Shown here piece after piece: positions 1-38,052 of a DNA stretch of 38,052 nt. Origin of the DNA: Bacteroidota bacterium (GTDB taxonomy: Bacteria > Bacteroidota > Bacteroidia > Bacteroidales > GCA-2748055). The translations under genes were made by a program, and so were the position numbers. How positions within the stretch are numbered: the first letter of the stretch is position 1; each line of letters starts with the position of its first letter. The stretch is taken from the NCBI GenBank assembly GCA_030637895.1, contig DAOWFP010000066.1, forward strand, positions 1-38,052, in the 5' to 3' direction. The notes under the pieces were generated by a model. The model made no database searches and was not told the DNA's origin. It saw only the letters and a program-made list of their open reading frames with translations.

Positions 1-2172
1 AGGTACACCATTTAATTCAGCTGATTGGATATATATGTTTGTGCCGGTAGAATTCTTAGCAATTAATTTGAAGGTATTTCCATTCTGTAAATGGATTGAT
101 ACTTTACTAAATACCGGGCTTGTAATTGTATAAAATGGAATTCCGGGTTTGATGGGAAAAAAGCCCATGGATGAGAATACTACAAATGCGGACATGGAAC
201 CCCCATCTTCATCACCAGGGACACCGAAAATGTTATCCTGAAACCATGTATCCAGAATTTGCCGGGTCCATTTCTGGGTTTTCCAGGGAGAATCGGTATA
301 ATTAAAAAGGTATGGAATATGAAAGGAGACCTGGTTTCCCATGGAAAAATTGCCGATCAAACCAGTTTGATCTGGAAATTTTGCCCAGAAATGATATTTA
401 CTCTGGTCCAATCCCTCCCTGAAAAGTTGGTCAAGGCGGTTTTCAAACAGAATTTTACCCCCCATCAGGTCCTGAAGACCTTCGATGTCATGTTGTACAT
501 ACCATAAATAAGACCATCCATTGTGCTCGTTGTAATAATCTCGCCCCCCGGGGCCACCATCAAATTTGGGATCAATTTCTATCCAGTTTCCAAGCGCATC
601 TTTTGGCATAAAAAATCCTTTTTCAAACCAATACAGGTTTTTATAGTTCTCGGATTTTAGAATGAATCGCCTGTTAATCATATCATTACCCAACTCCATC
701 GCCATTTCACTTAATGCCCAGCTGTCGTAACTATGTGCTAACGTTATAGCTACTGCTGATCGTTTTTGCCCCGGTTTTCCCAGGGCCAGTGTATCCGTTT
801 CCTTCTCCCCGGGATGTAACGCAGGATAATATCCATTCATATTATAGAAATCTTCAAGCAAGCCTTTCGGACCATTCCGGCTGGGAAGCATGGTTGCCAG
901 CTCAGCACTTTTCAATATGCCTTCAAACGCTTTATCAACATCAAAGTTTCTAATCCCTTTGCGATAGGCATCCAGGAACATGATGGATGAATGAAATCCA
1001 AACATACCAGCCCGGTCTCCAAAATGTCTTGGATAATCAGGCATCCAGCCACTTTGCCGGTACATCCTGACATATGAATAAAGCATATCCGATTCTACCG
1101 CTGGATTGAGGAGCATGCGTAAGGGATGAAGCGCAATAAAATTCCCCCAGGAATAGTCATCCACATAAAAAGACCTGCTATCTTCATGAATCTGATTGTC
1201 ATATCCACTGAAATACCTCCCATTCTCAGTGATATTTACCATCCGGACATAACAGCGATATAAAGCTGTATAAAAGCTGCGTTTCTGTCCTTCGGTTCCA
1301 CCTTCTACCTGTATCTGGCTGATAACTTTATCCCAGGCCGATCTCCCATTATTCTTGAGTTCTTCAAAGCTTACCCCATTCAACTCCTGATAGTAATTAC
1401 TTTTCGCCTGGTCCTGGCTGATAAATGAAATAGCATAACGAAATTCAACACATGATGAATCGCTTTCTGAATAGTTGATCCAGACTTTATTTCCTTCACT
1501 TTTATATCCGGGAATCCCGGTAAAAACCCCATATAAATATGCAATCCCATTTTGTTGATGATGCAAATCAGTCACTGATTCTTTGCCATAAATTTCATTT
1601 GGAATAGCCATCTCATATGAGCCATTTGCATAATAATGTGACAACAATAGATTCTTTTTGACATTTTCAGGAAATGAAAATCGGTAAATTCCGGTTCTTT
1701 CTCCTGCAGTAAATTCAAGAAGTATGTCATCATCTGTAAGCAAGGTGGCATAATACCAGGGCCGGGTTATTTCATGGTTATATTCGTAATTCAATCGCTT
1801 GCTAACACTCACATCAGTTACTTCTCCAGTTAACGGTTTGATGGAAAAAATAAGTTGTGGAGTAATGACATTCAATGCGAGACATGGAAAATCGGTGATC
1901 TCAGCATCCAGATGATCTTTCCGGTTTGGGAATACCCTCACCATTTGATTTGGTAAATGAACGACTGGCCTGTTAGGATTTAGAAGAGGCGCCACATTGC
2001 CAATCGTAGGATCAATATAGTTGAGGTCGGGGTTGCATGCAGGGTTTTGATCATATGAATAAATGGAGTGATGTTGAATTTGGGAAAACCCCGGTTTACA
2101 AATAAGTATTGCTGTCAAAAATAAAATGAGATGCAGGGTATTGCTGGTATTACACCTCTGAGTATTTTTCAT
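1..2172 (-). CDS. GH92 family glycoside hydrolase (alpha-mannosidase-like), 3' end runs off the window
   Basis: Absent from the ORF track, presumably because it has no stop in the window. Hand translation from ATG at 2172 gives MKNTQ...NYIDPTIGNVAPLLNPNRPVVHLPNQMVRVFP. Spot-checked in-frame motifs RDYYNEHNGWSYLWYVQHD, GVPGDEDGGSMSAFVVFS and NIYIQSAELNG are collinear with the GH92 at 7409-9661. Confidence 0.92.
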   Translation of the reverse strand, partial: MKNTQRCNTSNTLHLILFLTAILICKPGFSQIQHHSIYSYDQNPACNPDLNYIDPTIGNVAPLLNPNRPVVHLPNQMVRVFPNRKDHLDAEITDFPCLALNVITPQLIFSIKPLTGEVTDVSVSKRLNYEYNHEITRPWYYATLLTDDDILLEFTAGERTGIYRFSFPENVKKNLLLSHYYANGSYEMAIPNEIYGKESVTDLHHQQNGIAYLYGVFTGIPGYKSEGNKVWINYSESDSSCVEFRYAISFISQDQAKSNYYQELNGVSFEELKNNGRSAWDKVISQIQVEGGTEGQKRSFYTALYRCYVRMVNITENGRYFSGYDNQIHEDSRSFYVDDYSWGNFIALHPLRMLLNPAVESDMLYSYVRMYRQSGWMPDYPRHFGDRAGMFGFHSSIMFLDAYRKGIRNFDVDKAFEGILKSAELATMLPSRNGPKGLLEDFYNMNGYYPALHPGEKETDTLALGKPGQKRSAVAITLAHSYDSWALSEMAMELGNDMINRRFILKSENYKNLYWFEKGFFMPKDALGNWIEIDPKFDGGPGGRDYYNEHNGWSYLWYVQHDIEGLQDLMGGKILFENRLDQLFREGLDQSKYHFWAKFPDQTGLIGNFSMGNQVSFHIPYLFNYTDSPWKTQKWTRQILDTWFQDNIFGVPGDEDGGSMSAFVVFSSMGFFPIKPGIPFYTITSPVFSKVSIHLQNGNTFKLIAKNSTGTNIYIQSAELNGVP

Positions 2173-2221
2173 AGCATTTTGAATTTTTTGAATCCTGCAG
2201 GGTTCAAATTTCCAGTCTTAC

Positions 2222-4159
2222 CTAGTCGATCACCTTGTAATGTTTCATAAGCTTCACATAGTCTTTCCGCTTGTCCAATTCAGCTTTTGATACATCTTTG
2301 CCTTTTAAGCTCTTATTCTCAGCTTCAATTCTGTATACTTTGTTTTGCAAAGCCCTGTAGTATCCATCGGCGGTGGCCTTATTGGTAAAATGGGCATTGG
2401 TGTATGGATTGTTGGCTATACCAGCGTCCAGAGTTGCAATCCAGTCCGCAGGGATAGTGGAAGTCCCGGTCAATGCTCCACAAAGGGCTGCAGCACTGGC
2501 TGCAGTACAATCCGTATCATATCCCCTGTTGGTTGCTATAAGAACACTCTGTTTTACATTGCCTTTTGTTGCCTTAAACAGGGCAAATGCAAAGCCTACA
2601 TTTTCATAAATACTTGAGTTCGGATATTTCTCTATTCTTGCGAATGCGTTGTACTTACTATCCGGATCCATGTATACATCTGTTAATTCCTGCCACATAT
2701 CCCTGTTCATCGGATCATCATACTTCTCTGTGATGCTCATCACATACCTGAGTTCTTCCTCAATTTCAGGCGAAGCATATTCAAGGGCTCCCTCAATGAC
2801 CGATTCGACTGTTGCATCGGGAAGCATTGCCAAAGCCATTGCTGCATTATAAACAGCACCCCAGGCAAATGCATCGTCATTGGGATCTTCATAGTAGAAT
2901 TTCCCCATTTCATTCATATCAGCAATTGCATTGTCAGGATCGCCGGCATTAATTGCGGGCAATGCCTGAAAGGTGCGGGCTGTTAAATGAATATGCTCAC
3001 CCAGGTCTCTTGGAGAACCGAATTTCGTGATTGGAAAATCTTCTGGCTCTACTCCCCACTGTACAAAAGCCAATAATACCCGGTCATAATTCTGGGTCAT
3101 GTGGTACATATCTTCAATTTCAGCATCACGCAACCAAACCTTCATTAAATCCTGGTAATCTATGCGATCCTGTTTTTCCATGATAGCAGTCGAAATCAGT
3201 TTATGCCTCTCGCCACCGTCTTCAGTCGCGCCGGCCGGATGCGTCCAGGCACCAGAGTAGTGTTTGTATGGAATAAATTTGTCCTGAAAGCCAAACATTT
3301 CCTGAATCCGGTCCTGAGAACAATTGTATTCAGTAATTGCTCCCATGGCACATCCCGCTCTGAATCCCAGCAGCGTGCCATAAATTCTGTCGTAGACAAC
3401 ACTACGAATCGGCTCTCCATCGTCATTTTGTATGGTATAATAATGTGATTCAACGGTGGCAATATTTGCGTTTTCAGCAGATACCAGTCGAATGACAACT
3501 GTTTCATCATCTTCAGGAACAAGATCATCTTTCACCTGGAATCTAATGAAGCCTTCATCATTACCTGCCGGAATGATAAGTTTCTTAGATTCGAACAGGA
3601 AATCTTCACCTTCTTCCGCCAGTACACCCTGAACAGTATATCTTAAGTCTATGGCCTCAGGGAAGGTATTCGATAGCATAACCTTCACTTCGACTGATTC
3701 ATTCGATTCAACATTAATGGAAGAAGGCATCTCAAATTCAACATCAGGGAAAGCGGCATCAAGAATCTGAATGGAGGCCTGGCTATATTGTTCATCAATT
3801 ACATAGTCTTCGCTTTCAAGGATTCGTATTCTGGCCTCTTCAGTTCCTTCCAATAATCCATCATCAATCGGCCTGATATGGATCTCATTGTATTTATCTA
3901 CTTTCTGAATATTTCCCAGTCCAAGTGACCGGTAATCAAGGCCTTCTCCAGCGCTTCCCTCGCACTTTAATTTCACCTTCAGGCCGGGGACTGGCTCCCC
4001 TAACTGATATACCCTGAATGTACCCACATTTTGTCCCTCCTTACAGTGGCCATCCCATACAACAATTGCAACCTTTGGTTTTTGTCCAAATAGAACCGAT
4101 CCTGGAATAACCAGCCAGCAGGCCATTGCTGTGATCAGAAGTTTTAAGATGTGTCTCAT
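2222..4159 (-). CDS. Secreted ADP-ribosylglycohydrolase-family protein with N-terminal Calx-beta-like domains
   Basis: Signal peptide, two Calx-beta-like repeats (IRPIDDGLLEGTEEARI; VKDDLVPEDDETVVIRL...HYYTIQNDD), and a C-terminal ARH-like domain (DRIYGTLLG..AGCAMG, TEDG, GYDTDCTAA...LCGALTG..IP..W). Confidence 0.8.
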   Translation of the reverse strand: MRHILKLLITAMACWLVIPGSVLFGQKPKVAIVVWDGHCKEGQNVGTFRVYQLGEPVPGLKVKLKCEGSAGEGLDYRSLGLGNIQKVDKYNEIHIRPIDDGLLEGTEEARIRILESEDYVIDEQYSQASIQILDAAFPDVEFEMPSSINVESNESVEVKVMLSNTFPEAIDLRYTVQGVLAEEGEDFLFESKKLIIPAGNDEGFIRFQVKDDLVPEDDETVVIRLVSAENANIATVESHYYTIQNDDGEPIRSVVYDRIYGTLLGFRAGCAMGAITEYNCSQDRIQEMFGFQDKFIPYKHYSGAWTHPAGATEDGGERHKLISTAIMEKQDRIDYQDLMKVWLRDAEIEDMYHMTQNYDRVLLAFVQWGVEPEDFPITKFGSPRDLGEHIHLTARTFQALPAINAGDPDNAIADMNEMGKFYYEDPNDDAFAWGAVYNAAMALAMLPDATVESVIEGALEYASPEIEEELRYVMSITEKYDDPMNRDMWQELTDVYMDPDSKYNAFARIEKYPNSSIYENVGFAFALFKATKGNVKQSVLIATNRGYDTDCTAASAAALCGALTGTSTIPADWIATLDAGIANNPYTNAHFTNKATADGYYRALQNKVYRIEAENKSLKGKDVSKAELDKRKDYVKLMKHYKVID

Positions 4160-4213
4160 GACAAAAAAATTTATTGATTTATATCACTAATTAAAGTGAA
4201 ACGGGTATTCATT

Positions 4214-5785
4214 CTATTTGATATTAAAAATCTGATATGCTGTAAATTCATTGTTGAACATATCGGTAGTACTTATTTTTATCATATGCGATCCTTCCTG
4301 TAAATCAAAAGGCATTTTTGCTGTCCAGATATGTGAGCACTCCTGGGCTTTGACCCATTCATCGATATCTTTATAGGCATTGAAAAATTCAACAACAAGC
4401 GGATCGGTCATGATCTGGTGATTCATCCTTACAGGAGGGCGGTCGTCCAGTTGATATGTCACTTCGTCATCAGGATTTCCGGCAAACACATTCACAATGA
4501 TCTGTTCACTTTCAAGACTATCCAATGATATTTCGCCCCTGGGTGCACTGATCCTCATTTGAAAATCGGGATGATGATTGGCGGGATGAAATTTAAAGCT
4601 GTAGGTATTGTCCTTGAAATTAAAAACAAAAAAACCATTGGGAGTGCCGTCCTGTGCCACGGCTAATGGAATACCGCGCTCATCCTTCACCTTCGACCAC
4701 CATGAACCACAGGCTGCACCAACTACGAGATAGTGAAATTGTACCGGCTGGGTCCAGTGCTTTTCCTTATCGTAATTCATGTTTACAATCTTATGCTGGT
4801 GCCCGGCAAGAGCCAGCAAATGTTTTCTGTTTTTCAATGTATCGAAGACCTTATCTATGGTTTCCTTTTTCATGGGGCCTTCAAGGATCGGGATATGTGT
4901 TATGATCACAAGCAAATAATCATCAGGGACAAATTTCAGGTCATTTGCCATCCATATTAATTGTTTGTCATCAAAACCACCGGAATATCTGCCATTTTTG
5001 TCTTCCTTTTTGTTCCATCCCTTATATTGTATGGAATTCAGGACCATGAAATGCACCTTCCCCTTATTAAAAGAATAATAGTCCGGGCCGAATACCCTTC
5101 GGAATGTTTCTGCTTTGAAGCTGTCGCTTTCGGCTTTTAAATTCATGTCGTGATTCCCGATCACATTGTAAGCCGGTATTTCAAGATGCCTGACTCCATC
5201 GTTAAGTTTGCCATAAAGGCTTAAATCGTCCTCAACCAGGTCGCCCAGAGCCATATAGAAATCTGCATCGTAATCAAACATTTCGGAAACCACATCGTTC
5301 AGGTAGTAATTAACCTGCTCGGCTGTATAGGGTTGCGGATCGCCAGTTATAATTACATTGAACTGATTCTTCTGTTCCGATGCTATCAGTGCAAAATTCA
5401 CGCTCTCAGGCAGGGCCCCAGTAACAGGTATCCCCTCATAATCGAGCCCTTCTGGCGAACCCCCGGGTTGATGGATGTAGTAGAATTGGGGCAAATTATT
5501 TTCATCGAGAGGAACATCATAAGCACTTGGTTTTGAAACGAATATTAAGGTCCTGTCACTTACCGGCAGTGAATATCTGCCTTTGGAATCGGTTTTAACT
5601 GCTTCACGCTGATTTGAAACGATCACATCCGCAATCCCCGGTTCATTCTCATCCAATATCCCATTGGCGTTTACATCATGAAACACGATGCCGCTTACAA
5701 GATCATTGTCCTGTGCAAAACTACTTATCTGAATCAATGACAGGGTAAGAATTATCGCCGGTAAAACTGTGAATCTGCTTCTCAT
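4214..5785 (-). CDS. Secreted calcineurin-like metallophosphoesterase (MetallophosN/C architecture)
   Basis: Signal peptide; GIVFHDVNANG N-terminal module; metallophosphoesterase motifs GDPQ, LGDL, GNHD, GHQH; C-terminal GAACGSWW...DGTPNG. Confidence 0.88.
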   Translation of the reverse strand: MRSRFTVLPAIILTLSLIQISSFAQDNDLVSGIVFHDVNANGILDENEPGIADVIVSNQREAVKTDSKGRYSLPVSDRTLIFVSKPSAYDVPLDENNLPQFYYIHQPGGSPEGLDYEGIPVTGALPESVNFALIASEQKNQFNVIITGDPQPYTAEQVNYYLNDVVSEMFDYDADFYMALGDLVEDDLSLYGKLNDGVRHLEIPAYNVIGNHDMNLKAESDSFKAETFRRVFGPDYYSFNKGKVHFMVLNSIQYKGWNKKEDKNGRYSGGFDDKQLIWMANDLKFVPDDYLLVIITHIPILEGPMKKETIDKVFDTLKNRKHLLALAGHQHKIVNMNYDKEKHWTQPVQFHYLVVGAACGSWWSKVKDERGIPLAVAQDGTPNGFFVFNFKDNTYSFKFHPANHHPDFQMRISAPRGEISLDSLESEQIIVNVFAGNPDDEVTYQLDDRPPVRMNHQIMTDPLVVEFFNAYKDIDEWVKAQECSHIWTAKMPFDLQEGSHMIKISTTDMFNNEFTAYQIFNIK

Positions 5786-5813
5786 TTTTTCTGATTATGC
5801 TGTTTCAAGTGTC

Positions 5814-7295
5814 TTACCTGGTATTTTCTGAATTTCGTATCTCGTTCAACTTCTCCGATAGCTTAAACGCCATGCCTGGATTGGTCTGGATGAGATTTGT
5901 GGTCTCGCCCGGGTCTTTGCTCAAATCGTACAACTGGGCTTCAAAGTCCTTCAGGTTCTCCAGCCTGTTCTCCGGTAAACCCTCGGGAGGGGTATCATCA
6001 ATAAATTTCCAGTTTCCATCGTGCAATGCGTGCATCCCGTTGACATCGGCAGTTACCATGGAAGTTCTCGGATTGGGATTGCTTTTGTCCAGCAGCGCGG
6101 GCAGGAAACTATAGCTATCCGGAGCCACATTTTTTGATGCAGGAAGCGTTCCCTCGGTGATATCGCACACAGTGGCAAATATGTCCAGGAGATTTATCAT
6201 ATCATCTGAGACTGATCCCTCCTTCACCACCCCAGGCCAGGATACAATTAAGGGAACATTGCACCCTCCCTGGTAAATGGTATGTTTATCACCCCGAAGC
6301 TCACCGTTAATTTTCAGGCCATATTTCTGGGCCAGTCGTTCAGGAGCCTCGGGCCTGTGAGGCCCGGGAATATCACCCCCATTGTCGCTGGTAAAGATGA
6401 TCACTGTATTCTCCAGCAGATTCATATACTCCAGGGTTTCAATGATCCTGCCCACACTCATATCCAGATCCTGGATGAAATCGCCGTATGGGCCACAATC
6501 GCTCATTCCGCGCATCTGGGCCGAGGGAGTACTTGGATGGTGAACAGCTACGGGAGCAAAATAGAGGAAAAAAGGATCCTCACTGCTTTGCTCTTTGATC
6601 CAGTTTACAGATTTCTCTGTCAGCAACTCCATCACCTCCTCATTAATTCTCTGGGGTGCATCATAGCCAATGTAGCGATCTCCGTAATAGGACCGGGAAT
6701 AGGGCTGTATGCGATCACTCCTGATGCCGTAAATTTGATCGTTTTCAATATATACCCCCAATTTGTCATCATGATTCTGCGGTACTCCAAAATGATAATC
6801 AAAACCTAAATCCAGGGGCCCTGGAGATAGTTTCCCGGTATATGCCATGGGATCCTTATTGAGCCCGTGACCGTAGCCTAAATGCCATTTCCCAACAGCT
6901 GCGGTATGATAGCCTCTCTCCTTTAACCAATCAGCCACCGTGGTTCTTTCCGGATCCGGAAGCAGGTCACCCAGCGGGTGAGTTACCCCATATTTCAGGG
7001 GGGACCTCCAGGAGTATCGCCCGGTAAGAAATCCATAGCGGGTCGGGGTACAAATGGAGGCGGGTGTACTGGCATTGGTGAACCGCATACCACGGTCGGC
7101 TATGCGGTTTATGTGCGGGGTCCGAACCAGTTCCGGATCTGCACCGTAGGAATTTAAACTGCCATATCCAAAATCATCCGCCAGGATGAATATGATATTA
7201 GGCCTTTGTGGATTTTCCTGAGCCATGGCTGAGAATGCCATTCCGAATATGGCAATAAATACAATTATTCTTCCAATTGATTTTCCTTGTATCAT
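5814..7295 (-). CDS. Sulfatase (S1 formylglycine-dependent, Cys-type)
   Basis: RPNIIFILADD, CTPTRYGFLTG (CxPxR), GKWHLG, FTSDNG, LYDLSKDPGE. Start moved from 7430 to ATG 7295 (MIQGKS...), which removes the overlap with GH92 and gives a signal peptide. Confidence 0.93.
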   Translation of the reverse strand: MIQGKSIGRIIVFIAIFGMAFSAMAQENPQRPNIIFILADDFGYGSLNSYGADPELVRTPHINRIADRGMRFTNASTPASICTPTRYGFLTGRYSWRSPLKYGVTHPLGDLLPDPERTTVADWLKERGYHTAAVGKWHLGYGHGLNKDPMAYTGKLSPGPLDLGFDYHFGVPQNHDDKLGVYIENDQIYGIRSDRIQPYSRSYYGDRYIGYDAPQRINEEVMELLTEKSVNWIKEQSSEDPFFLYFAPVAVHHPSTPSAQMRGMSDCGPYGDFIQDLDMSVGRIIETLEYMNLLENTVIIFTSDNGGDIPGPHRPEAPERLAQKYGLKINGELRGDKHTIYQGGCNVPLIVSWPGVVKEGSVSDDMINLLDIFATVCDITEGTLPASKNVAPDSYSFLPALLDKSNPNPRTSMVTADVNGMHALHDGNWKFIDDTPPEGLPENRLENLKDFEAQLYDLSKDPGETTNLIQTNPGMAFKLSEKLNEIRNSENTR

Positions 7296-7408
7296 AGTCG
7301 CTCTATTTTTTATAAAATATTCCGATAACACAACAATCAAATACCACCTTTTGAAGTAGTGCTTTTCCATTTTTAGAGTAAACGATTTATTTAGAGGCAA
7401 GACGACAC

Positions 7409-9661
7409 TTATTGGACTCCAGCTCCCCACGATTTATTGGCTTTTGGCCCCATTTCAAATAGCAGTTTCCCACCCTTCATCACTTCTTCATGAGTGATCC
7501 ATGGTGCGTCCAGTGTTTCGCCATTTAGCTCAGCAGACTGGATATACTTGTTTTCAGCGGATACATTCCGGGCCTCTAATTCAAAAAGCTGTCCATTACC
7601 CAGGTCGACCGAGACATGCTCAAAGACAGGACTCCCAATGGTATAGACCGGATCCCCCGGTGTCACAGGGTAGAGCCCAATCTGGCTGAAGACAACAAAG
7701 GCTGACATGCCTCCTCCATCTTCATCACCAGGCACTCCCATTAAATCGTTGCGAAACCACTCATCCAGTAATTTCCTAATGGATTTTTGCGTCTTCCAGG
7801 GCTGACCCGCATAGTTGTACAGATAAGGCACATGTAGGGAGGGTTCATTGGCCATGGAGAACTGTCCCACGTTCCCGGTATGATCTGGTAACTGGGCATA
7901 AAAACTATATTTACTTTTCCCCAGGGGTTCTTTGAACATGGCATCCAGTTCCCTGACAAATGCTTCCATACCACCCATTAGCAGGATAAGGTCGGGAATA
8001 TTATGTTGTACATCCCATCGGTAGACCCAGGCGTTATTCTCTCCATAATAGCCCCTGGCTCCCATTCCCCCCGAGTACCTGTAGTCGAAGGGCTCAATGA
8101 AGTTCCCGTTCCAATCCTTTGGGTGAAAAAATTTGGTTTCCCCATTGAACAGCTTCCGGTAATTGAGTGAAGCCTCCATGAAGTGTGCCGCATCCTCATT
8201 CTTCCCCAGTTCCTCTGCTAATTGAGCAAGGCACCACTGGTCGTAGGAAGTCCCCAGAGTGACAGCCACCGGCTGGCGGCGCTCAAAGGAATGCACCTCA
8301 GGGATGGTCTCTTCATCACCTTCGTATAATGCAGGGATGTAGCCCTTTTCATGGTAAAATGCATCAAGTTTTCCGGCAGGCAATCCTGACCAGGGTGCCA
8401 GTGTTTTTTCCATAATAGCTCCCCTGGTAGCGTTGTAAGCTTTTTCCAGGTCGAAATTGCCCAGCCCTTTTCGATGGGCATCGATTACGGAAGCTACTCC
8501 ATGGTTGGAGTTCATGCGCCGGCTGTCTCCTGTTATCTCAGGAAAGGTGGGCCACCAGAAGCGATCCATCTGCTCAGACATCAATACAAAGGAGTGAAGA
8601 ATATCTTCCTCCTGTTCCGGATCAAGAAGAATACGGAGCGGATGATGGGCTCGGTAAGAATCCCAGATCCAGTCATCCGTGTAAAAGGGCCGTCCTTTAT
8701 CCTCATGGACCTTGCCGTCAAAAGCACTGTAATATCGTCCGTTTTCCGAAATGCAAACCGGCCTCTCAAAACAACGGTAAAGGGAGGTGTAGAATACTAT
8801 CTGGTCATCGGTCGAATTTCCTTTGATACGGACTTTACCCAGAGCCTCGTTCCAGATATTGCGTCCGGCAGTTTGAAGTTCGTCTATTGTTTTTCCAAGC
8901 ACTTCACGCTCCATGTTCTGCTTTGCCTGGGCTTCATCAATAAAGGATATGCCGTATTTCATCTGCAGTATCCTGGTTTCCTGGGGGTACCTTAATATCA
9001 GGCAGGCATCCTTTCCTTCAGCCATGATAGCTTCACTGGTCGTTCCGTCTTTCATTGACACAACATTGGCAGGAGCCTTTTCTGGAAGAAAGTAAAGGTA
9101 AACCCGCGTATCGTTCTCAATGACCTGGAATCCGCTGATGGCCTCGCCGTCCCATTTTAATTCTCCCCTTTTTGAGTTCAGGACCAGTTGGACCGGGGCA
9201 TCCTTTTCAAACTCAAGTTTATAAGCAGCAGATTGATGCGACAGCCCGAAATCTACCTGGACTTGGGCCTCATCAAGGTAGACTGAATAGGAATAGGGCG
9301 TGAGTTTTTCCTGGTCGTAACTGTAATCTATAACGGATTTTAGCTGGGTCTCTTCTCCCTGAAAAGGGCTTAGATTAAATGCCGAACTGCCCCTGTGGCT
9401 GGTCACTACCAGGGGTAGACCATGTAGGCTGACTCCGGTATAGTCTCTTCGCTCAGGGTAAACCCGCAGCATGCTGTTGGGAAGGTGTATGGTGGGGAAA
9501 GTAGGGACCAGCAGATGGCTGATGTTTCCCATGTAAGGGTTCACGTAATCAACCGCTTGTTTTTCTCCTCCTTTGTGCAATTCCGGTTGGGATTTACAGC
9601 CCATACAAAGAAGTAGGATCAGGCCTATGCTTGCGCTAAAATAAAATTTATGTTTCTTCAC
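7409..9661 (-). CDS. GH92 family alpha-mannosidase, probable lipoprotein
   Basis: GTG start, lipobox-like LLCMGC; VDYVNPYMGN, WDSYRAHHP, YGENNAWVYRWDVQH, NEPSLH, PGDEDGGGMSA. Confidence 0.93.
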   Translation of the reverse strand: MKKHKFYFSASIGLILLLCMGCKSQPELHKGGEKQAVDYVNPYMGNISHLLVPTFPTIHLPNSMLRVYPERRDYTGVSLHGLPLVVTSHRGSSAFNLSPFQGEETQLKSVIDYSYDQEKLTPYSYSVYLDEAQVQVDFGLSHQSAAYKLEFEKDAPVQLVLNSKRGELKWDGEAISGFQVIENDTRVYLYFLPEKAPANVVSMKDGTTSEAIMAEGKDACLILRYPQETRILQMKYGISFIDEAQAKQNMEREVLGKTIDELQTAGRNIWNEALGKVRIKGNSTDDQIVFYTSLYRCFERPVCISENGRYYSAFDGKVHEDKGRPFYTDDWIWDSYRAHHPLRILLDPEQEEDILHSFVLMSEQMDRFWWPTFPEITGDSRRMNSNHGVASVIDAHRKGLGNFDLEKAYNATRGAIMEKTLAPWSGLPAGKLDAFYHEKGYIPALYEGDEETIPEVHSFERRQPVAVTLGTSYDQWCLAQLAEELGKNEDAAHFMEASLNYRKLFNGETKFFHPKDWNGNFIEPFDYRYSGGMGARGYYGENNAWVYRWDVQHNIPDLILLMGGMEAFVRELDAMFKEPLGKSKYSFYAQLPDHTGNVGQFSMANEPSLHVPYLYNYAGQPWKTQKSIRKLLDEWFRNDLMGVPGDEDGGGMSAFVVFSQIGLYPVTPGDPVYTIGSPVFEHVSVDLGNGQLFELEARNVSAENKYIQSAELNGETLDAPWITHEEVMKGGKLLFEMGPKANKSWGAGVQ

Positions 9662-9741
9662 TTGTTCAATTTATCAGTTTTAAAATACCCTGTTGACTTC
9701 ATCACCAGATACCCGGATTCCTGAAGCTCTATATACAAGGG

Positions 9742-9786
9742 ACAATATATAACGGAGGAAGTAATAAAATATTAATATTTCTTTAA
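9742..9786 (-). promoter_or_regulatory. Promoter with TTAA-N7-TTAA box upstream of the GH92/sulfatase gene run
   Basis: Plus strand AATATA 9744-9749, 22 nt, TTAA 9772, TTAA 9783. The minus strand reads TATATTGT, resembling the Bacteroidota -7 element TAnnTTTG. Confidence 0.7.
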
Positions 9787-9909
9787 TATCCCTTTCATTA
9801 CCCCAATCCTTGTTGGGATTCTTCCCTAAGCTGATCCTCATCCCCGTTCAGTCCTCCATAGGTTGAAATATCAGAGAAGGGCGTTTCTGACAACACTCTA
9901 TGATGGTAC

Positions 9910-12645
9910 TTACGAATTCAGCTTCAATGAGGTCGTAGAATAGAACTTATATTTACCTGAACCAATTTCTATTTCTGCCTGGCCATTCTCAAAACCACGC
10001 AATTGAATTTCCTTGCTATCCAGTATGGAAATACCGCTCTCAGTAATATCAGTTTTGGAGCTTGCCGGAATAAAAACAGTGGCTGATGTATTTTCCGGAA
10101 TATCAACTTCAAGGATAAAGCTTTCTTCGGTTTTCTCCCAGCTAACTTCAATCTTACCATAGGGAGAAATATGATAACCTAAGGCCCACTGCAGCGAATC
10201 AATTTGGGCGGGTTTAATGATAATATGCTTATAACCCGGGGCTTCCGTGTCGATCTGAATGCCTAATAAACCGCGTTGAAACCAGCCACCAATCCCATTC
10301 AGGCAACCATGAACCCGTGAATTGACCGGCTCCCAGTACTCGGGCCAGGTAATCTCACCCCTTGCAATAAACTCCCCATAGCTGGGATAGGTGGTTTGAT
10401 TCATGAGTGTGTGCAAGAGCTCATGCTTCCCTGTTTCGGTCAGGTATTTGGTCAGATAGTAGGTACCGTGAATTCCGGTATCAAAATGGCCATTCTGGTT
10501 TTTATTTATTTCTTCCGCCAACCTTTTCTCTACTTCAGGAATATCTTTCTCAGGCACTATTCCGGCCATCAGTGGCATCACCAGGTGGGTTTGTCTGGTA
10601 TCGATGTAGGTGTAGTTTATAGAATCATAATAGAAGTGGTTAATCGCATCGCTTAATTCCTGTGCTTTGGTCCGGTAAGCAAGGGCATTATCTTCCATTT
10701 TCAGAATATGAGCGATGTTGGCCGCAATTTTCAATACATATACATAGTAACAGTTGTTAAACAAGCTGGCTTCAGCAGTAAAACTTTCCTCATTTCCATG
10801 TGGATTTGCCCAATCCCCAAGGAAAAGCCATCGCTTACCATCCATGTACTCCCAATCGCCTGCGGATACCACATTCAGCAATCCATTTTCATTTATATGT
10901 TCTTCCATATACACGAGCCATTTTTGAGCAGCAAGAAAGGTGCTTTCCAGTATCCGTGTATTGCCATAGCTCAGATATACTTCCCAGGGCAGGGTGAGAA
11001 TAAAACCACTCCATGCAGGACCTCCTCCGCCCCCCAGAGTAGGTGCAGTATGGTTTATGCGCCCGCTTGCATCCTGAATATCCACCCAGTCCTGTGCCCA
11101 TTTTGTGAAGAAGGGGTGTGAAGCATAGGCATCGTTTGCTATATCCAGGCTGCCATGACCGTCGCCTCCGTATCCCAGCCTTTCACGGTGAGGGCAATCC
11201 ACAGACATACCTCCGGTGGATAGACTCTCGTAGGTATAGCAGGTGTTATCGTAAATCTGGTTCAGCAACTCATTTGAACAGTGAAAATCACCAAAGCGTT
11301 CACGGTCATTTGTAACCTGGTATCCAACTATATCATGTAGCTCCGGCTGGTAATCAATACCAGCAATGCTAATATATTCAACCTGGTGATAGGAAAACCT
11401 GTTTCTAAACTTCCCCTCTCCATCATCACCAATTACCAGCACGTTTGTCTGGTTAAATTCCACCGCTCTGTCCGGATAGGAGGAAGCTGAAATGGAGATA
11501 CGCTGTCCCGGCCTTCCCTTCAATGTGGCCTCAATCCAACCTGTGTAGATGGAATCCATGGTAAATTGATACTGTCGCTCTCCCGTTTTCTTCAAGGATA
11601 TAGCCGACCGTTTCTTTACCATCCTGTTGGGTTCCAGAAAATCAGAACTTAGCTTCAATCCACATGCTACCACATCAACCCTGGCCCACTGGCTCTCCTC
11701 AAAATGGTCTAGTGCCCATTCCACATCATGATCCGCATCCACAACCAGGTCTCCACCAAAATCGCTGTTTTGCCATCTACCCAGGTGGTAGGTATTGCTC
11801 GCCGAATAGCTCCACGATTCTCCTGTGGCGATCCAATGCTCCGGACTAATTCGAAATTGAGCCCTGCATAAAGGACTTTTTTCTACATTGAAATCTACTT
11901 TGGGATTAGCATCCGAAAAATCTGCCCATCCTGACGACAACCAGATAACAATGTTGTTCTTGCCTTCCTTCAAGTGTGGAGCAATATCATAACTTGAATA
12001 CAGGACCCTGTTTCTAAGATCTGAAACCGAGGGGCTAAGCACAGCATCGCTTACCTTCTTGCCATTCACATATAGTTCGTGAAATCCAAGGGATGCGACA
12101 AAGGCAGGGGCAAAAAGGGGTGTTCTATCCAGATCAAAATCATATTTAAAGTAGGGACAATTGCTTGAATCAATGTCCGGACCATAAATCCATTCTCCAA
12201 GCCACTCATTTTCATCCAGGATTCCCGTCTCGAAAGATGCCCATTTGCTGAATTTACTTTTGCTTCCCTTATTATCTTCAATTTGAATTCTCCAATAGTA
12301 TTTCCTTGCCGATTGGAGGGGCTCGCCTTCATACCTGATATTTACAGAATTCCCGGAAGGTATTTTACCTGAATTCCAAATGGGCCAGCTAGCATCCTCA
12401 GGTATTCTTTCAGATTCATATACCAGTATTCTGTACGAGGACTGAGCAACATTCCGTCTGCCAGGAGCATCAATTTCCCAGCTCAGGTAAGGACGTGAAT
12501 GTTCAACACCCCTGGGATTGGATAAAAACTCACACTTAAGCTTCCTTGCGATCAGGTCATAGGACAGATCTTTCTTATCCTGACAGGCCGTAAGGAGGAT
12601 AAGAGTCCCTATCATCAAAACAAGATTTACTGACCTATTTATCAT
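9910..12645 (-). CDS. GH78-like alpha-L-rhamnosidase family protein, probable lipoprotein
   Basis: Lipobox LLTAC; LKCEFLSNPRG N-terminal module; SLGFHELYVNG; DCPHRERLGYGGD; GDW; C-terminal PGYKHIIIKP...SPYGKIEVSW. Confidence 0.9.
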   Translation of the reverse strand: MINRSVNLVLMIGTLILLTACQDKKDLSYDLIARKLKCEFLSNPRGVEHSRPYLSWEIDAPGRRNVAQSSYRILVYESERIPEDASWPIWNSGKIPSGNSVNIRYEGEPLQSARKYYWRIQIEDNKGSKSKFSKWASFETGILDENEWLGEWIYGPDIDSSNCPYFKYDFDLDRTPLFAPAFVASLGFHELYVNGKKVSDAVLSPSVSDLRNRVLYSSYDIAPHLKEGKNNIVIWLSSGWADFSDANPKVDFNVEKSPLCRAQFRISPEHWIATGESWSYSASNTYHLGRWQNSDFGGDLVVDADHDVEWALDHFEESQWARVDVVACGLKLSSDFLEPNRMVKKRSAISLKKTGERQYQFTMDSIYTGWIEATLKGRPGQRISISASSYPDRAVEFNQTNVLVIGDDGEGKFRNRFSYHQVEYISIAGIDYQPELHDIVGYQVTNDRERFGDFHCSNELLNQIYDNTCYTYESLSTGGMSVDCPHRERLGYGGDGHGSLDIANDAYASHPFFTKWAQDWVDIQDASGRINHTAPTLGGGGGPAWSGFILTLPWEVYLSYGNTRILESTFLAAQKWLVYMEEHINENGLLNVVSAGDWEYMDGKRWLFLGDWANPHGNEESFTAEASLFNNCYYVYVLKIAANIAHILKMEDNALAYRTKAQELSDAINHFYYDSINYTYIDTRQTHLVMPLMAGIVPEKDIPEVEKRLAEEINKNQNGHFDTGIHGTYYLTKYLTETGKHELLHTLMNQTTYPSYGEFIARGEITWPEYWEPVNSRVHGCLNGIGGWFQRGLLGIQIDTEAPGYKHIIIKPAQIDSLQWALGYHISPYGKIEVSWEKTEESFILEVDIPENTSATVFIPASSKTDITESGISILDSKEIQLRGFENGQAEIEIGSGKYKFYSTTSLKLNS

Positions 12646-12750
12646 GCCTGTGAATTAGATTTACCGGACATTTACAAGAAACTCCATGGAAGATAGAAAC
12701 AGATAGTTTTTTGGGTTAATTCTCATCCTCTGTTAAGCCTGTTGGCTATC

Positions 12751-12806
12751 CTAATATAGGATCCCGGGAATAGCAAAACATTAAAGTCGCATTAATAAAA
12801 GATTAA
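12751..12806 (-). promoter_or_regulatory. Promoter with three 11-bp-phased TTAA boxes upstream of GH78
   Basis: AATATA 12753-12758, 22 nt, TTAA at 12781, 12792 and 12803; minus strand TATATTAG. Confidence 0.72.
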
Positions 12807-12821
12807 AGCTTCAATAATAGC

Positions 12822-15230
12822 TTAAAGGTGCTTTGTCCAGATCTCTTTGATGGTTTCCTCCTGGGAATAACCAGTGGGGCATTCCTCACTTTTTGTATTC
12901 GCATGGTAGTTGCCATTTGTTTCGTTGGGACAGGATATCATGCGACTCACCGGCATTTGCAGATGTCCGTTGGGATCGGTTTCTTTTAACCAGTTAAAGG
13001 CATATTTCAACCAATCGTTCCTGTATTCCTCTGGCTGCTGAGCATACCAGGAGATCTCATCCCAGCCCCAAACAAAGATGGAGGTGGTGTCTGCTTCATT
13101 GGGTGGAGTCTTTCGTCCGTAGTTATCAAACTCAACCAGGTAAGGAAGGCTTTTACAGCTCCAGCCACTGGGTGAGATACATCCTTTACTTTTTTTGAAA
13201 AGCCCATCCAGGTAGTTCACCTCCAGCTTACTTTCATAGGGTTTCTCAGGAATTTCTTTGATGCGCATGGGAAAGGAGTTAAAATCGATCAGGCTTACAC
13301 CGTCCTTTACCATATCTCCCCTGGGCACATGGGCATCAAGCAGGACCCAATTCCTGCGGGCATGCTTCCCTGCATACTCCCGGATCTTTGTCAAAAGTCC
13401 GGCCCAATCTTTCCGTTCCGGATCATTCATTCCAATGAGCTCCACCTGTCCCAGATGAAAAGCTTCACAGCCCAGATCCATGTACGATCCTGCCAGGTAG
13501 TAGAACCAGAGTCGCGATTCCACTTTACTGATATCAGGCACGCTGCTTCCCTCCCGCCAGTGATTCACATAAATACCCTTGTCATTCAGCATGGCTTCAT
13601 AGGAGAAATTTCTTTGCTCATCAGGCAATCCAAAATCTTCAAATACCCAATGTGGTATTTTCACCTCATTCACTTCTTCGGTCACAATTTCAAATAAACA
13701 GCCCTGGAAAATTATTTCCGGATCAAATGCATGGAGGGTATCCATCAGGGATTTTGCATCGCTCCAGAAATCAGGATCATTTAAACGACTTTCGCCTCCC
13801 CAACGATAGAGGGCCCGCCCGATAAATTTGGCACCGATATTCTTTATTAATCGGATATCGTCGGAATGAAAGGGATAGGTACGTCGGCCTTCGGGATGAT
13901 GTGGTACCAGGAAAAAGGCCATGGTGACTGAGCGGTCCAGGTAGTTTTCCAACACCTCTCGTGATATCCCATCTTTATCAAAATTGAATGACCTGGACCC
14001 TCCAAATGTCCTGTTATATAGATTCTCCTCTTTATCAAAGCAGCCTGCCATTTGAATAACAGCCTGATCATTCTCAATGCTTATGGGAGAATCGGAAACA
14101 TAATTTCTCATGCGGCTTCCCCATATGGATACAGTTAATTTCTTATCTCCTCTTACCAGCAGGAAATCCCATGACATATTTTCAGGGACCGTGGTAAGTG
14201 CTCCATTCCCCCCCGAAAATGCTTCCACATTGCTCAGAGAAGTATGCCCCTCTCCTTCGATAATGATGGGATGTATATTTTCAACGCTCTCGCCGGTATT
14301 GGCGATAATGGAGCCCTGTGCAATCTGCCAGTTACGGTTCTTTGTGTTGTTGCCTCGTTTTAAAATGCCAACAGCCACACAGTCGAAGTTGAAATTGGTA
14401 AGTTGCCCGTAGGATTCTCCATCCAGCAGAATCCCTCCATAAGTGCCAAAGGTGAAGAGATCAATCAGCTGTGCATTATCGGTATGATTTATGGTAAAGG
14501 TAAAGGTCTTTTTTGCGATGACGGCATCCACCACTTCCCTGCTGAACTGCCCTCCAATAAAACGCTGTATGGCAGGATTCACATGACAATGCAAGATGCG
14601 TGGAACATCATAACAGTAATTTATCCGGATAAACTCACCACTGAGGGGGTATCCGTAGCAGTGTTCAAAGGTCATTAGCTCGCAGGCAAATTTTCGCTGC
14701 GCATTAAAATCAAAGGCCAGGTATTCACCGTAAAAGGTAAGGCATGAAAGGTAGACACCCTGAGATCTGCTGGTTTCCGAAACCTTTATGGTGGCCGGAT
14801 ATGGAATAATGGCCGTCGGATCATCAATGGTTTGCTCGGGATACCAGAACTGGATCCCCTTTATCTGTGTACCCGACTCTACGGTAATGAAGGCATTCTC
14901 CTGATCGGTAATGGCAAAAACACTTCCCACCGGCTGCTTTTTGGTTGAATGGGCCGTCCCCCGCGGAGTTGGTCCATGCACCCCGATCAGTGAAACATTT
15001 TTCTTCAAAATGATTCCGCCGTCCACTGCATAGGGTTCTTCTGAGGGTTCTACCAGGAGAGCCGAACCGGTAGCAGAGGCCCAGTCAATGGCTTTTTGAA
15101 GGTTGAGCTTATTTTTGGCGGAACTGTTCCCCGGCTTTACACCAAATTTTTGAATACTTGGTATCTCGGATGCTACGGCCAGATTTATACTGAGGACCAG
15201 CAGCAAAGATATGATTGCAATCCTTTTCAT
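12822..15230 (-). CDS. Secreted two-domain hypothetical protein (right-handed beta-helix-like N-terminus plus putative barrel C-terminus)
   Basis: 802-aa ORF with signal peptide. The N-terminus FGVKPG...NLQKAID...Y.VDGGIIL..NVSLIG resembles the Pectate_lyase_3-type start. A second domain begins near FNFDKDGISREVLENYL. Confidence 0.7.
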   Translation of the reverse strand: MKRIAIISLLLVLSINLAVASEIPSIQKFGVKPGNSSAKNKLNLQKAIDWASATGSALLVEPSEEPYAVDGGIILKKNVSLIGVHGPTPRGTAHSTKKQPVGSVFAITDQENAFITVESGTQIKGIQFWYPEQTIDDPTAIIPYPATIKVSETSRSQGVYLSCLTFYGEYLAFDFNAQRKFACELMTFEHCYGYPLSGEFIRINYCYDVPRILHCHVNPAIQRFIGGQFSREVVDAVIAKKTFTFTINHTDNAQLIDLFTFGTYGGILLDGESYGQLTNFNFDCVAVGILKRGNNTKNRNWQIAQGSIIANTGESVENIHPIIIEGEGHTSLSNVEAFSGGNGALTTVPENMSWDFLLVRGDKKLTVSIWGSRMRNYVSDSPISIENDQAVIQMAGCFDKEENLYNRTFGGSRSFNFDKDGISREVLENYLDRSVTMAFFLVPHHPEGRRTYPFHSDDIRLIKNIGAKFIGRALYRWGGESRLNDPDFWSDAKSLMDTLHAFDPEIIFQGCLFEIVTEEVNEVKIPHWVFEDFGLPDEQRNFSYEAMLNDKGIYVNHWREGSSVPDISKVESRLWFYYLAGSYMDLGCEAFHLGQVELIGMNDPERKDWAGLLTKIREYAGKHARRNWVLLDAHVPRGDMVKDGVSLIDFNSFPMRIKEIPEKPYESKLEVNYLDGLFKKSKGCISPSGWSCKSLPYLVEFDNYGRKTPPNEADTTSIFVWGWDEISWYAQQPEEYRNDWLKYAFNWLKETDPNGHLQMPVSRMISCPNETNGNYHANTKSEECPTGYSQEETIKEIWTKHL

Positions 15231-15239
15231 TTTTTTGTA

Positions 15240-16328
15240 TTAAGGTTCTAACAACTTTGATAAGTCCACCGAATCGTAGGGTTTTTCTCCGAATCCCGCA
15301 TAATACTCCAGGAGAATCCTTTCGCCTGTTTCATCTATTTTAATCACAGCATATCCGGGTAAATCGGTCTGTTTAAAATAGCTTACATGCTTCGCCTCTT
15401 CAGCCAACATGGCCTTTCTAGCCTCCAGAGTTTCGGGCTGCCACCCGCTCATGTTTTCCGCAAGCGATGGGCCATATTCCGTAATCACTTTTGCAGGCTC
15501 CTGGTAATCTCTTTCTTTGATCACACTGATTACCATAAGTTGTACCACTGGCCCGTAGGGAGTTTCCCGCCGCACAAGCGAATAACGATGCAGGTGGCCG
15601 CATAAGACTATCGCTTTGTGACTGGCAATGACTTTAAGAAGCTCATCCCGCTTTTCAGTATCCCGCCTCAGGGTGTGCCAGCACCTTTCTGTAACCGGGA
15701 TTACAGGTTCATGGATAGCCACGAATTTATACTTCGCATCCGACCCTGAAAGTTCCTGCTCAAGGAAAGAGATCATATCTGTCTCTTTATCCCAGGGATC
15801 CAAACAGGTGATCTGAACATTGTTGTAGCAGTAGGAATAACTGGCACGCTTGATATCCGGATTTCCGGTCTGTTTTCTGATCATGGGAACATAGTGTTCC
15901 TGAAAGGCTTCATGTGCTCCGGGCCCTGTTATATCGTGATTTCCCTTGGTCAGGATCCAGGGTGCGGGCATTCTGGCAGCTTCAATGGCTTCCATGGTAT
16001 TGGATGCCATCTGATGGGCTTTTACATCATTACCGGCAAGACCTTCCGACAGATCTCCCAGTTGAATGATCGCTTTTACTGGTGGATCGGTATGTTCAGC
16101 TCTCTTTTTGAGAACCGACATAAAATCGGTCCAGTTCTCCCTGGTGTAAACGGTGTATTCTTCCGTCACCTGGCGCAAGTCACCCGGCTTCTGCTTAAGC
16201 CAGTCCATATCATGATCATCCAGAAGATCATAATGCAAATCCCCAAGCACGATGAAACTGCTGCTCTGGTCCTCTGAGCAATTACTTAGTAAAACCAGCA
16301 GTGAAGCCAGCAACAAAAATCTTTTCAT
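15240..16328 (-). CDS. Metallophosphoesterase, probable lipoprotein
   Basis: GDLHY, LGDL, KGNHD, GHLH motifs. Start placed at ATG 16328 (MKRFLL...LLSNC) rather than TTG 16343. Confidence 0.87.
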   Translation of the reverse strand: MKRFLLLASLLVLLSNCSEDQSSSFIVLGDLHYDLLDDHDMDWLKQKPGDLRQVTEEYTVYTRENWTDFMSVLKKRAEHTDPPVKAIIQLGDLSEGLAGNDVKAHQMASNTMEAIEAARMPAPWILTKGNHDITGPGAHEAFQEHYVPMIRKQTGNPDIKRASYSYCYNNVQITCLDPWDKETDMISFLEQELSGSDAKYKFVAIHEPVIPVTERCWHTLRRDTEKRDELLKVIASHKAIVLCGHLHRYSLVRRETPYGPVVQLMVISVIKERDYQEPAKVITEYGPSLAENMSGWQPETLEARKAMLAEEAKHVSYFKQTDLPGYAVIKIDETGERILLEYYAGFGEKPYDSVDLSKLLEP

Positions 16329-16345
16329 TACAATAAGATTCAACT

Positions 16346-17437
16346 TTACCTGCTTAATTTAACCGGCATCCCGGTTTCGCTGCTTTGACGTGCAGCCTCC
16401 AGGATCTCTACTACAGTAAGGTTTATTTCCAAAGAGGATAAATCGGTAGGAGCAACCTTGATATCTCCTTTGACCGCTGCCGCAAAAAAGGCAAAAGGAT
16501 CCGTAAATGGAGCCGCTGATACCGGCACTTTCTTAAGTTCCTCACCTGTTTTTTCGTCCAGGCGGAACCTGATGGTTTCTGCATCATCTATAAATACATA
16601 TCCGGAATTTCCATAGATATGCATGTCTTTCCGGTTGAAGGGCCAGTTCCATGAGGCATGAATAACTCCCTCCATGTCCGGATAGGAAAGAACGATGGTA
16701 GCATCATCATCCACATGGGGATAGACATCTGGCTTATACTGCTTTAATTCAGCATATACAGTGAGGGGCTTTTCCCCTTTGAGCATCCAGGTGATCAGGT
16801 CAGCGCCATAACATCCAAAGTCGATCACAGCCCCACCTCCATTTAACACAGGATCGGTCAGCCACTCTAAAAATTCAGGATTCACACCAATTTCTTTGGG
16901 ACCTTTATGGCCGTCGTAGACAATAACCTTTCTTAATTCCCCGAGCTCTCCATTTCTTACCATGTCATATCCCACATAATTAGAAGGATACCAGGTGGTT
17001 TCATAGTTGGTCAAAACCTGAATTCCATGCTCCTCTGAAAGCTTTTTCATGATCCCTGCATGTTCAGTAGATACGGCCAGGGGTTTTTCAACCATCACAT
17101 CAATGCCTCGTTTGGCACAGGCTTGCACCACCTCTAAATGATCGAAGATTGAAGTAAAAGTGATAACCCCATCAGGCCTGGTCTTCTCCAGCATCTCTTC
17201 CAGTGACTCATAAATCAGATTCTTGTCAAGGTGATAAGCCTCAGCATATCGATCTGAAAGATCGGTATTGCTTTCTGCGATTCCCACAATTTGAATATCT
17301 TCCCGATCCAGGTTTCTAAGTAAAGGGATCACATGCGAATGAGACAATCCCGCAACCCCAATTCTTACAGGCTCCTGGCCGGATATGGGATTCATTAGAA
17401 CTCCCATGCACAGAATAAAAAGAGTGGTAATTCTCAT
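16346..17437 (-). CDS. Gfo/Idh/MocA family oxidoreductase with Sec-type signal peptide
   Basis: RIGVAGLSHSH Rossmann start, VEKPLA, GGGAVIDFGCYG. Confidence 0.9.
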   Translation of the reverse strand: MRITTLFILCMGVLMNPISGQEPVRIGVAGLSHSHVIPLLRNLDREDIQIVGIAESNTDLSDRYAEAYHLDKNLIYESLEEMLEKTRPDGVITFTSIFDHLEVVQACAKRGIDVMVEKPLAVSTEHAGIMKKLSEEHGIQVLTNYETTWYPSNYVGYDMVRNGELGELRKVIVYDGHKGPKEIGVNPEFLEWLTDPVLNGGGAVIDFGCYGADLITWMLKGEKPLTVYAELKQYKPDVYPHVDDDATIVLSYPDMEGVIHASWNWPFNRKDMHIYGNSGYVFIDDAETIRFRLDEKTGEELKKVPVSAAPFTDPFAFFAAAVKGDIKVAPTDLSSLEINLTVVEILEAARQSSETGMPVKLSR

Positions 17438-17465
17438 AGCAAACCGTAAAGTTTGGCATTAGGTA

Positions 17466-18569
17466 TCAGGTACTAATCTGCTGCAGTGCATAGGCATAAG
17501 CACCCAGCGCTATAGACTCACTGGCTCCCCTTGTGCTGGTGGCGATGGCCAGCCTGGGTACCGGATCATAGGATATGGTTTTGTCAGTTCCCGGAATAGG
17601 AAGGGTTTTGGAATAATCCCTGAAAAAATCCTTCCGCTCCTCTTCATTGTCCAGGTTAAATACCTTCTGTACCAATCTGGGTAGTTCATCTGCATTGGAG
17701 GGACGAAACTTGTAGTTCAACTCCTCCATCACGGCTGGCATATAAAGATCCCTTGCGCCGGTAATCCCTCCACCGATCACAGCGATTCCATCAGAAAGAG
17801 TCAGGATATTGGCTACCGTATCACCCAGGGCACGTCCTGTGGCTTCATATGCTTTCAAAGCTGCTTCTCTGTTCCCCTCCTTCTCTCCTCTGGCTATCTC
17901 ATATATATCCTTGGGTTCCAGTTCGTTGGGATATTTAATACCAGCCTCTTCGGCGTAAAACCTTTGAACAGACCGAATGCTCACCGCATCTTCAGCATTG
18001 ATGGTAGGGTGATGCCTGTTGCTGAAAAGCCACACTTCTGCAGCAGTTACATTATCACCGGTGATCAGCTGACCGTTCGAAACAAAGCCACCACCAAAAC
18101 CGGTACCCAGTGTAAAGCCAAAGAGGTTCTTGTATCTTTTTGGACTTCCTGAGGCCTCAAGTTGGCTGTTGATCTCGGGTAAAATCCCTCCAAGAGCCTC
18201 TCCATAGGCAAAGAGGTCGCCATCATTGTTTATATATACCGGCAATCCAAACTCCTCTTCCAGGATGCTTTTCAGCGGCACACCTCCCTGAAAAGCAGGA
18301 AGATTGTTGGAATTATCTATGATCCCGTTGGCATAGTCTGCCGGCCCCGGAAAGGCAAAACTAATTGCCACGGGGATCTCCTCTATGGATTGAATAACCT
18401 CACTAAAGCCCTCCTTCATGGTGGCCAGGCATCTTTCCAGGTGATCTGCATTGGAATCCTTTCTGATCCCGCCTGTGATGGCTTTGCCGCTTTTGAATGC
18501 ATTAAATACGAAATTAGTTCCACCTGCATCCAGGGTCAACACCACCCGTTCATCATTATAAATATTCAT
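17466..18569 (-). CDS. ROK family hexose kinase
   Basis: LDAGGT, FPGP, INNDGD, TLGTGFGGG; no N-terminal HTH, so a kinase rather than a repressor. Confidence 0.9.
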   Translation of the reverse strand: MNIYNDERVVLTLDAGGTNFVFNAFKSGKAITGGIRKDSNADHLERCLATMKEGFSEVIQSIEEIPVAISFAFPGPADYANGIIDNSNNLPAFQGGVPLKSILEEEFGLPVYINNDGDLFAYGEALGGILPEINSQLEASGSPKRYKNLFGFTLGTGFGGGFVSNGQLITGDNVTAAEVWLFSNRHHPTINAEDAVSIRSVQRFYAEEAGIKYPNELEPKDIYEIARGEKEGNREAALKAYEATGRALGDTVANILTLSDGIAVIGGGITGARDLYMPAVMEELNYKFRPSNADELPRLVQKVFNLDNEEERKDFFRDYSKTLPIPGTDKTISYDPVPRLAIATSTRGASESIALGAYAYALQQIST

Positions 18570-18572
18570 CTC

Positions 18573-19730
18573 TTATGCTTTAGAGGTTCGGGTCGCGATG
18601 TACAGAATATATATCATGCAGAGACCGGGGACAATAAATCCGGCCATCAGACCTGCCATGTCTGCAACCACACCAAACAGGATGGGTACAAAGGCTCCTC
18701 CAATAATAGCTGTTACCATAAGGCCCGAAATTTCATTGCTTCTGTCAGGGTAGGCATCCACAGTAATGGAAAATATGAGTGGGAAAATATTTGCAAAACC
18801 CAGCCCGATGATGGCGATAAATACAAAGGCCAGCACCTCACTTGAGGCAATAAAGAGACCAGCAATACCTAAAATGGAAAGGATGCTGGTAATAATCAGG
18901 AACCTCTTAGGTGATAACCAGTTCAGAATCACACCGCCTAAAAACCTTCCGGTCATCAGGGACAAAAAGAAAAACAGGGTGCCAAACAATCCCTTTTCTT
19001 TGATATCGAAGTCAAATTTCGCTTCTAGAAAGTTAGGGAGTTTCGCACTCATGCTCACCTCGGAGCCCACGTAGAGAAAAATGCCAATGACCATGAGCAG
19101 TATATAGGGATTCTTCAACAGTCCTAAACATGATTTCAGTGTGGCCGGCTTTTCAGGAGTGGCCTTTTCTTCGATGCGAGTGACTAACAATATAACTACA
19201 ACCAGTAGCATCACCCCTCCATAGATCGGAAACAGTAATTTCCAGTCCAATCCCCAATAACGTGCAGCCAGAATGGGGATCAGTGAACCCGACAGGGAGC
19301 CAATGGCCTTCACAAACTGTCCGAAGCTTAGGTTCCTGGAATATTTCCCTTCTGGCGAAACATCCCGCATTATTGGATTCCCTGCTACCTGAAGCATTGT
19401 GGCTCCGGTACCCAGAAAAAGAAGACCTCCCAGAATTAGTATAAAGGATTCATAATTTCCAATGATGGGCAGGATCATTCCCACCAGTGCTGCAAACAAG
19501 CCCATCATCAGCACATGCTTCCTTCCCTTCCGGTCCTGGTACAAACCCATTGGAATGGAGAGTAAGCCAAACATAATGAAGGCCATGAAGGTTACCAGCC
19601 CGGCCTGAAAATTATTCAGGGCGAAATCTGATTGCAGTTGGCTGGTCAGGGGTCCGGATACATCTCCAAAACCCATCACCAGGAAAGCCAGAAATATGGG
19701 CGTCGATTTAAACATGTTGTTCTTTGTCAT
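18573..19730 (-). CDS. MFS sugar permease (FucP/GluP-like)
   Basis: About 12 hydrophobic segments; LQVAGNP, FLYVGSEV, ANIFPLIFS motifs. Confidence 0.9.
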   Translation of the reverse strand: MTKNNMFKSTPIFLAFLVMGFGDVSGPLTSQLQSDFALNNFQAGLVTFMAFIMFGLLSIPMGLYQDRKGRKHVLMMGLFAALVGMILPIIGNYESFILILGGLLFLGTGATMLQVAGNPIMRDVSPEGKYSRNLSFGQFVKAIGSLSGSLIPILAARYWGLDWKLLFPIYGGVMLLVVVILLVTRIEEKATPEKPATLKSCLGLLKNPYILLMVIGIFLYVGSEVSMSAKLPNFLEAKFDFDIKEKGLFGTLFFFLSLMTGRFLGGVILNWLSPKRFLIITSILSILGIAGLFIASSEVLAFVFIAIIGLGFANIFPLIFSITVDAYPDRSNEISGLMVTAIIGGAFVPILFGVVADMAGLMAGFIVPGLCMIYILYIATRTSKA

Positions 19731-19766
19731 AGCTCAAATTGGTCGGTTCGAAAAAAGAATTTTTGT

Positions 19767-19811
19767 TTAATATAGCATCATTGCTGAAAAAAAACATTAA
19801 TTAATTCTTAA
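19767..19811 (-). promoter_or_regulatory. Promoter with TTAA-N7-TTAA box upstream of the MFS-ROK operon
   Basis: AATATA 19769-19774, 22 nt, TTAA 19797, TTAA 19808. Confidence 0.7.
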
Positions 19812-19932
19812 AAAGATCAAACAAAATATATTTCCATGTGTTGAAAGCACTAACTTGTTTTTCTAATATAATTCATACATCTTCGCAACAAGCTATGGAT
19901 AAATTTTTTGCCTATTCACAAGTTCTCAGCGG

Positions 19933-22458
19933 GTGACCTATAATACAAAAACAAAGAATAGCTTATTGAGTCGGATATTATGGCTATTCCTACTCGCCTT
20001 CATGCACTTATGCACCATTGTTGAAGGACAGTATTATGGAATGAAGTTTGCCGGTATTGAACATTCTCTTGATCAGCGATCAGGTCTTAATCTTACTCCG
20101 GAGCATTCTCTTAATTTCAAGGGCAATCTGGATCTGGAGTTTTACCTTCGTTTTGAAGCGGATCATGAATCCTACTTTGGTTACATCTTTCGACTCATTC
20201 TCGGAGATAAGAACATCGACTTAATTCATGGTGTCGTCCCCGGTAATCCCAATAACTTCGAATTGATCCTCGATGGGAAAACCAGTGATATCGCTTTTAA
20301 GGTTCCTCTTGATGATCTAAGAAAAGGCTGGTTAAAAATCAGGCTGGAGCTAAATTTCGAAGAGGGTCAGATTACCTTCTATTACAATGACATAGCTCTG
20401 GTGGAAGATCTAGACGCCTATGATCCTAGAAGTGGTTTTCGATTGATGTTTGGGGCCAACTCATTTGGTAACTTTTCATCCACAGATGTTCCAAATATGA
20501 TTATCCGGGACGTGCAGGTGAAAAGTGGGAAAAACACCAGGATAATCTGGCCCCTGGATGAAACTGGTGGTATTATCGCCCATTCCTTTCCCGGGGGAAA
20601 TAATGGAATTGCAGTCAATCCGGAATGGTTATTGAAATACCATAATACCTGGGACCAGAGGTTGAGCAAGCAGATATCCGGAGAAGTAAAGACAGCCTTT
20701 GATTCCAAAAACGATGATCTTTATTTACTCACTACGGATTCTCTCCATATATATAATATAGCGGATGATTCCATAAGAAGCTTAGCTCTGGGATTAGCTT
20801 ACCCCCTTGAAAGTTCCACCCAAATTATCTTTGACACCTCCTCCAATAATCTATTGATGTACTCCCTGGATTATAATTTTATAGCCACTTTTGATTGGGA
20901 GACAAGGATGTGGGACACATATGATACGGGTCCAAGAGATATTACAGTCTACTGGCACCACAGCCGTTTTATTGATCAGGATGGATCGCTTATTGCCTTC
21001 GGTGGCTATGGGCAGTATACCTTTAAAAATTCGGTATTTCTCTGGAATCCCGAAAAGAGTCGTTTCGATAGCATTAGTTACCAGGGAGACTTTCTTCCCA
21101 GGTATCTTGCAGGGGCAGGCTATAATCCCGGCGATAGTCTTTTCTATTTAATAGGTGGCTACGGTAGTGAAAGCGGAAAACAATCTGAGAGTCCGGACTA
21201 CTATTATGAGTTGATCCGTTTCTCCCCGGACGACAGAGCTTTTTCCAATGTGCATAAGTTCGAGGATACAGAGGCCGGATTCTGCTTTGCTAATTCCATT
21301 GTTTTTGATGATGCCAACAATCTTTATGCGCTTTATTTTCCCAAATATCAATTTGACAACCAGCTCCAGTTAATCAAGGTCTCACCTGAGAATCCTGAAA
21401 TTTTTGAGCTGGGGAACGCCATTGATTTCAGTTTTCTGGATATAAACTCAAGTGCTGATCTTTATTACAGCCAGAGATCCGGTTCCCTCCTGGCATTATC
21501 ATCCTACACTTCAGATGGCACCACTCAGGTCTCTATTAATACCATTGCATTTCCACCGCAAAGTTTTTCGACAAAAACTGTAGCAGAGCAAAAACGAAAC
21601 CCTGGTATTGTTAAATACTTTTTGATTGCAGTCCTGGTGTTTGTAGCCAGCTACCTGATTAGTCTTCTAAGGAAAAAGGGGAAGTCTTCAAAAAGAAAAA
21701 CTATTTCTACCCACAGGGAAGGAGCTCCAACAACCAGGGCGAACTCCATCATCCTATTCGGGGGATTCCAGGTAATAGACAAAGCCGGGAACGATATCAC
21801 AGGTCAGTTTACCCCCCTGCCGAAGAAATTATTTCTGTTCATTCTTCTGCACTCCTTGCGAAACGATAAAGGGGTCTCATCCAACACCCTTTATGAAACC
21901 TTCTGGTTTGAAAAAGCAGTGGAAAGTGCCAGAAATAACAGGGCTGTGAATATCGTAAAATTGAAATCCCTGCTCGACAGTCTTGATTCTGCTGCCATCT
22001 CAAAAGCTACCGGTTACTGGAAATTCAATTTTGACCCTGCTGCGATATCTATAGACTATTTTGAATACCTGCAACTTGTCAGCCAGACAAAGGAAACAAC
22101 AAGGGAGCAAGTTGTTCGTCTTCTGGCTATTATTGAAAACAATCCCTTTTTAAACAATACAAATGCTGATTGGCTCGACCCCTTCAAATCTGAAGTATCC
22201 AATGCCATCATTGACACCTTATTCAGGTATATCCATAACGCTGATGATGATCCAGAGTTTCTGCTGCACCTGACCAAATGCATTTTTCAATGTGATATCG
22301 TTAGTGAAGAAGCACTTAAGATCCAGTTGCGCTTGCTCATCAAGCAAGGCAAGCACAGCCTGGCACAGAAAGCTTACTCGATTTTTCTTAAGGAGTACGA
22401 AACGCTTTATAATGAAGCCTACGGTTTAAGCTTTAAACAGCTTATTGGCGAGGAGTAG
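19933..22458 (+). CDS. Membrane-spanning one-component transcriptional regulator (periplasmic LamG/Kelch-like sensor, cytoplasmic SARP/OmpR-like wHTH-BTAD domain)
   Basis: N-terminal hydrophobic signal; Kelch-like FGGYG and IGGYG repeats; TM IVKYFLIAVLVFVASYLISLL followed by a basic stretch; C-terminal ILFGGFQV...LFLFILL...FW...ARNNRAVNIVKLKSLL and a helical tail. The GTG start is uncertain. Confidence 0.8.
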   Translation: MTYNTKTKNSLLSRILWLFLLAFMHLCTIVEGQYYGMKFAGIEHSLDQRSGLNLTPEHSLNFKGNLDLEFYLRFEADHESYFGYIFRLILGDKNIDLIHGVVPGNPNNFELILDGKTSDIAFKVPLDDLRKGWLKIRLELNFEEGQITFYYNDIALVEDLDAYDPRSGFRLMFGANSFGNFSSTDVPNMIIRDVQVKSGKNTRIIWPLDETGGIIAHSFPGGNNGIAVNPEWLLKYHNTWDQRLSKQISGEVKTAFDSKNDDLYLLTTDSLHIYNIADDSIRSLALGLAYPLESSTQIIFDTSSNNLLMYSLDYNFIATFDWETRMWDTYDTGPRDITVYWHHSRFIDQDGSLIAFGGYGQYTFKNSVFLWNPEKSRFDSISYQGDFLPRYLAGAGYNPGDSLFYLIGGYGSESGKQSESPDYYYELIRFSPDDRAFSNVHKFEDTEAGFCFANSIVFDDANNLYALYFPKYQFDNQLQLIKVSPENPEIFELGNAIDFSFLDINSSADLYYSQRSGSLLALSSYTSDGTTQVSINTIAFPPQSFSTKTVAEQKRNPGIVKYFLIAVLVFVASYLISLLRKKGKSSKRKTISTHREGAPTTRANSIILFGGFQVIDKAGNDITGQFTPLPKKLFLFILLHSLRNDKGVSSNTLYETFWFEKAVESARNNRAVNIVKLKSLLDSLDSAAISKATGYWKFNFDPAAISIDYFEYLQLVSQTKETTREQVVRLLAIIENNPFLNNTNADWLDPFKSEVSNAIIDTLFRYIHNADDDPEFLLHLTKCIFQCDIVSEEALKIQLRLLIKQGKHSLAQKAYSIFLKEYETLYNEAYGLSFKQLIGEE

Positions 22459-22467
22459 TAACACCCT

Positions 22468-22501
22468 AAAAAAAGAGAGTGTACCTTTTGATACACCCTC
22501 T
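22468..22501 (-). terminator. Intrinsic terminator
   Basis: Minus strand AGAGGGTGTATC-AAAA-GGTACACTCTCT followed by a T-run. The 12-bp stem has two G-U pairs that would be A-C mismatches on the plus strand. Confidence 0.85.
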
Positions 22502-22558
22502 AAACCTGAAATACTTCAACTAACTAAATTACTACTAAAAAACTACTTGCGTTATTCT
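22468..22558 (-). ncRNA. Candidate ~90-nt small RNA
   Basis: Bounded by a conserved promoter (22564-22608) and the terminator; no ATG; U/G-rich body with repeated UAGU. The 5' end is estimated from the -7 element. Confidence 0.6.
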
Positions 22559-22563
22559 GGGTG

Positions 22564-22608
22564 CTAATATATAGCTGGATAAATAAAAAATTATTAATAA
22601 TACCTTAA
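22564..22608 (-). promoter_or_regulatory. Promoter with TTAA-N7-TTAA box not followed by an ORF
   Basis: AATATA 22566-22571, 22 nt, TTAA 22594, TTAA 22605; minus strand TATATTAG. Confidence 0.7.
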
Positions 22609-22628
22609 TACAGTAATTAATTTCGTTT

Positions 22629-24926
22629 TTATTCCCAGAACACTCTTTTTTCTGGTCCCATTATGAATGTAATGGTGGCACCTGCCTCAATATCAGCGTG
22701 ATTAATATATGGTTCCTCTAGCTTAACTCCATTTAGTTGAACCTCCTGTACATATGGATTGGCTTCTGATCTGTTCCTGGCGATAACACTAAAAATCTTC
22801 CCATTGGCCATATCAATTTCCACCCTGTCAAAGGAGGGGCGCCCTATAGAGTAACGAACATCACCCGGACATACAGGATAAAAGCCAATGGAATTCAGAA
22901 TGTACCAGGCAGACATCTGTCCGCAATCCTCATTCCCCACAATTCCATCAGGTTTATCTGTGTAGAACTGCTCCAGGATCTCTGAGACAAGCTCCTGTGT
23001 TCTCCAGGGCTGATCCACGTAGTTATAAAGGTAGGCGATATGGTGACTGGGCTCATTTCCATGTGCATACTGTCCAATCAGGCCTGTAATATCCACACTT
23101 TTCTCTTCCCCAAGAACTTCTGAGGTAATGCTAAAGAGCGAATCAAGTTTAATGATAAATGACTCTGGCCCTCCCATCAGATCAATCAGCCCGTAAACAT
23201 CATGCGGTACATACCAGGTCCATTGCCATGCATTTCCCTCAACATAGGGTGTTGCCCAATGGGCCGAGTACCTTGGATGAAAGGGCTCCAACCAGCTTCC
23301 ATCCAGATTCTTACCACGCATAAAGCCAAGCTCTGGATCAAAATAGGTGGAGTAGCGCTTTGACTTTGCGAAGAACTCCTCGGCTAAATCCTCTTCACCC
23401 ATTTCTTTTGCCATGCTTGCTATGGCCCAGTAGTTATAAGCGAATTCCAATGCCTTTGATACAGAAGAATGCTCCAGATCGCATGGAATGAAGCCATATT
23501 TTTCCTCAAATAACTTCGCTTCCGGCATCAGGTTCCCCCAGGCCTCCTCAGAGGGATAGTTGATCTCTTTAATGGTGTCATAAGCCACTGAATGAACGAT
23601 TGCTTCAAGTGCCTTCTCCGCATCAAAGTTGCGATGGCCCTTCATATAGGCATCAACGATTACCGAAACCGCATGTGATCCGATCATGGTTCCTGTATAG
23701 TTGGAAGCCAATCCCCACATGGGTAATATTCCGCCTTCATCGTATTTCCGCAGGAGAGCCCTGATTAGCTCCTGGTTGTAATCCTGGTTCAGTATGGTAA
23801 ACAAGGGATGAAGCGCACGGTGGGTATCCCACAAGGAAAATACTGTATAATTGGGGCTGCTGGAGTAATGAATCTGCTGATCCATGCCCCGGTAGGTCCC
23901 ATCCACATCAGAATAGATCCCCGGGTATATGGAACTATGGTACAGGGCAGTATAAAAGGTCCTTTTCTCACTCAGGTCATTTGTCTCTATCCGTACTTTT
24001 GACAGCTCCTTCTCCCAGATCCTCTCCGCCTGGCTGCTGATGTAATCGAAATCCCATCCATTTAACTCCTGGTTCAGGTTCTTTGCCGATCCTTCATAAC
24101 TAACTGCACTAAGTCCAATCTTTGCAATAACCTGCTCCCCTTCTTCCGTATGAAATTTTAATTTAAGCTTCGCATTCTTACCTGATACACTTGTACTGCC
24201 CTCCTGCAGCTCATTGTCCAGGTATAACTCGGCATCAAAGGGTTTTGAAAATTTCGCAGTAAAATAGACATAATGATTCTTCGCCCACCCGGAAGTCACT
24301 TTCAGGCCCTGGATCTCTTGCTTATTAAGTATTTTAATCTCGTGAAGAGGGTTTTCATGACCATGAATGGTATGTGTTAGATCTATCAGAATTCCAGCAT
24401 TCTCTGCTTCAGGAAAAGTATAGCGGTGCATTCCCGTATGGTAAGTCGAGCTTAATTCAACTCCTACATTATAATCTGTTAGCTCAACGCTGTAGTAGCC
24501 AGGTCGGGCACTTTCCTTCTCTTTGTTAAATCTTGATCTGTATCCTGAATCGATCTGATCTTCAGAACCTGCATCCAGGGAAACTTCCCCGGTATAAGGC
24601 ATAAATAAAATATCTCCATAGTCTCCAATTCCGGTTCCACTCAGATGGGTATGGCTGAAACCAAGGATGGAAGAGTCTGAGTAGTGATAACCGGCGCAGG
24701 CATCCCAGCCAAGGGTACGTGTATCAGGACTAAGTTGTACCATACCAAAGGGAAGTGTGGCACCGGGAAATGTATGTCCATGGAAATCAGTACCGATAAA
24801 AGGGTCTACATAAGCAACGAATTCTGCACGATTCCGGCTTTTTATTATGGGCCCGCCACAGGCAAAAACGATAAGCGCAAATAGCGTGATGAGGAAAAGT
24901 GGACTTTTGAATCCTATCGTTGTCAT
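22629..24926 (-). CDS. GH92 family alpha-1,2-mannosidase-like, probable lipoprotein
   Basis: YVDPFIGT..HGHTFPGA..PFGMVQLSPDT, GFSHTHLSGTG, SLWDTHRALHP, EGNAWQW, HGNEPSHH, GNEDCGQMSAWY. Confidence 0.95.
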   Translation of the reverse strand: MTTIGFKSPLFLITLFALIVFACGGPIIKSRNRAEFVAYVDPFIGTDFHGHTFPGATLPFGMVQLSPDTRTLGWDACAGYHYSDSSILGFSHTHLSGTGIGDYGDILFMPYTGEVSLDAGSEDQIDSGYRSRFNKEKESARPGYYSVELTDYNVGVELSSTYHTGMHRYTFPEAENAGILIDLTHTIHGHENPLHEIKILNKQEIQGLKVTSGWAKNHYVYFTAKFSKPFDAELYLDNELQEGSTSVSGKNAKLKLKFHTEEGEQVIAKIGLSAVSYEGSAKNLNQELNGWDFDYISSQAERIWEKELSKVRIETNDLSEKRTFYTALYHSSIYPGIYSDVDGTYRGMDQQIHYSSSPNYTVFSLWDTHRALHPLFTILNQDYNQELIRALLRKYDEGGILPMWGLASNYTGTMIGSHAVSVIVDAYMKGHRNFDAEKALEAIVHSVAYDTIKEINYPSEEAWGNLMPEAKLFEEKYGFIPCDLEHSSVSKALEFAYNYWAIASMAKEMGEEDLAEEFFAKSKRYSTYFDPELGFMRGKNLDGSWLEPFHPRYSAHWATPYVEGNAWQWTWYVPHDVYGLIDLMGGPESFIIKLDSLFSITSEVLGEEKSVDITGLIGQYAHGNEPSHHIAYLYNYVDQPWRTQELVSEILEQFYTDKPDGIVGNEDCGQMSAWYILNSIGFYPVCPGDVRYSIGRPSFDRVEIDMANGKIFSVIARNRSEANPYVQEVQLNGVKLEEPYINHADIEAGATITFIMGPEKRVFWE

Positions 24927-24948
24927 GCCTTCTAAATTCTAATTAGGC

Positions 24949-24993
24949 ATAAAATAAGATTGGCAACTTAATTTTCGATTAACAAATGATTAA
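24949..24993 (-). promoter_or_regulatory. Promoter with three 11-bp-phased TTAA boxes upstream of GH92
   Basis: TTAA at 24968, 24979 and 24990; AAAATA 24951-24956 (one mismatch to AATATA) lies 22 nt from TTAA 24979. Confidence 0.6.
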
Positions 24994-24994
24994 T

Positions 24995-25717
24995 TTACCG
25001 GGAATCCAATAATTTTGTAGTTGAACTCACTAATTTACTGATAATTTCCCCCACCCATTCCCTGTATTGCTCTCCACTGGGGTGCAATCCGTCTTCGGCC
25101 ACCAGTCCAGGCTCACTTAGCCCCCTCCTGGATATGGGTGTGATATCTAAGCAGGCAATGTCAAATTCAGCTGCTATCCTTTTATTAATCTCGTTATAGG
25201 CATCTATTTCTCTGCTTATGGTCTTGTCCCTTTTCCCAAAGGGTGTAAAGGCATAATCGGGAATAGAGAGTATAAACACTCGGGAGGAATCCTGGGCGAC
25301 AAGCTCCAGAGCCTTATCGATGATTTGCCGCAACTCAGGTTCATAGATATTGATATCCAGGCCCTGGTACTGATTATTTACGCCAATAAGGATGGATACC
25401 AGGTTATAGCTTATATTCCTGTCAAGATCCTTATTAAAACCATTTAATAGATCTGAGGTGGTCCATCCTGTAACTGCAATGTAATCAGGATCCTTTGCTT
25501 TTATACCCTTACTCCTGAGAGCAGCTATAAACTGATATGGCCATCGCTGTTCAGGCTTCACACTCTCTCCAATGGTATAAGAGTCACCCAGTGCCAGCAT
25601 TCGAACCTCCTGCGAAATTGTAATTTCCTGTGACAGAATTTGCATATTCATAGCTAAAAGAATTATATACAGAAAAAGATTTTTTAGAGCTAAACTTTTT
25701 TTAAATATTCGTCTCAT
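24995..25717 (-). CDS. SGNH/GDSL hydrolase
   Basis: ALGDSYT, IGVNN, DGLHP. Start moved to ATG 25717 (MRRIFKK) to avoid overlap with the divergent gene; a start slightly downstream is also possible. Confidence 0.9.
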   Translation of the reverse strand: MRRIFKKSLALKNLFLYIILLAMNMQILSQEITISQEVRMLALGDSYTIGESVKPEQRWPYQFIAALRSKGIKAKDPDYIAVTGWTTSDLLNGFNKDLDRNISYNLVSILIGVNNQYQGLDINIYEPELRQIIDKALELVAQDSSRVFILSIPDYAFTPFGKRDKTISREIDAYNEINKRIAAEFDIACLDITPISRRGLSEPGLVAEDGLHPSGEQYREWVGEIISKLVSSTTKLLDSR

Positions 25718-25763
25718 GCTTAGTTGTTTTGTACATTCGTATGATATAATAATAAAAACAATC

Positions 25764-26459
25764 ATGAAAAAAACGCTTTCTCATTCCCTAACAACCTTAT
25801 TCCTTCTATTTTCACTGTTTGCAAGCTCCCATGGACAAGAGAGCTGGATCAAGCTTTTCGATGGTCAGACATTGAAGGGATGGTCCGTACACAGTGGTAA
25901 TGCCACTTACAAAGTGGAGGACGGAGCCATTGTGGGACAGGCCGTGAAAAACAGTCCCAATACCTTCCTGTGCACCGACCGTGAATTTAGTGATTTTATC
26001 CTTGAATTCGAGGTTTTGGTTGATGATGAACTCAATTCCGGAGTGCAGTTCAGAAGCCATATCGCTCCTCAGGAATTGGTCTTCTGGTTCAGGAATGATA
26101 AAGGAGACTATCAGCCTACAACCATCCCTGCAGACAGGGTATACGGGTACCAGGTGGAAATCGCTGCCGGAGGTGGGTCCGGGGGGGTTTACGATGAAGC
26201 CCGAAGGGCCATGACGCCCTGGTGGCCAGAGGAGGGTTCAGAAGAAAGAAAGGCATTTAAGAGTAAGAAATGGAATATCTATCGGATTGAATGCAAAGGT
26301 GATTCAATCAGGACCATTGTGAATGGAGTGATCGTAACTGACTTCAGGGATGCTCTGTCGGGCAGAGGTATCATTGGCCTGCAGGTACATGATGTGGGTA
26401 ATGATTCCACCCCCTACCAGGTACGATGGAGAAACATCAGGCTGCTGCCACTGGATTAA
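25764..26459 (+). CDS. DUF1080 (3-keto-glycoside hydrolase/hydratase-like) protein, secreted
   Basis: W..LFDGQTLKGW, FSDFILEFE, NSGVQFRS, GYQVEI, GIIGLQVH, WRNIRL. Start ATG 25764 gives a signal peptide. Confidence 0.9.
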   Translation: MKKTLSHSLTTLFLLFSLFASSHGQESWIKLFDGQTLKGWSVHSGNATYKVEDGAIVGQAVKNSPNTFLCTDREFSDFILEFEVLVDDELNSGVQFRSHIAPQELVFWFRNDKGDYQPTTIPADRVYGYQVEIAAGGGSGGVYDEARRAMTPWWPEEGSEERKAFKSKKWNIYRIECKGDSIRTIVNGVIVTDFRDALSGRGIIGLQVHDVGNDSTPYQVRWRNIRLLPLD

Positions 26460-26465
26460 AATTGA

Positions 26466-27980
26466 TCAGTTTCCCATAAACAGACTGGCTGAAGAAAATT
26501 CCGGATCGCAGGTAAGATTCACGTGCAGCTTTCGAAGTCCGGCTTCATCGCCCGGTGTGGGAATATGGGTCAGGTGGACCTCACAGTTCCGCAATTCGGC
26601 AAGTTTTTCAATAGCCAACTGAGCCGCGGGGTTGGAGATGGCAGAGATTCCGAGCATAATAAGGGTTTCTTCCACGTCGAGGCTGATCATTTTTCCAGTG
26701 AGGACTTCCTTTTTAAGAAATGTGACTTTTTCTATCATGTTTGCCGGGAGAAGGTGCATATGATCGGGCAGCTCTGCCAGGTGCTTGGCAGCATTCAGAA
26801 TCAAGCTTGATGCCGAATGCAACAAGGGGGAATTCTTGCCACTTATGAGGGTGCCATCTCTCAGTTCAATGGCGGCCCCGCAAAATATTCCATTGGACCC
26901 TTTACCTGATTCTCTTGCATCCAGGGCAGCCTGTCTGGCTGGCTGAACCACCTTCCTGTCTTTTACTCTGGCATTTACCTTTTCCATAATTAACTCGGCC
27001 CTGTCAAGGGCTTCTCTGTCCACAAGCCCCATGGTATACTCCACAGCACACCGGAAATACCTGCGGATAATTTCCTGGTGGGAAGCCTCTGCGATCACCG
27101 CATCATCTACAATACCGGCACTTGCTCTGTTGACGCCCATGTCAGTGGGACTTTTGTAGATGGACTCCTCCCCTGTTATCTTTTCAAGTATTCTTCTTAG
27201 TAAAGGAAAGGCTTCAATGTCCCTGTTATAGTTAACCGTTTTCTCATTATATGCTTCCAGGTGATGATGATCAATCTGTACGATGTCCTTCAGGTCCACC
27301 GTAGCTGCCTCGTAAGCAGTATTCACATTATGCGAGAGAGGAAGGTTCCAGATGGGAAAGGTTTCGAATTTGGCATACCCGGCCTTAACTCCAAGTTTAT
27401 ATTCATGATACATATTGTTGAGACAGGTAGCCAGTTTTCCACTGCCCGGTCCGGGAGCAGTCACAACCACGATAGGTTTTTTTGTCTCTATGTAAGGATT
27501 GGCTCCATATCCCTGATCACTGACTATCTGGTCCACATCCATGGGATAACCCTTCGTATATCCATGTGTATATACCTTGATTCCGTTTCTCTCAAGCTTG
27601 TTTTTGAATGAGGTTGCCTGGGCTTGTTCATGGTAGCGTGTTATTACCACAGCAGTTATTTCAAGTCCCCATTCCTTAAACTCATCAATGGTTCTTAGTA
27701 CATCTGAATCATAACTTATGCCAAAATCTGCCCTGATTTTCCTTTTTTCGATATCGCCTGCATGCACACAAAGAATGATATCGATTTTATCTTTTAATTC
27801 CTGAAGGAGACGCATTTTTACATTCGGATCGAAACCAGGCAGAACCCTTGAAGCATGATAATCGTACATGATTTTCCCCCCGAATTCCAGATAGAGTTTC
27901 TCGGGAAAATGATTCACACGCTCCAGGATAGAAGTGGTTTGTTCCTTAATGTAGGCTTCATTGTCGAATCCAATTTTCAT
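26466..27980 (-). CDS. DUF1846 (UPF0371) family protein
   Basis: MKIGFDN...KLYLEFGGK..YDYHASRVLPGFDPN, P-loop-like TAPGPGSGK, KFETFPIWN, SPTDMGVN. Confidence 0.9.
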   Translation of the reverse strand: MKIGFDNEAYIKEQTTSILERVNHFPEKLYLEFGGKIMYDYHASRVLPGFDPNVKMRLLQELKDKIDIILCVHAGDIEKRKIRADFGISYDSDVLRTIDEFKEWGLEITAVVITRYHEQAQATSFKNKLERNGIKVYTHGYTKGYPMDVDQIVSDQGYGANPYIETKKPIVVVTAPGPGSGKLATCLNNMYHEYKLGVKAGYAKFETFPIWNLPLSHNVNTAYEAATVDLKDIVQIDHHHLEAYNEKTVNYNRDIEAFPLLRRILEKITGEESIYKSPTDMGVNRASAGIVDDAVIAEASHQEIIRRYFRCAVEYTMGLVDREALDRAELIMEKVNARVKDRKVVQPARQAALDARESGKGSNGIFCGAAIELRDGTLISGKNSPLLHSASSLILNAAKHLAELPDHMHLLPANMIEKVTFLKKEVLTGKMISLDVEETLIMLGISAISNPAAQLAIEKLAELRNCEVHLTHIPTPGDEAGLRKLHVNLTCDPEFSSASLFMGN

Positions 27981-28039
27981 TGCAGTTCCAGGTATATTGG
28001 TTAATAAGCACTTTTAATTTCCAATCTGATCTATGAAGC

Positions 28040-29149
28040 TTAGTTTAATGATTCCACCACATCATCCAGCAGTTTCAATGTTCCTTCCACAGGGTCACCT
28101 CCTGCTTCATATTCAGTGGAAATATACCCCTTGTAGTTTGCATCATTCAGAACCTGAACACAGCGGGCTATATCCACATCCGGATACCTTGACCACCGCT
28201 TGGCATGGCACATCGAAGTGGCCATGGGGATCAATACTTCAAGACCGTTATAGAGCATATACGCATGTTCCCAGTTGCAAAAATCGGGAGAGGCTTCGCA
28301 GAATGGACTATTTACCTCATTGAGGATGATTCTAATATTTATGGGATTTGCAGCCAATCCCCAATGGTTCTCTATGGTAAGCTTAACACCAACTTTTTCA
28401 CCATAATCGGCCATTTCCTTAAAGGATTCAATGGCATTCTTCAAATAGGGTTCGATCTCCAGATTCTGAGGATATCCACCCTGAATGACAGATGCAGGTA
28501 TAATCCGGGGACCACCTGTATTTACACGCATGGACTGAACACCAATGTGTTTGGAAGCATCCAACCATAGTTTTGCCACCCGAATTCCTTCCTTTCTTTT
28601 TTCTTCATCCAGGTCAGCAATATTTCGGGGTGCATTGTTTGAGATATGGACAGCCTTCAATCCACTTGTTGAGATTTTATCAGCAAGCTTATCCAGGTAG
28701 GCTTTTGCTGAAGCTGCGCCCGGATCAAAGTCCCGGAGATAGGTGCGCCCATTTCTTTCAACCTTAACAAACATCGTATCGTCGGACAGATCTCCAAAGA
28801 GTGATGACCAAAGATCCATGGCCGGAACTCCGGGATAGGTATCAAGGGTGAACTGTGGGAAATTGAGAAGCGTAATCTCTCCATATTTTTCCTTTAAAGC
28901 AGTTGTCTCCGGACGTTCAGGTCTTGAGCCATAGGGCCGTCTTATAAAAAGCTGATTGACTGCATAGCTGTTTGATGCCATTTGCTTTAAACGCTCTTCC
29001 CTGCTTCTTTGAATCACTTTTTCATCAGGAACATGTATTGCTGATGCCCGAGTGCCCATCCCGGCTACTCCTACCATTCCAATTCCGGCTGACTTTAAAA
29101 AACTTCGACGTCTGATTGCTGAGGATTGCTTGTCAGGTAAGGATTTCAT
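28040..29149 (-). CDS. Tat-exported xylose-isomerase-like TIM barrel (sugar phosphate isomerase/epimerase family)
   Basis: RRRSFLK Tat motif; MRVNTGG, IENHWG, PDFCNW, CHAK, YISTEYE. Start moved to ATG 29149 (MKSLPDK). Confidence 0.85.
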   Translation of the reverse strand: MKSLPDKQSSAIRRRSFLKSAGIGMVGVAGMGTRASAIHVPDEKVIQRSREERLKQMASNSYAVNQLFIRRPYGSRPERPETTALKEKYGEITLLNFPQFTLDTYPGVPAMDLWSSLFGDLSDDTMFVKVERNGRTYLRDFDPGAASAKAYLDKLADKISTSGLKAVHISNNAPRNIADLDEEKRKEGIRVAKLWLDASKHIGVQSMRVNTGGPRIIPASVIQGGYPQNLEIEPYLKNAIESFKEMADYGEKVGVKLTIENHWGLAANPINIRIILNEVNSPFCEASPDFCNWEHAYMLYNGLEVLIPMATSMCHAKRWSRYPDVDIARCVQVLNDANYKGYISTEYEAGGDPVEGTLKLLDDVVESLN

Positions 29150-29562
29150 CTGCTTCTGTATTTTTGTTGGTTCGCGGGATAAGGTAATGATTTTATGTCT
29201 TTTTTTACTGAACTGGATAATGAGTATAATGAGCCGGGGCAGCAATGGATGAATACCATCTCTCTGATTATGAACGATATTCTGGATTCTGTGCGGCAAT
29301 TCCACAGTTTTTATTTCGTCTTTCCCTTGTTTTGTTTTTCAGATCAGGATTTTATTTTCTAATTTGACACAAACTCTTTATCTTCCTGCCCATGAAAGAG
29401 ATTGTTTATCCAAAGAAATTGGACGTGCCCTGTACCCTGGGCAATATTTTTGATCTTCAGGAATATTTCTGTAGCGGAAGGCATACCCGTGCCATAGCGA
29501 GAATTGAAATGGTGAAGTGCAGAAAACTTCATTACAACTAAAATCCTGTCACTCATTAGCTT

Positions 29563-29583
29563 AATAACCAATAACCAATAACC
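29563..29583 (+). repeat. Tandem heptamer (AATAACC)x3
   Basis: Three perfect copies ending 13 nt before the ATG at 29597. Confidence 0.9.
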
Positions 29584-29596
29584 CTTTTCATATCCC

Positions 29597-31000
29597 ATGA
29601 AAAAGTCAGATAATCAGAATTCAAGAAGATCATTTCTCAGGAAAGCGGCGCTGGGTACAGCTGCCGTCACTTCAGCCCCTATGGTAATCGGTGGAAGCTA
29701 TAAGCAAAGTCTGCTACTGGGCTCCAGGTCCTACGCACCGGCATCATTTGCAGCAAATGACAGCATCAACCTGGCTCTGATTGGCACAGGCATCCAGGGT
29801 ATCTGGGATACCACTTCAGCCCTGAGGGTTCCAGGTGTAAAGCTGGTGGCCACCTGTGATTTATATACAGGGAGGCTAGCCCGGGCCAAAGAGCTCTGGG
29901 GCAATGATATTTTTGTAACCAGGGACTACCGTGAAATCCTGGACCGAAAAGATGTGGATGCTGTGATTATCGCTACTCCCGACCACTGGCACAAGCGGAT
30001 CAGTATTGAAGCATTGAAAGCGGGAAAAGCGGTTTATTGTGAAAAACCGATGGTGCAGAATTTCGACGAAGGTCATGAACTGATCGAGGCTCATCAAAAA
30101 TCCGGTAAAGTCATGCAGGTGGGTAGCCAGGGCATGTCGTCGCTGGGAAATGAAAAGGCCAAAAAGCTATATGAGGATGGAGCCATTGGTGAGATTGTGA
30201 TGCTCGATATGTATAACGACCGTTACTCATCCCAGGGAGCATGGAATTACCCCATTCCTCCAGATGCCAGTCCCGATACCGTTGATTTTGACACTTTCCT
30301 GGGTGCTGCACCTAAAGTGCCCTATGAATTAAAGCGATTTTTCAGATGGAGAAACTACAAAGACTACGGAACAGGAGTTGCCGGAGATCTCTTTGTGCAT
30401 GCCTTCTCCACCCTGAACTTTGTTATCAGCTCCAATGGCCCCAACCGTGCACTGGCCACTGGCGGATTGCGCTATTGGGATGATGGCCGGGATGTTCCTG
30501 ATGTCAGCATCACACTTTATGATTATCCAGAAACCAAAAACCATGCGGCCTTTAATGCTTCCTTCCGCGTCAATTTCATTGCCGGCAGCGGAGAAGCAGG
30601 CGGATTTCGGCTGGTGGGAACCGAAGGTGCGATGCACGTGGGCTCACAAAGCGTCAAACTTATCCGGACCAAACTAGGAATGAAACCTAGTGAGTATGCA
30701 CTGATAGCACACACCGAAGAGAATCAGAAAAAGATTGTGGCCGCTTATGACAAAAAATTCGCTGATGAAAGATCCAAGGATCTGAACATTGGTGAAACCC
30801 TCTGGGAGGCCCCGTCTGACTACAAAGGGAGTCACTATGATCACTTTAACAACTTCTTCCAGGGAATACGTGGAGAAAAGGAAATTATCGAAAACCCCAC
30901 TTTTGGATTGCGGGCTGCAGGAGCAGCACTTCTGGCCAATGAAAGCTATTACAGAGGGCAACCGGTTAAATGGGATCCCGATGCAATGAAACTAATCTAA
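29597..31000 (+). CDS. Tat-exported Gfo/Idh/MocA family oxidoreductase
   Basis: SRRSFLRK Tat motif; LIGTGIQG, IATPDHWH, YCEKP, FRWRNYKDYGTG..GDLFVH. Confidence 0.93.
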   Translation: MKKSDNQNSRRSFLRKAALGTAAVTSAPMVIGGSYKQSLLLGSRSYAPASFAANDSINLALIGTGIQGIWDTTSALRVPGVKLVATCDLYTGRLARAKELWGNDIFVTRDYREILDRKDVDAVIIATPDHWHKRISIEALKAGKAVYCEKPMVQNFDEGHELIEAHQKSGKVMQVGSQGMSSLGNEKAKKLYEDGAIGEIVMLDMYNDRYSSQGAWNYPIPPDASPDTVDFDTFLGAAPKVPYELKRFFRWRNYKDYGTGVAGDLFVHAFSTLNFVISSNGPNRALATGGLRYWDDGRDVPDVSITLYDYPETKNHAAFNASFRVNFIAGSGEAGGFRLVGTEGAMHVGSQSVKLIRTKLGMKPSEYALIAHTEENQKKIVAAYDKKFADERSKDLNIGETLWEAPSDYKGSHYDHFNNFFQGIRGEKEIIENPTFGLRAAGAALLANESYYRGQPVKWDPDAMKLI

Positions 31001-31015
31001 ACGAACAAGATACAG

Positions 31016-31888
31016 ATGAAACGAATACTTATTTCTCTCTGTCTCATTTTGGGGACAGCATTTATATATGCACAGGACTTACCTTTGAATGTAATTGTAT
31101 TAGGAGCCCATCCAGATGATTGTGAAGGCGATGCAGGTGGTCTGGCCCTGCTTTATGCCAAACTGGGACACAATGTGAAATTTGTTTCTCTGACCAATGG
31201 GGATGCAGGGCACTATGCCAAAGGAGGAGGCGCCCTGGCTAAGATACGGATGGCTGAAGCAGAAGAGGCTGGAAAGAGGCTTGGTGTGAAGGAGTACGTG
31301 GTCATGGATAATCACGATGGCGAACTGATGCCCACTCTTGAAAACCGCCTGAAGGTGATCAGGGAGATCCGGAAATGGGACGCAGATGTTGTGATTGGCC
31401 CCCGGCCCAACGATTACCACCCGGATCACAGGTATACGGCTATATTGATGCAGGATGCTGCTTTCATGGTAGTCGTCCCCAATATAGCGCCTGATGTCCC
31501 TGCCCTGGAAAAGAACCCGGTATTTCTTTATGCAGCGGACCGCTTTCAGAAACCAAACCCATTTGAAGCAGATGTTGCCATAGATATAGATGATGTATTT
31601 GAGCAAAAGATCAATGGTATGGCTGCCCATGCTTCCCAATATTTTGAATGGCTTCCATGGCTCTCCGGGACCCTGGATCAGATCCCGGAAGATGAGGCAG
31701 GCAGGTTAAAATACCTGGCCAAACGTCGGACATTCAGGCCCGGAGCATCCACCAGAGAATCCCTGATTAAATGGTATGGGGAGAAGGGCGAAACAGTCCA
31801 ACATGCCGAAGGTTTTGAGATTTGCGAATATGGCAAGCAACCCAGCGAAAAAGAGATTCGCAGGTTGTTCCCCATGCTGCCTGAGTAA
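31016..31888 (+). CDS. PIG-L/LmbE family deacetylase, secreted
   Basis: GAHPDDCE, TNGDAG, DYHPDHR, HASQ. Confidence 0.92.
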   Translation: MKRILISLCLILGTAFIYAQDLPLNVIVLGAHPDDCEGDAGGLALLYAKLGHNVKFVSLTNGDAGHYAKGGGALAKIRMAEAEEAGKRLGVKEYVVMDNHDGELMPTLENRLKVIREIRKWDADVVIGPRPNDYHPDHRYTAILMQDAAFMVVVPNIAPDVPALEKNPVFLYAADRFQKPNPFEADVAIDIDDVFEQKINGMAAHASQYFEWLPWLSGTLDQIPEDEAGRLKYLAKRRTFRPGASTRESLIKWYGEKGETVQHAEGFEICEYGKQPSEKEIRRLFPMLPE

Positions 31889-31893
31889 AGAGA

Positions 31894-33357
31894 TTAATTC
31901 TTCTGGAAGAAATATTCCTGGGAGCCCTCATAAATAGTGATCCCGGTCACGGCCCGTTGTTCATCTATTGAGAATTCAAACTCGGATCCATCATCCTTGT
32001 TGAAGAATCTGGTGGCTGATTCCGGATACATCTCGAAGGGGAAGTCATTCCATATCTGCACACCCTTTAAATGGTTCTCCATTACAGTGATCTCAACAAT
32101 CAAATCCTGGCCCTGATAGGTCCATTGATACTGTCCGGCAAGCCTGTTAATTTCCAGTTCCGATAAGGGAACAATGGACTTGATGCTTGGCTTATATTTT
32201 TCCCAATTATAGACCTTTGAAAAGGAACGTAGAATTTCTGACATCAGTTGGCCACCTTTGTCACCGTTGGTCATTATGGCAACTCCCTGCCCCAGTTTAG
32301 TAAAGGCATACAGACTGCACCTGAAACCTGCATTTGATCCACCATGGGTAAAAGTGATAAGCTCCCCGGAGCCCCCTACGACAGGTCCAAGTCCGTGCAT
32401 ATTCATCTGAGGAGTTAGCATTTCGTTTGTCATCTCCTGTGAGATAATCAGATTTGATTCTCCGGCAAAAGATTGTTGCACTTCAACAGCATACCTGAGC
32501 AGATCGCTTGGTGTGGTCCAGAGCCCGGCAGCAGCCATTTCCGGATAGGTATTCCATCTTCCCTCAATCATCTCACCGTTGGCATGATGCCCGGAAGCAG
32601 CGTTTTCCCATAAAGCTTCAACTAAGGGTTGGTGATAGCTACTTGACTTCATTCCAATCTTTGAAAGGACCGCTTCTTCCATAAGCTCCGGAAAGTCCAT
32701 CCCTGTTACATCGCATAGCATATGTTGCATTATGGTATAGCCCCCACCTGAATAGCTGTATTGTACGCCCGGAATTGTATCTGGATAGATCCTGCCAGAA
32801 TTGGCAGGCTCCTCTCCATTTAAGACTTGTACAGTGGATGGCACTTCATCATCGAAAGCATATCCGCCAAAGCCGTGAACTGTCAATCCGGCACTATGGG
32901 AAAGGATTCTGCGCAGGGTAACTTTCTCTTCCTGGGTAAATTTGTTCTCTTCCACCTGCCACCCCTTGAGGTAGAGATTCACATCATCGTCCAGACCGAT
33001 TTTTCCCTCTTCCACCAGTGCAAGGGCAGCCAGTGCCGCCACAGGTTTGCTGATGGAGGCTGCCTGGAAGAGTGTATTCTCATCCACAAGCCGGGAGCTG
33101 TCGGCAGAGGTAAATCCATATCCCTTCGCCCAGGCTATCTTTCCCTCGTTCAAAAATGCGATACTTACCCCGGGAACCTTATAATATTCCATCCGCTCAA
33201 GGATATTGAATCCATCTCCCCCTTCGCCTTCCACAATAACTGAAGGCAGCAGATTGTTTTCAATAGTTTCTATCAATGCGATATCAGGATCAGGTTTGCT
33301 TGTACAGGAAACCAGCAGGATACACAGGCCTGCACAAAAGATGTTTAGCTGCTTCAT
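31894..33357 (-). CDS. Beta-lactamase-like serine hydrolase, probable lipoprotein
   Basis: LLVSC lipobox; ASISK (SxxK), LSHSAG, YSYSGGGY, HGG. Confidence 0.9.
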   Translation of the reverse strand: MKQLNIFCAGLCILLVSCTSKPDPDIALIETIENNLLPSVIVEGEGGDGFNILERMEYYKVPGVSIAFLNEGKIAWAKGYGFTSADSSRLVDENTLFQAASISKPVAALAALALVEEGKIGLDDDVNLYLKGWQVEENKFTQEEKVTLRRILSHSAGLTVHGFGGYAFDDEVPSTVQVLNGEEPANSGRIYPDTIPGVQYSYSGGGYTIMQHMLCDVTGMDFPELMEEAVLSKIGMKSSSYHQPLVEALWENAASGHHANGEMIEGRWNTYPEMAAAGLWTTPSDLLRYAVEVQQSFAGESNLIISQEMTNEMLTPQMNMHGLGPVVGGSGELITFTHGGSNAGFRCSLYAFTKLGQGVAIMTNGDKGGQLMSEILRSFSKVYNWEKYKPSIKSIVPLSELEINRLAGQYQWTYQGQDLIVEITVMENHLKGVQIWNDFPFEMYPESATRFFNKDDGSEFEFSIDEQRAVTGITIYEGSQEYFFQKN

Positions 33358-33425
33358 GGAAAGTTGTTTTTGATATGAGAAAGTTAAAAAAATTCTACCT
33401 TTAAGCTGAATCCAAAACTAATCCA

Positions 33426-34223
33426 ATGAAAAGAGCCACATTTTTGCTGACCGCTATTGCGTTTATCGTCATGACTTCCTGCTCCCAGACAAGCGAGCAG
33501 GTCCAGACAGAAACACCCCAAAGAGACTACTTCCATCTCAAGATATTTAGTTTCGAAAGCGCGGAACAGGAAGCTTCGCTGGATACATATTTCCAGAATG
33601 CACTTCTTCCGGCACTTCACAGATCAGGTATTAAAAATGTGGGTGTATTCAAACCCATAGAAGGACTCAATGAGCGCAAAGATTTTACGATGGTCTTGCT
33701 ACCTTTCCAATCGCTGGAACAGTTTGAGCAACTTCCCGGACTTTTATCACAGGATGCAGAATACCAGCAATCCGCTCAGGCCTATATTGATGCACCACAC
33801 GACAAAAGTCCCTATACACGCATCGAAAGTATGATCCTCCGTTCCTTCAGCGCTACTCCTGTAATGGTCCTTCCGGATTTGACCAACCCCAGAACGGAGC
33901 GGGTCTATGAATTCAGAAGCTATGAGGCAGCCACTGAAAAGCTGTATAATTTAAAGGTTGAGATGTTTAACGAAGGTGAATCGGCCCTTTTCCAGGAGCT
34001 GAAATTCAACCCGGTTTTCTTCTGCGAGGTACTCTCCAGTGCACATATGCCCCACCTGATCTATATGACCACTCATGCAGATACTACAGCCCAAAAAGCT
34101 AACTGGGATGCCTTTGTGAGCCACCCTGAGTGGGATAGAATGAAGAATCTGGATCGCTACCAGAACACCGTATCGAGTATAACGAAATACCTGCTTTATC
34201 CTACAGAGTACTCGGACTATTAG
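33426..34223 (+). CDS. NIPSNAP family protein, probable lipoprotein
   Basis: MTSC lipobox; RVYEFRSYE, KVEMFNEGE, W..F..HPEW, LYPTEYSD. Confidence 0.85.
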   Translation: MKRATFLLTAIAFIVMTSCSQTSEQVQTETPQRDYFHLKIFSFESAEQEASLDTYFQNALLPALHRSGIKNVGVFKPIEGLNERKDFTMVLLPFQSLEQFEQLPGLLSQDAEYQQSAQAYIDAPHDKSPYTRIESMILRSFSATPVMVLPDLTNPRTERVYEFRSYEAATEKLYNLKVEMFNEGESALFQELKFNPVFFCEVLSSAHMPHLIYMTTHADTTAQKANWDAFVSHPEWDRMKNLDRYQNTVSSITKYLLYPTEYSDY

Positions 34224-35221
34224 AGCTTCAGAATATCCTGCAGTTCTGTATCAGTGACCGTCAATAAGCCTGAAGAAGGCAATCTGCGGGTGAGCTCCCG
34301 CCAGTTGTTGTCACGGTCAAACACATATTCAAAAACCGGCAGGGCTTCATCCATACGACCGTTGTTAGCCAGGGCCACGGCCTTCCAGTATTTCATCTCC
34401 AGGTTGCGGGGAAACATCTTTTCAGCGGCAGCATATTCCCTGAGTGCAGCCTCCATATCCTGGTGTTCCACAGCCAGATCTCCCCGGTTCATATGATCAT
34501 ATGCCCGGTGGACGCGCAGAAGCCGATCCAGCTCTCCAAGTGGATCCTGATGATCATCTACCCGAAGATTAATCTTATGATCGCTCCACACCTCCTCCAC
34601 CACTTCCGGGCCCACCACAATAAGGGCAGCAGATTGTTTCCCGCGGATATCCCCCCCTGCCGACTGGGCAGCCTGAAGGACCTTCAGAACTCTTTCGGCC
34701 AGTGGAAGATCCCTATGTTCCAAAAAAGCCTTGCTCATGGCCGGAACCACATCGTCATTCAGCATCATATTGGCTTGGACAGAATAATTCTCTCCTATGG
34801 CATGTGATGCCGATGAAATACAACTACTTCCTGTATAGGCTGAAACAGATCCTCCGGCATCCAGGAAAGCCACCTGCCGGTAATCCCTTCCCCTATCGGC
34901 CTTCACCAGGAGTTGCAGAGCCTCCTCGGCGCTCTTTCCCTGCGACATCAGATCCAATCCGTTGGGCCCGTAGGCCGGATTTACAAAGGACTGGGTGGCA
35001 ACCACCCCAACGCCGGAACGGCCCCATGAAATAATGGTACCTACCGAAAACCAGTGACTCTGAACCCCGATGGCCATCTCACCACTTGCCGTATCCAGAG
35101 CAACAATAGAAAAGGTGTGAGCCAGGCGATCACCGGTTTCAGGATGAATTTGTGCGTGGAGCGATTGAACTGAGAAAAAAAAGAATAGACCCAGGATAAT
35201 AGAGGCGAAGCGGACTGTCAT
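34220..35221 (-). CDS. DUF1028 (Ntn-hydrolase-like) protein with C-terminal TPR-like helices
   Basis: HTFSIVA, GVGVVATQS, GGDIRGKQSAA, LRVDDH..P..EL.RL. Confidence 0.88.
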   Translation of the reverse strand: MTVRFASIILGLFFFFSVQSLHAQIHPETGDRLAHTFSIVALDTASGEMAIGVQSHWFSVGTIISWGRSGVGVVATQSFVNPAYGPNGLDLMSQGKSAEEALQLLVKADRGRDYRQVAFLDAGGSVSAYTGSSCISSASHAIGENYSVQANMMLNDDVVPAMSKAFLEHRDLPLAERVLKVLQAAQSAGGDIRGKQSAALIVVGPEVVEEVWSDHKINLRVDDHQDPLGELDRLLRVHRAYDHMNRGDLAVEHQDMEAALREYAAAEKMFPRNLEMKYWKAVALANNGRMDEALPVFEYVFDRDNNWRELTRRLPSSGLLTVTDTELQDILKL

Positions 35222-35271
35222 TTGTTTGAAATTTTATTAAACGTCAGTCCTAAATTACATATTTAAGGTAA

Positions 35272-36666
35272 TCAATCCTCAACGATCAGCTTCTTAATCC
35301 GCTCAATCTGCTTCTGCTTGTTTACCTCGCGCAGACTGCGTGCAGTTTTGGTGAAGTAGGTGTGAGCAGAGATAAATTTCAGCTGCAGCTTATTCCAGTC
35401 ATTCAGGGTCCCGATTTTATCCTGTTCGCTCAGCTCCTTATAAAGAGTGTTGGAGACCGGGATCATATCACTTCTGCCCAGGTAATCGAGATCAGCATCA
35501 CAGATAATCTCCTGGTAAATATCACTGGGTTGTGGGGGCAGTTTTGTGGCCATGATGATGTTGCAGATTTTTTCAAGCTGCTCTTCCGTGTATCCGTATG
35601 CGGGAAGTAACTTTTTTACCAGTTCGGTGCCATGAAACTCATGTTCATCATAGGAAATGGTATGCCCCACATCATGAAACAGGGCGGCAGTCTTCAGCAG
35701 CAGGATCCCTTCATCATCGAGCCCCTCGGCCCAACCAATCAGTTCCACTTCAGTAACCACATCCACTGTATGCTTCACATTGTGATAATACAGATAGCGG
35801 GGCAATTCTTTCTCAAGCCTGTCAAGTATCAGTTCCTGGATATCGGTAAATTGTATCAATTTGAATTTAGTGTTGAACATGGCATTGGGCATTACTCCCC
35901 GTTCCCGCATGGAGAACTCCGGTCTGATTCCCTGCACCACAAACATCTCCAGATCACCCTTGTATTTCACTGGCATCCTACCATAATAGTCACAAACAAA
36001 AAACTCTTTGATCAGCTCGTAAGTCATTACCGAGATCAGAATTTTCCCGCTCTCACTCACCCCCTGCATACGATGTGCAATATTGACCGTATCACCTTTA
36101 ATGTCATAGCTAATCTTTCTCTTTCCAGATATAGTAGCTGTGACGGGACCGGTATGAATTCCCAGACTCAGGTTCCAGTAACGCTTGCCATCAATGCGCC
36201 TGAGCTGGTTCAGAAATATATTCATCTCCAGGGCAGCCATTATCACATCAATGGGATTCGTGATATTTTTTTCCGGAATCCCCCCGGCAGCCATATAGGT
36301 ATCTCCGATTGTCTTGATCTTATGTATCTTATACTTTTTCAGAATGCGGTCAAACTCAATAAGAACTTCATCCAGCTGGTCCATCACCACCTCGGAAGAA
36401 TCATTATCGGTGAGATGCTTAAATCCTGTGATATAAGCAAAGAGAACCGTAGCCATCTTATACTTCTTGATCCGCTCAACTGGTTTTGGCGCACTGCCCT
36501 CCTTTGCTTCAGCCCGGGACTCTTTCAGCTCTTGTTTAATCATATCCGCCTGCTCTGACAGCTCGGTATGCGATTTCTGCAGCTTTTCATTCTTATCATA
36601 CAGCTCCTGATTCTTCCTGACCAGTTTCTGGATCCGCTTTAACAGTTCATCCTGTTTTTGTCCCAT
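35272..36666 (-). CDS. Class III nucleotidyl cyclase domain plus HD phosphohydrolase domain protein
   Basis: N-terminal coiled coil; KIKTIGDTYMAAGG, GIHTGPV, YDIKGDTVNIAHRMQ; C-terminal YHNVKHT, LFHDVGH, CDADLDYLG. Confidence 0.88.
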   Translation of the reverse strand: MGQKQDELLKRIQKLVRKNQELYDKNEKLQKSHTELSEQADMIKQELKESRAEAKEGSAPKPVERIKKYKMATVLFAYITGFKHLTDNDSSEVVMDQLDEVLIEFDRILKKYKIHKIKTIGDTYMAAGGIPEKNITNPIDVIMAALEMNIFLNQLRRIDGKRYWNLSLGIHTGPVTATISGKRKISYDIKGDTVNIAHRMQGVSESGKILISVMTYELIKEFFVCDYYGRMPVKYKGDLEMFVVQGIRPEFSMRERGVMPNAMFNTKFKLIQFTDIQELILDRLEKELPRYLYYHNVKHTVDVVTEVELIGWAEGLDDEGILLLKTAALFHDVGHTISYDEHEFHGTELVKKLLPAYGYTEEQLEKICNIIMATKLPPQPSDIYQEIICDADLDYLGRSDMIPVSNTLYKELSEQDKIGTLNDWNKLQLKFISAHTYFTKTARSLREVNKQKQIERIKKLIVED

Positions 36667-36675
36667 TATGTTTAA

Positions 36676-36683
36676 TATCTTTG
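36676..36683 (+). promoter_or_regulatory. Bacteroidota -7 promoter element
   Basis: TATCTTTG is a perfect TAnnTTTG match 22 nt upstream of ATG 36706. Confidence 0.7.
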
Positions 36684-36705
36684 TAGTGTATTATAAGCAA
36701 CGCCC

Positions 36706-37734
36706 ATGAAAAACAGAGCTATTCTGACTGCATTGATTTTTATCACATTGCAGTCCCTCTACTCTCAAAAGAACGTAAAATCGTTCCTGGTGGTTTCATA
36801 TAATGTGGAAAACCTTTTCGATACCATCAATTCTCCGCTATTTGATGATGACGAATTCACGCCCTCCGGGGCAAAAGCATGGACCTATGACCGGTATACC
36901 AAGAAACTAAATGACCTGGGGCGGGTGATACTCTCCATACCGGGCAGAGACCTCCCGGCTCTTATCGGACTTTCGGAGATTGAAAACCGGGGTGTACTGG
37001 AAGACCTGATCAAAGTTCGCGGTTTACGCAAAGGGGAATATGAGATTGTGCATGAGGATGACCAGGATCCCAGGGGCATAGAGTGTGCATTGCTTTACAG
37101 GCCCGATCTTTTCAAATACAAATCGCATGAATATATTCCCATAGCCGATCCGGTGGATCCTGATTATCTCTACAGGGGAATTCTGCATGTACACGGAAAG
37201 GGGCCCGATGGCTCCAGTCTGCATATTTTCGTAAATCACTGGAAATCGCGTAGCGGCGGTGAGCGGGAGACCCAGAGACAGCGGATGTTTTCGGCCATCA
37301 CCCTTCGGAAGCAGATGGATCTGTTAATGAGCAGAGAATCGGACTTTAAGGTGATTGTTATGGGCGACTTTAACGATGAGCCCACCAACCGAAGCCTTAC
37401 AAATGGCCTTTCGGCCCTAAACAAGCGTCGGAACATCCAGATGGGGGACTACTACAATCTCTTTTATGATCTACATAACATAGAGGCTAAGGGAACATAC
37501 AACTACCAGGGAAACTGGAATATGCTGGACCAGGTAATCGTCTCCTATAACCTATTGGACCAGGAGAGGGGACTCACAACAGGCTACGAAAGCGGAGTGA
37601 TATTGAAGGAAGAGTGGATGCTCTATGAGAGTGAAAAATATGGAGAGAGCCTTCCCTCGGCCACCTACGGGGGACCGGAATACTATGGCGGACCCAGCGA
37701 CCATCTTCCCATATATGTAGTATTCACCTGGTAG
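36706..37734 (+). CDS. Endonuclease/exonuclease/phosphatase (EEP) family protein, secreted
   Basis: [38 protein letters not shown]. Confidence 0.92.
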
Positions 37735-37735
37735 C

Positions 37736-38052
37736 ATGGAGTTCAAGCTCACTTCGGATTACATGCCCACAGGGGATCAGCCGGAAGCCATTCAAGAGCT
37801 GGTGGATGGATTCAATGCCGGTGAGCAGTTCCAAACTCTGCTGGGGGTCACAGGATCGGGGAAAACCTTTACTGTTGCCAATGTAATCAGGGAGCTGGAT
37901 CGTCCTGTACTGGTGCTCAGTCATAACAAAACCCTGGCTGCGCAGCTGTACAGCGAATTCAAACAATTCTTTCCTGAAAACGCAGTAGAGTACTTTGTCA
38001 GCTATTACGACTACTACCAGCCCGAAGCCTATCTCCCGGTAACAGACACCTA
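37736..38052 (+). CDS. uvrB: Excinuclease ABC subunit B, 5' part only
   Basis: Hand translation [19 protein letters not shown]...[12 protein letters not shown]...[37 protein letters not shown]. Confidence 0.98.

Follow-up and report, generated by a model that had tools for sequence, protein, structure and literature searches.

Hybrid two-component systems, sigma/anti-sigma pairs, and the regulator SusR act as switches of polysaccharide use genes in Bacteroidota, and to our knowledge, the DNA sites of most of these regulator classes are poorly known. The primary sigma factor of the phylum has a consensus formed by a −33 TTTG and a −7 TAnnTTTG. In regulators of the ToxR/CadC type, a winged-helix DNA binder located on the inner membrane is joined to a periplasmic sensor in a single polypeptide, while the SARP activators of Actinobacteria include ActII-ORF4 and DnrI besides AfsR and EmbR. 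According to one source (PMC10936776), SARP sites consist of direct repeats whose spacing is 11 or 22 bp, the 3′ one being 8 bp away from the −10 element, and the afs box spans −40 to −19. In AfsR, the repeat nearest the box is the one contacting sigma region 4. A second source (PMC7641319, citing its reference 24) names SARP-OmpR proteins among the predicted PUL regulators. Our literature search found no description of the architecture, operator, or promoter form of SARP-OmpR proteins; reference 24 of PMC7641319 may list the class more fully, and the SusR motif supplement of PMC3878776 may likewise detail it.

In the window analyzed here (the whole DNA stretch of 38,052 nucleotides), a pattern search for AATATA-N22-TTAA-N7-TTAA gave four exact matches on the plus strand, at 9744-9786, 12753-12795, 19769-19811, and 22566-22608 (sites W1 to W4), and a fifth site, W5, was found at 24951-24993 with AAAATA instead of AATATA. 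Read on the minus strand, all five become TTAA...TATATT (TATTTT at W5). They are located in the inter-ORF gaps 9662-9909, 12646-12821, 19731-19932, 22459-22628, and 24927-24994, with extra TTAAs at 12803 and 24968, and no such pattern was found in the window to the right of 24993. A previous sequence-only reading had reported these five sites, their intergenic position facing the minus strand, the identical N7 and N22 spacers, the two extra TTAAs, and the absence of the pattern upstream of the right-hand genes, and our search reproduced all of it. In our view, all five are likely to be promoters that depend on an activator and form a single regulon, under the control of the adjacent membrane sensor-regulator encoded at 19933-22458; activator-dependent promoters bound by the regulator at these coordinates had also been proposed in that reading, and the support is comparative and structural.

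Throughout the genome (2,373,527 bases in 210 contigs, both strands), the exact pattern had only the four matches inside the window, and relaxing the box added just the fifth site. Given that the genome is 58.75% complete, this count is a lower bound. None of 100 dinucleotide shuffles contained a match. Over a grid of spacers from N5 to N9 and from N20 to N24 (25 pairs), exact matches numbered 4 at N7/N22 and 1 at N5/N20, with none at the remaining 23. Along similar lines, the intergenic DNA (102,867 bases, 61.8% A+T) contained 4 matches versus a single one in total in 60 simulations of the same size with a first-order Markov background (ca. 0.02 expected per set), so that the AT-matched comparison suggested with the initial proposal rejects a chance frequency. 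When mismatches were allowed, the counts for N7/N22 (4 with one mismatch and 37 with two) were at the background level of the other spacers (1 to 7 and 19 to 49), indicating that the signal consists of a few discrete sites and not of a diffuse AT effect.

The window promoters contain two to four TTAAT(n) repeats with a period of 11 bp, on the same face of the helix (the outermost step of W4 is 12 bp). On the minus strand, W1 (9744..9786) reads TTAA, TTAA, TTAC, N11, TATATT. W2 (12753..12806) has three perfect TTAAs (at 12806, 12795, and 12784), CTAT in the fourth phase position, N11, and TATATT at 12758-12753. In W3 (19769..19811), the TTAAs at 19811-19808 and 19800-19797 are followed by a degenerate TTTC, N11, and TATATT at 19774-19769, and in W4 (22566..22620), those at 22620, 22608, and 22597 are followed by TTAT, N11, and TATATT at 22571-22566. 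W5 (24951..24993) displays the full three-repeat form, with perfect TTAAs at 24993, 24982, and 24971, N11, and TATTTT at 24956-24951. The box-proximal repeat is therefore degenerate at four of the five sites (TTAC, CTAT, TTTC, and TTAT, with two or three of the four bases kept). The geometry of the two-TTAA form first described was right, but the form found in the family has three repeats, and the N22 conceals the degenerate third one. With the TA of the box set at −12, the repeat centers fall near −49, −38, and −27. The proximal TTAA had been assigned to the place of the −33 element; it actually lies at ca. −38 to −35, just upstream of that position.

All five boxes fit TAnnTT (TATATT or TATTTT), and the final TG of TAnnTTTG is absent. 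A TTTG at the 19 to 21 spacing is absent from all five promoters (the only TTTG spacers seen were 15, 43, and 26), in agreement with the missing −33 contact that had been anticipated. In 1,283 upstream regions of the host genome, TAnnTTTG appeared 236 times in the sense orientation versus 158 in the antisense orientation, with a peak 10 to 40 nt before the ATG, and genome-wide counting of TTTG-N14..26-TAnnTTTG gave no distinct maximum at 19 to 21. When boxes were required to score ≥5/6 bases of TAnnTTTG at N20-24, most of the 15 sites obtained were irrelevant, and an array-anchored search was used instead. An ECF-sigma promoter was also considered and dropped, there being no sigma gene in the window. 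Nor are spacers of 11 or 22 nt compatible with a two-box promoter of the sigma-70 family.

The host is a marine-sediment Bacteroidales bacterium, and the gene cluster is one for mannan degradation. W1 is the predicted promoter of a minus-strand operon that extends from 9661 down to 1, where it runs off the window, with GH92 (9661-7409), sulfatase, metallophosphoesterase, ADP-ribosylglycohydrolase/Calx-beta protein, and GH92 genes. W2 would serve the GH78 rhamnosidase gene (12645-9910, minus strand), and W3 would serve the operon from 19730 down to 12822 (minus strand; MFS-ROK-GFO-metallophosphoesterase-unknown), divergent from the regulator gene. Altogether, the predicted targets of W1 to W3 (1..19730, minus strand) are two GH92 proteins, a sulfatase, two metallophosphoesterases, the ADP-ribosylglycohydrolase/Calx-beta protein, GH78, an 802-aa protein without family, a GFO/IDH/MocA oxidoreductase, a ROK-family protein, and an MFS transporter. 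The predicted target of W5 is the GH92 alpha-mannosidase gene at 22629..24926 (minus strand). The regulon probably extends to other contigs (C40 and C127); the C40 site, like W5, has a complete last repeat, TTAATnn plus 8 nt to the box.

The case of W4 was different. It begins 9 nt past the GH92 stop codon, has no protein gene downstream, and faces a terminator. The original description of five promoters holds for the architecture of all five sites, but the one at 22566 does not precede a protein gene and is directed at a terminator and the regulator gene's 3′ end. A ca. 90-nt RNA with a UAGUAG-rich body, overlapping the GH92 3′ untranslated region (UTR), is predicted from W4 (22467..22559, minus strand; inferred ends). 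The terminator scan located an intrinsic terminator in this unit (stem at 22501-22474, 12 pairs, followed by T7), the fold of the unit had a z score of −2.82, and the predicted RNA ends 9 nt short of the stop codon of the convergent regulator gene. From these sequence features, W4 probably drives a terminated RNA of ca. 90 nt. There is, nevertheless, a realistic possibility, which we somewhat doubt, that W4 is a remnant, or else an auxiliary or decoy site close to the regulator gene, with the hairpin being a mere GH92 terminator. Two related loci (G019 and G029) have the UAGUAG-rich body and the hairpin directly after GH92 without a TTAA site, and therefore, the UAGUAG stretch can be a plain 3′ UTR; moreover, no Rfam family was detected in the window, the W4 RNA included, and UAGUAG clusters appeared in only three other places of the genome, all unrelated. 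On the other hand, the architecture of W4 is complete, its TATATT box is exact, and this arrangement is kept in the same convergent position and orientation in four related loci (L040, L041, L043, and G020). In the alignment, promoter, UAGUAG-rich body, and hairpin were common to four related loci, the hairpin of the window differing in sequence but having the same structure. As a promoter, W4 would recall the 3′-UTR small RNAs of the DapZ and MicL type, which have their own promoter in or just after the upstream gene, since the W4 unit would share the upstream GH92 gene's terminator and have a promoter of its own right after the stop codon. Unlike DapZ and MicL, the W4 RNA is a prediction, and no target was found for it.

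The regulator gene (19933..22458, plus strand, GTG start) codes for 841 aa. Hydropathy revealed an N-terminal signal peptide (aa 10-32) and a single transmembrane helix (aa 557-582) followed by RKKGKSSKRK. The predicted exported part, a beta-sandwich plus a six-bladed Kelch propeller, would be a periplasmic sensor, and its AF2 model (pLDDT of 89.6) matches Kelch propellers. The cytoplasmic part (aa ca. 600-841) is predicted to contain a SARP-like winged helix-turn-helix and a helical (BTAD-like) domain. The AF2 model of the C terminus (252 aa; pLDDT of 91.6) aligned over 230 to 232 residues with AfsR (8k60_I, Z of 15.4; 8hvr_I, Z of 15.2) and EmbR (Z of 14.5 to 14.9), while the next-best structure had a Z of 8.5. 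With Foldseek, AfsR and EmbR (probability of 1.0; TM of 0.61 to 0.65) were the sole six matches at an E value of ≤0.001. Residues 14-113 of the model also align with the SaeR DNA-binding domain (Z of 7.7). In the model, the C-terminal module has the SARP fold, that is, an OmpR-type winged helix plus a BTA helical domain in one compact unit, which bears out the SARP/OmpR-like C terminus suggested before.

At the sequence level, the C-terminal 241 aa had no Pfam family at an E value of ≤10, including Trans_reg_C and BTAD, and the whole regulator matched only Kelch-type families. Neither NCBIfam (no match for the C-terminal domain) nor the PDB, searched with phmmer or a profile, gave a SARP for this domain, and the profile search returned only Kelch proteins. 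JGI records of relatives of the regulator bear the name “SARP family transcriptional activator.” The putative recognition helix, ARNNRAVNI, varies little or not at all across 42 sequences with identities as low as 40%, which fits the unchanged TTAA core.

The regulator family and its DNA code recur across the phylum, and relatives were detected in Pedobacter ginsengisoli Gsoil 104, Pedobacter foliorum, Mucilaginibacter pineti, a Chitinophaga strain, and Emticicia aquatilis, among others. We sampled 80 related loci belonging to several Bacteroidota orders (Bacteroidales, Pedobacter, Mucilaginibacter, Puia, Chitinophaga, Cyclobacterium, Emticicia, and more), in which TTAA-N7-TTAA was found 193 times versus 25 to 76 for spacers within the range of N3 to N12. 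Array density was 0.76 and 1.49 per kb at ≤450 bp from the regulator gene and 0.086 farther off. The consensus of 56 triple arrays was TTAATnwTTTw three times, N11, and TAnnTT. A TAnnTT box was present at N10-12 in 95 of 134 arrays (22 to 23 at control offsets), and 69 of these 95 boxed arrays had an ORF start within 150 nt downstream, compared with 9 on the other strand. A boxed, nonhairpin array was found beside the regulator gene in 52 of the 80 loci; in the remaining 28, several of them incomplete, there was no boxed array within 450 bp. Control spacers still yielded arrays in 8 to 18 of the 80 loci, and four regulator-proximal arrays were terminator hairpins containing TTAA-N7-TTAA by chance. 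W3 was kept in all six orthologous loci (G019, G029, G020, G023 with N21, G033, and G007 with the box TATCTT), where the regulators are 53 to 59% identical and the site flanks and inner spacer diverge.

Based on these comparisons and on the structural models, the TTAA repeats are very probably docking sites of the neighboring membrane-anchored sensor-regulator. In the mechanism that we propose, a glycan fragment in the periplasm, most likely from a mannose-rich, possibly sulfated glycan, would be sensed by the exported part with its beta-sandwich and Kelch propeller. The regulator would act as a one-component sensor, with one helix spanning the membrane and the SARP-fold domain in the cytoplasm. 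SARP-like protomers would sit side by side, one per 11-bp repeat, and, with the −33 contact missing, hold the RNA polymerase in its stead, in the manner of AfsR on the afs box. The outcome would be the switching on of the MFS/kinase operon, GH78, two GH92 operons, and the ca. 90-nt terminated RNA. Adding 8 nt to the heptamer TTAATnn reproduces the N11 seen here, in agreement with the SARP spacing rule as given in PMC10936776, and this geometry is found in full at W5 and C40 and with a degenerate last repeat at W1 to W4.

We infer that the effect at the window promoters is activation and not repression. The same protein on the same repeats could cover −50 to −18 and block the RNA polymerase until release by the ligand, and the repeats do overlap the core promoter, which is also the usual place of repressors. 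This option appears quite improbable, as the strict distance from the last repeat to the box (N11 in the window) suits polymerase contact and not occlusion. The preference for N10-12 in the family arrays points in the same direction, the window promoters have no −33 element, and the SARPs described in PMC10936776 are activators at the same distance from the −10 box.

Another protein might bind the repeats, for instance a global carbon regulator or the ROK-family product of the W3 operon, with the Kelch-SARP protein having other targets or none. There is a ROK gene in the cluster, ROK regulators exist, and AT-rich operators are common, but the ROK protein has just a sugar-kinase-type ROK domain (residues 11-285), and what stays constant next to the arrays is the regulator gene alone. 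The other neighbors vary widely: among 30 sampled loci, there were 8 GH92, 10 SusC-like, sulfatases, GH95, and others. In addition, five genomes of the same genus that have the regulator gave 6, 4, 8, 5, and 10 matches to the three-repeat pattern (0 with the reversed-pattern control), while five without it (97 to 100% complete) gave 0 matches each. We consider this alternative very improbable. All matches were on the contig of the regulator in two genomes (8 of 8 in G020 and 4 of 4 in G029). An even draw of 200 genomes of the phylum (≥90% complete) had the regulator in only one (G071), too few for a statistic; its sole exact match was 58 kb from the regulator, and looser arrays flank the regulator gene. 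Another genome from a different genus (G110), without the regulator, had one pattern match. The pairing of regulator and sites had been part of the sequence-only reading, and it is sustained by the arrays flanking the regulator gene in distant relatives and by their absence from the same-genus genomes that lack it. Finally, it is extremely improbable that the pattern simply arises from the A+T richness of intergenic DNA or represents a UP-like element common to strong promoters in general, since, for all the high A+T content and the arrays given by control spacers, the matches far exceed the simulated expectation, only one of the 25 spacer pairs stands out, and the pattern is found neither elsewhere in the genome nor in the five related genomes without the regulator.

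Taken jointly, these data would depict one-polypeptide glycan sensors, spread through the phylum, that bring the SARP activation of Streptomyces to the Bacteroidota polymerase and also drive a small RNA, a combined reading that we put forward tentatively and hold to be doubtful as a whole. If true, protomers on 11-bp repeats would substitute for the upstream promoter contact, the code (TTAAT three times, N11, TAnnTT) would be conserved enough to read regulons from sequence in hundreds of species, and the sensor would directly drive a UAGUAG-rich RNA, tail to tail with its own gene, as an arm of the polysaccharide use switch. Apart from this combined reading, the window adds a further regulator class, whose operator-promoter code is short and strict as well as conserved. 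In soil, freshwater, and marine Bacteroidota, the targets of this class can be predicted from sequence alone and are for the most part GH92 alpha-mannosidases, SusC-like transporters, and sulfatases. The system would also be a test bed for how an activator stands in for the −33 contact of the Bacteroidota sigma factor and how a membrane-tethered DNA binder locates its sites, here clustered near its own gene. The promoter-and-sensor pair could become a glycan-inducible switch among the genetic tools for Bacteroidota.

Compared with the systems above, the regulator has no histidine kinase, receiver, or AraC domain (Pfam), which places it outside the hybrid two-component systems. Like SusR, as described in PMC3878776, it would have a periplasmic sensor, one membrane passage, a cytoplasmic C-terminal DNA-binding domain, and adjacent glycan use genes, a likeness of layout by description in which the topology of the Kelch regulator is predicted. 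Unlike in SusR, whose predicted motifs are two boxes 67 or 77 bp apart according to the same source, the repeats are 11 bp apart; the sensor here, unlike that of SusR-like regulators, is a Kelch propeller, and the name SusR is absent among the 120 relatives listed of 606 for the C-terminal domain. With ToxR and CadC, it shares a membrane-tethered winged helix and a periplasmic sensor in one chain, but the order is inverted (exported sensor N-terminal and DNA binder C-terminal), and there is an extra BTA-like helical domain. As for the SARPs, there is no detectable sequence similarity to AfsR or EmbR, and the module, N-terminal in soluble SARPs, is C-terminal here, behind a membrane helix and an exported sensor. 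Furthermore, the host belongs to the Bacteroidota, with a primary sigma factor reading −33/−7 boxes, the targets are glycan-degrading genes instead of antibiotic clusters, and the repeat is TTAAT and not G+C rich. However, the predicted OmpR-type winged helix plus helical BTA domain is that of AfsR and EmbR, the 11-bp direct repeats on one face, the last one 8 bp (heptamer count) before a −10-like box, are those of SARP sites, and the poor or missing upstream element is that of SARP promoters. The Kelch regulator probably belongs to the SARP-OmpR class of the PUL regulator catalogues.

The pattern AATATA-N22-TTAA-N7-TTAA, as written on the plus strand, had exact matches in the window at 9744 (W1), 12753 (W2), 19769 (W3) and 22566 (W4), and a fifth site at 24951 (W5) had a box one base off. 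All five lie between open reading frames (ORFs); their minus-strand sequence is TTAA-N7-TTAA-N22-TATATT, with that single change in W5, so the positions and shared spacers described in the sequence-only reading were borne out. No match appeared in 100 dinucleotide shuffles. In the whole genome (2.37 Mb, 210 contigs, 58.75% complete, the window being its contig C173), the exact pattern was found four times, always at the window sites, and relaxing the box added just the fifth. Over 25 spacer pairs, N7/N22 gave four exact matches and N5/N20 gave one, with none for the remaining 23. Intergenic DNA (102,867 bases, 61.8% A+T) contained four matches versus one in sixty Markov simulations. Together, these counts argue against chance occurrence in AT-matched DNA.

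The N22 distance was right, but this stretch conceals a third repeat position, degenerate in W1 (TTAC), W2 (CTAT), W3 (TTTC) and W4 (TTAT) and complete in W5 (TTAA). In W2 this position (CTAT) is preceded by three perfect repeats, and W4 has an additional TTAA at a 12-bp step. Placing the box TA at -12 puts the repeats near -49, -38 and -27; repeats two and three then span about -39 to -18, nearly coinciding with the afs box of AfsR (-40 to -19; PMC10936776). Likewise, the last repeat, taken as the heptamer TTAATnn, ends 8 bp before the box, a distance in common with the published SARP rule (last repeat 8 bp from the box; PMC10936776). TTTG at a spacer of 19 to 21 was found in none of the five promoters. 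Since TAnnTTTG is sense-enriched 10 to 40 nt ahead of ORF starts in this genome (236 versus 158), Bacteroidota-type promoters do apply here.

The minus-strand genes of the window form a glycan-degrading cluster, with three GH92 alpha-mannosidases, a GH78 rhamnosidase, a sulfatase (ORF from the first GTG, 5814-7430), two metallophosphoesterases, a GFO oxidoreductase, a ROK protein and an MFS transporter; neither SusC nor SusD genes were found in the window. A GH92 ORF (7409-9661) and the sulfatase ORF overlap by 22 nt (7409-7430), which fits one operon, and the true sulfatase start may lie further inside its ORF. An ADP-ribosylglycohydrolase domain fused to a Calx-beta domain (2222-4159, minus strand) is an unusual companion of GH92 and sulfatase genes in a glycan-degrading operon. 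The last gene of the W3 operon (12822-15230, minus strand) encodes an 802-aa protein with no Pfam family and only a chance-level NCBIfam match, and a gene outside the regulon (35272-36666, minus strand) joins a class III nucleotidyl cyclase domain to an HD domain. The DNA runs containing the window are labelled cold-seep and marine-sediment metagenomes, and the closest named relatives are Bacteroidales MAGs.

Three other contigs of the genome have further candidate sites. A probable sixth site of this architecture on contig C40 (locus L036; 6218-6260, plus strand) reads TTTA, TTAA, TTAA, N11 and TATATT. After 36 nt comes a GH99-like gene and, behind it, three sulfatases, a T9SS protein containing GH99/LamG parts and a metallophosphoesterase. 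On contig C127 (locus L037), TTAA occurs as a triplet and as another pair in 11-bp phase (2359-2429), flanked by a divergent GH92 gene (24-2312, minus strand) and a PQQ-type beta-propeller gene (2471-5140, plus strand); the boxes are weaker (TTTCTT at N11 and, on the opposite strand, TATTTC at N21). Contig C21 has a triple TTAA in 11-bp phase at 1938-1963 (plus strand), then a perfect TATTTTTG box at N23.

The regulator encoded at 19933-22458 (plus strand) comprises a signal peptide (aa 10-32), a beta-sandwich and Kelch propeller (Pfam; AF2 pLDDT 89.6, with Kelch matches), a TM helix (aa 557-582) followed by RKKGKSSKRK, and a 240-aa C-terminal domain with no sequence match in Pfam, NCBIfam or PDB. 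The AF2 model of this last domain (pLDDT 91.6) aligned over its whole length with the SARP modules of both AfsR (Z 15.2 to 15.4) and EmbR (Z 14.5 to 14.9), the next entry having Z 8.5. On the basis of this fold and topology, the regulator is predicted to be a one-component sensor anchored in the membrane, its DNA binder having the SARP fold and lying in the cytoplasm. Its GTG start at 19933 is more likely than that of database copy P0002 (818 aa, starting 23 codons later and losing the signal peptide) because orthologues align from residue 4. We found 241 relatives of the whole regulator and 606 clusters of relatives of the C-terminal region; among the 120 listed of the latter, most have 800 to 880 aa (a few shorter ones come from short contigs), and Kelch-type Pfam families occur in the majority, families of other kinds in none. 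Although 449 loci were confirmed in species-representative genomes, the family is sporadic, with one carrier in an even draw of 200 Bacteroidota genomes. Family-wide, the putative recognition helix shows little or no variation, in agreement with the unchanged TTAA core.

Orthologous loci (regulators 53 to 59% identical) of G019, G029, G020, G033, G023 (with N21) and G007 (with a TATCTT box) retain the site that separates the regulator gene from the divergent MFS gene, while flanks and inner spacer diverge, these genomes being related and not mutually independent. In 80 related loci from several orders, TTAA-N7-TTAA was counted 193 times versus 25 to 76 at other spacings, and the density of arrays (TTAA repeats in 11-bp phase) within 450 bp of the regulator gene was 9 to 17 times that further away. 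Such proximal arrays were present in 60 of the 80 loci, versus 8 to 18 with control spacers, and boxed arrays (with a TAnnTT-type box downstream) lay beside the regulator in 52, once four terminator hairpins were left out. Hairpin stems at L040:4466, L043:6757, L099:6833, L106:6812 and L113:6815 contain TTAA-N7-TTAA by chance; terminator hairpins of this kind were rejected as false positives of the plain count (four proximal arrays). By position and direction, the 52 loci with boxed arrays comprise 20 where the array is upstream and divergent, 5 where it is upstream and faces the regulator, 30 where it is downstream and co-directional, and 5 where it is downstream and convergent. The window has a divergent array only; the upstream arrays facing the regulator gene, in five loci, suggest positive autoregulation in some family members.

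The consensus from 56 triple arrays was TTAATnwTTTw three times, followed after 11 nt by TAnnTT(T/G). A box at N10-12 was found in 95 of 134 arrays (22 to 23 at control offsets), and an ORF started within 150 nt of 69 of these 95, versus 9 on the opposite strand. Five same-genus genomes bearing the regulator had 6, 4, 8, 5 and 10 matches to the three-repeat pattern and none to its reversed control, while five nearly complete same-genus genomes lacking the regulator had none. In G020 (8/8) and G029 (4/4), every match was on the contig of the regulator. A sample of 30 neighbouring genes included 8 GH92, 10 SusC-like, 2 sulfatases and one GH95. Judged by these comparisons, the regulator is the constant partner of the arrays while neighbor genes vary, and we infer that the sites belong to it and are bound by it, as first proposed.

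W4 starts 9 nt past a GH92 stop codon and faces the convergent regulator gene at its 3' end. A 12-bp hairpin and then T7 (fold z, -2.82) follow about 65 nt beyond the W4 box, so the predicted transcript would be about 90 nt long and end 9 nt before the regulator stop codon. The whole unit (repeats, box, UAGUAG-rich body and hairpin) is also found in L040, L041, L043 and G020; in G019 and G029, body and hairpin form a plain GH92 3' UTR with the promoter absent. No Rfam family matched this region, which we read as encoding a putative regulated small RNA that uses the GH92 terminator.

In the mechanism that we propose, SARP-fold domains would bind side by side, one per repeat, and would stand in for the -33 contact that the primary sigma factor lacks at these promoters, the model for this being the "sigma adaptation" of AfsR (PMC10936776). 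The Kelch/beta-sandwich sensor would read a mannose-rich, perhaps sulfated, glycan fragment, and the sites may cluster beside the regulator gene because a DNA binder tethered to the membrane has a short reach. Literature searches for SARP with Bacteroidetes, PUL, GH92, Kelch or Flavobacteri* returned nothing on this regulator family, and the sole mention in print that we found is an entry, "SARP-OmpR", among the PUL regulator types listed in PMC7641319. The window system is like SARP in its workings but does not belong to that family at the sequence level; the topology of its regulator resembles that of SusR, for which PMC3878776 predicts sites 67 or 77 bp apart.

What the first reader, a model, noticed from the sequence alone, without database searches (positions are those of the whole stretch)
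22468..22608. Candidate ~90-nt sRNA carrying the same operator/promoter as the glycan-catabolic operons
Seen: the gap between the convergent stops of the regulator (22458) and GH92 (22629) should need no promoter, yet it holds an exact copy of TTAA-N7-TTAA-N22-TATATT. This is followed on the minus strand by an ATG-free unit, ~CAGAAUAACGCAAGUAGUUUUUUAGUAGUAAUUUAGUUAGUUGAAGUAUUUCAGGUUU, and a 12-bp terminator that pairs fully only on this strand. The body is U/G-rich, apparently unstructured and repeats UAGU. Known: Bacteroidota translation-initiation regions are A-rich and mostly lack Shine-Dalgarno sequences. Inference: this is a substrate-induced non-coding arm of the regulon that could pair with A/C-rich leaders (AACUAA-like) in trans, or act antisense to the regulator's 3' UTR, since it ends about 10 nt from the regulator stop codon.
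Basis: partly seen in the sequence, partly recalled or inferred. Interest (0 to 1): 0.85.

Follow-up and report, generated by a model that had tools for sequence, protein, structure and literature searches.

The report
Regulon-driven small RNA behind a mannosidase gene
Behind a sugar-cleaving enzyme gene of an uncultured marine Bacteroidales bacterium sits an extra, evolutionarily conserved copy of the locus's own activator-dependent promoter that can only make a roughly 90-base non-coding RNA, probably a sugar-induced regulatory RNA, although no expression data exist to prove it.

Summary
TTAA-N7-TTAA-N22-TATATT lies at 22608-22566 (minus). It occurs 4 times in the window (0.00 expected) and nowhere else in the 2.37-Mb assembly. 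A 12-bp, U7 terminator follows, and the body is unstructured with no ATG.

New findings:
- A fifth operator sits before the GH92 gene, so the RNA lies in the 3' UTR of a regulon gene.
- Of 11 orthologous regulator/GH92 loci, 6 keep promoter, body and terminator; 3 keep body and terminator only; 2 have neither.
- Between two species the gap is 74% identical against 56% at fourfold sites, with one 30-nt identical block.

Caveats:
- The UAGU-rich, C-poor body is a genus-wide 3'-UTR feature.
- FopS membership fails (17.6 bits against 56).
- Target scans did not beat shuffles.
- No RNA run holds the stretch.

Verdict: a likely regulon-embedded, 3'-UTR-type small RNA. It is a new member of a known kind, and its function is unproven.

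The parts
22566..22608 (-). Operator/promoter: two TTAA(T/G) direct repeats 11 nt apart, a degenerate third repeat, and the -10/-7-like box TATATT(AG)
   Evidence: Exact pattern match, 4 in the window against 0.00 expected. These are the only 4 in the whole assembly. Conserved at the same place in L017, L020, L021, L035 and, with a weaker -10, L022.
22617..22620 (-). Extra upstream TTAA repeat, 12 nt before the first operator repeat, inside the conserved GAAATTAAT block just after the GH92 stop
   Evidence: Read. The same block is conserved in L017, L020 and L021.
22556..22562 (-). Predicted transcription start zone (inferred, not shown)
   Evidence: Inferred from its distance downstream of the TATATTAG box. 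The Bacteroidota -7 rule is recalled, not from a call. No RNA data exist.
22502..22558 (-). Body: C-poor, U/G/A-rich tract with repeated UAGU/AGUAG, unstructured, without ATG
   Evidence: The core aligns with (A)UAGUAGUAGUU units in 8 orthologous loci. It gives a sub-threshold full-length match to Rfam FopS (17.6 bits).
22467..22501 (-). Intrinsic terminator (12-bp stem, loop AAAA, U7), shared by the GH92 mRNA and the small RNA
   Evidence: The same hairpin sequence recurs after unrelated genes and tRNAs across the genus, so it is a generic terminator.
22629..24926 (-). GH92 alpha-mannosidase-family gene whose 3' UTR contains the candidate RNA
   Evidence: Pfam GH92 catalytic domain E 1.4e-172 and N-terminal domain E 1.7e-87. 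NCBIfam TIGR01180.
24951..24993 (-). Fifth operator/promoter (TTAAT-N6-TTAAT-N6-TTAAG ... TATTTT) driving the GH92 gene
   Evidence: An equivalent triple repeat lies upstream of GH92 in L046, L047, L049, L051 and L053.
19933..22458 (+). Membrane-spanning one-component regulator. Order of parts: signal/TM, extracytoplasmic domain with Kelch-type propeller, TM helix, cytoplasmic SARP-like domain (winged helix plus BTAD-like helices)
   Evidence: Kelch hits. TM segments read. AlphaFold2 model of the last 252 aa has pLDDT 89.4. Best Foldseek hits are AfsR 8hvr_I (E 5.2e-6, TM 0.62) and EmbR 2ff4/2fez.
19769..19811 (-). Operator/promoter of the divergent MFS-ROK-oxidoreductase-phosphoesterase operon
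   Evidence: Conserved beside most orthologous regulators.
12753..12795 (-). Operator/promoter before the GH78 rhamnosidase-family gene (9910-12645)
9744..9786 (-). Operator/promoter before a second GH92 gene (7409-9661)

Best explanation
The interval holds an additional activator-dependent promoter set inside the 3' UTR of a regulon gene (GH92). The neighbouring membrane-spanning SARP-type regulator, on sensing its extracytoplasmic glycan signal, is inferred to bind the TTAA(T) direct repeats and recruit RNA polymerase, as at the four mRNA promoters of the locus. From this promoter the only possible product is a non-coding RNA of about 90-95 nt (start near 22562-22556, end near 22468) that stops at the GH92 terminator. 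It would therefore be a small RNA with its own promoter inside a 3' UTR, co-induced with the glycan-catabolic genes. Its body is C-poor and unstructured and is built from UAGU/AGUAG units. The most likely action is pairing with G-poor, A/C-rich translation-initiation regions, as the FopS and GibS small RNAs of Bacteroides do. Alternatively it may pair with the convergent regulator transcript, which is its only perfect complement. Shown: the motif, its locus specificity, its conservation, the terminator, the lack of an ORF, and the SARP fold. Inferred: binding by the regulator, the transcription start, the existence of the RNA, and its target.
For: - **Motif specificity.** There are 4 exact copies in the window against 0.00 expected, none elsewhere in the assembly, and a fifth relaxed copy before GH92.
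- **Placement.** All 5 sites are on the minus strand. Four of them sit at most about 110 nt upstream of a gene start.
- **Regulator fold.** The model of the C-terminal domain (pLDDT 89.4) matches the AfsR SARP domain and EmbR over its full length. The repeats are spaced 11-12 nt apart and reach into the -35 zone. That fits what I recall of SARP operators.
- **Conservation of the arrangement.** Among 11 convergent regulator/GH92 loci, 6 have promoter, body and terminator, 3 have body and terminator only, and 2 have neither. The convergent ORF is GH92 in 9 of 9 loci tested.
- **Phylogeny.** On the regulator tree the promoter-bearing loci lie on several deep branches, and a promoter-less locus (L023) is sister to a promoter-bearing one (L020). 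This suggests an ancestral promoter lost several times.
- **Purifying selection.** For L017 against L021 the gap is 159/214 identical (74%), against 127/226 (56%) at fourfold sites of the regulator gene. One 30-nt block of the body is 100% identical.
- **Strain variation.** A strain variant 2.3% diverged has no change in the operator, the -10 box or the terminator stem.
- **Non-coding, unstructured body.** No ATG and no frame over 29 aa. The body is unstructured.
- **FopS resemblance.** Weak full-length matches to the FopS model fall exactly on the body plus terminator, on the right strand, in two loci (17.6 and 26.6 bits).
Against: - **No RNA evidence.** All 20 runs holding the stretch are DNA.
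- **Promoter not universal.** 5 of 11 orthologous loci lack the internal promoter.
- **Body not specific.** The same UAGUAGUAGUU motif lies between stop codon and terminator of unrelated genes in relatives (6 of 8 exact hits). Long GTTAGTA-type arrays follow many genes. The conserved body may therefore reflect a general 3'-UTR constraint rather than a seed.
- **Terminator is generic**.
- **Body tolerates change.** An 11-nt deletion allele and 4 substitutions are seen in strains.
- **No predicted target beats shuffles.** The best G000 hit is -41.8 against -31.8 to -38.2 for shuffles. Within L051 the best is -18.0 against -18.5 to -22.9. The 20-nt anti-seed scan gave 4 non-self hits against 5 in the controls.
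- **FopS cut-off missed by a wide margin**, and only 1 of 7 related loci scanned gave any FopS match at E up to 10.
- **No sequence-level domain hit.** Pfam and PDB sequence searches did not recognise the DNA-binding domain, so the SARP call rests on a predicted fold.
Confidence: 0.55

Rival explanations
1. The operator works at the DNA level only. The regulator bound here, or polymerase firing towards the regulator gene, would insulate or feed back on the convergent gene pair. It could do this by interference or collision with regulator transcripts that read through the hairpin (which has no U-tract on the plus strand), or by titrating the membrane-tethered regulator near its own gene. The short RNA would be a by-product.
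For: The RNA's only perfect complement is the plus-strand continuation of the regulator gene. The hairpin has a U-tract only on the minus strand. No trans target was found. The site always faces the regulator gene in the 6 loci that have it.
Against: A 30-nt block of the body is 100% identical between two species whose fourfold sites are 56% identical, and a pure DNA-level role for the operator does not explain that. The body and terminator persist in 3 loci without the operator. Two loci have gaps of 11-13 nt with no such device.
Confidence: 0.15
2. There is no independent small RNA. The stretch is simply the GH92 3' UTR with the genus-typical UAGU-rich spacer and a generic terminator. The operator copy would be bound weakly or not at all, or would modulate GH92 3'-end formation.
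For: GH92 has its own operator, so the region is transcribed anyway when the regulon is on. In L018, L019 and L023 the same body follows the GH92 stop directly, with no promoter. UAGU tracts before terminators are common in the genus.
Against: The PWM score of this site (53.6) is the highest of the five in the window, although the matrix was built partly from this site and its orthologues. All promoter elements, including the -10 box at fixed spacing, are conserved in several deep lineages. That is hard to explain for a non-initiating site.
Confidence: 0.17
3. It is a relic promoter left after loss of a gene that once lay between GH92 and the regulator, and it is decaying neutrally.
For: 5 of 11 loci lack it. 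L022 and L035 have weakened -10 boxes (TATTAT, TAAATT). In G063 (L027/L035) the regulator match is split into two frames.
Against: The promoter is retained across branches of 0.3-0.8 changes per protein site and is more conserved than fourfold sites. No locus examined has a gene in this position. The upstream GAAATTAAT block is also conserved.
Confidence: 0.06
4. The RNA acts as a protein-binding decoy. The repeated single-stranded UAGU units would titrate an RNA-binding protein such as an RRM-type Rbp, which also binds the many UAGU-rich 3' UTRs of the genus.
For: The body carries 2-6 repeated UAGU/AGUAG units in an unstructured, C-poor context. The same units occur in many 3' UTRs. The copy number of units varies between strains and species, as expected for a multivalent site.
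Against: No binding motif for Bacteroidota RNA-binding proteins could be found in the passages read. No protein partner was tested here. This is purely inferential.
Confidence: 0.07

Closest known systems
FopS family and GibS small RNAs of Bacteroides thetaiotaomicron (Rfam RF04319; Ruttiger et al. 2025, passages read)
   Same: All are short Bacteroidota RNAs with a C-poor, unstructured 5' part followed by an intrinsic terminator. They are linked to glycan use: FopS represses, among others, the high-mannose N-glycan locus PUL72. One FopS member is 3'-UTR-derived. The family is multicopy, as the UAGU tracts are here. A full-length but weak match to the FopS model falls exactly on the body and terminator.
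   Different: The score is 17.6 bits (26.6 in L035) against a cut-off of 56. No genome of the genus, 0 of 49, has a FopS match above the cut-off. According to the passages read, FopS genes use canonical housekeeping promoters and respond to bile, whereas this RNA carries a locus-specific activator site. No target near a start codon was found here.
Small RNAs with their own promoter inside a 3' UTR or gene end ('type I' 3'-UTR sRNAs such as DapZ and MicL of enterobacteria; recalled, no call)
   Same: The promoter lies after or within the end of the parent gene. The terminator is shared with the parent mRNA. Sister lineages lack the promoter and carry the same sequence only as a 3' UTR.
   Different: Those examples depend on Hfq and are experimentally mapped. 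Here the start is only predicted and the phylum lacks Hfq. The parent mRNA and the small RNA use the same activator.
SrcF of Segatella copri, controlled by a glycan-sensing hybrid two-component regulator; DonS cis-antisense RNA of Bacteroides fragilis (review passages)
   Same: In both cases a glycan regulator or glycan locus is coupled to a small RNA in Bacteroidota.
   Different: SrcF is repressed by an HTCS and is intergenic. DonS overlaps its target gene. Here a SARP-type activator site drives an RNA that ends 9 nt short of the neighbouring gene.
SARP activators (AfsR, EmbR) and membrane-spanning one-component glycan regulators of Bacteroidota (SusR; BguR, preprint section 6 read)
   Same: The cytoplasmic domain folds like the AfsR and EmbR SARP domains. 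The operator consists of direct repeats about one helical turn apart that reach into the -35 zone. The overall plan, a periplasmic sensor, one TM helix and a DNA-binding end with no phosphorelay, is that of BguR and SusR.
   Different: BguR ends in a GerE/LuxR helix-turn-helix and has a tandem propeller plus Y_Y_Y sensor. This protein has a Kelch-type propeller and a SARP end. 'SARP-OmpR' regulators are only listed among PUL regulators in the one passage I read. I found no characterised example in my two searches.
Intergenic heptamer direct repeats (TAACTGA type) of Beggiatoaceae, Cyanobacteria and some Bacteroidetes (MacGregor 2015; abstract and section 12 read)
   Same: Relatives of this genome carry tandem 7-nt arrays (TAGTAGT/GTTAGTA, whose complement is TAACTAC-like) in intergenic regions, some directly after stop codons. 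That paper also suggests a post-transcriptional binding site as the function.
   Different: The unit sequence differs, and the published repeats lie mostly just upstream of start codons. The G000 element itself has only irregular UAGU repeats, not a regular heptamer array.

Membership tests
FopS (Rfam RF04319) | Covariance-model score at or above the gathering cut-off of 56 bits | tested here: not met
   17.6 bits at 22546-22465 (-), E 1.4-2.4. L035 gives 26.6 bits, and the other 6 related loci give no FopS match at E up to 10. 0 of 49 genus genomes are over the cut-off.
FopS (Rfam RF04319) | Unstructured C-poor 5' region followed by a terminator hairpin, total length about 65-70 nt | tested here: met
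   The centroid fold shows only the terminator. The body has few C. The conserved core plus terminator is about 70-80 nt. This is architecture only, not homology.
FopS (Rfam RF04319) | Pairs with translation-initiation regions of glycan-transporter mRNAs | tested here: inconclusive
   Duplex scans gave nothing above shuffles. The genome is 59% complete and unannotated.
3'-UTR small RNA with its own promoter | Lies downstream of the stop codon of a parent gene and shares its terminator | tested here: met
   The GH92 stop is at 22629, and the only terminator before the regulator gene is at 22501-22467.
3'-UTR small RNA with its own promoter | Independent promoter giving a primary 5' end | not testable with these tools
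   The promoter is predicted from the motif and its conservation. No RNA run holds the stretch.
SARP-type regulator (for the neighbouring protein) | Winged-helix DNA-binding domain followed by a BTAD helical domain | tested here: met
   The AlphaFold2 model (pLDDT 89.4) has as its top six Foldseek hits AfsR (8hvr_I, 8k60) and EmbR (2ff4, 2fez), E 5e-6 to 2e-4, TM 0.62-0.65. Pfam and PDB sequence searches found nothing.
SARP-type regulator (for the neighbouring protein) | Operator of direct repeats about 11 nt apart next to the -10 box | tested here: met
   TTAA-N7-TTAA occurs at five promoters, with a clear third repeat at the GH92 site. The rule itself is recalled.
SARP-type regulator (for the neighbouring protein) | Demonstrated binding and activation | not testable with these tools
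Cis-antisense RNA (DonS-like) | Overlaps a transcript of the opposite strand | tested here: inconclusive
   The RNA ends 9 nt before the regulator stop. It overlaps only if regulator transcripts read past the hairpin, which lacks a plus-strand U-tract.
Heptamer direct-repeat arrays (TAACTGA type) | Two or more head-to-tail copies of one heptamer | tested here: not met
   The G000 body has irregular UAGU spacing. Regular 7-nt arrays occur in relatives at other loci.

The most novel reading that the evidence does not exclude
The genus carries a post-transcriptional layer built from C-free UAGU/heptamer tracts in the 3' UTRs of sugar-catabolic and secreted-protein genes. These tracts are complementary to the G-poor, A/C-rich start regions typical of the phylum. 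At this locus a previously uncharacterised class of membrane-spanning SARP-type glycan sensor transcribes one such tract directly as a stand-alone RNA. Sensing of one glycan would then be broadcast to other mRNAs, or to an RNA-binding protein that reads these tracts, without any phosphorelay.
Probability: 0.2. Interest if true: 0.8.

Novelty: new member of a known kind. Interest (0 to 1): 0.55.

Why it matters
If the RNA is real, it would give a clean, testable case of a glycan sensor in Bacteroidota that drives enzymes, a transporter and a small RNA from the same operator. The sensor would be a membrane-spanning SARP-type one-component regulator, a class that the one passage I read lists among PUL regulators and for which my two searches found no characterised example. 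Lineages with and without the internal promoter lie side by side, so they would also show how a 3' UTR becomes an independent small-RNA gene. The genus-wide UAGU-rich 3'-UTR tracts are an unexplained feature that may point to a wider RNA-level control of carbohydrate use in sediment Bacteroidales.

Tried and rejected
- **Expression.** The look-up of sequencing runs listed 22 runs, of which 20 hold part of the stretch. All are DNA and no RNA holder is listed. Read laying could therefore show only strain variants.
- **Rfam.** No match at gathering thresholds in the window. At E up to 10 only weak matches appear, so FopS membership is rejected.
- **DNA similarity in relatives.** In 41 genomes only the terminator hairpin recurs, and the body and promoter were not found by BLAST-type search. 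Orthologous loci had to be reached through the regulator protein.
- **Coding potential.** No ATG on the minus strand, and frames are 29 aa or shorter within the transcript. A plus-strand ATG-AAA-AAA start in L021 gives 31 codons but only 9 in L017 and none in G000 (read). A small protein is rejected.
- **Trans targets.**
  - Exact complements in the window are only the locus itself and coding sites.
  - The seed-and-duplex scan of G000 gave a best non-self hit of -41.8 kcal/mol against -31.8 to -38.2 for the best of 10 shuffles.
  - The 20-nt anti-seed pattern in G020 and G049 gave 4 non-self hits against 5 control hits. None starts a long ORF, and one is another UAGU 3' UTR.
  - Within the 10.5-kb locus L051 nothing beats shuffles.
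  - None of these supports a target.
- **Sequence-level domain search.** The regulator's C-terminal 252 aa and N-terminal part gave no Pfam family at E up to 10, no NCBIfam family and only chance PDB sequence hits. This was resolved by fold prediction.
- **RNA-binding-protein motif.** The passages read give no short motif to compare.
- **Literature searches.** A characterised SARP-type PUL regulator was sought, which yielded only a listing and the different BguR type. UAGU/heptamer 3'-UTR tracts were sought, which yielded only the TAACTGA paper. They may hold FopS sequences, RbpB motifs and the heptamer tables that bear on the comparisons.
Full report
**What is there**

The window comes from a 58.75%-complete, 2.37-Mb assembly of 210 contigs. 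Titles of related records place it in uncultured Bacteroidales. DNA runs that hold the stretch are cold-seep and marine-sediment metagenomes.

The regulator ORF (19933-22458, +) and a GH92 gene (22629-24926, -) converge on a 170-nt gap. On the minus strand the gap reads, in order:
- the GH92 stop;
- a GAAATTAAT block;
- TTAAGGTATTATTAAT, then 22 nt, then TATATT (22608-22566);
- a stretch of about 57 nt without ATG, poor in C and rich in UAGU (22558-22502);
- a 12-bp hairpin with a U7 tail (22501-22467).

Two stem pairs are G.U, so the hairpin is complete only on this strand. The centroid fold contains essentially only the terminator. No frame within the transcript exceeds 29 codons.

**More than chance**

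The exact pattern occurs 4 times in the window, all on the minus strand, against a mean of 0.00 in 100 shuffles. The whole assembly has no further copy even with a 20-24-nt spacer.

With the -10 relaxed to TAnnTT there are 6 matches, again 0.00 expected. Five are minus-strand sites. The sixth is the plus-strand reading of the palindromic TTAA repeats of site 12795-12753.

The new site, 24993-24951, has three clean repeats (TTAAT-N6-TTAAT-N6-TTAAG). It lies about 25 nt before the GH92 start codon.

The locus therefore has five sites. Four precede genes:
- GH92 at 7409-9661;
- GH78 at 9910-12645;
- the MFS/ROK/oxidoreductase/phosphoesterase operon starting at 19730;
- GH92 at 22629-24926.

The fifth precedes nothing but the short unit.

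**The regulator**

Pfam sees only Kelch-type repeats. NCBIfam, Pfam on the two ends, and a PDB sequence search see nothing.

The translation shows an N-terminal hydrophobic segment, a second hydrophobic segment near residue 575, and a C-terminal part beginning LFGGFQV.

I aligned the last 252 residues with 19 relatives. The AlphaFold2 model has mean pLDDT 89.4. Its six best Foldseek matches in the PDB (E 5e-6 to 2e-4, TM 0.62-0.65) cover nearly the whole model. They are:
- the SARP domain of AfsR in transcription-activation complexes (8hvr_I, 8k60);
- EmbR (2ff4, 2fez).

I recall, without a call, that SARP proteins bind direct repeats one helical turn apart next to the -10 box. The TTAA(T) repeats at 11-12-nt spacing fit that.

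The family is large. A scan found 322 relatives in species genomes across Bacteroidales, Chitinophaga, Mucilaginibacter, Dyadobacter and Larkinella. TTAA(T) repeat promoters recur beside orthologues and paralogues.

From the literature I saw three relevant items:
- a one-line listing of 'SARP-OmpR' among PUL regulators (one passage);
- my two searches for a characterised SARP-type PUL regulator, which found none.

**Conservation beside orthologous regulators**

The regulator has orthologues of 53-59% identity in the genus, plus L049 and L052 from the species-genome scan.

Eleven loci have the convergent regulator/GH92 arrangement: G000, L017, L018, L019, L020, L021, L022, L023, L024, L035 and L049. 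The convergent ORF is GH92 in 9 of 9 loci tested by Pfam. G000 was shown. L019 was not tested, but it is nearly identical to L018.

| Arrangement in the gap | Loci | Count |
|---|---|---|
| Operator, body and terminator, same place and orientation | G000, L017, L020, L021, L035; L022 with the -10 box TATTAT | 6 |
| No operator; body follows the GH92 stop directly, then a terminator | L018, L019, L023 | 3 |
| Gap of 13 or 11 nt, neither part present | L024, L049 | 2 |

In L018, L019 and L023 the body reads AAUAGUAGUAGUUCUGAGUAGUAGUAGUUUUAGUU. L052 and L025/L056 have other downstream genes and were left out of the count.

On a maximum-likelihood tree of 15 regulator sequences the ten orthologues included form one clade (support 99/98). 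L035 was left out because its regulator is split into two frames. The promoter-bearing loci lie on several deep branches, and L020 (with promoter) is sister to L023 (without). The simplest reading is an old promoter lost several times.

In the closest pair, L017 and L021, the regulator is 77.5% identical in protein. Its fourfold sites are 56% identical (127/226). The gap is 74% identical (159/214), with near-complete identity through the operator and -10 box and one 30-nt block of the body fully identical. Both the promoter and the body therefore evolve more slowly than silent sites.

In all loci with enough sequence (L046, L047, L049, L051, L053) the GH92 gene also has the triple-repeat operator upstream. 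GH92 is thus a conserved regulon member, and the unit lies in the 3' UTR of a regulon mRNA.

**Strain variation**

Contigs of four DNA runs were laid on 22000-23100. One 773-nt contig of X5 differs at 18 positions plus one insertion. Within 22468-22608 it has four changes (22522, 22544, 22560, 22563). None lies in the TTAA repeats, the -10 box or the terminator stem. One 110-nt contig of X1 lacks 11 nt at 22531, which removes one UAGU unit. The numbers are small. They fit a constrained promoter and terminator and a body that tolerates changes in unit number.

**The body is not unique**

A DNA search in 41 genomes matched only the hairpin. The same hairpin follows unrelated genes and tRNAs in the genus, so the terminator is generic.

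The exact complement of UAGUAGUAGUU occurs 8 times in two nearly complete relatives, against 18-22 for the reversed control. Two of the 8 are in coding sequence. The other six, one of them the orthologous locus, lie on the sense strand between a stop codon and an intrinsic terminator. From the translated ends, read by eye, the five non-orthologous genes look like a glucuronate-isomerase-like gene, a sugar-isomerase-like gene, an oxidoreductase-like gene and two genes with secretion-type C-termini.

A two-unit pattern found 37 matches in five genomes. Many of them lie in long tandem arrays of GTTAGTA-type heptamers directly after stop codons.

In G000, TAGT is about twice as frequent in the 50 nt before 226 terminator-like sites as in the genome (3.36 against 1.73 per kb), and a few similar tracts exist.

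Such tracts carry stop codons in all frames on both strands, have almost no C, and are complementary to the A/C-rich leaders seen in this genus (for example the leader in L126-L134). A 2015 paper describes abundant intergenic TAACTGA heptamer repeats in Beggiatoaceae, Cyanobacteria and five Bacteroidetes and proposes a post-transcriptional binding site (abstract and section 12). I found nothing on the UAGU type.

**Relation to known RNAs**

Rfam gives no match at gathering level. At E up to 10 the FopS model (RF04319) matches 22546-22465 on the minus strand over its full length, with 17.6 bits against a cut-off of 56. The L035 element scores 26.6 bits. The other six related loci scanned gave no FopS match. 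No genome of the genus reaches the cut-off, 0 of 49. Membership is therefore rejected.

The design is similar, however. FopS and GibS are short RNAs with an unstructured C-poor 5' part that pairs with start regions of glycan-transporter mRNAs, including the high-mannose N-glycan locus, and one FopS is 3'-UTR-derived (passages). A review lists SrcF, controlled by a glycan-sensing hybrid two-component system, and the cis-antisense DonS (passages).

In L017, L021 and L035 the conserved block contains UUUUUUUCAUA(A)AGUAG-like sequence. This is the complement of a start codon followed by lysine codons, as in the FopS consensus shown by cmscan. G000, L018, L019 and L023 lack the CAU.

**Mechanism**

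I think the most likely reading is a small RNA with its own activator-dependent promoter inside the GH92 3' UTR, made whenever the regulon is induced.
- In lineages without the internal promoter, the same tract would be produced only as the end of the GH92 mRNA.
- What the RNA does is open. Pairing with A/C-rich start regions is suggested by composition and by the FopS analogy, but no scan beat shuffled controls.
- The only perfect partner is the plus-strand continuation of the regulator gene. That matters only if regulator transcripts pass the hairpin, which has no plus-strand U-tract.
- A protein-decoy role for the repeated units is also possible.

I put 0.55 on the regulated small RNA as stated. 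The rest I divide among a DNA-level role of the operator, plain 3' UTR, decoy and relic.

**Limits**

- There is no RNA evidence of any kind.
- The genome is incomplete and unannotated.
- Relatives are unnamed assemblies, many of them fragmented.
- L020 carries a masked run of N inside its body.
- The SARP assignment rests on a predicted structure.
- The Bacteroidota promoter rule, the SARP operator rule and the 3'-UTR small-RNA classes are recalled, not taken from a call.

Noticed in passing
L139, L142-L149, L154, L163, L164, L167, L170, L175 (relatives G019, G020, G023, G055, G058); in G000 contigs C5:959, C14, C92:5455, C103, C122:1566: The genus carries C-free UAGU-rich tracts and long tandem arrays of GTTAGTA/TAGTAGT-type heptamers. 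Most of those looked at lie on the sense strand directly after stop codons and before terminators. Copy number varies between species; for example the glucuronate-isomerase-like gene has three versions in L144, L146 and L148. Function is unknown.
   Followed up: partly
L126-L132, L134, L137 (for example G045:C42:93491-93568): An element of about 78 nt is conserved in many genomes of the genus. It has a U-rich start with UUUUCAUAG, then UUUAGUUUUAGGGUUAGUUUAGUUUU, then a G+C-rich hairpin and U-tract. It scores about 30-35 bits against the FopS model (cut-off 56) and is preceded by a conserved TAATTTCG box. It looks like a separate candidate small RNA.
   Followed up: partly
window 22474-22501; L002-L015: The terminator hairpin GAGGSTGTATCAAAAGGTACASYCTC with its conserved loop recurs almost unchanged after unrelated genes and after tRNA genes (L005, L015) in at least 10 of 41 genomes searched. 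That is unusually uniform for terminators.
   Followed up: partly
window 19933-22458 and L046-L125: The regulator belongs to a large, apparently uncharacterised family of membrane-spanning SARP-type one-component regulators, with 322 relatives in species genomes. They occur from Bacteroidales to Chitinophaga, Mucilaginibacter, Dyadobacter and Larkinella. TTAAT direct-repeat promoters were seen beside the Bacteroidales-like members examined (L046-L061 and a few others); the distant genera were not checked.
   Followed up: partly
window 22531-22541: One contig of run X1 lacks 11 nt here, removing one UAGU unit, alongside the reference form in the same run. It is a length polymorphism of the body.
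   Followed up: no
L027/L035 (G063:C132): The regulator match is split into two overlapping frames (query 18-484 and 466-840), which indicates a frameshift or an assembly error. The downstream promoter copy there has a weakened -10 box (TAAATT).
   Followed up: no
L149 (G020:C1:439970-440100): A 15-nt-period TAGTAGTTAATGTGT array is followed at once by a G-free CCACTAT-type array that is roughly its complement. Together they could form a very long imperfect hairpin.
   Followed up: no
window 12822-15230: An 802-aa ORF at the end of the MFS operon has no Pfam or NCBIfam family.
   Followed up: no
window 24995-25765 (-) and 25716-26459 (+): The listed ORFs of the GDSL-type hydrolase and the 3-keto-disaccharide-hydrolase-family protein overlap head to head by 50 nt, so at least one start codon is probably further in.
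   Followed up: no
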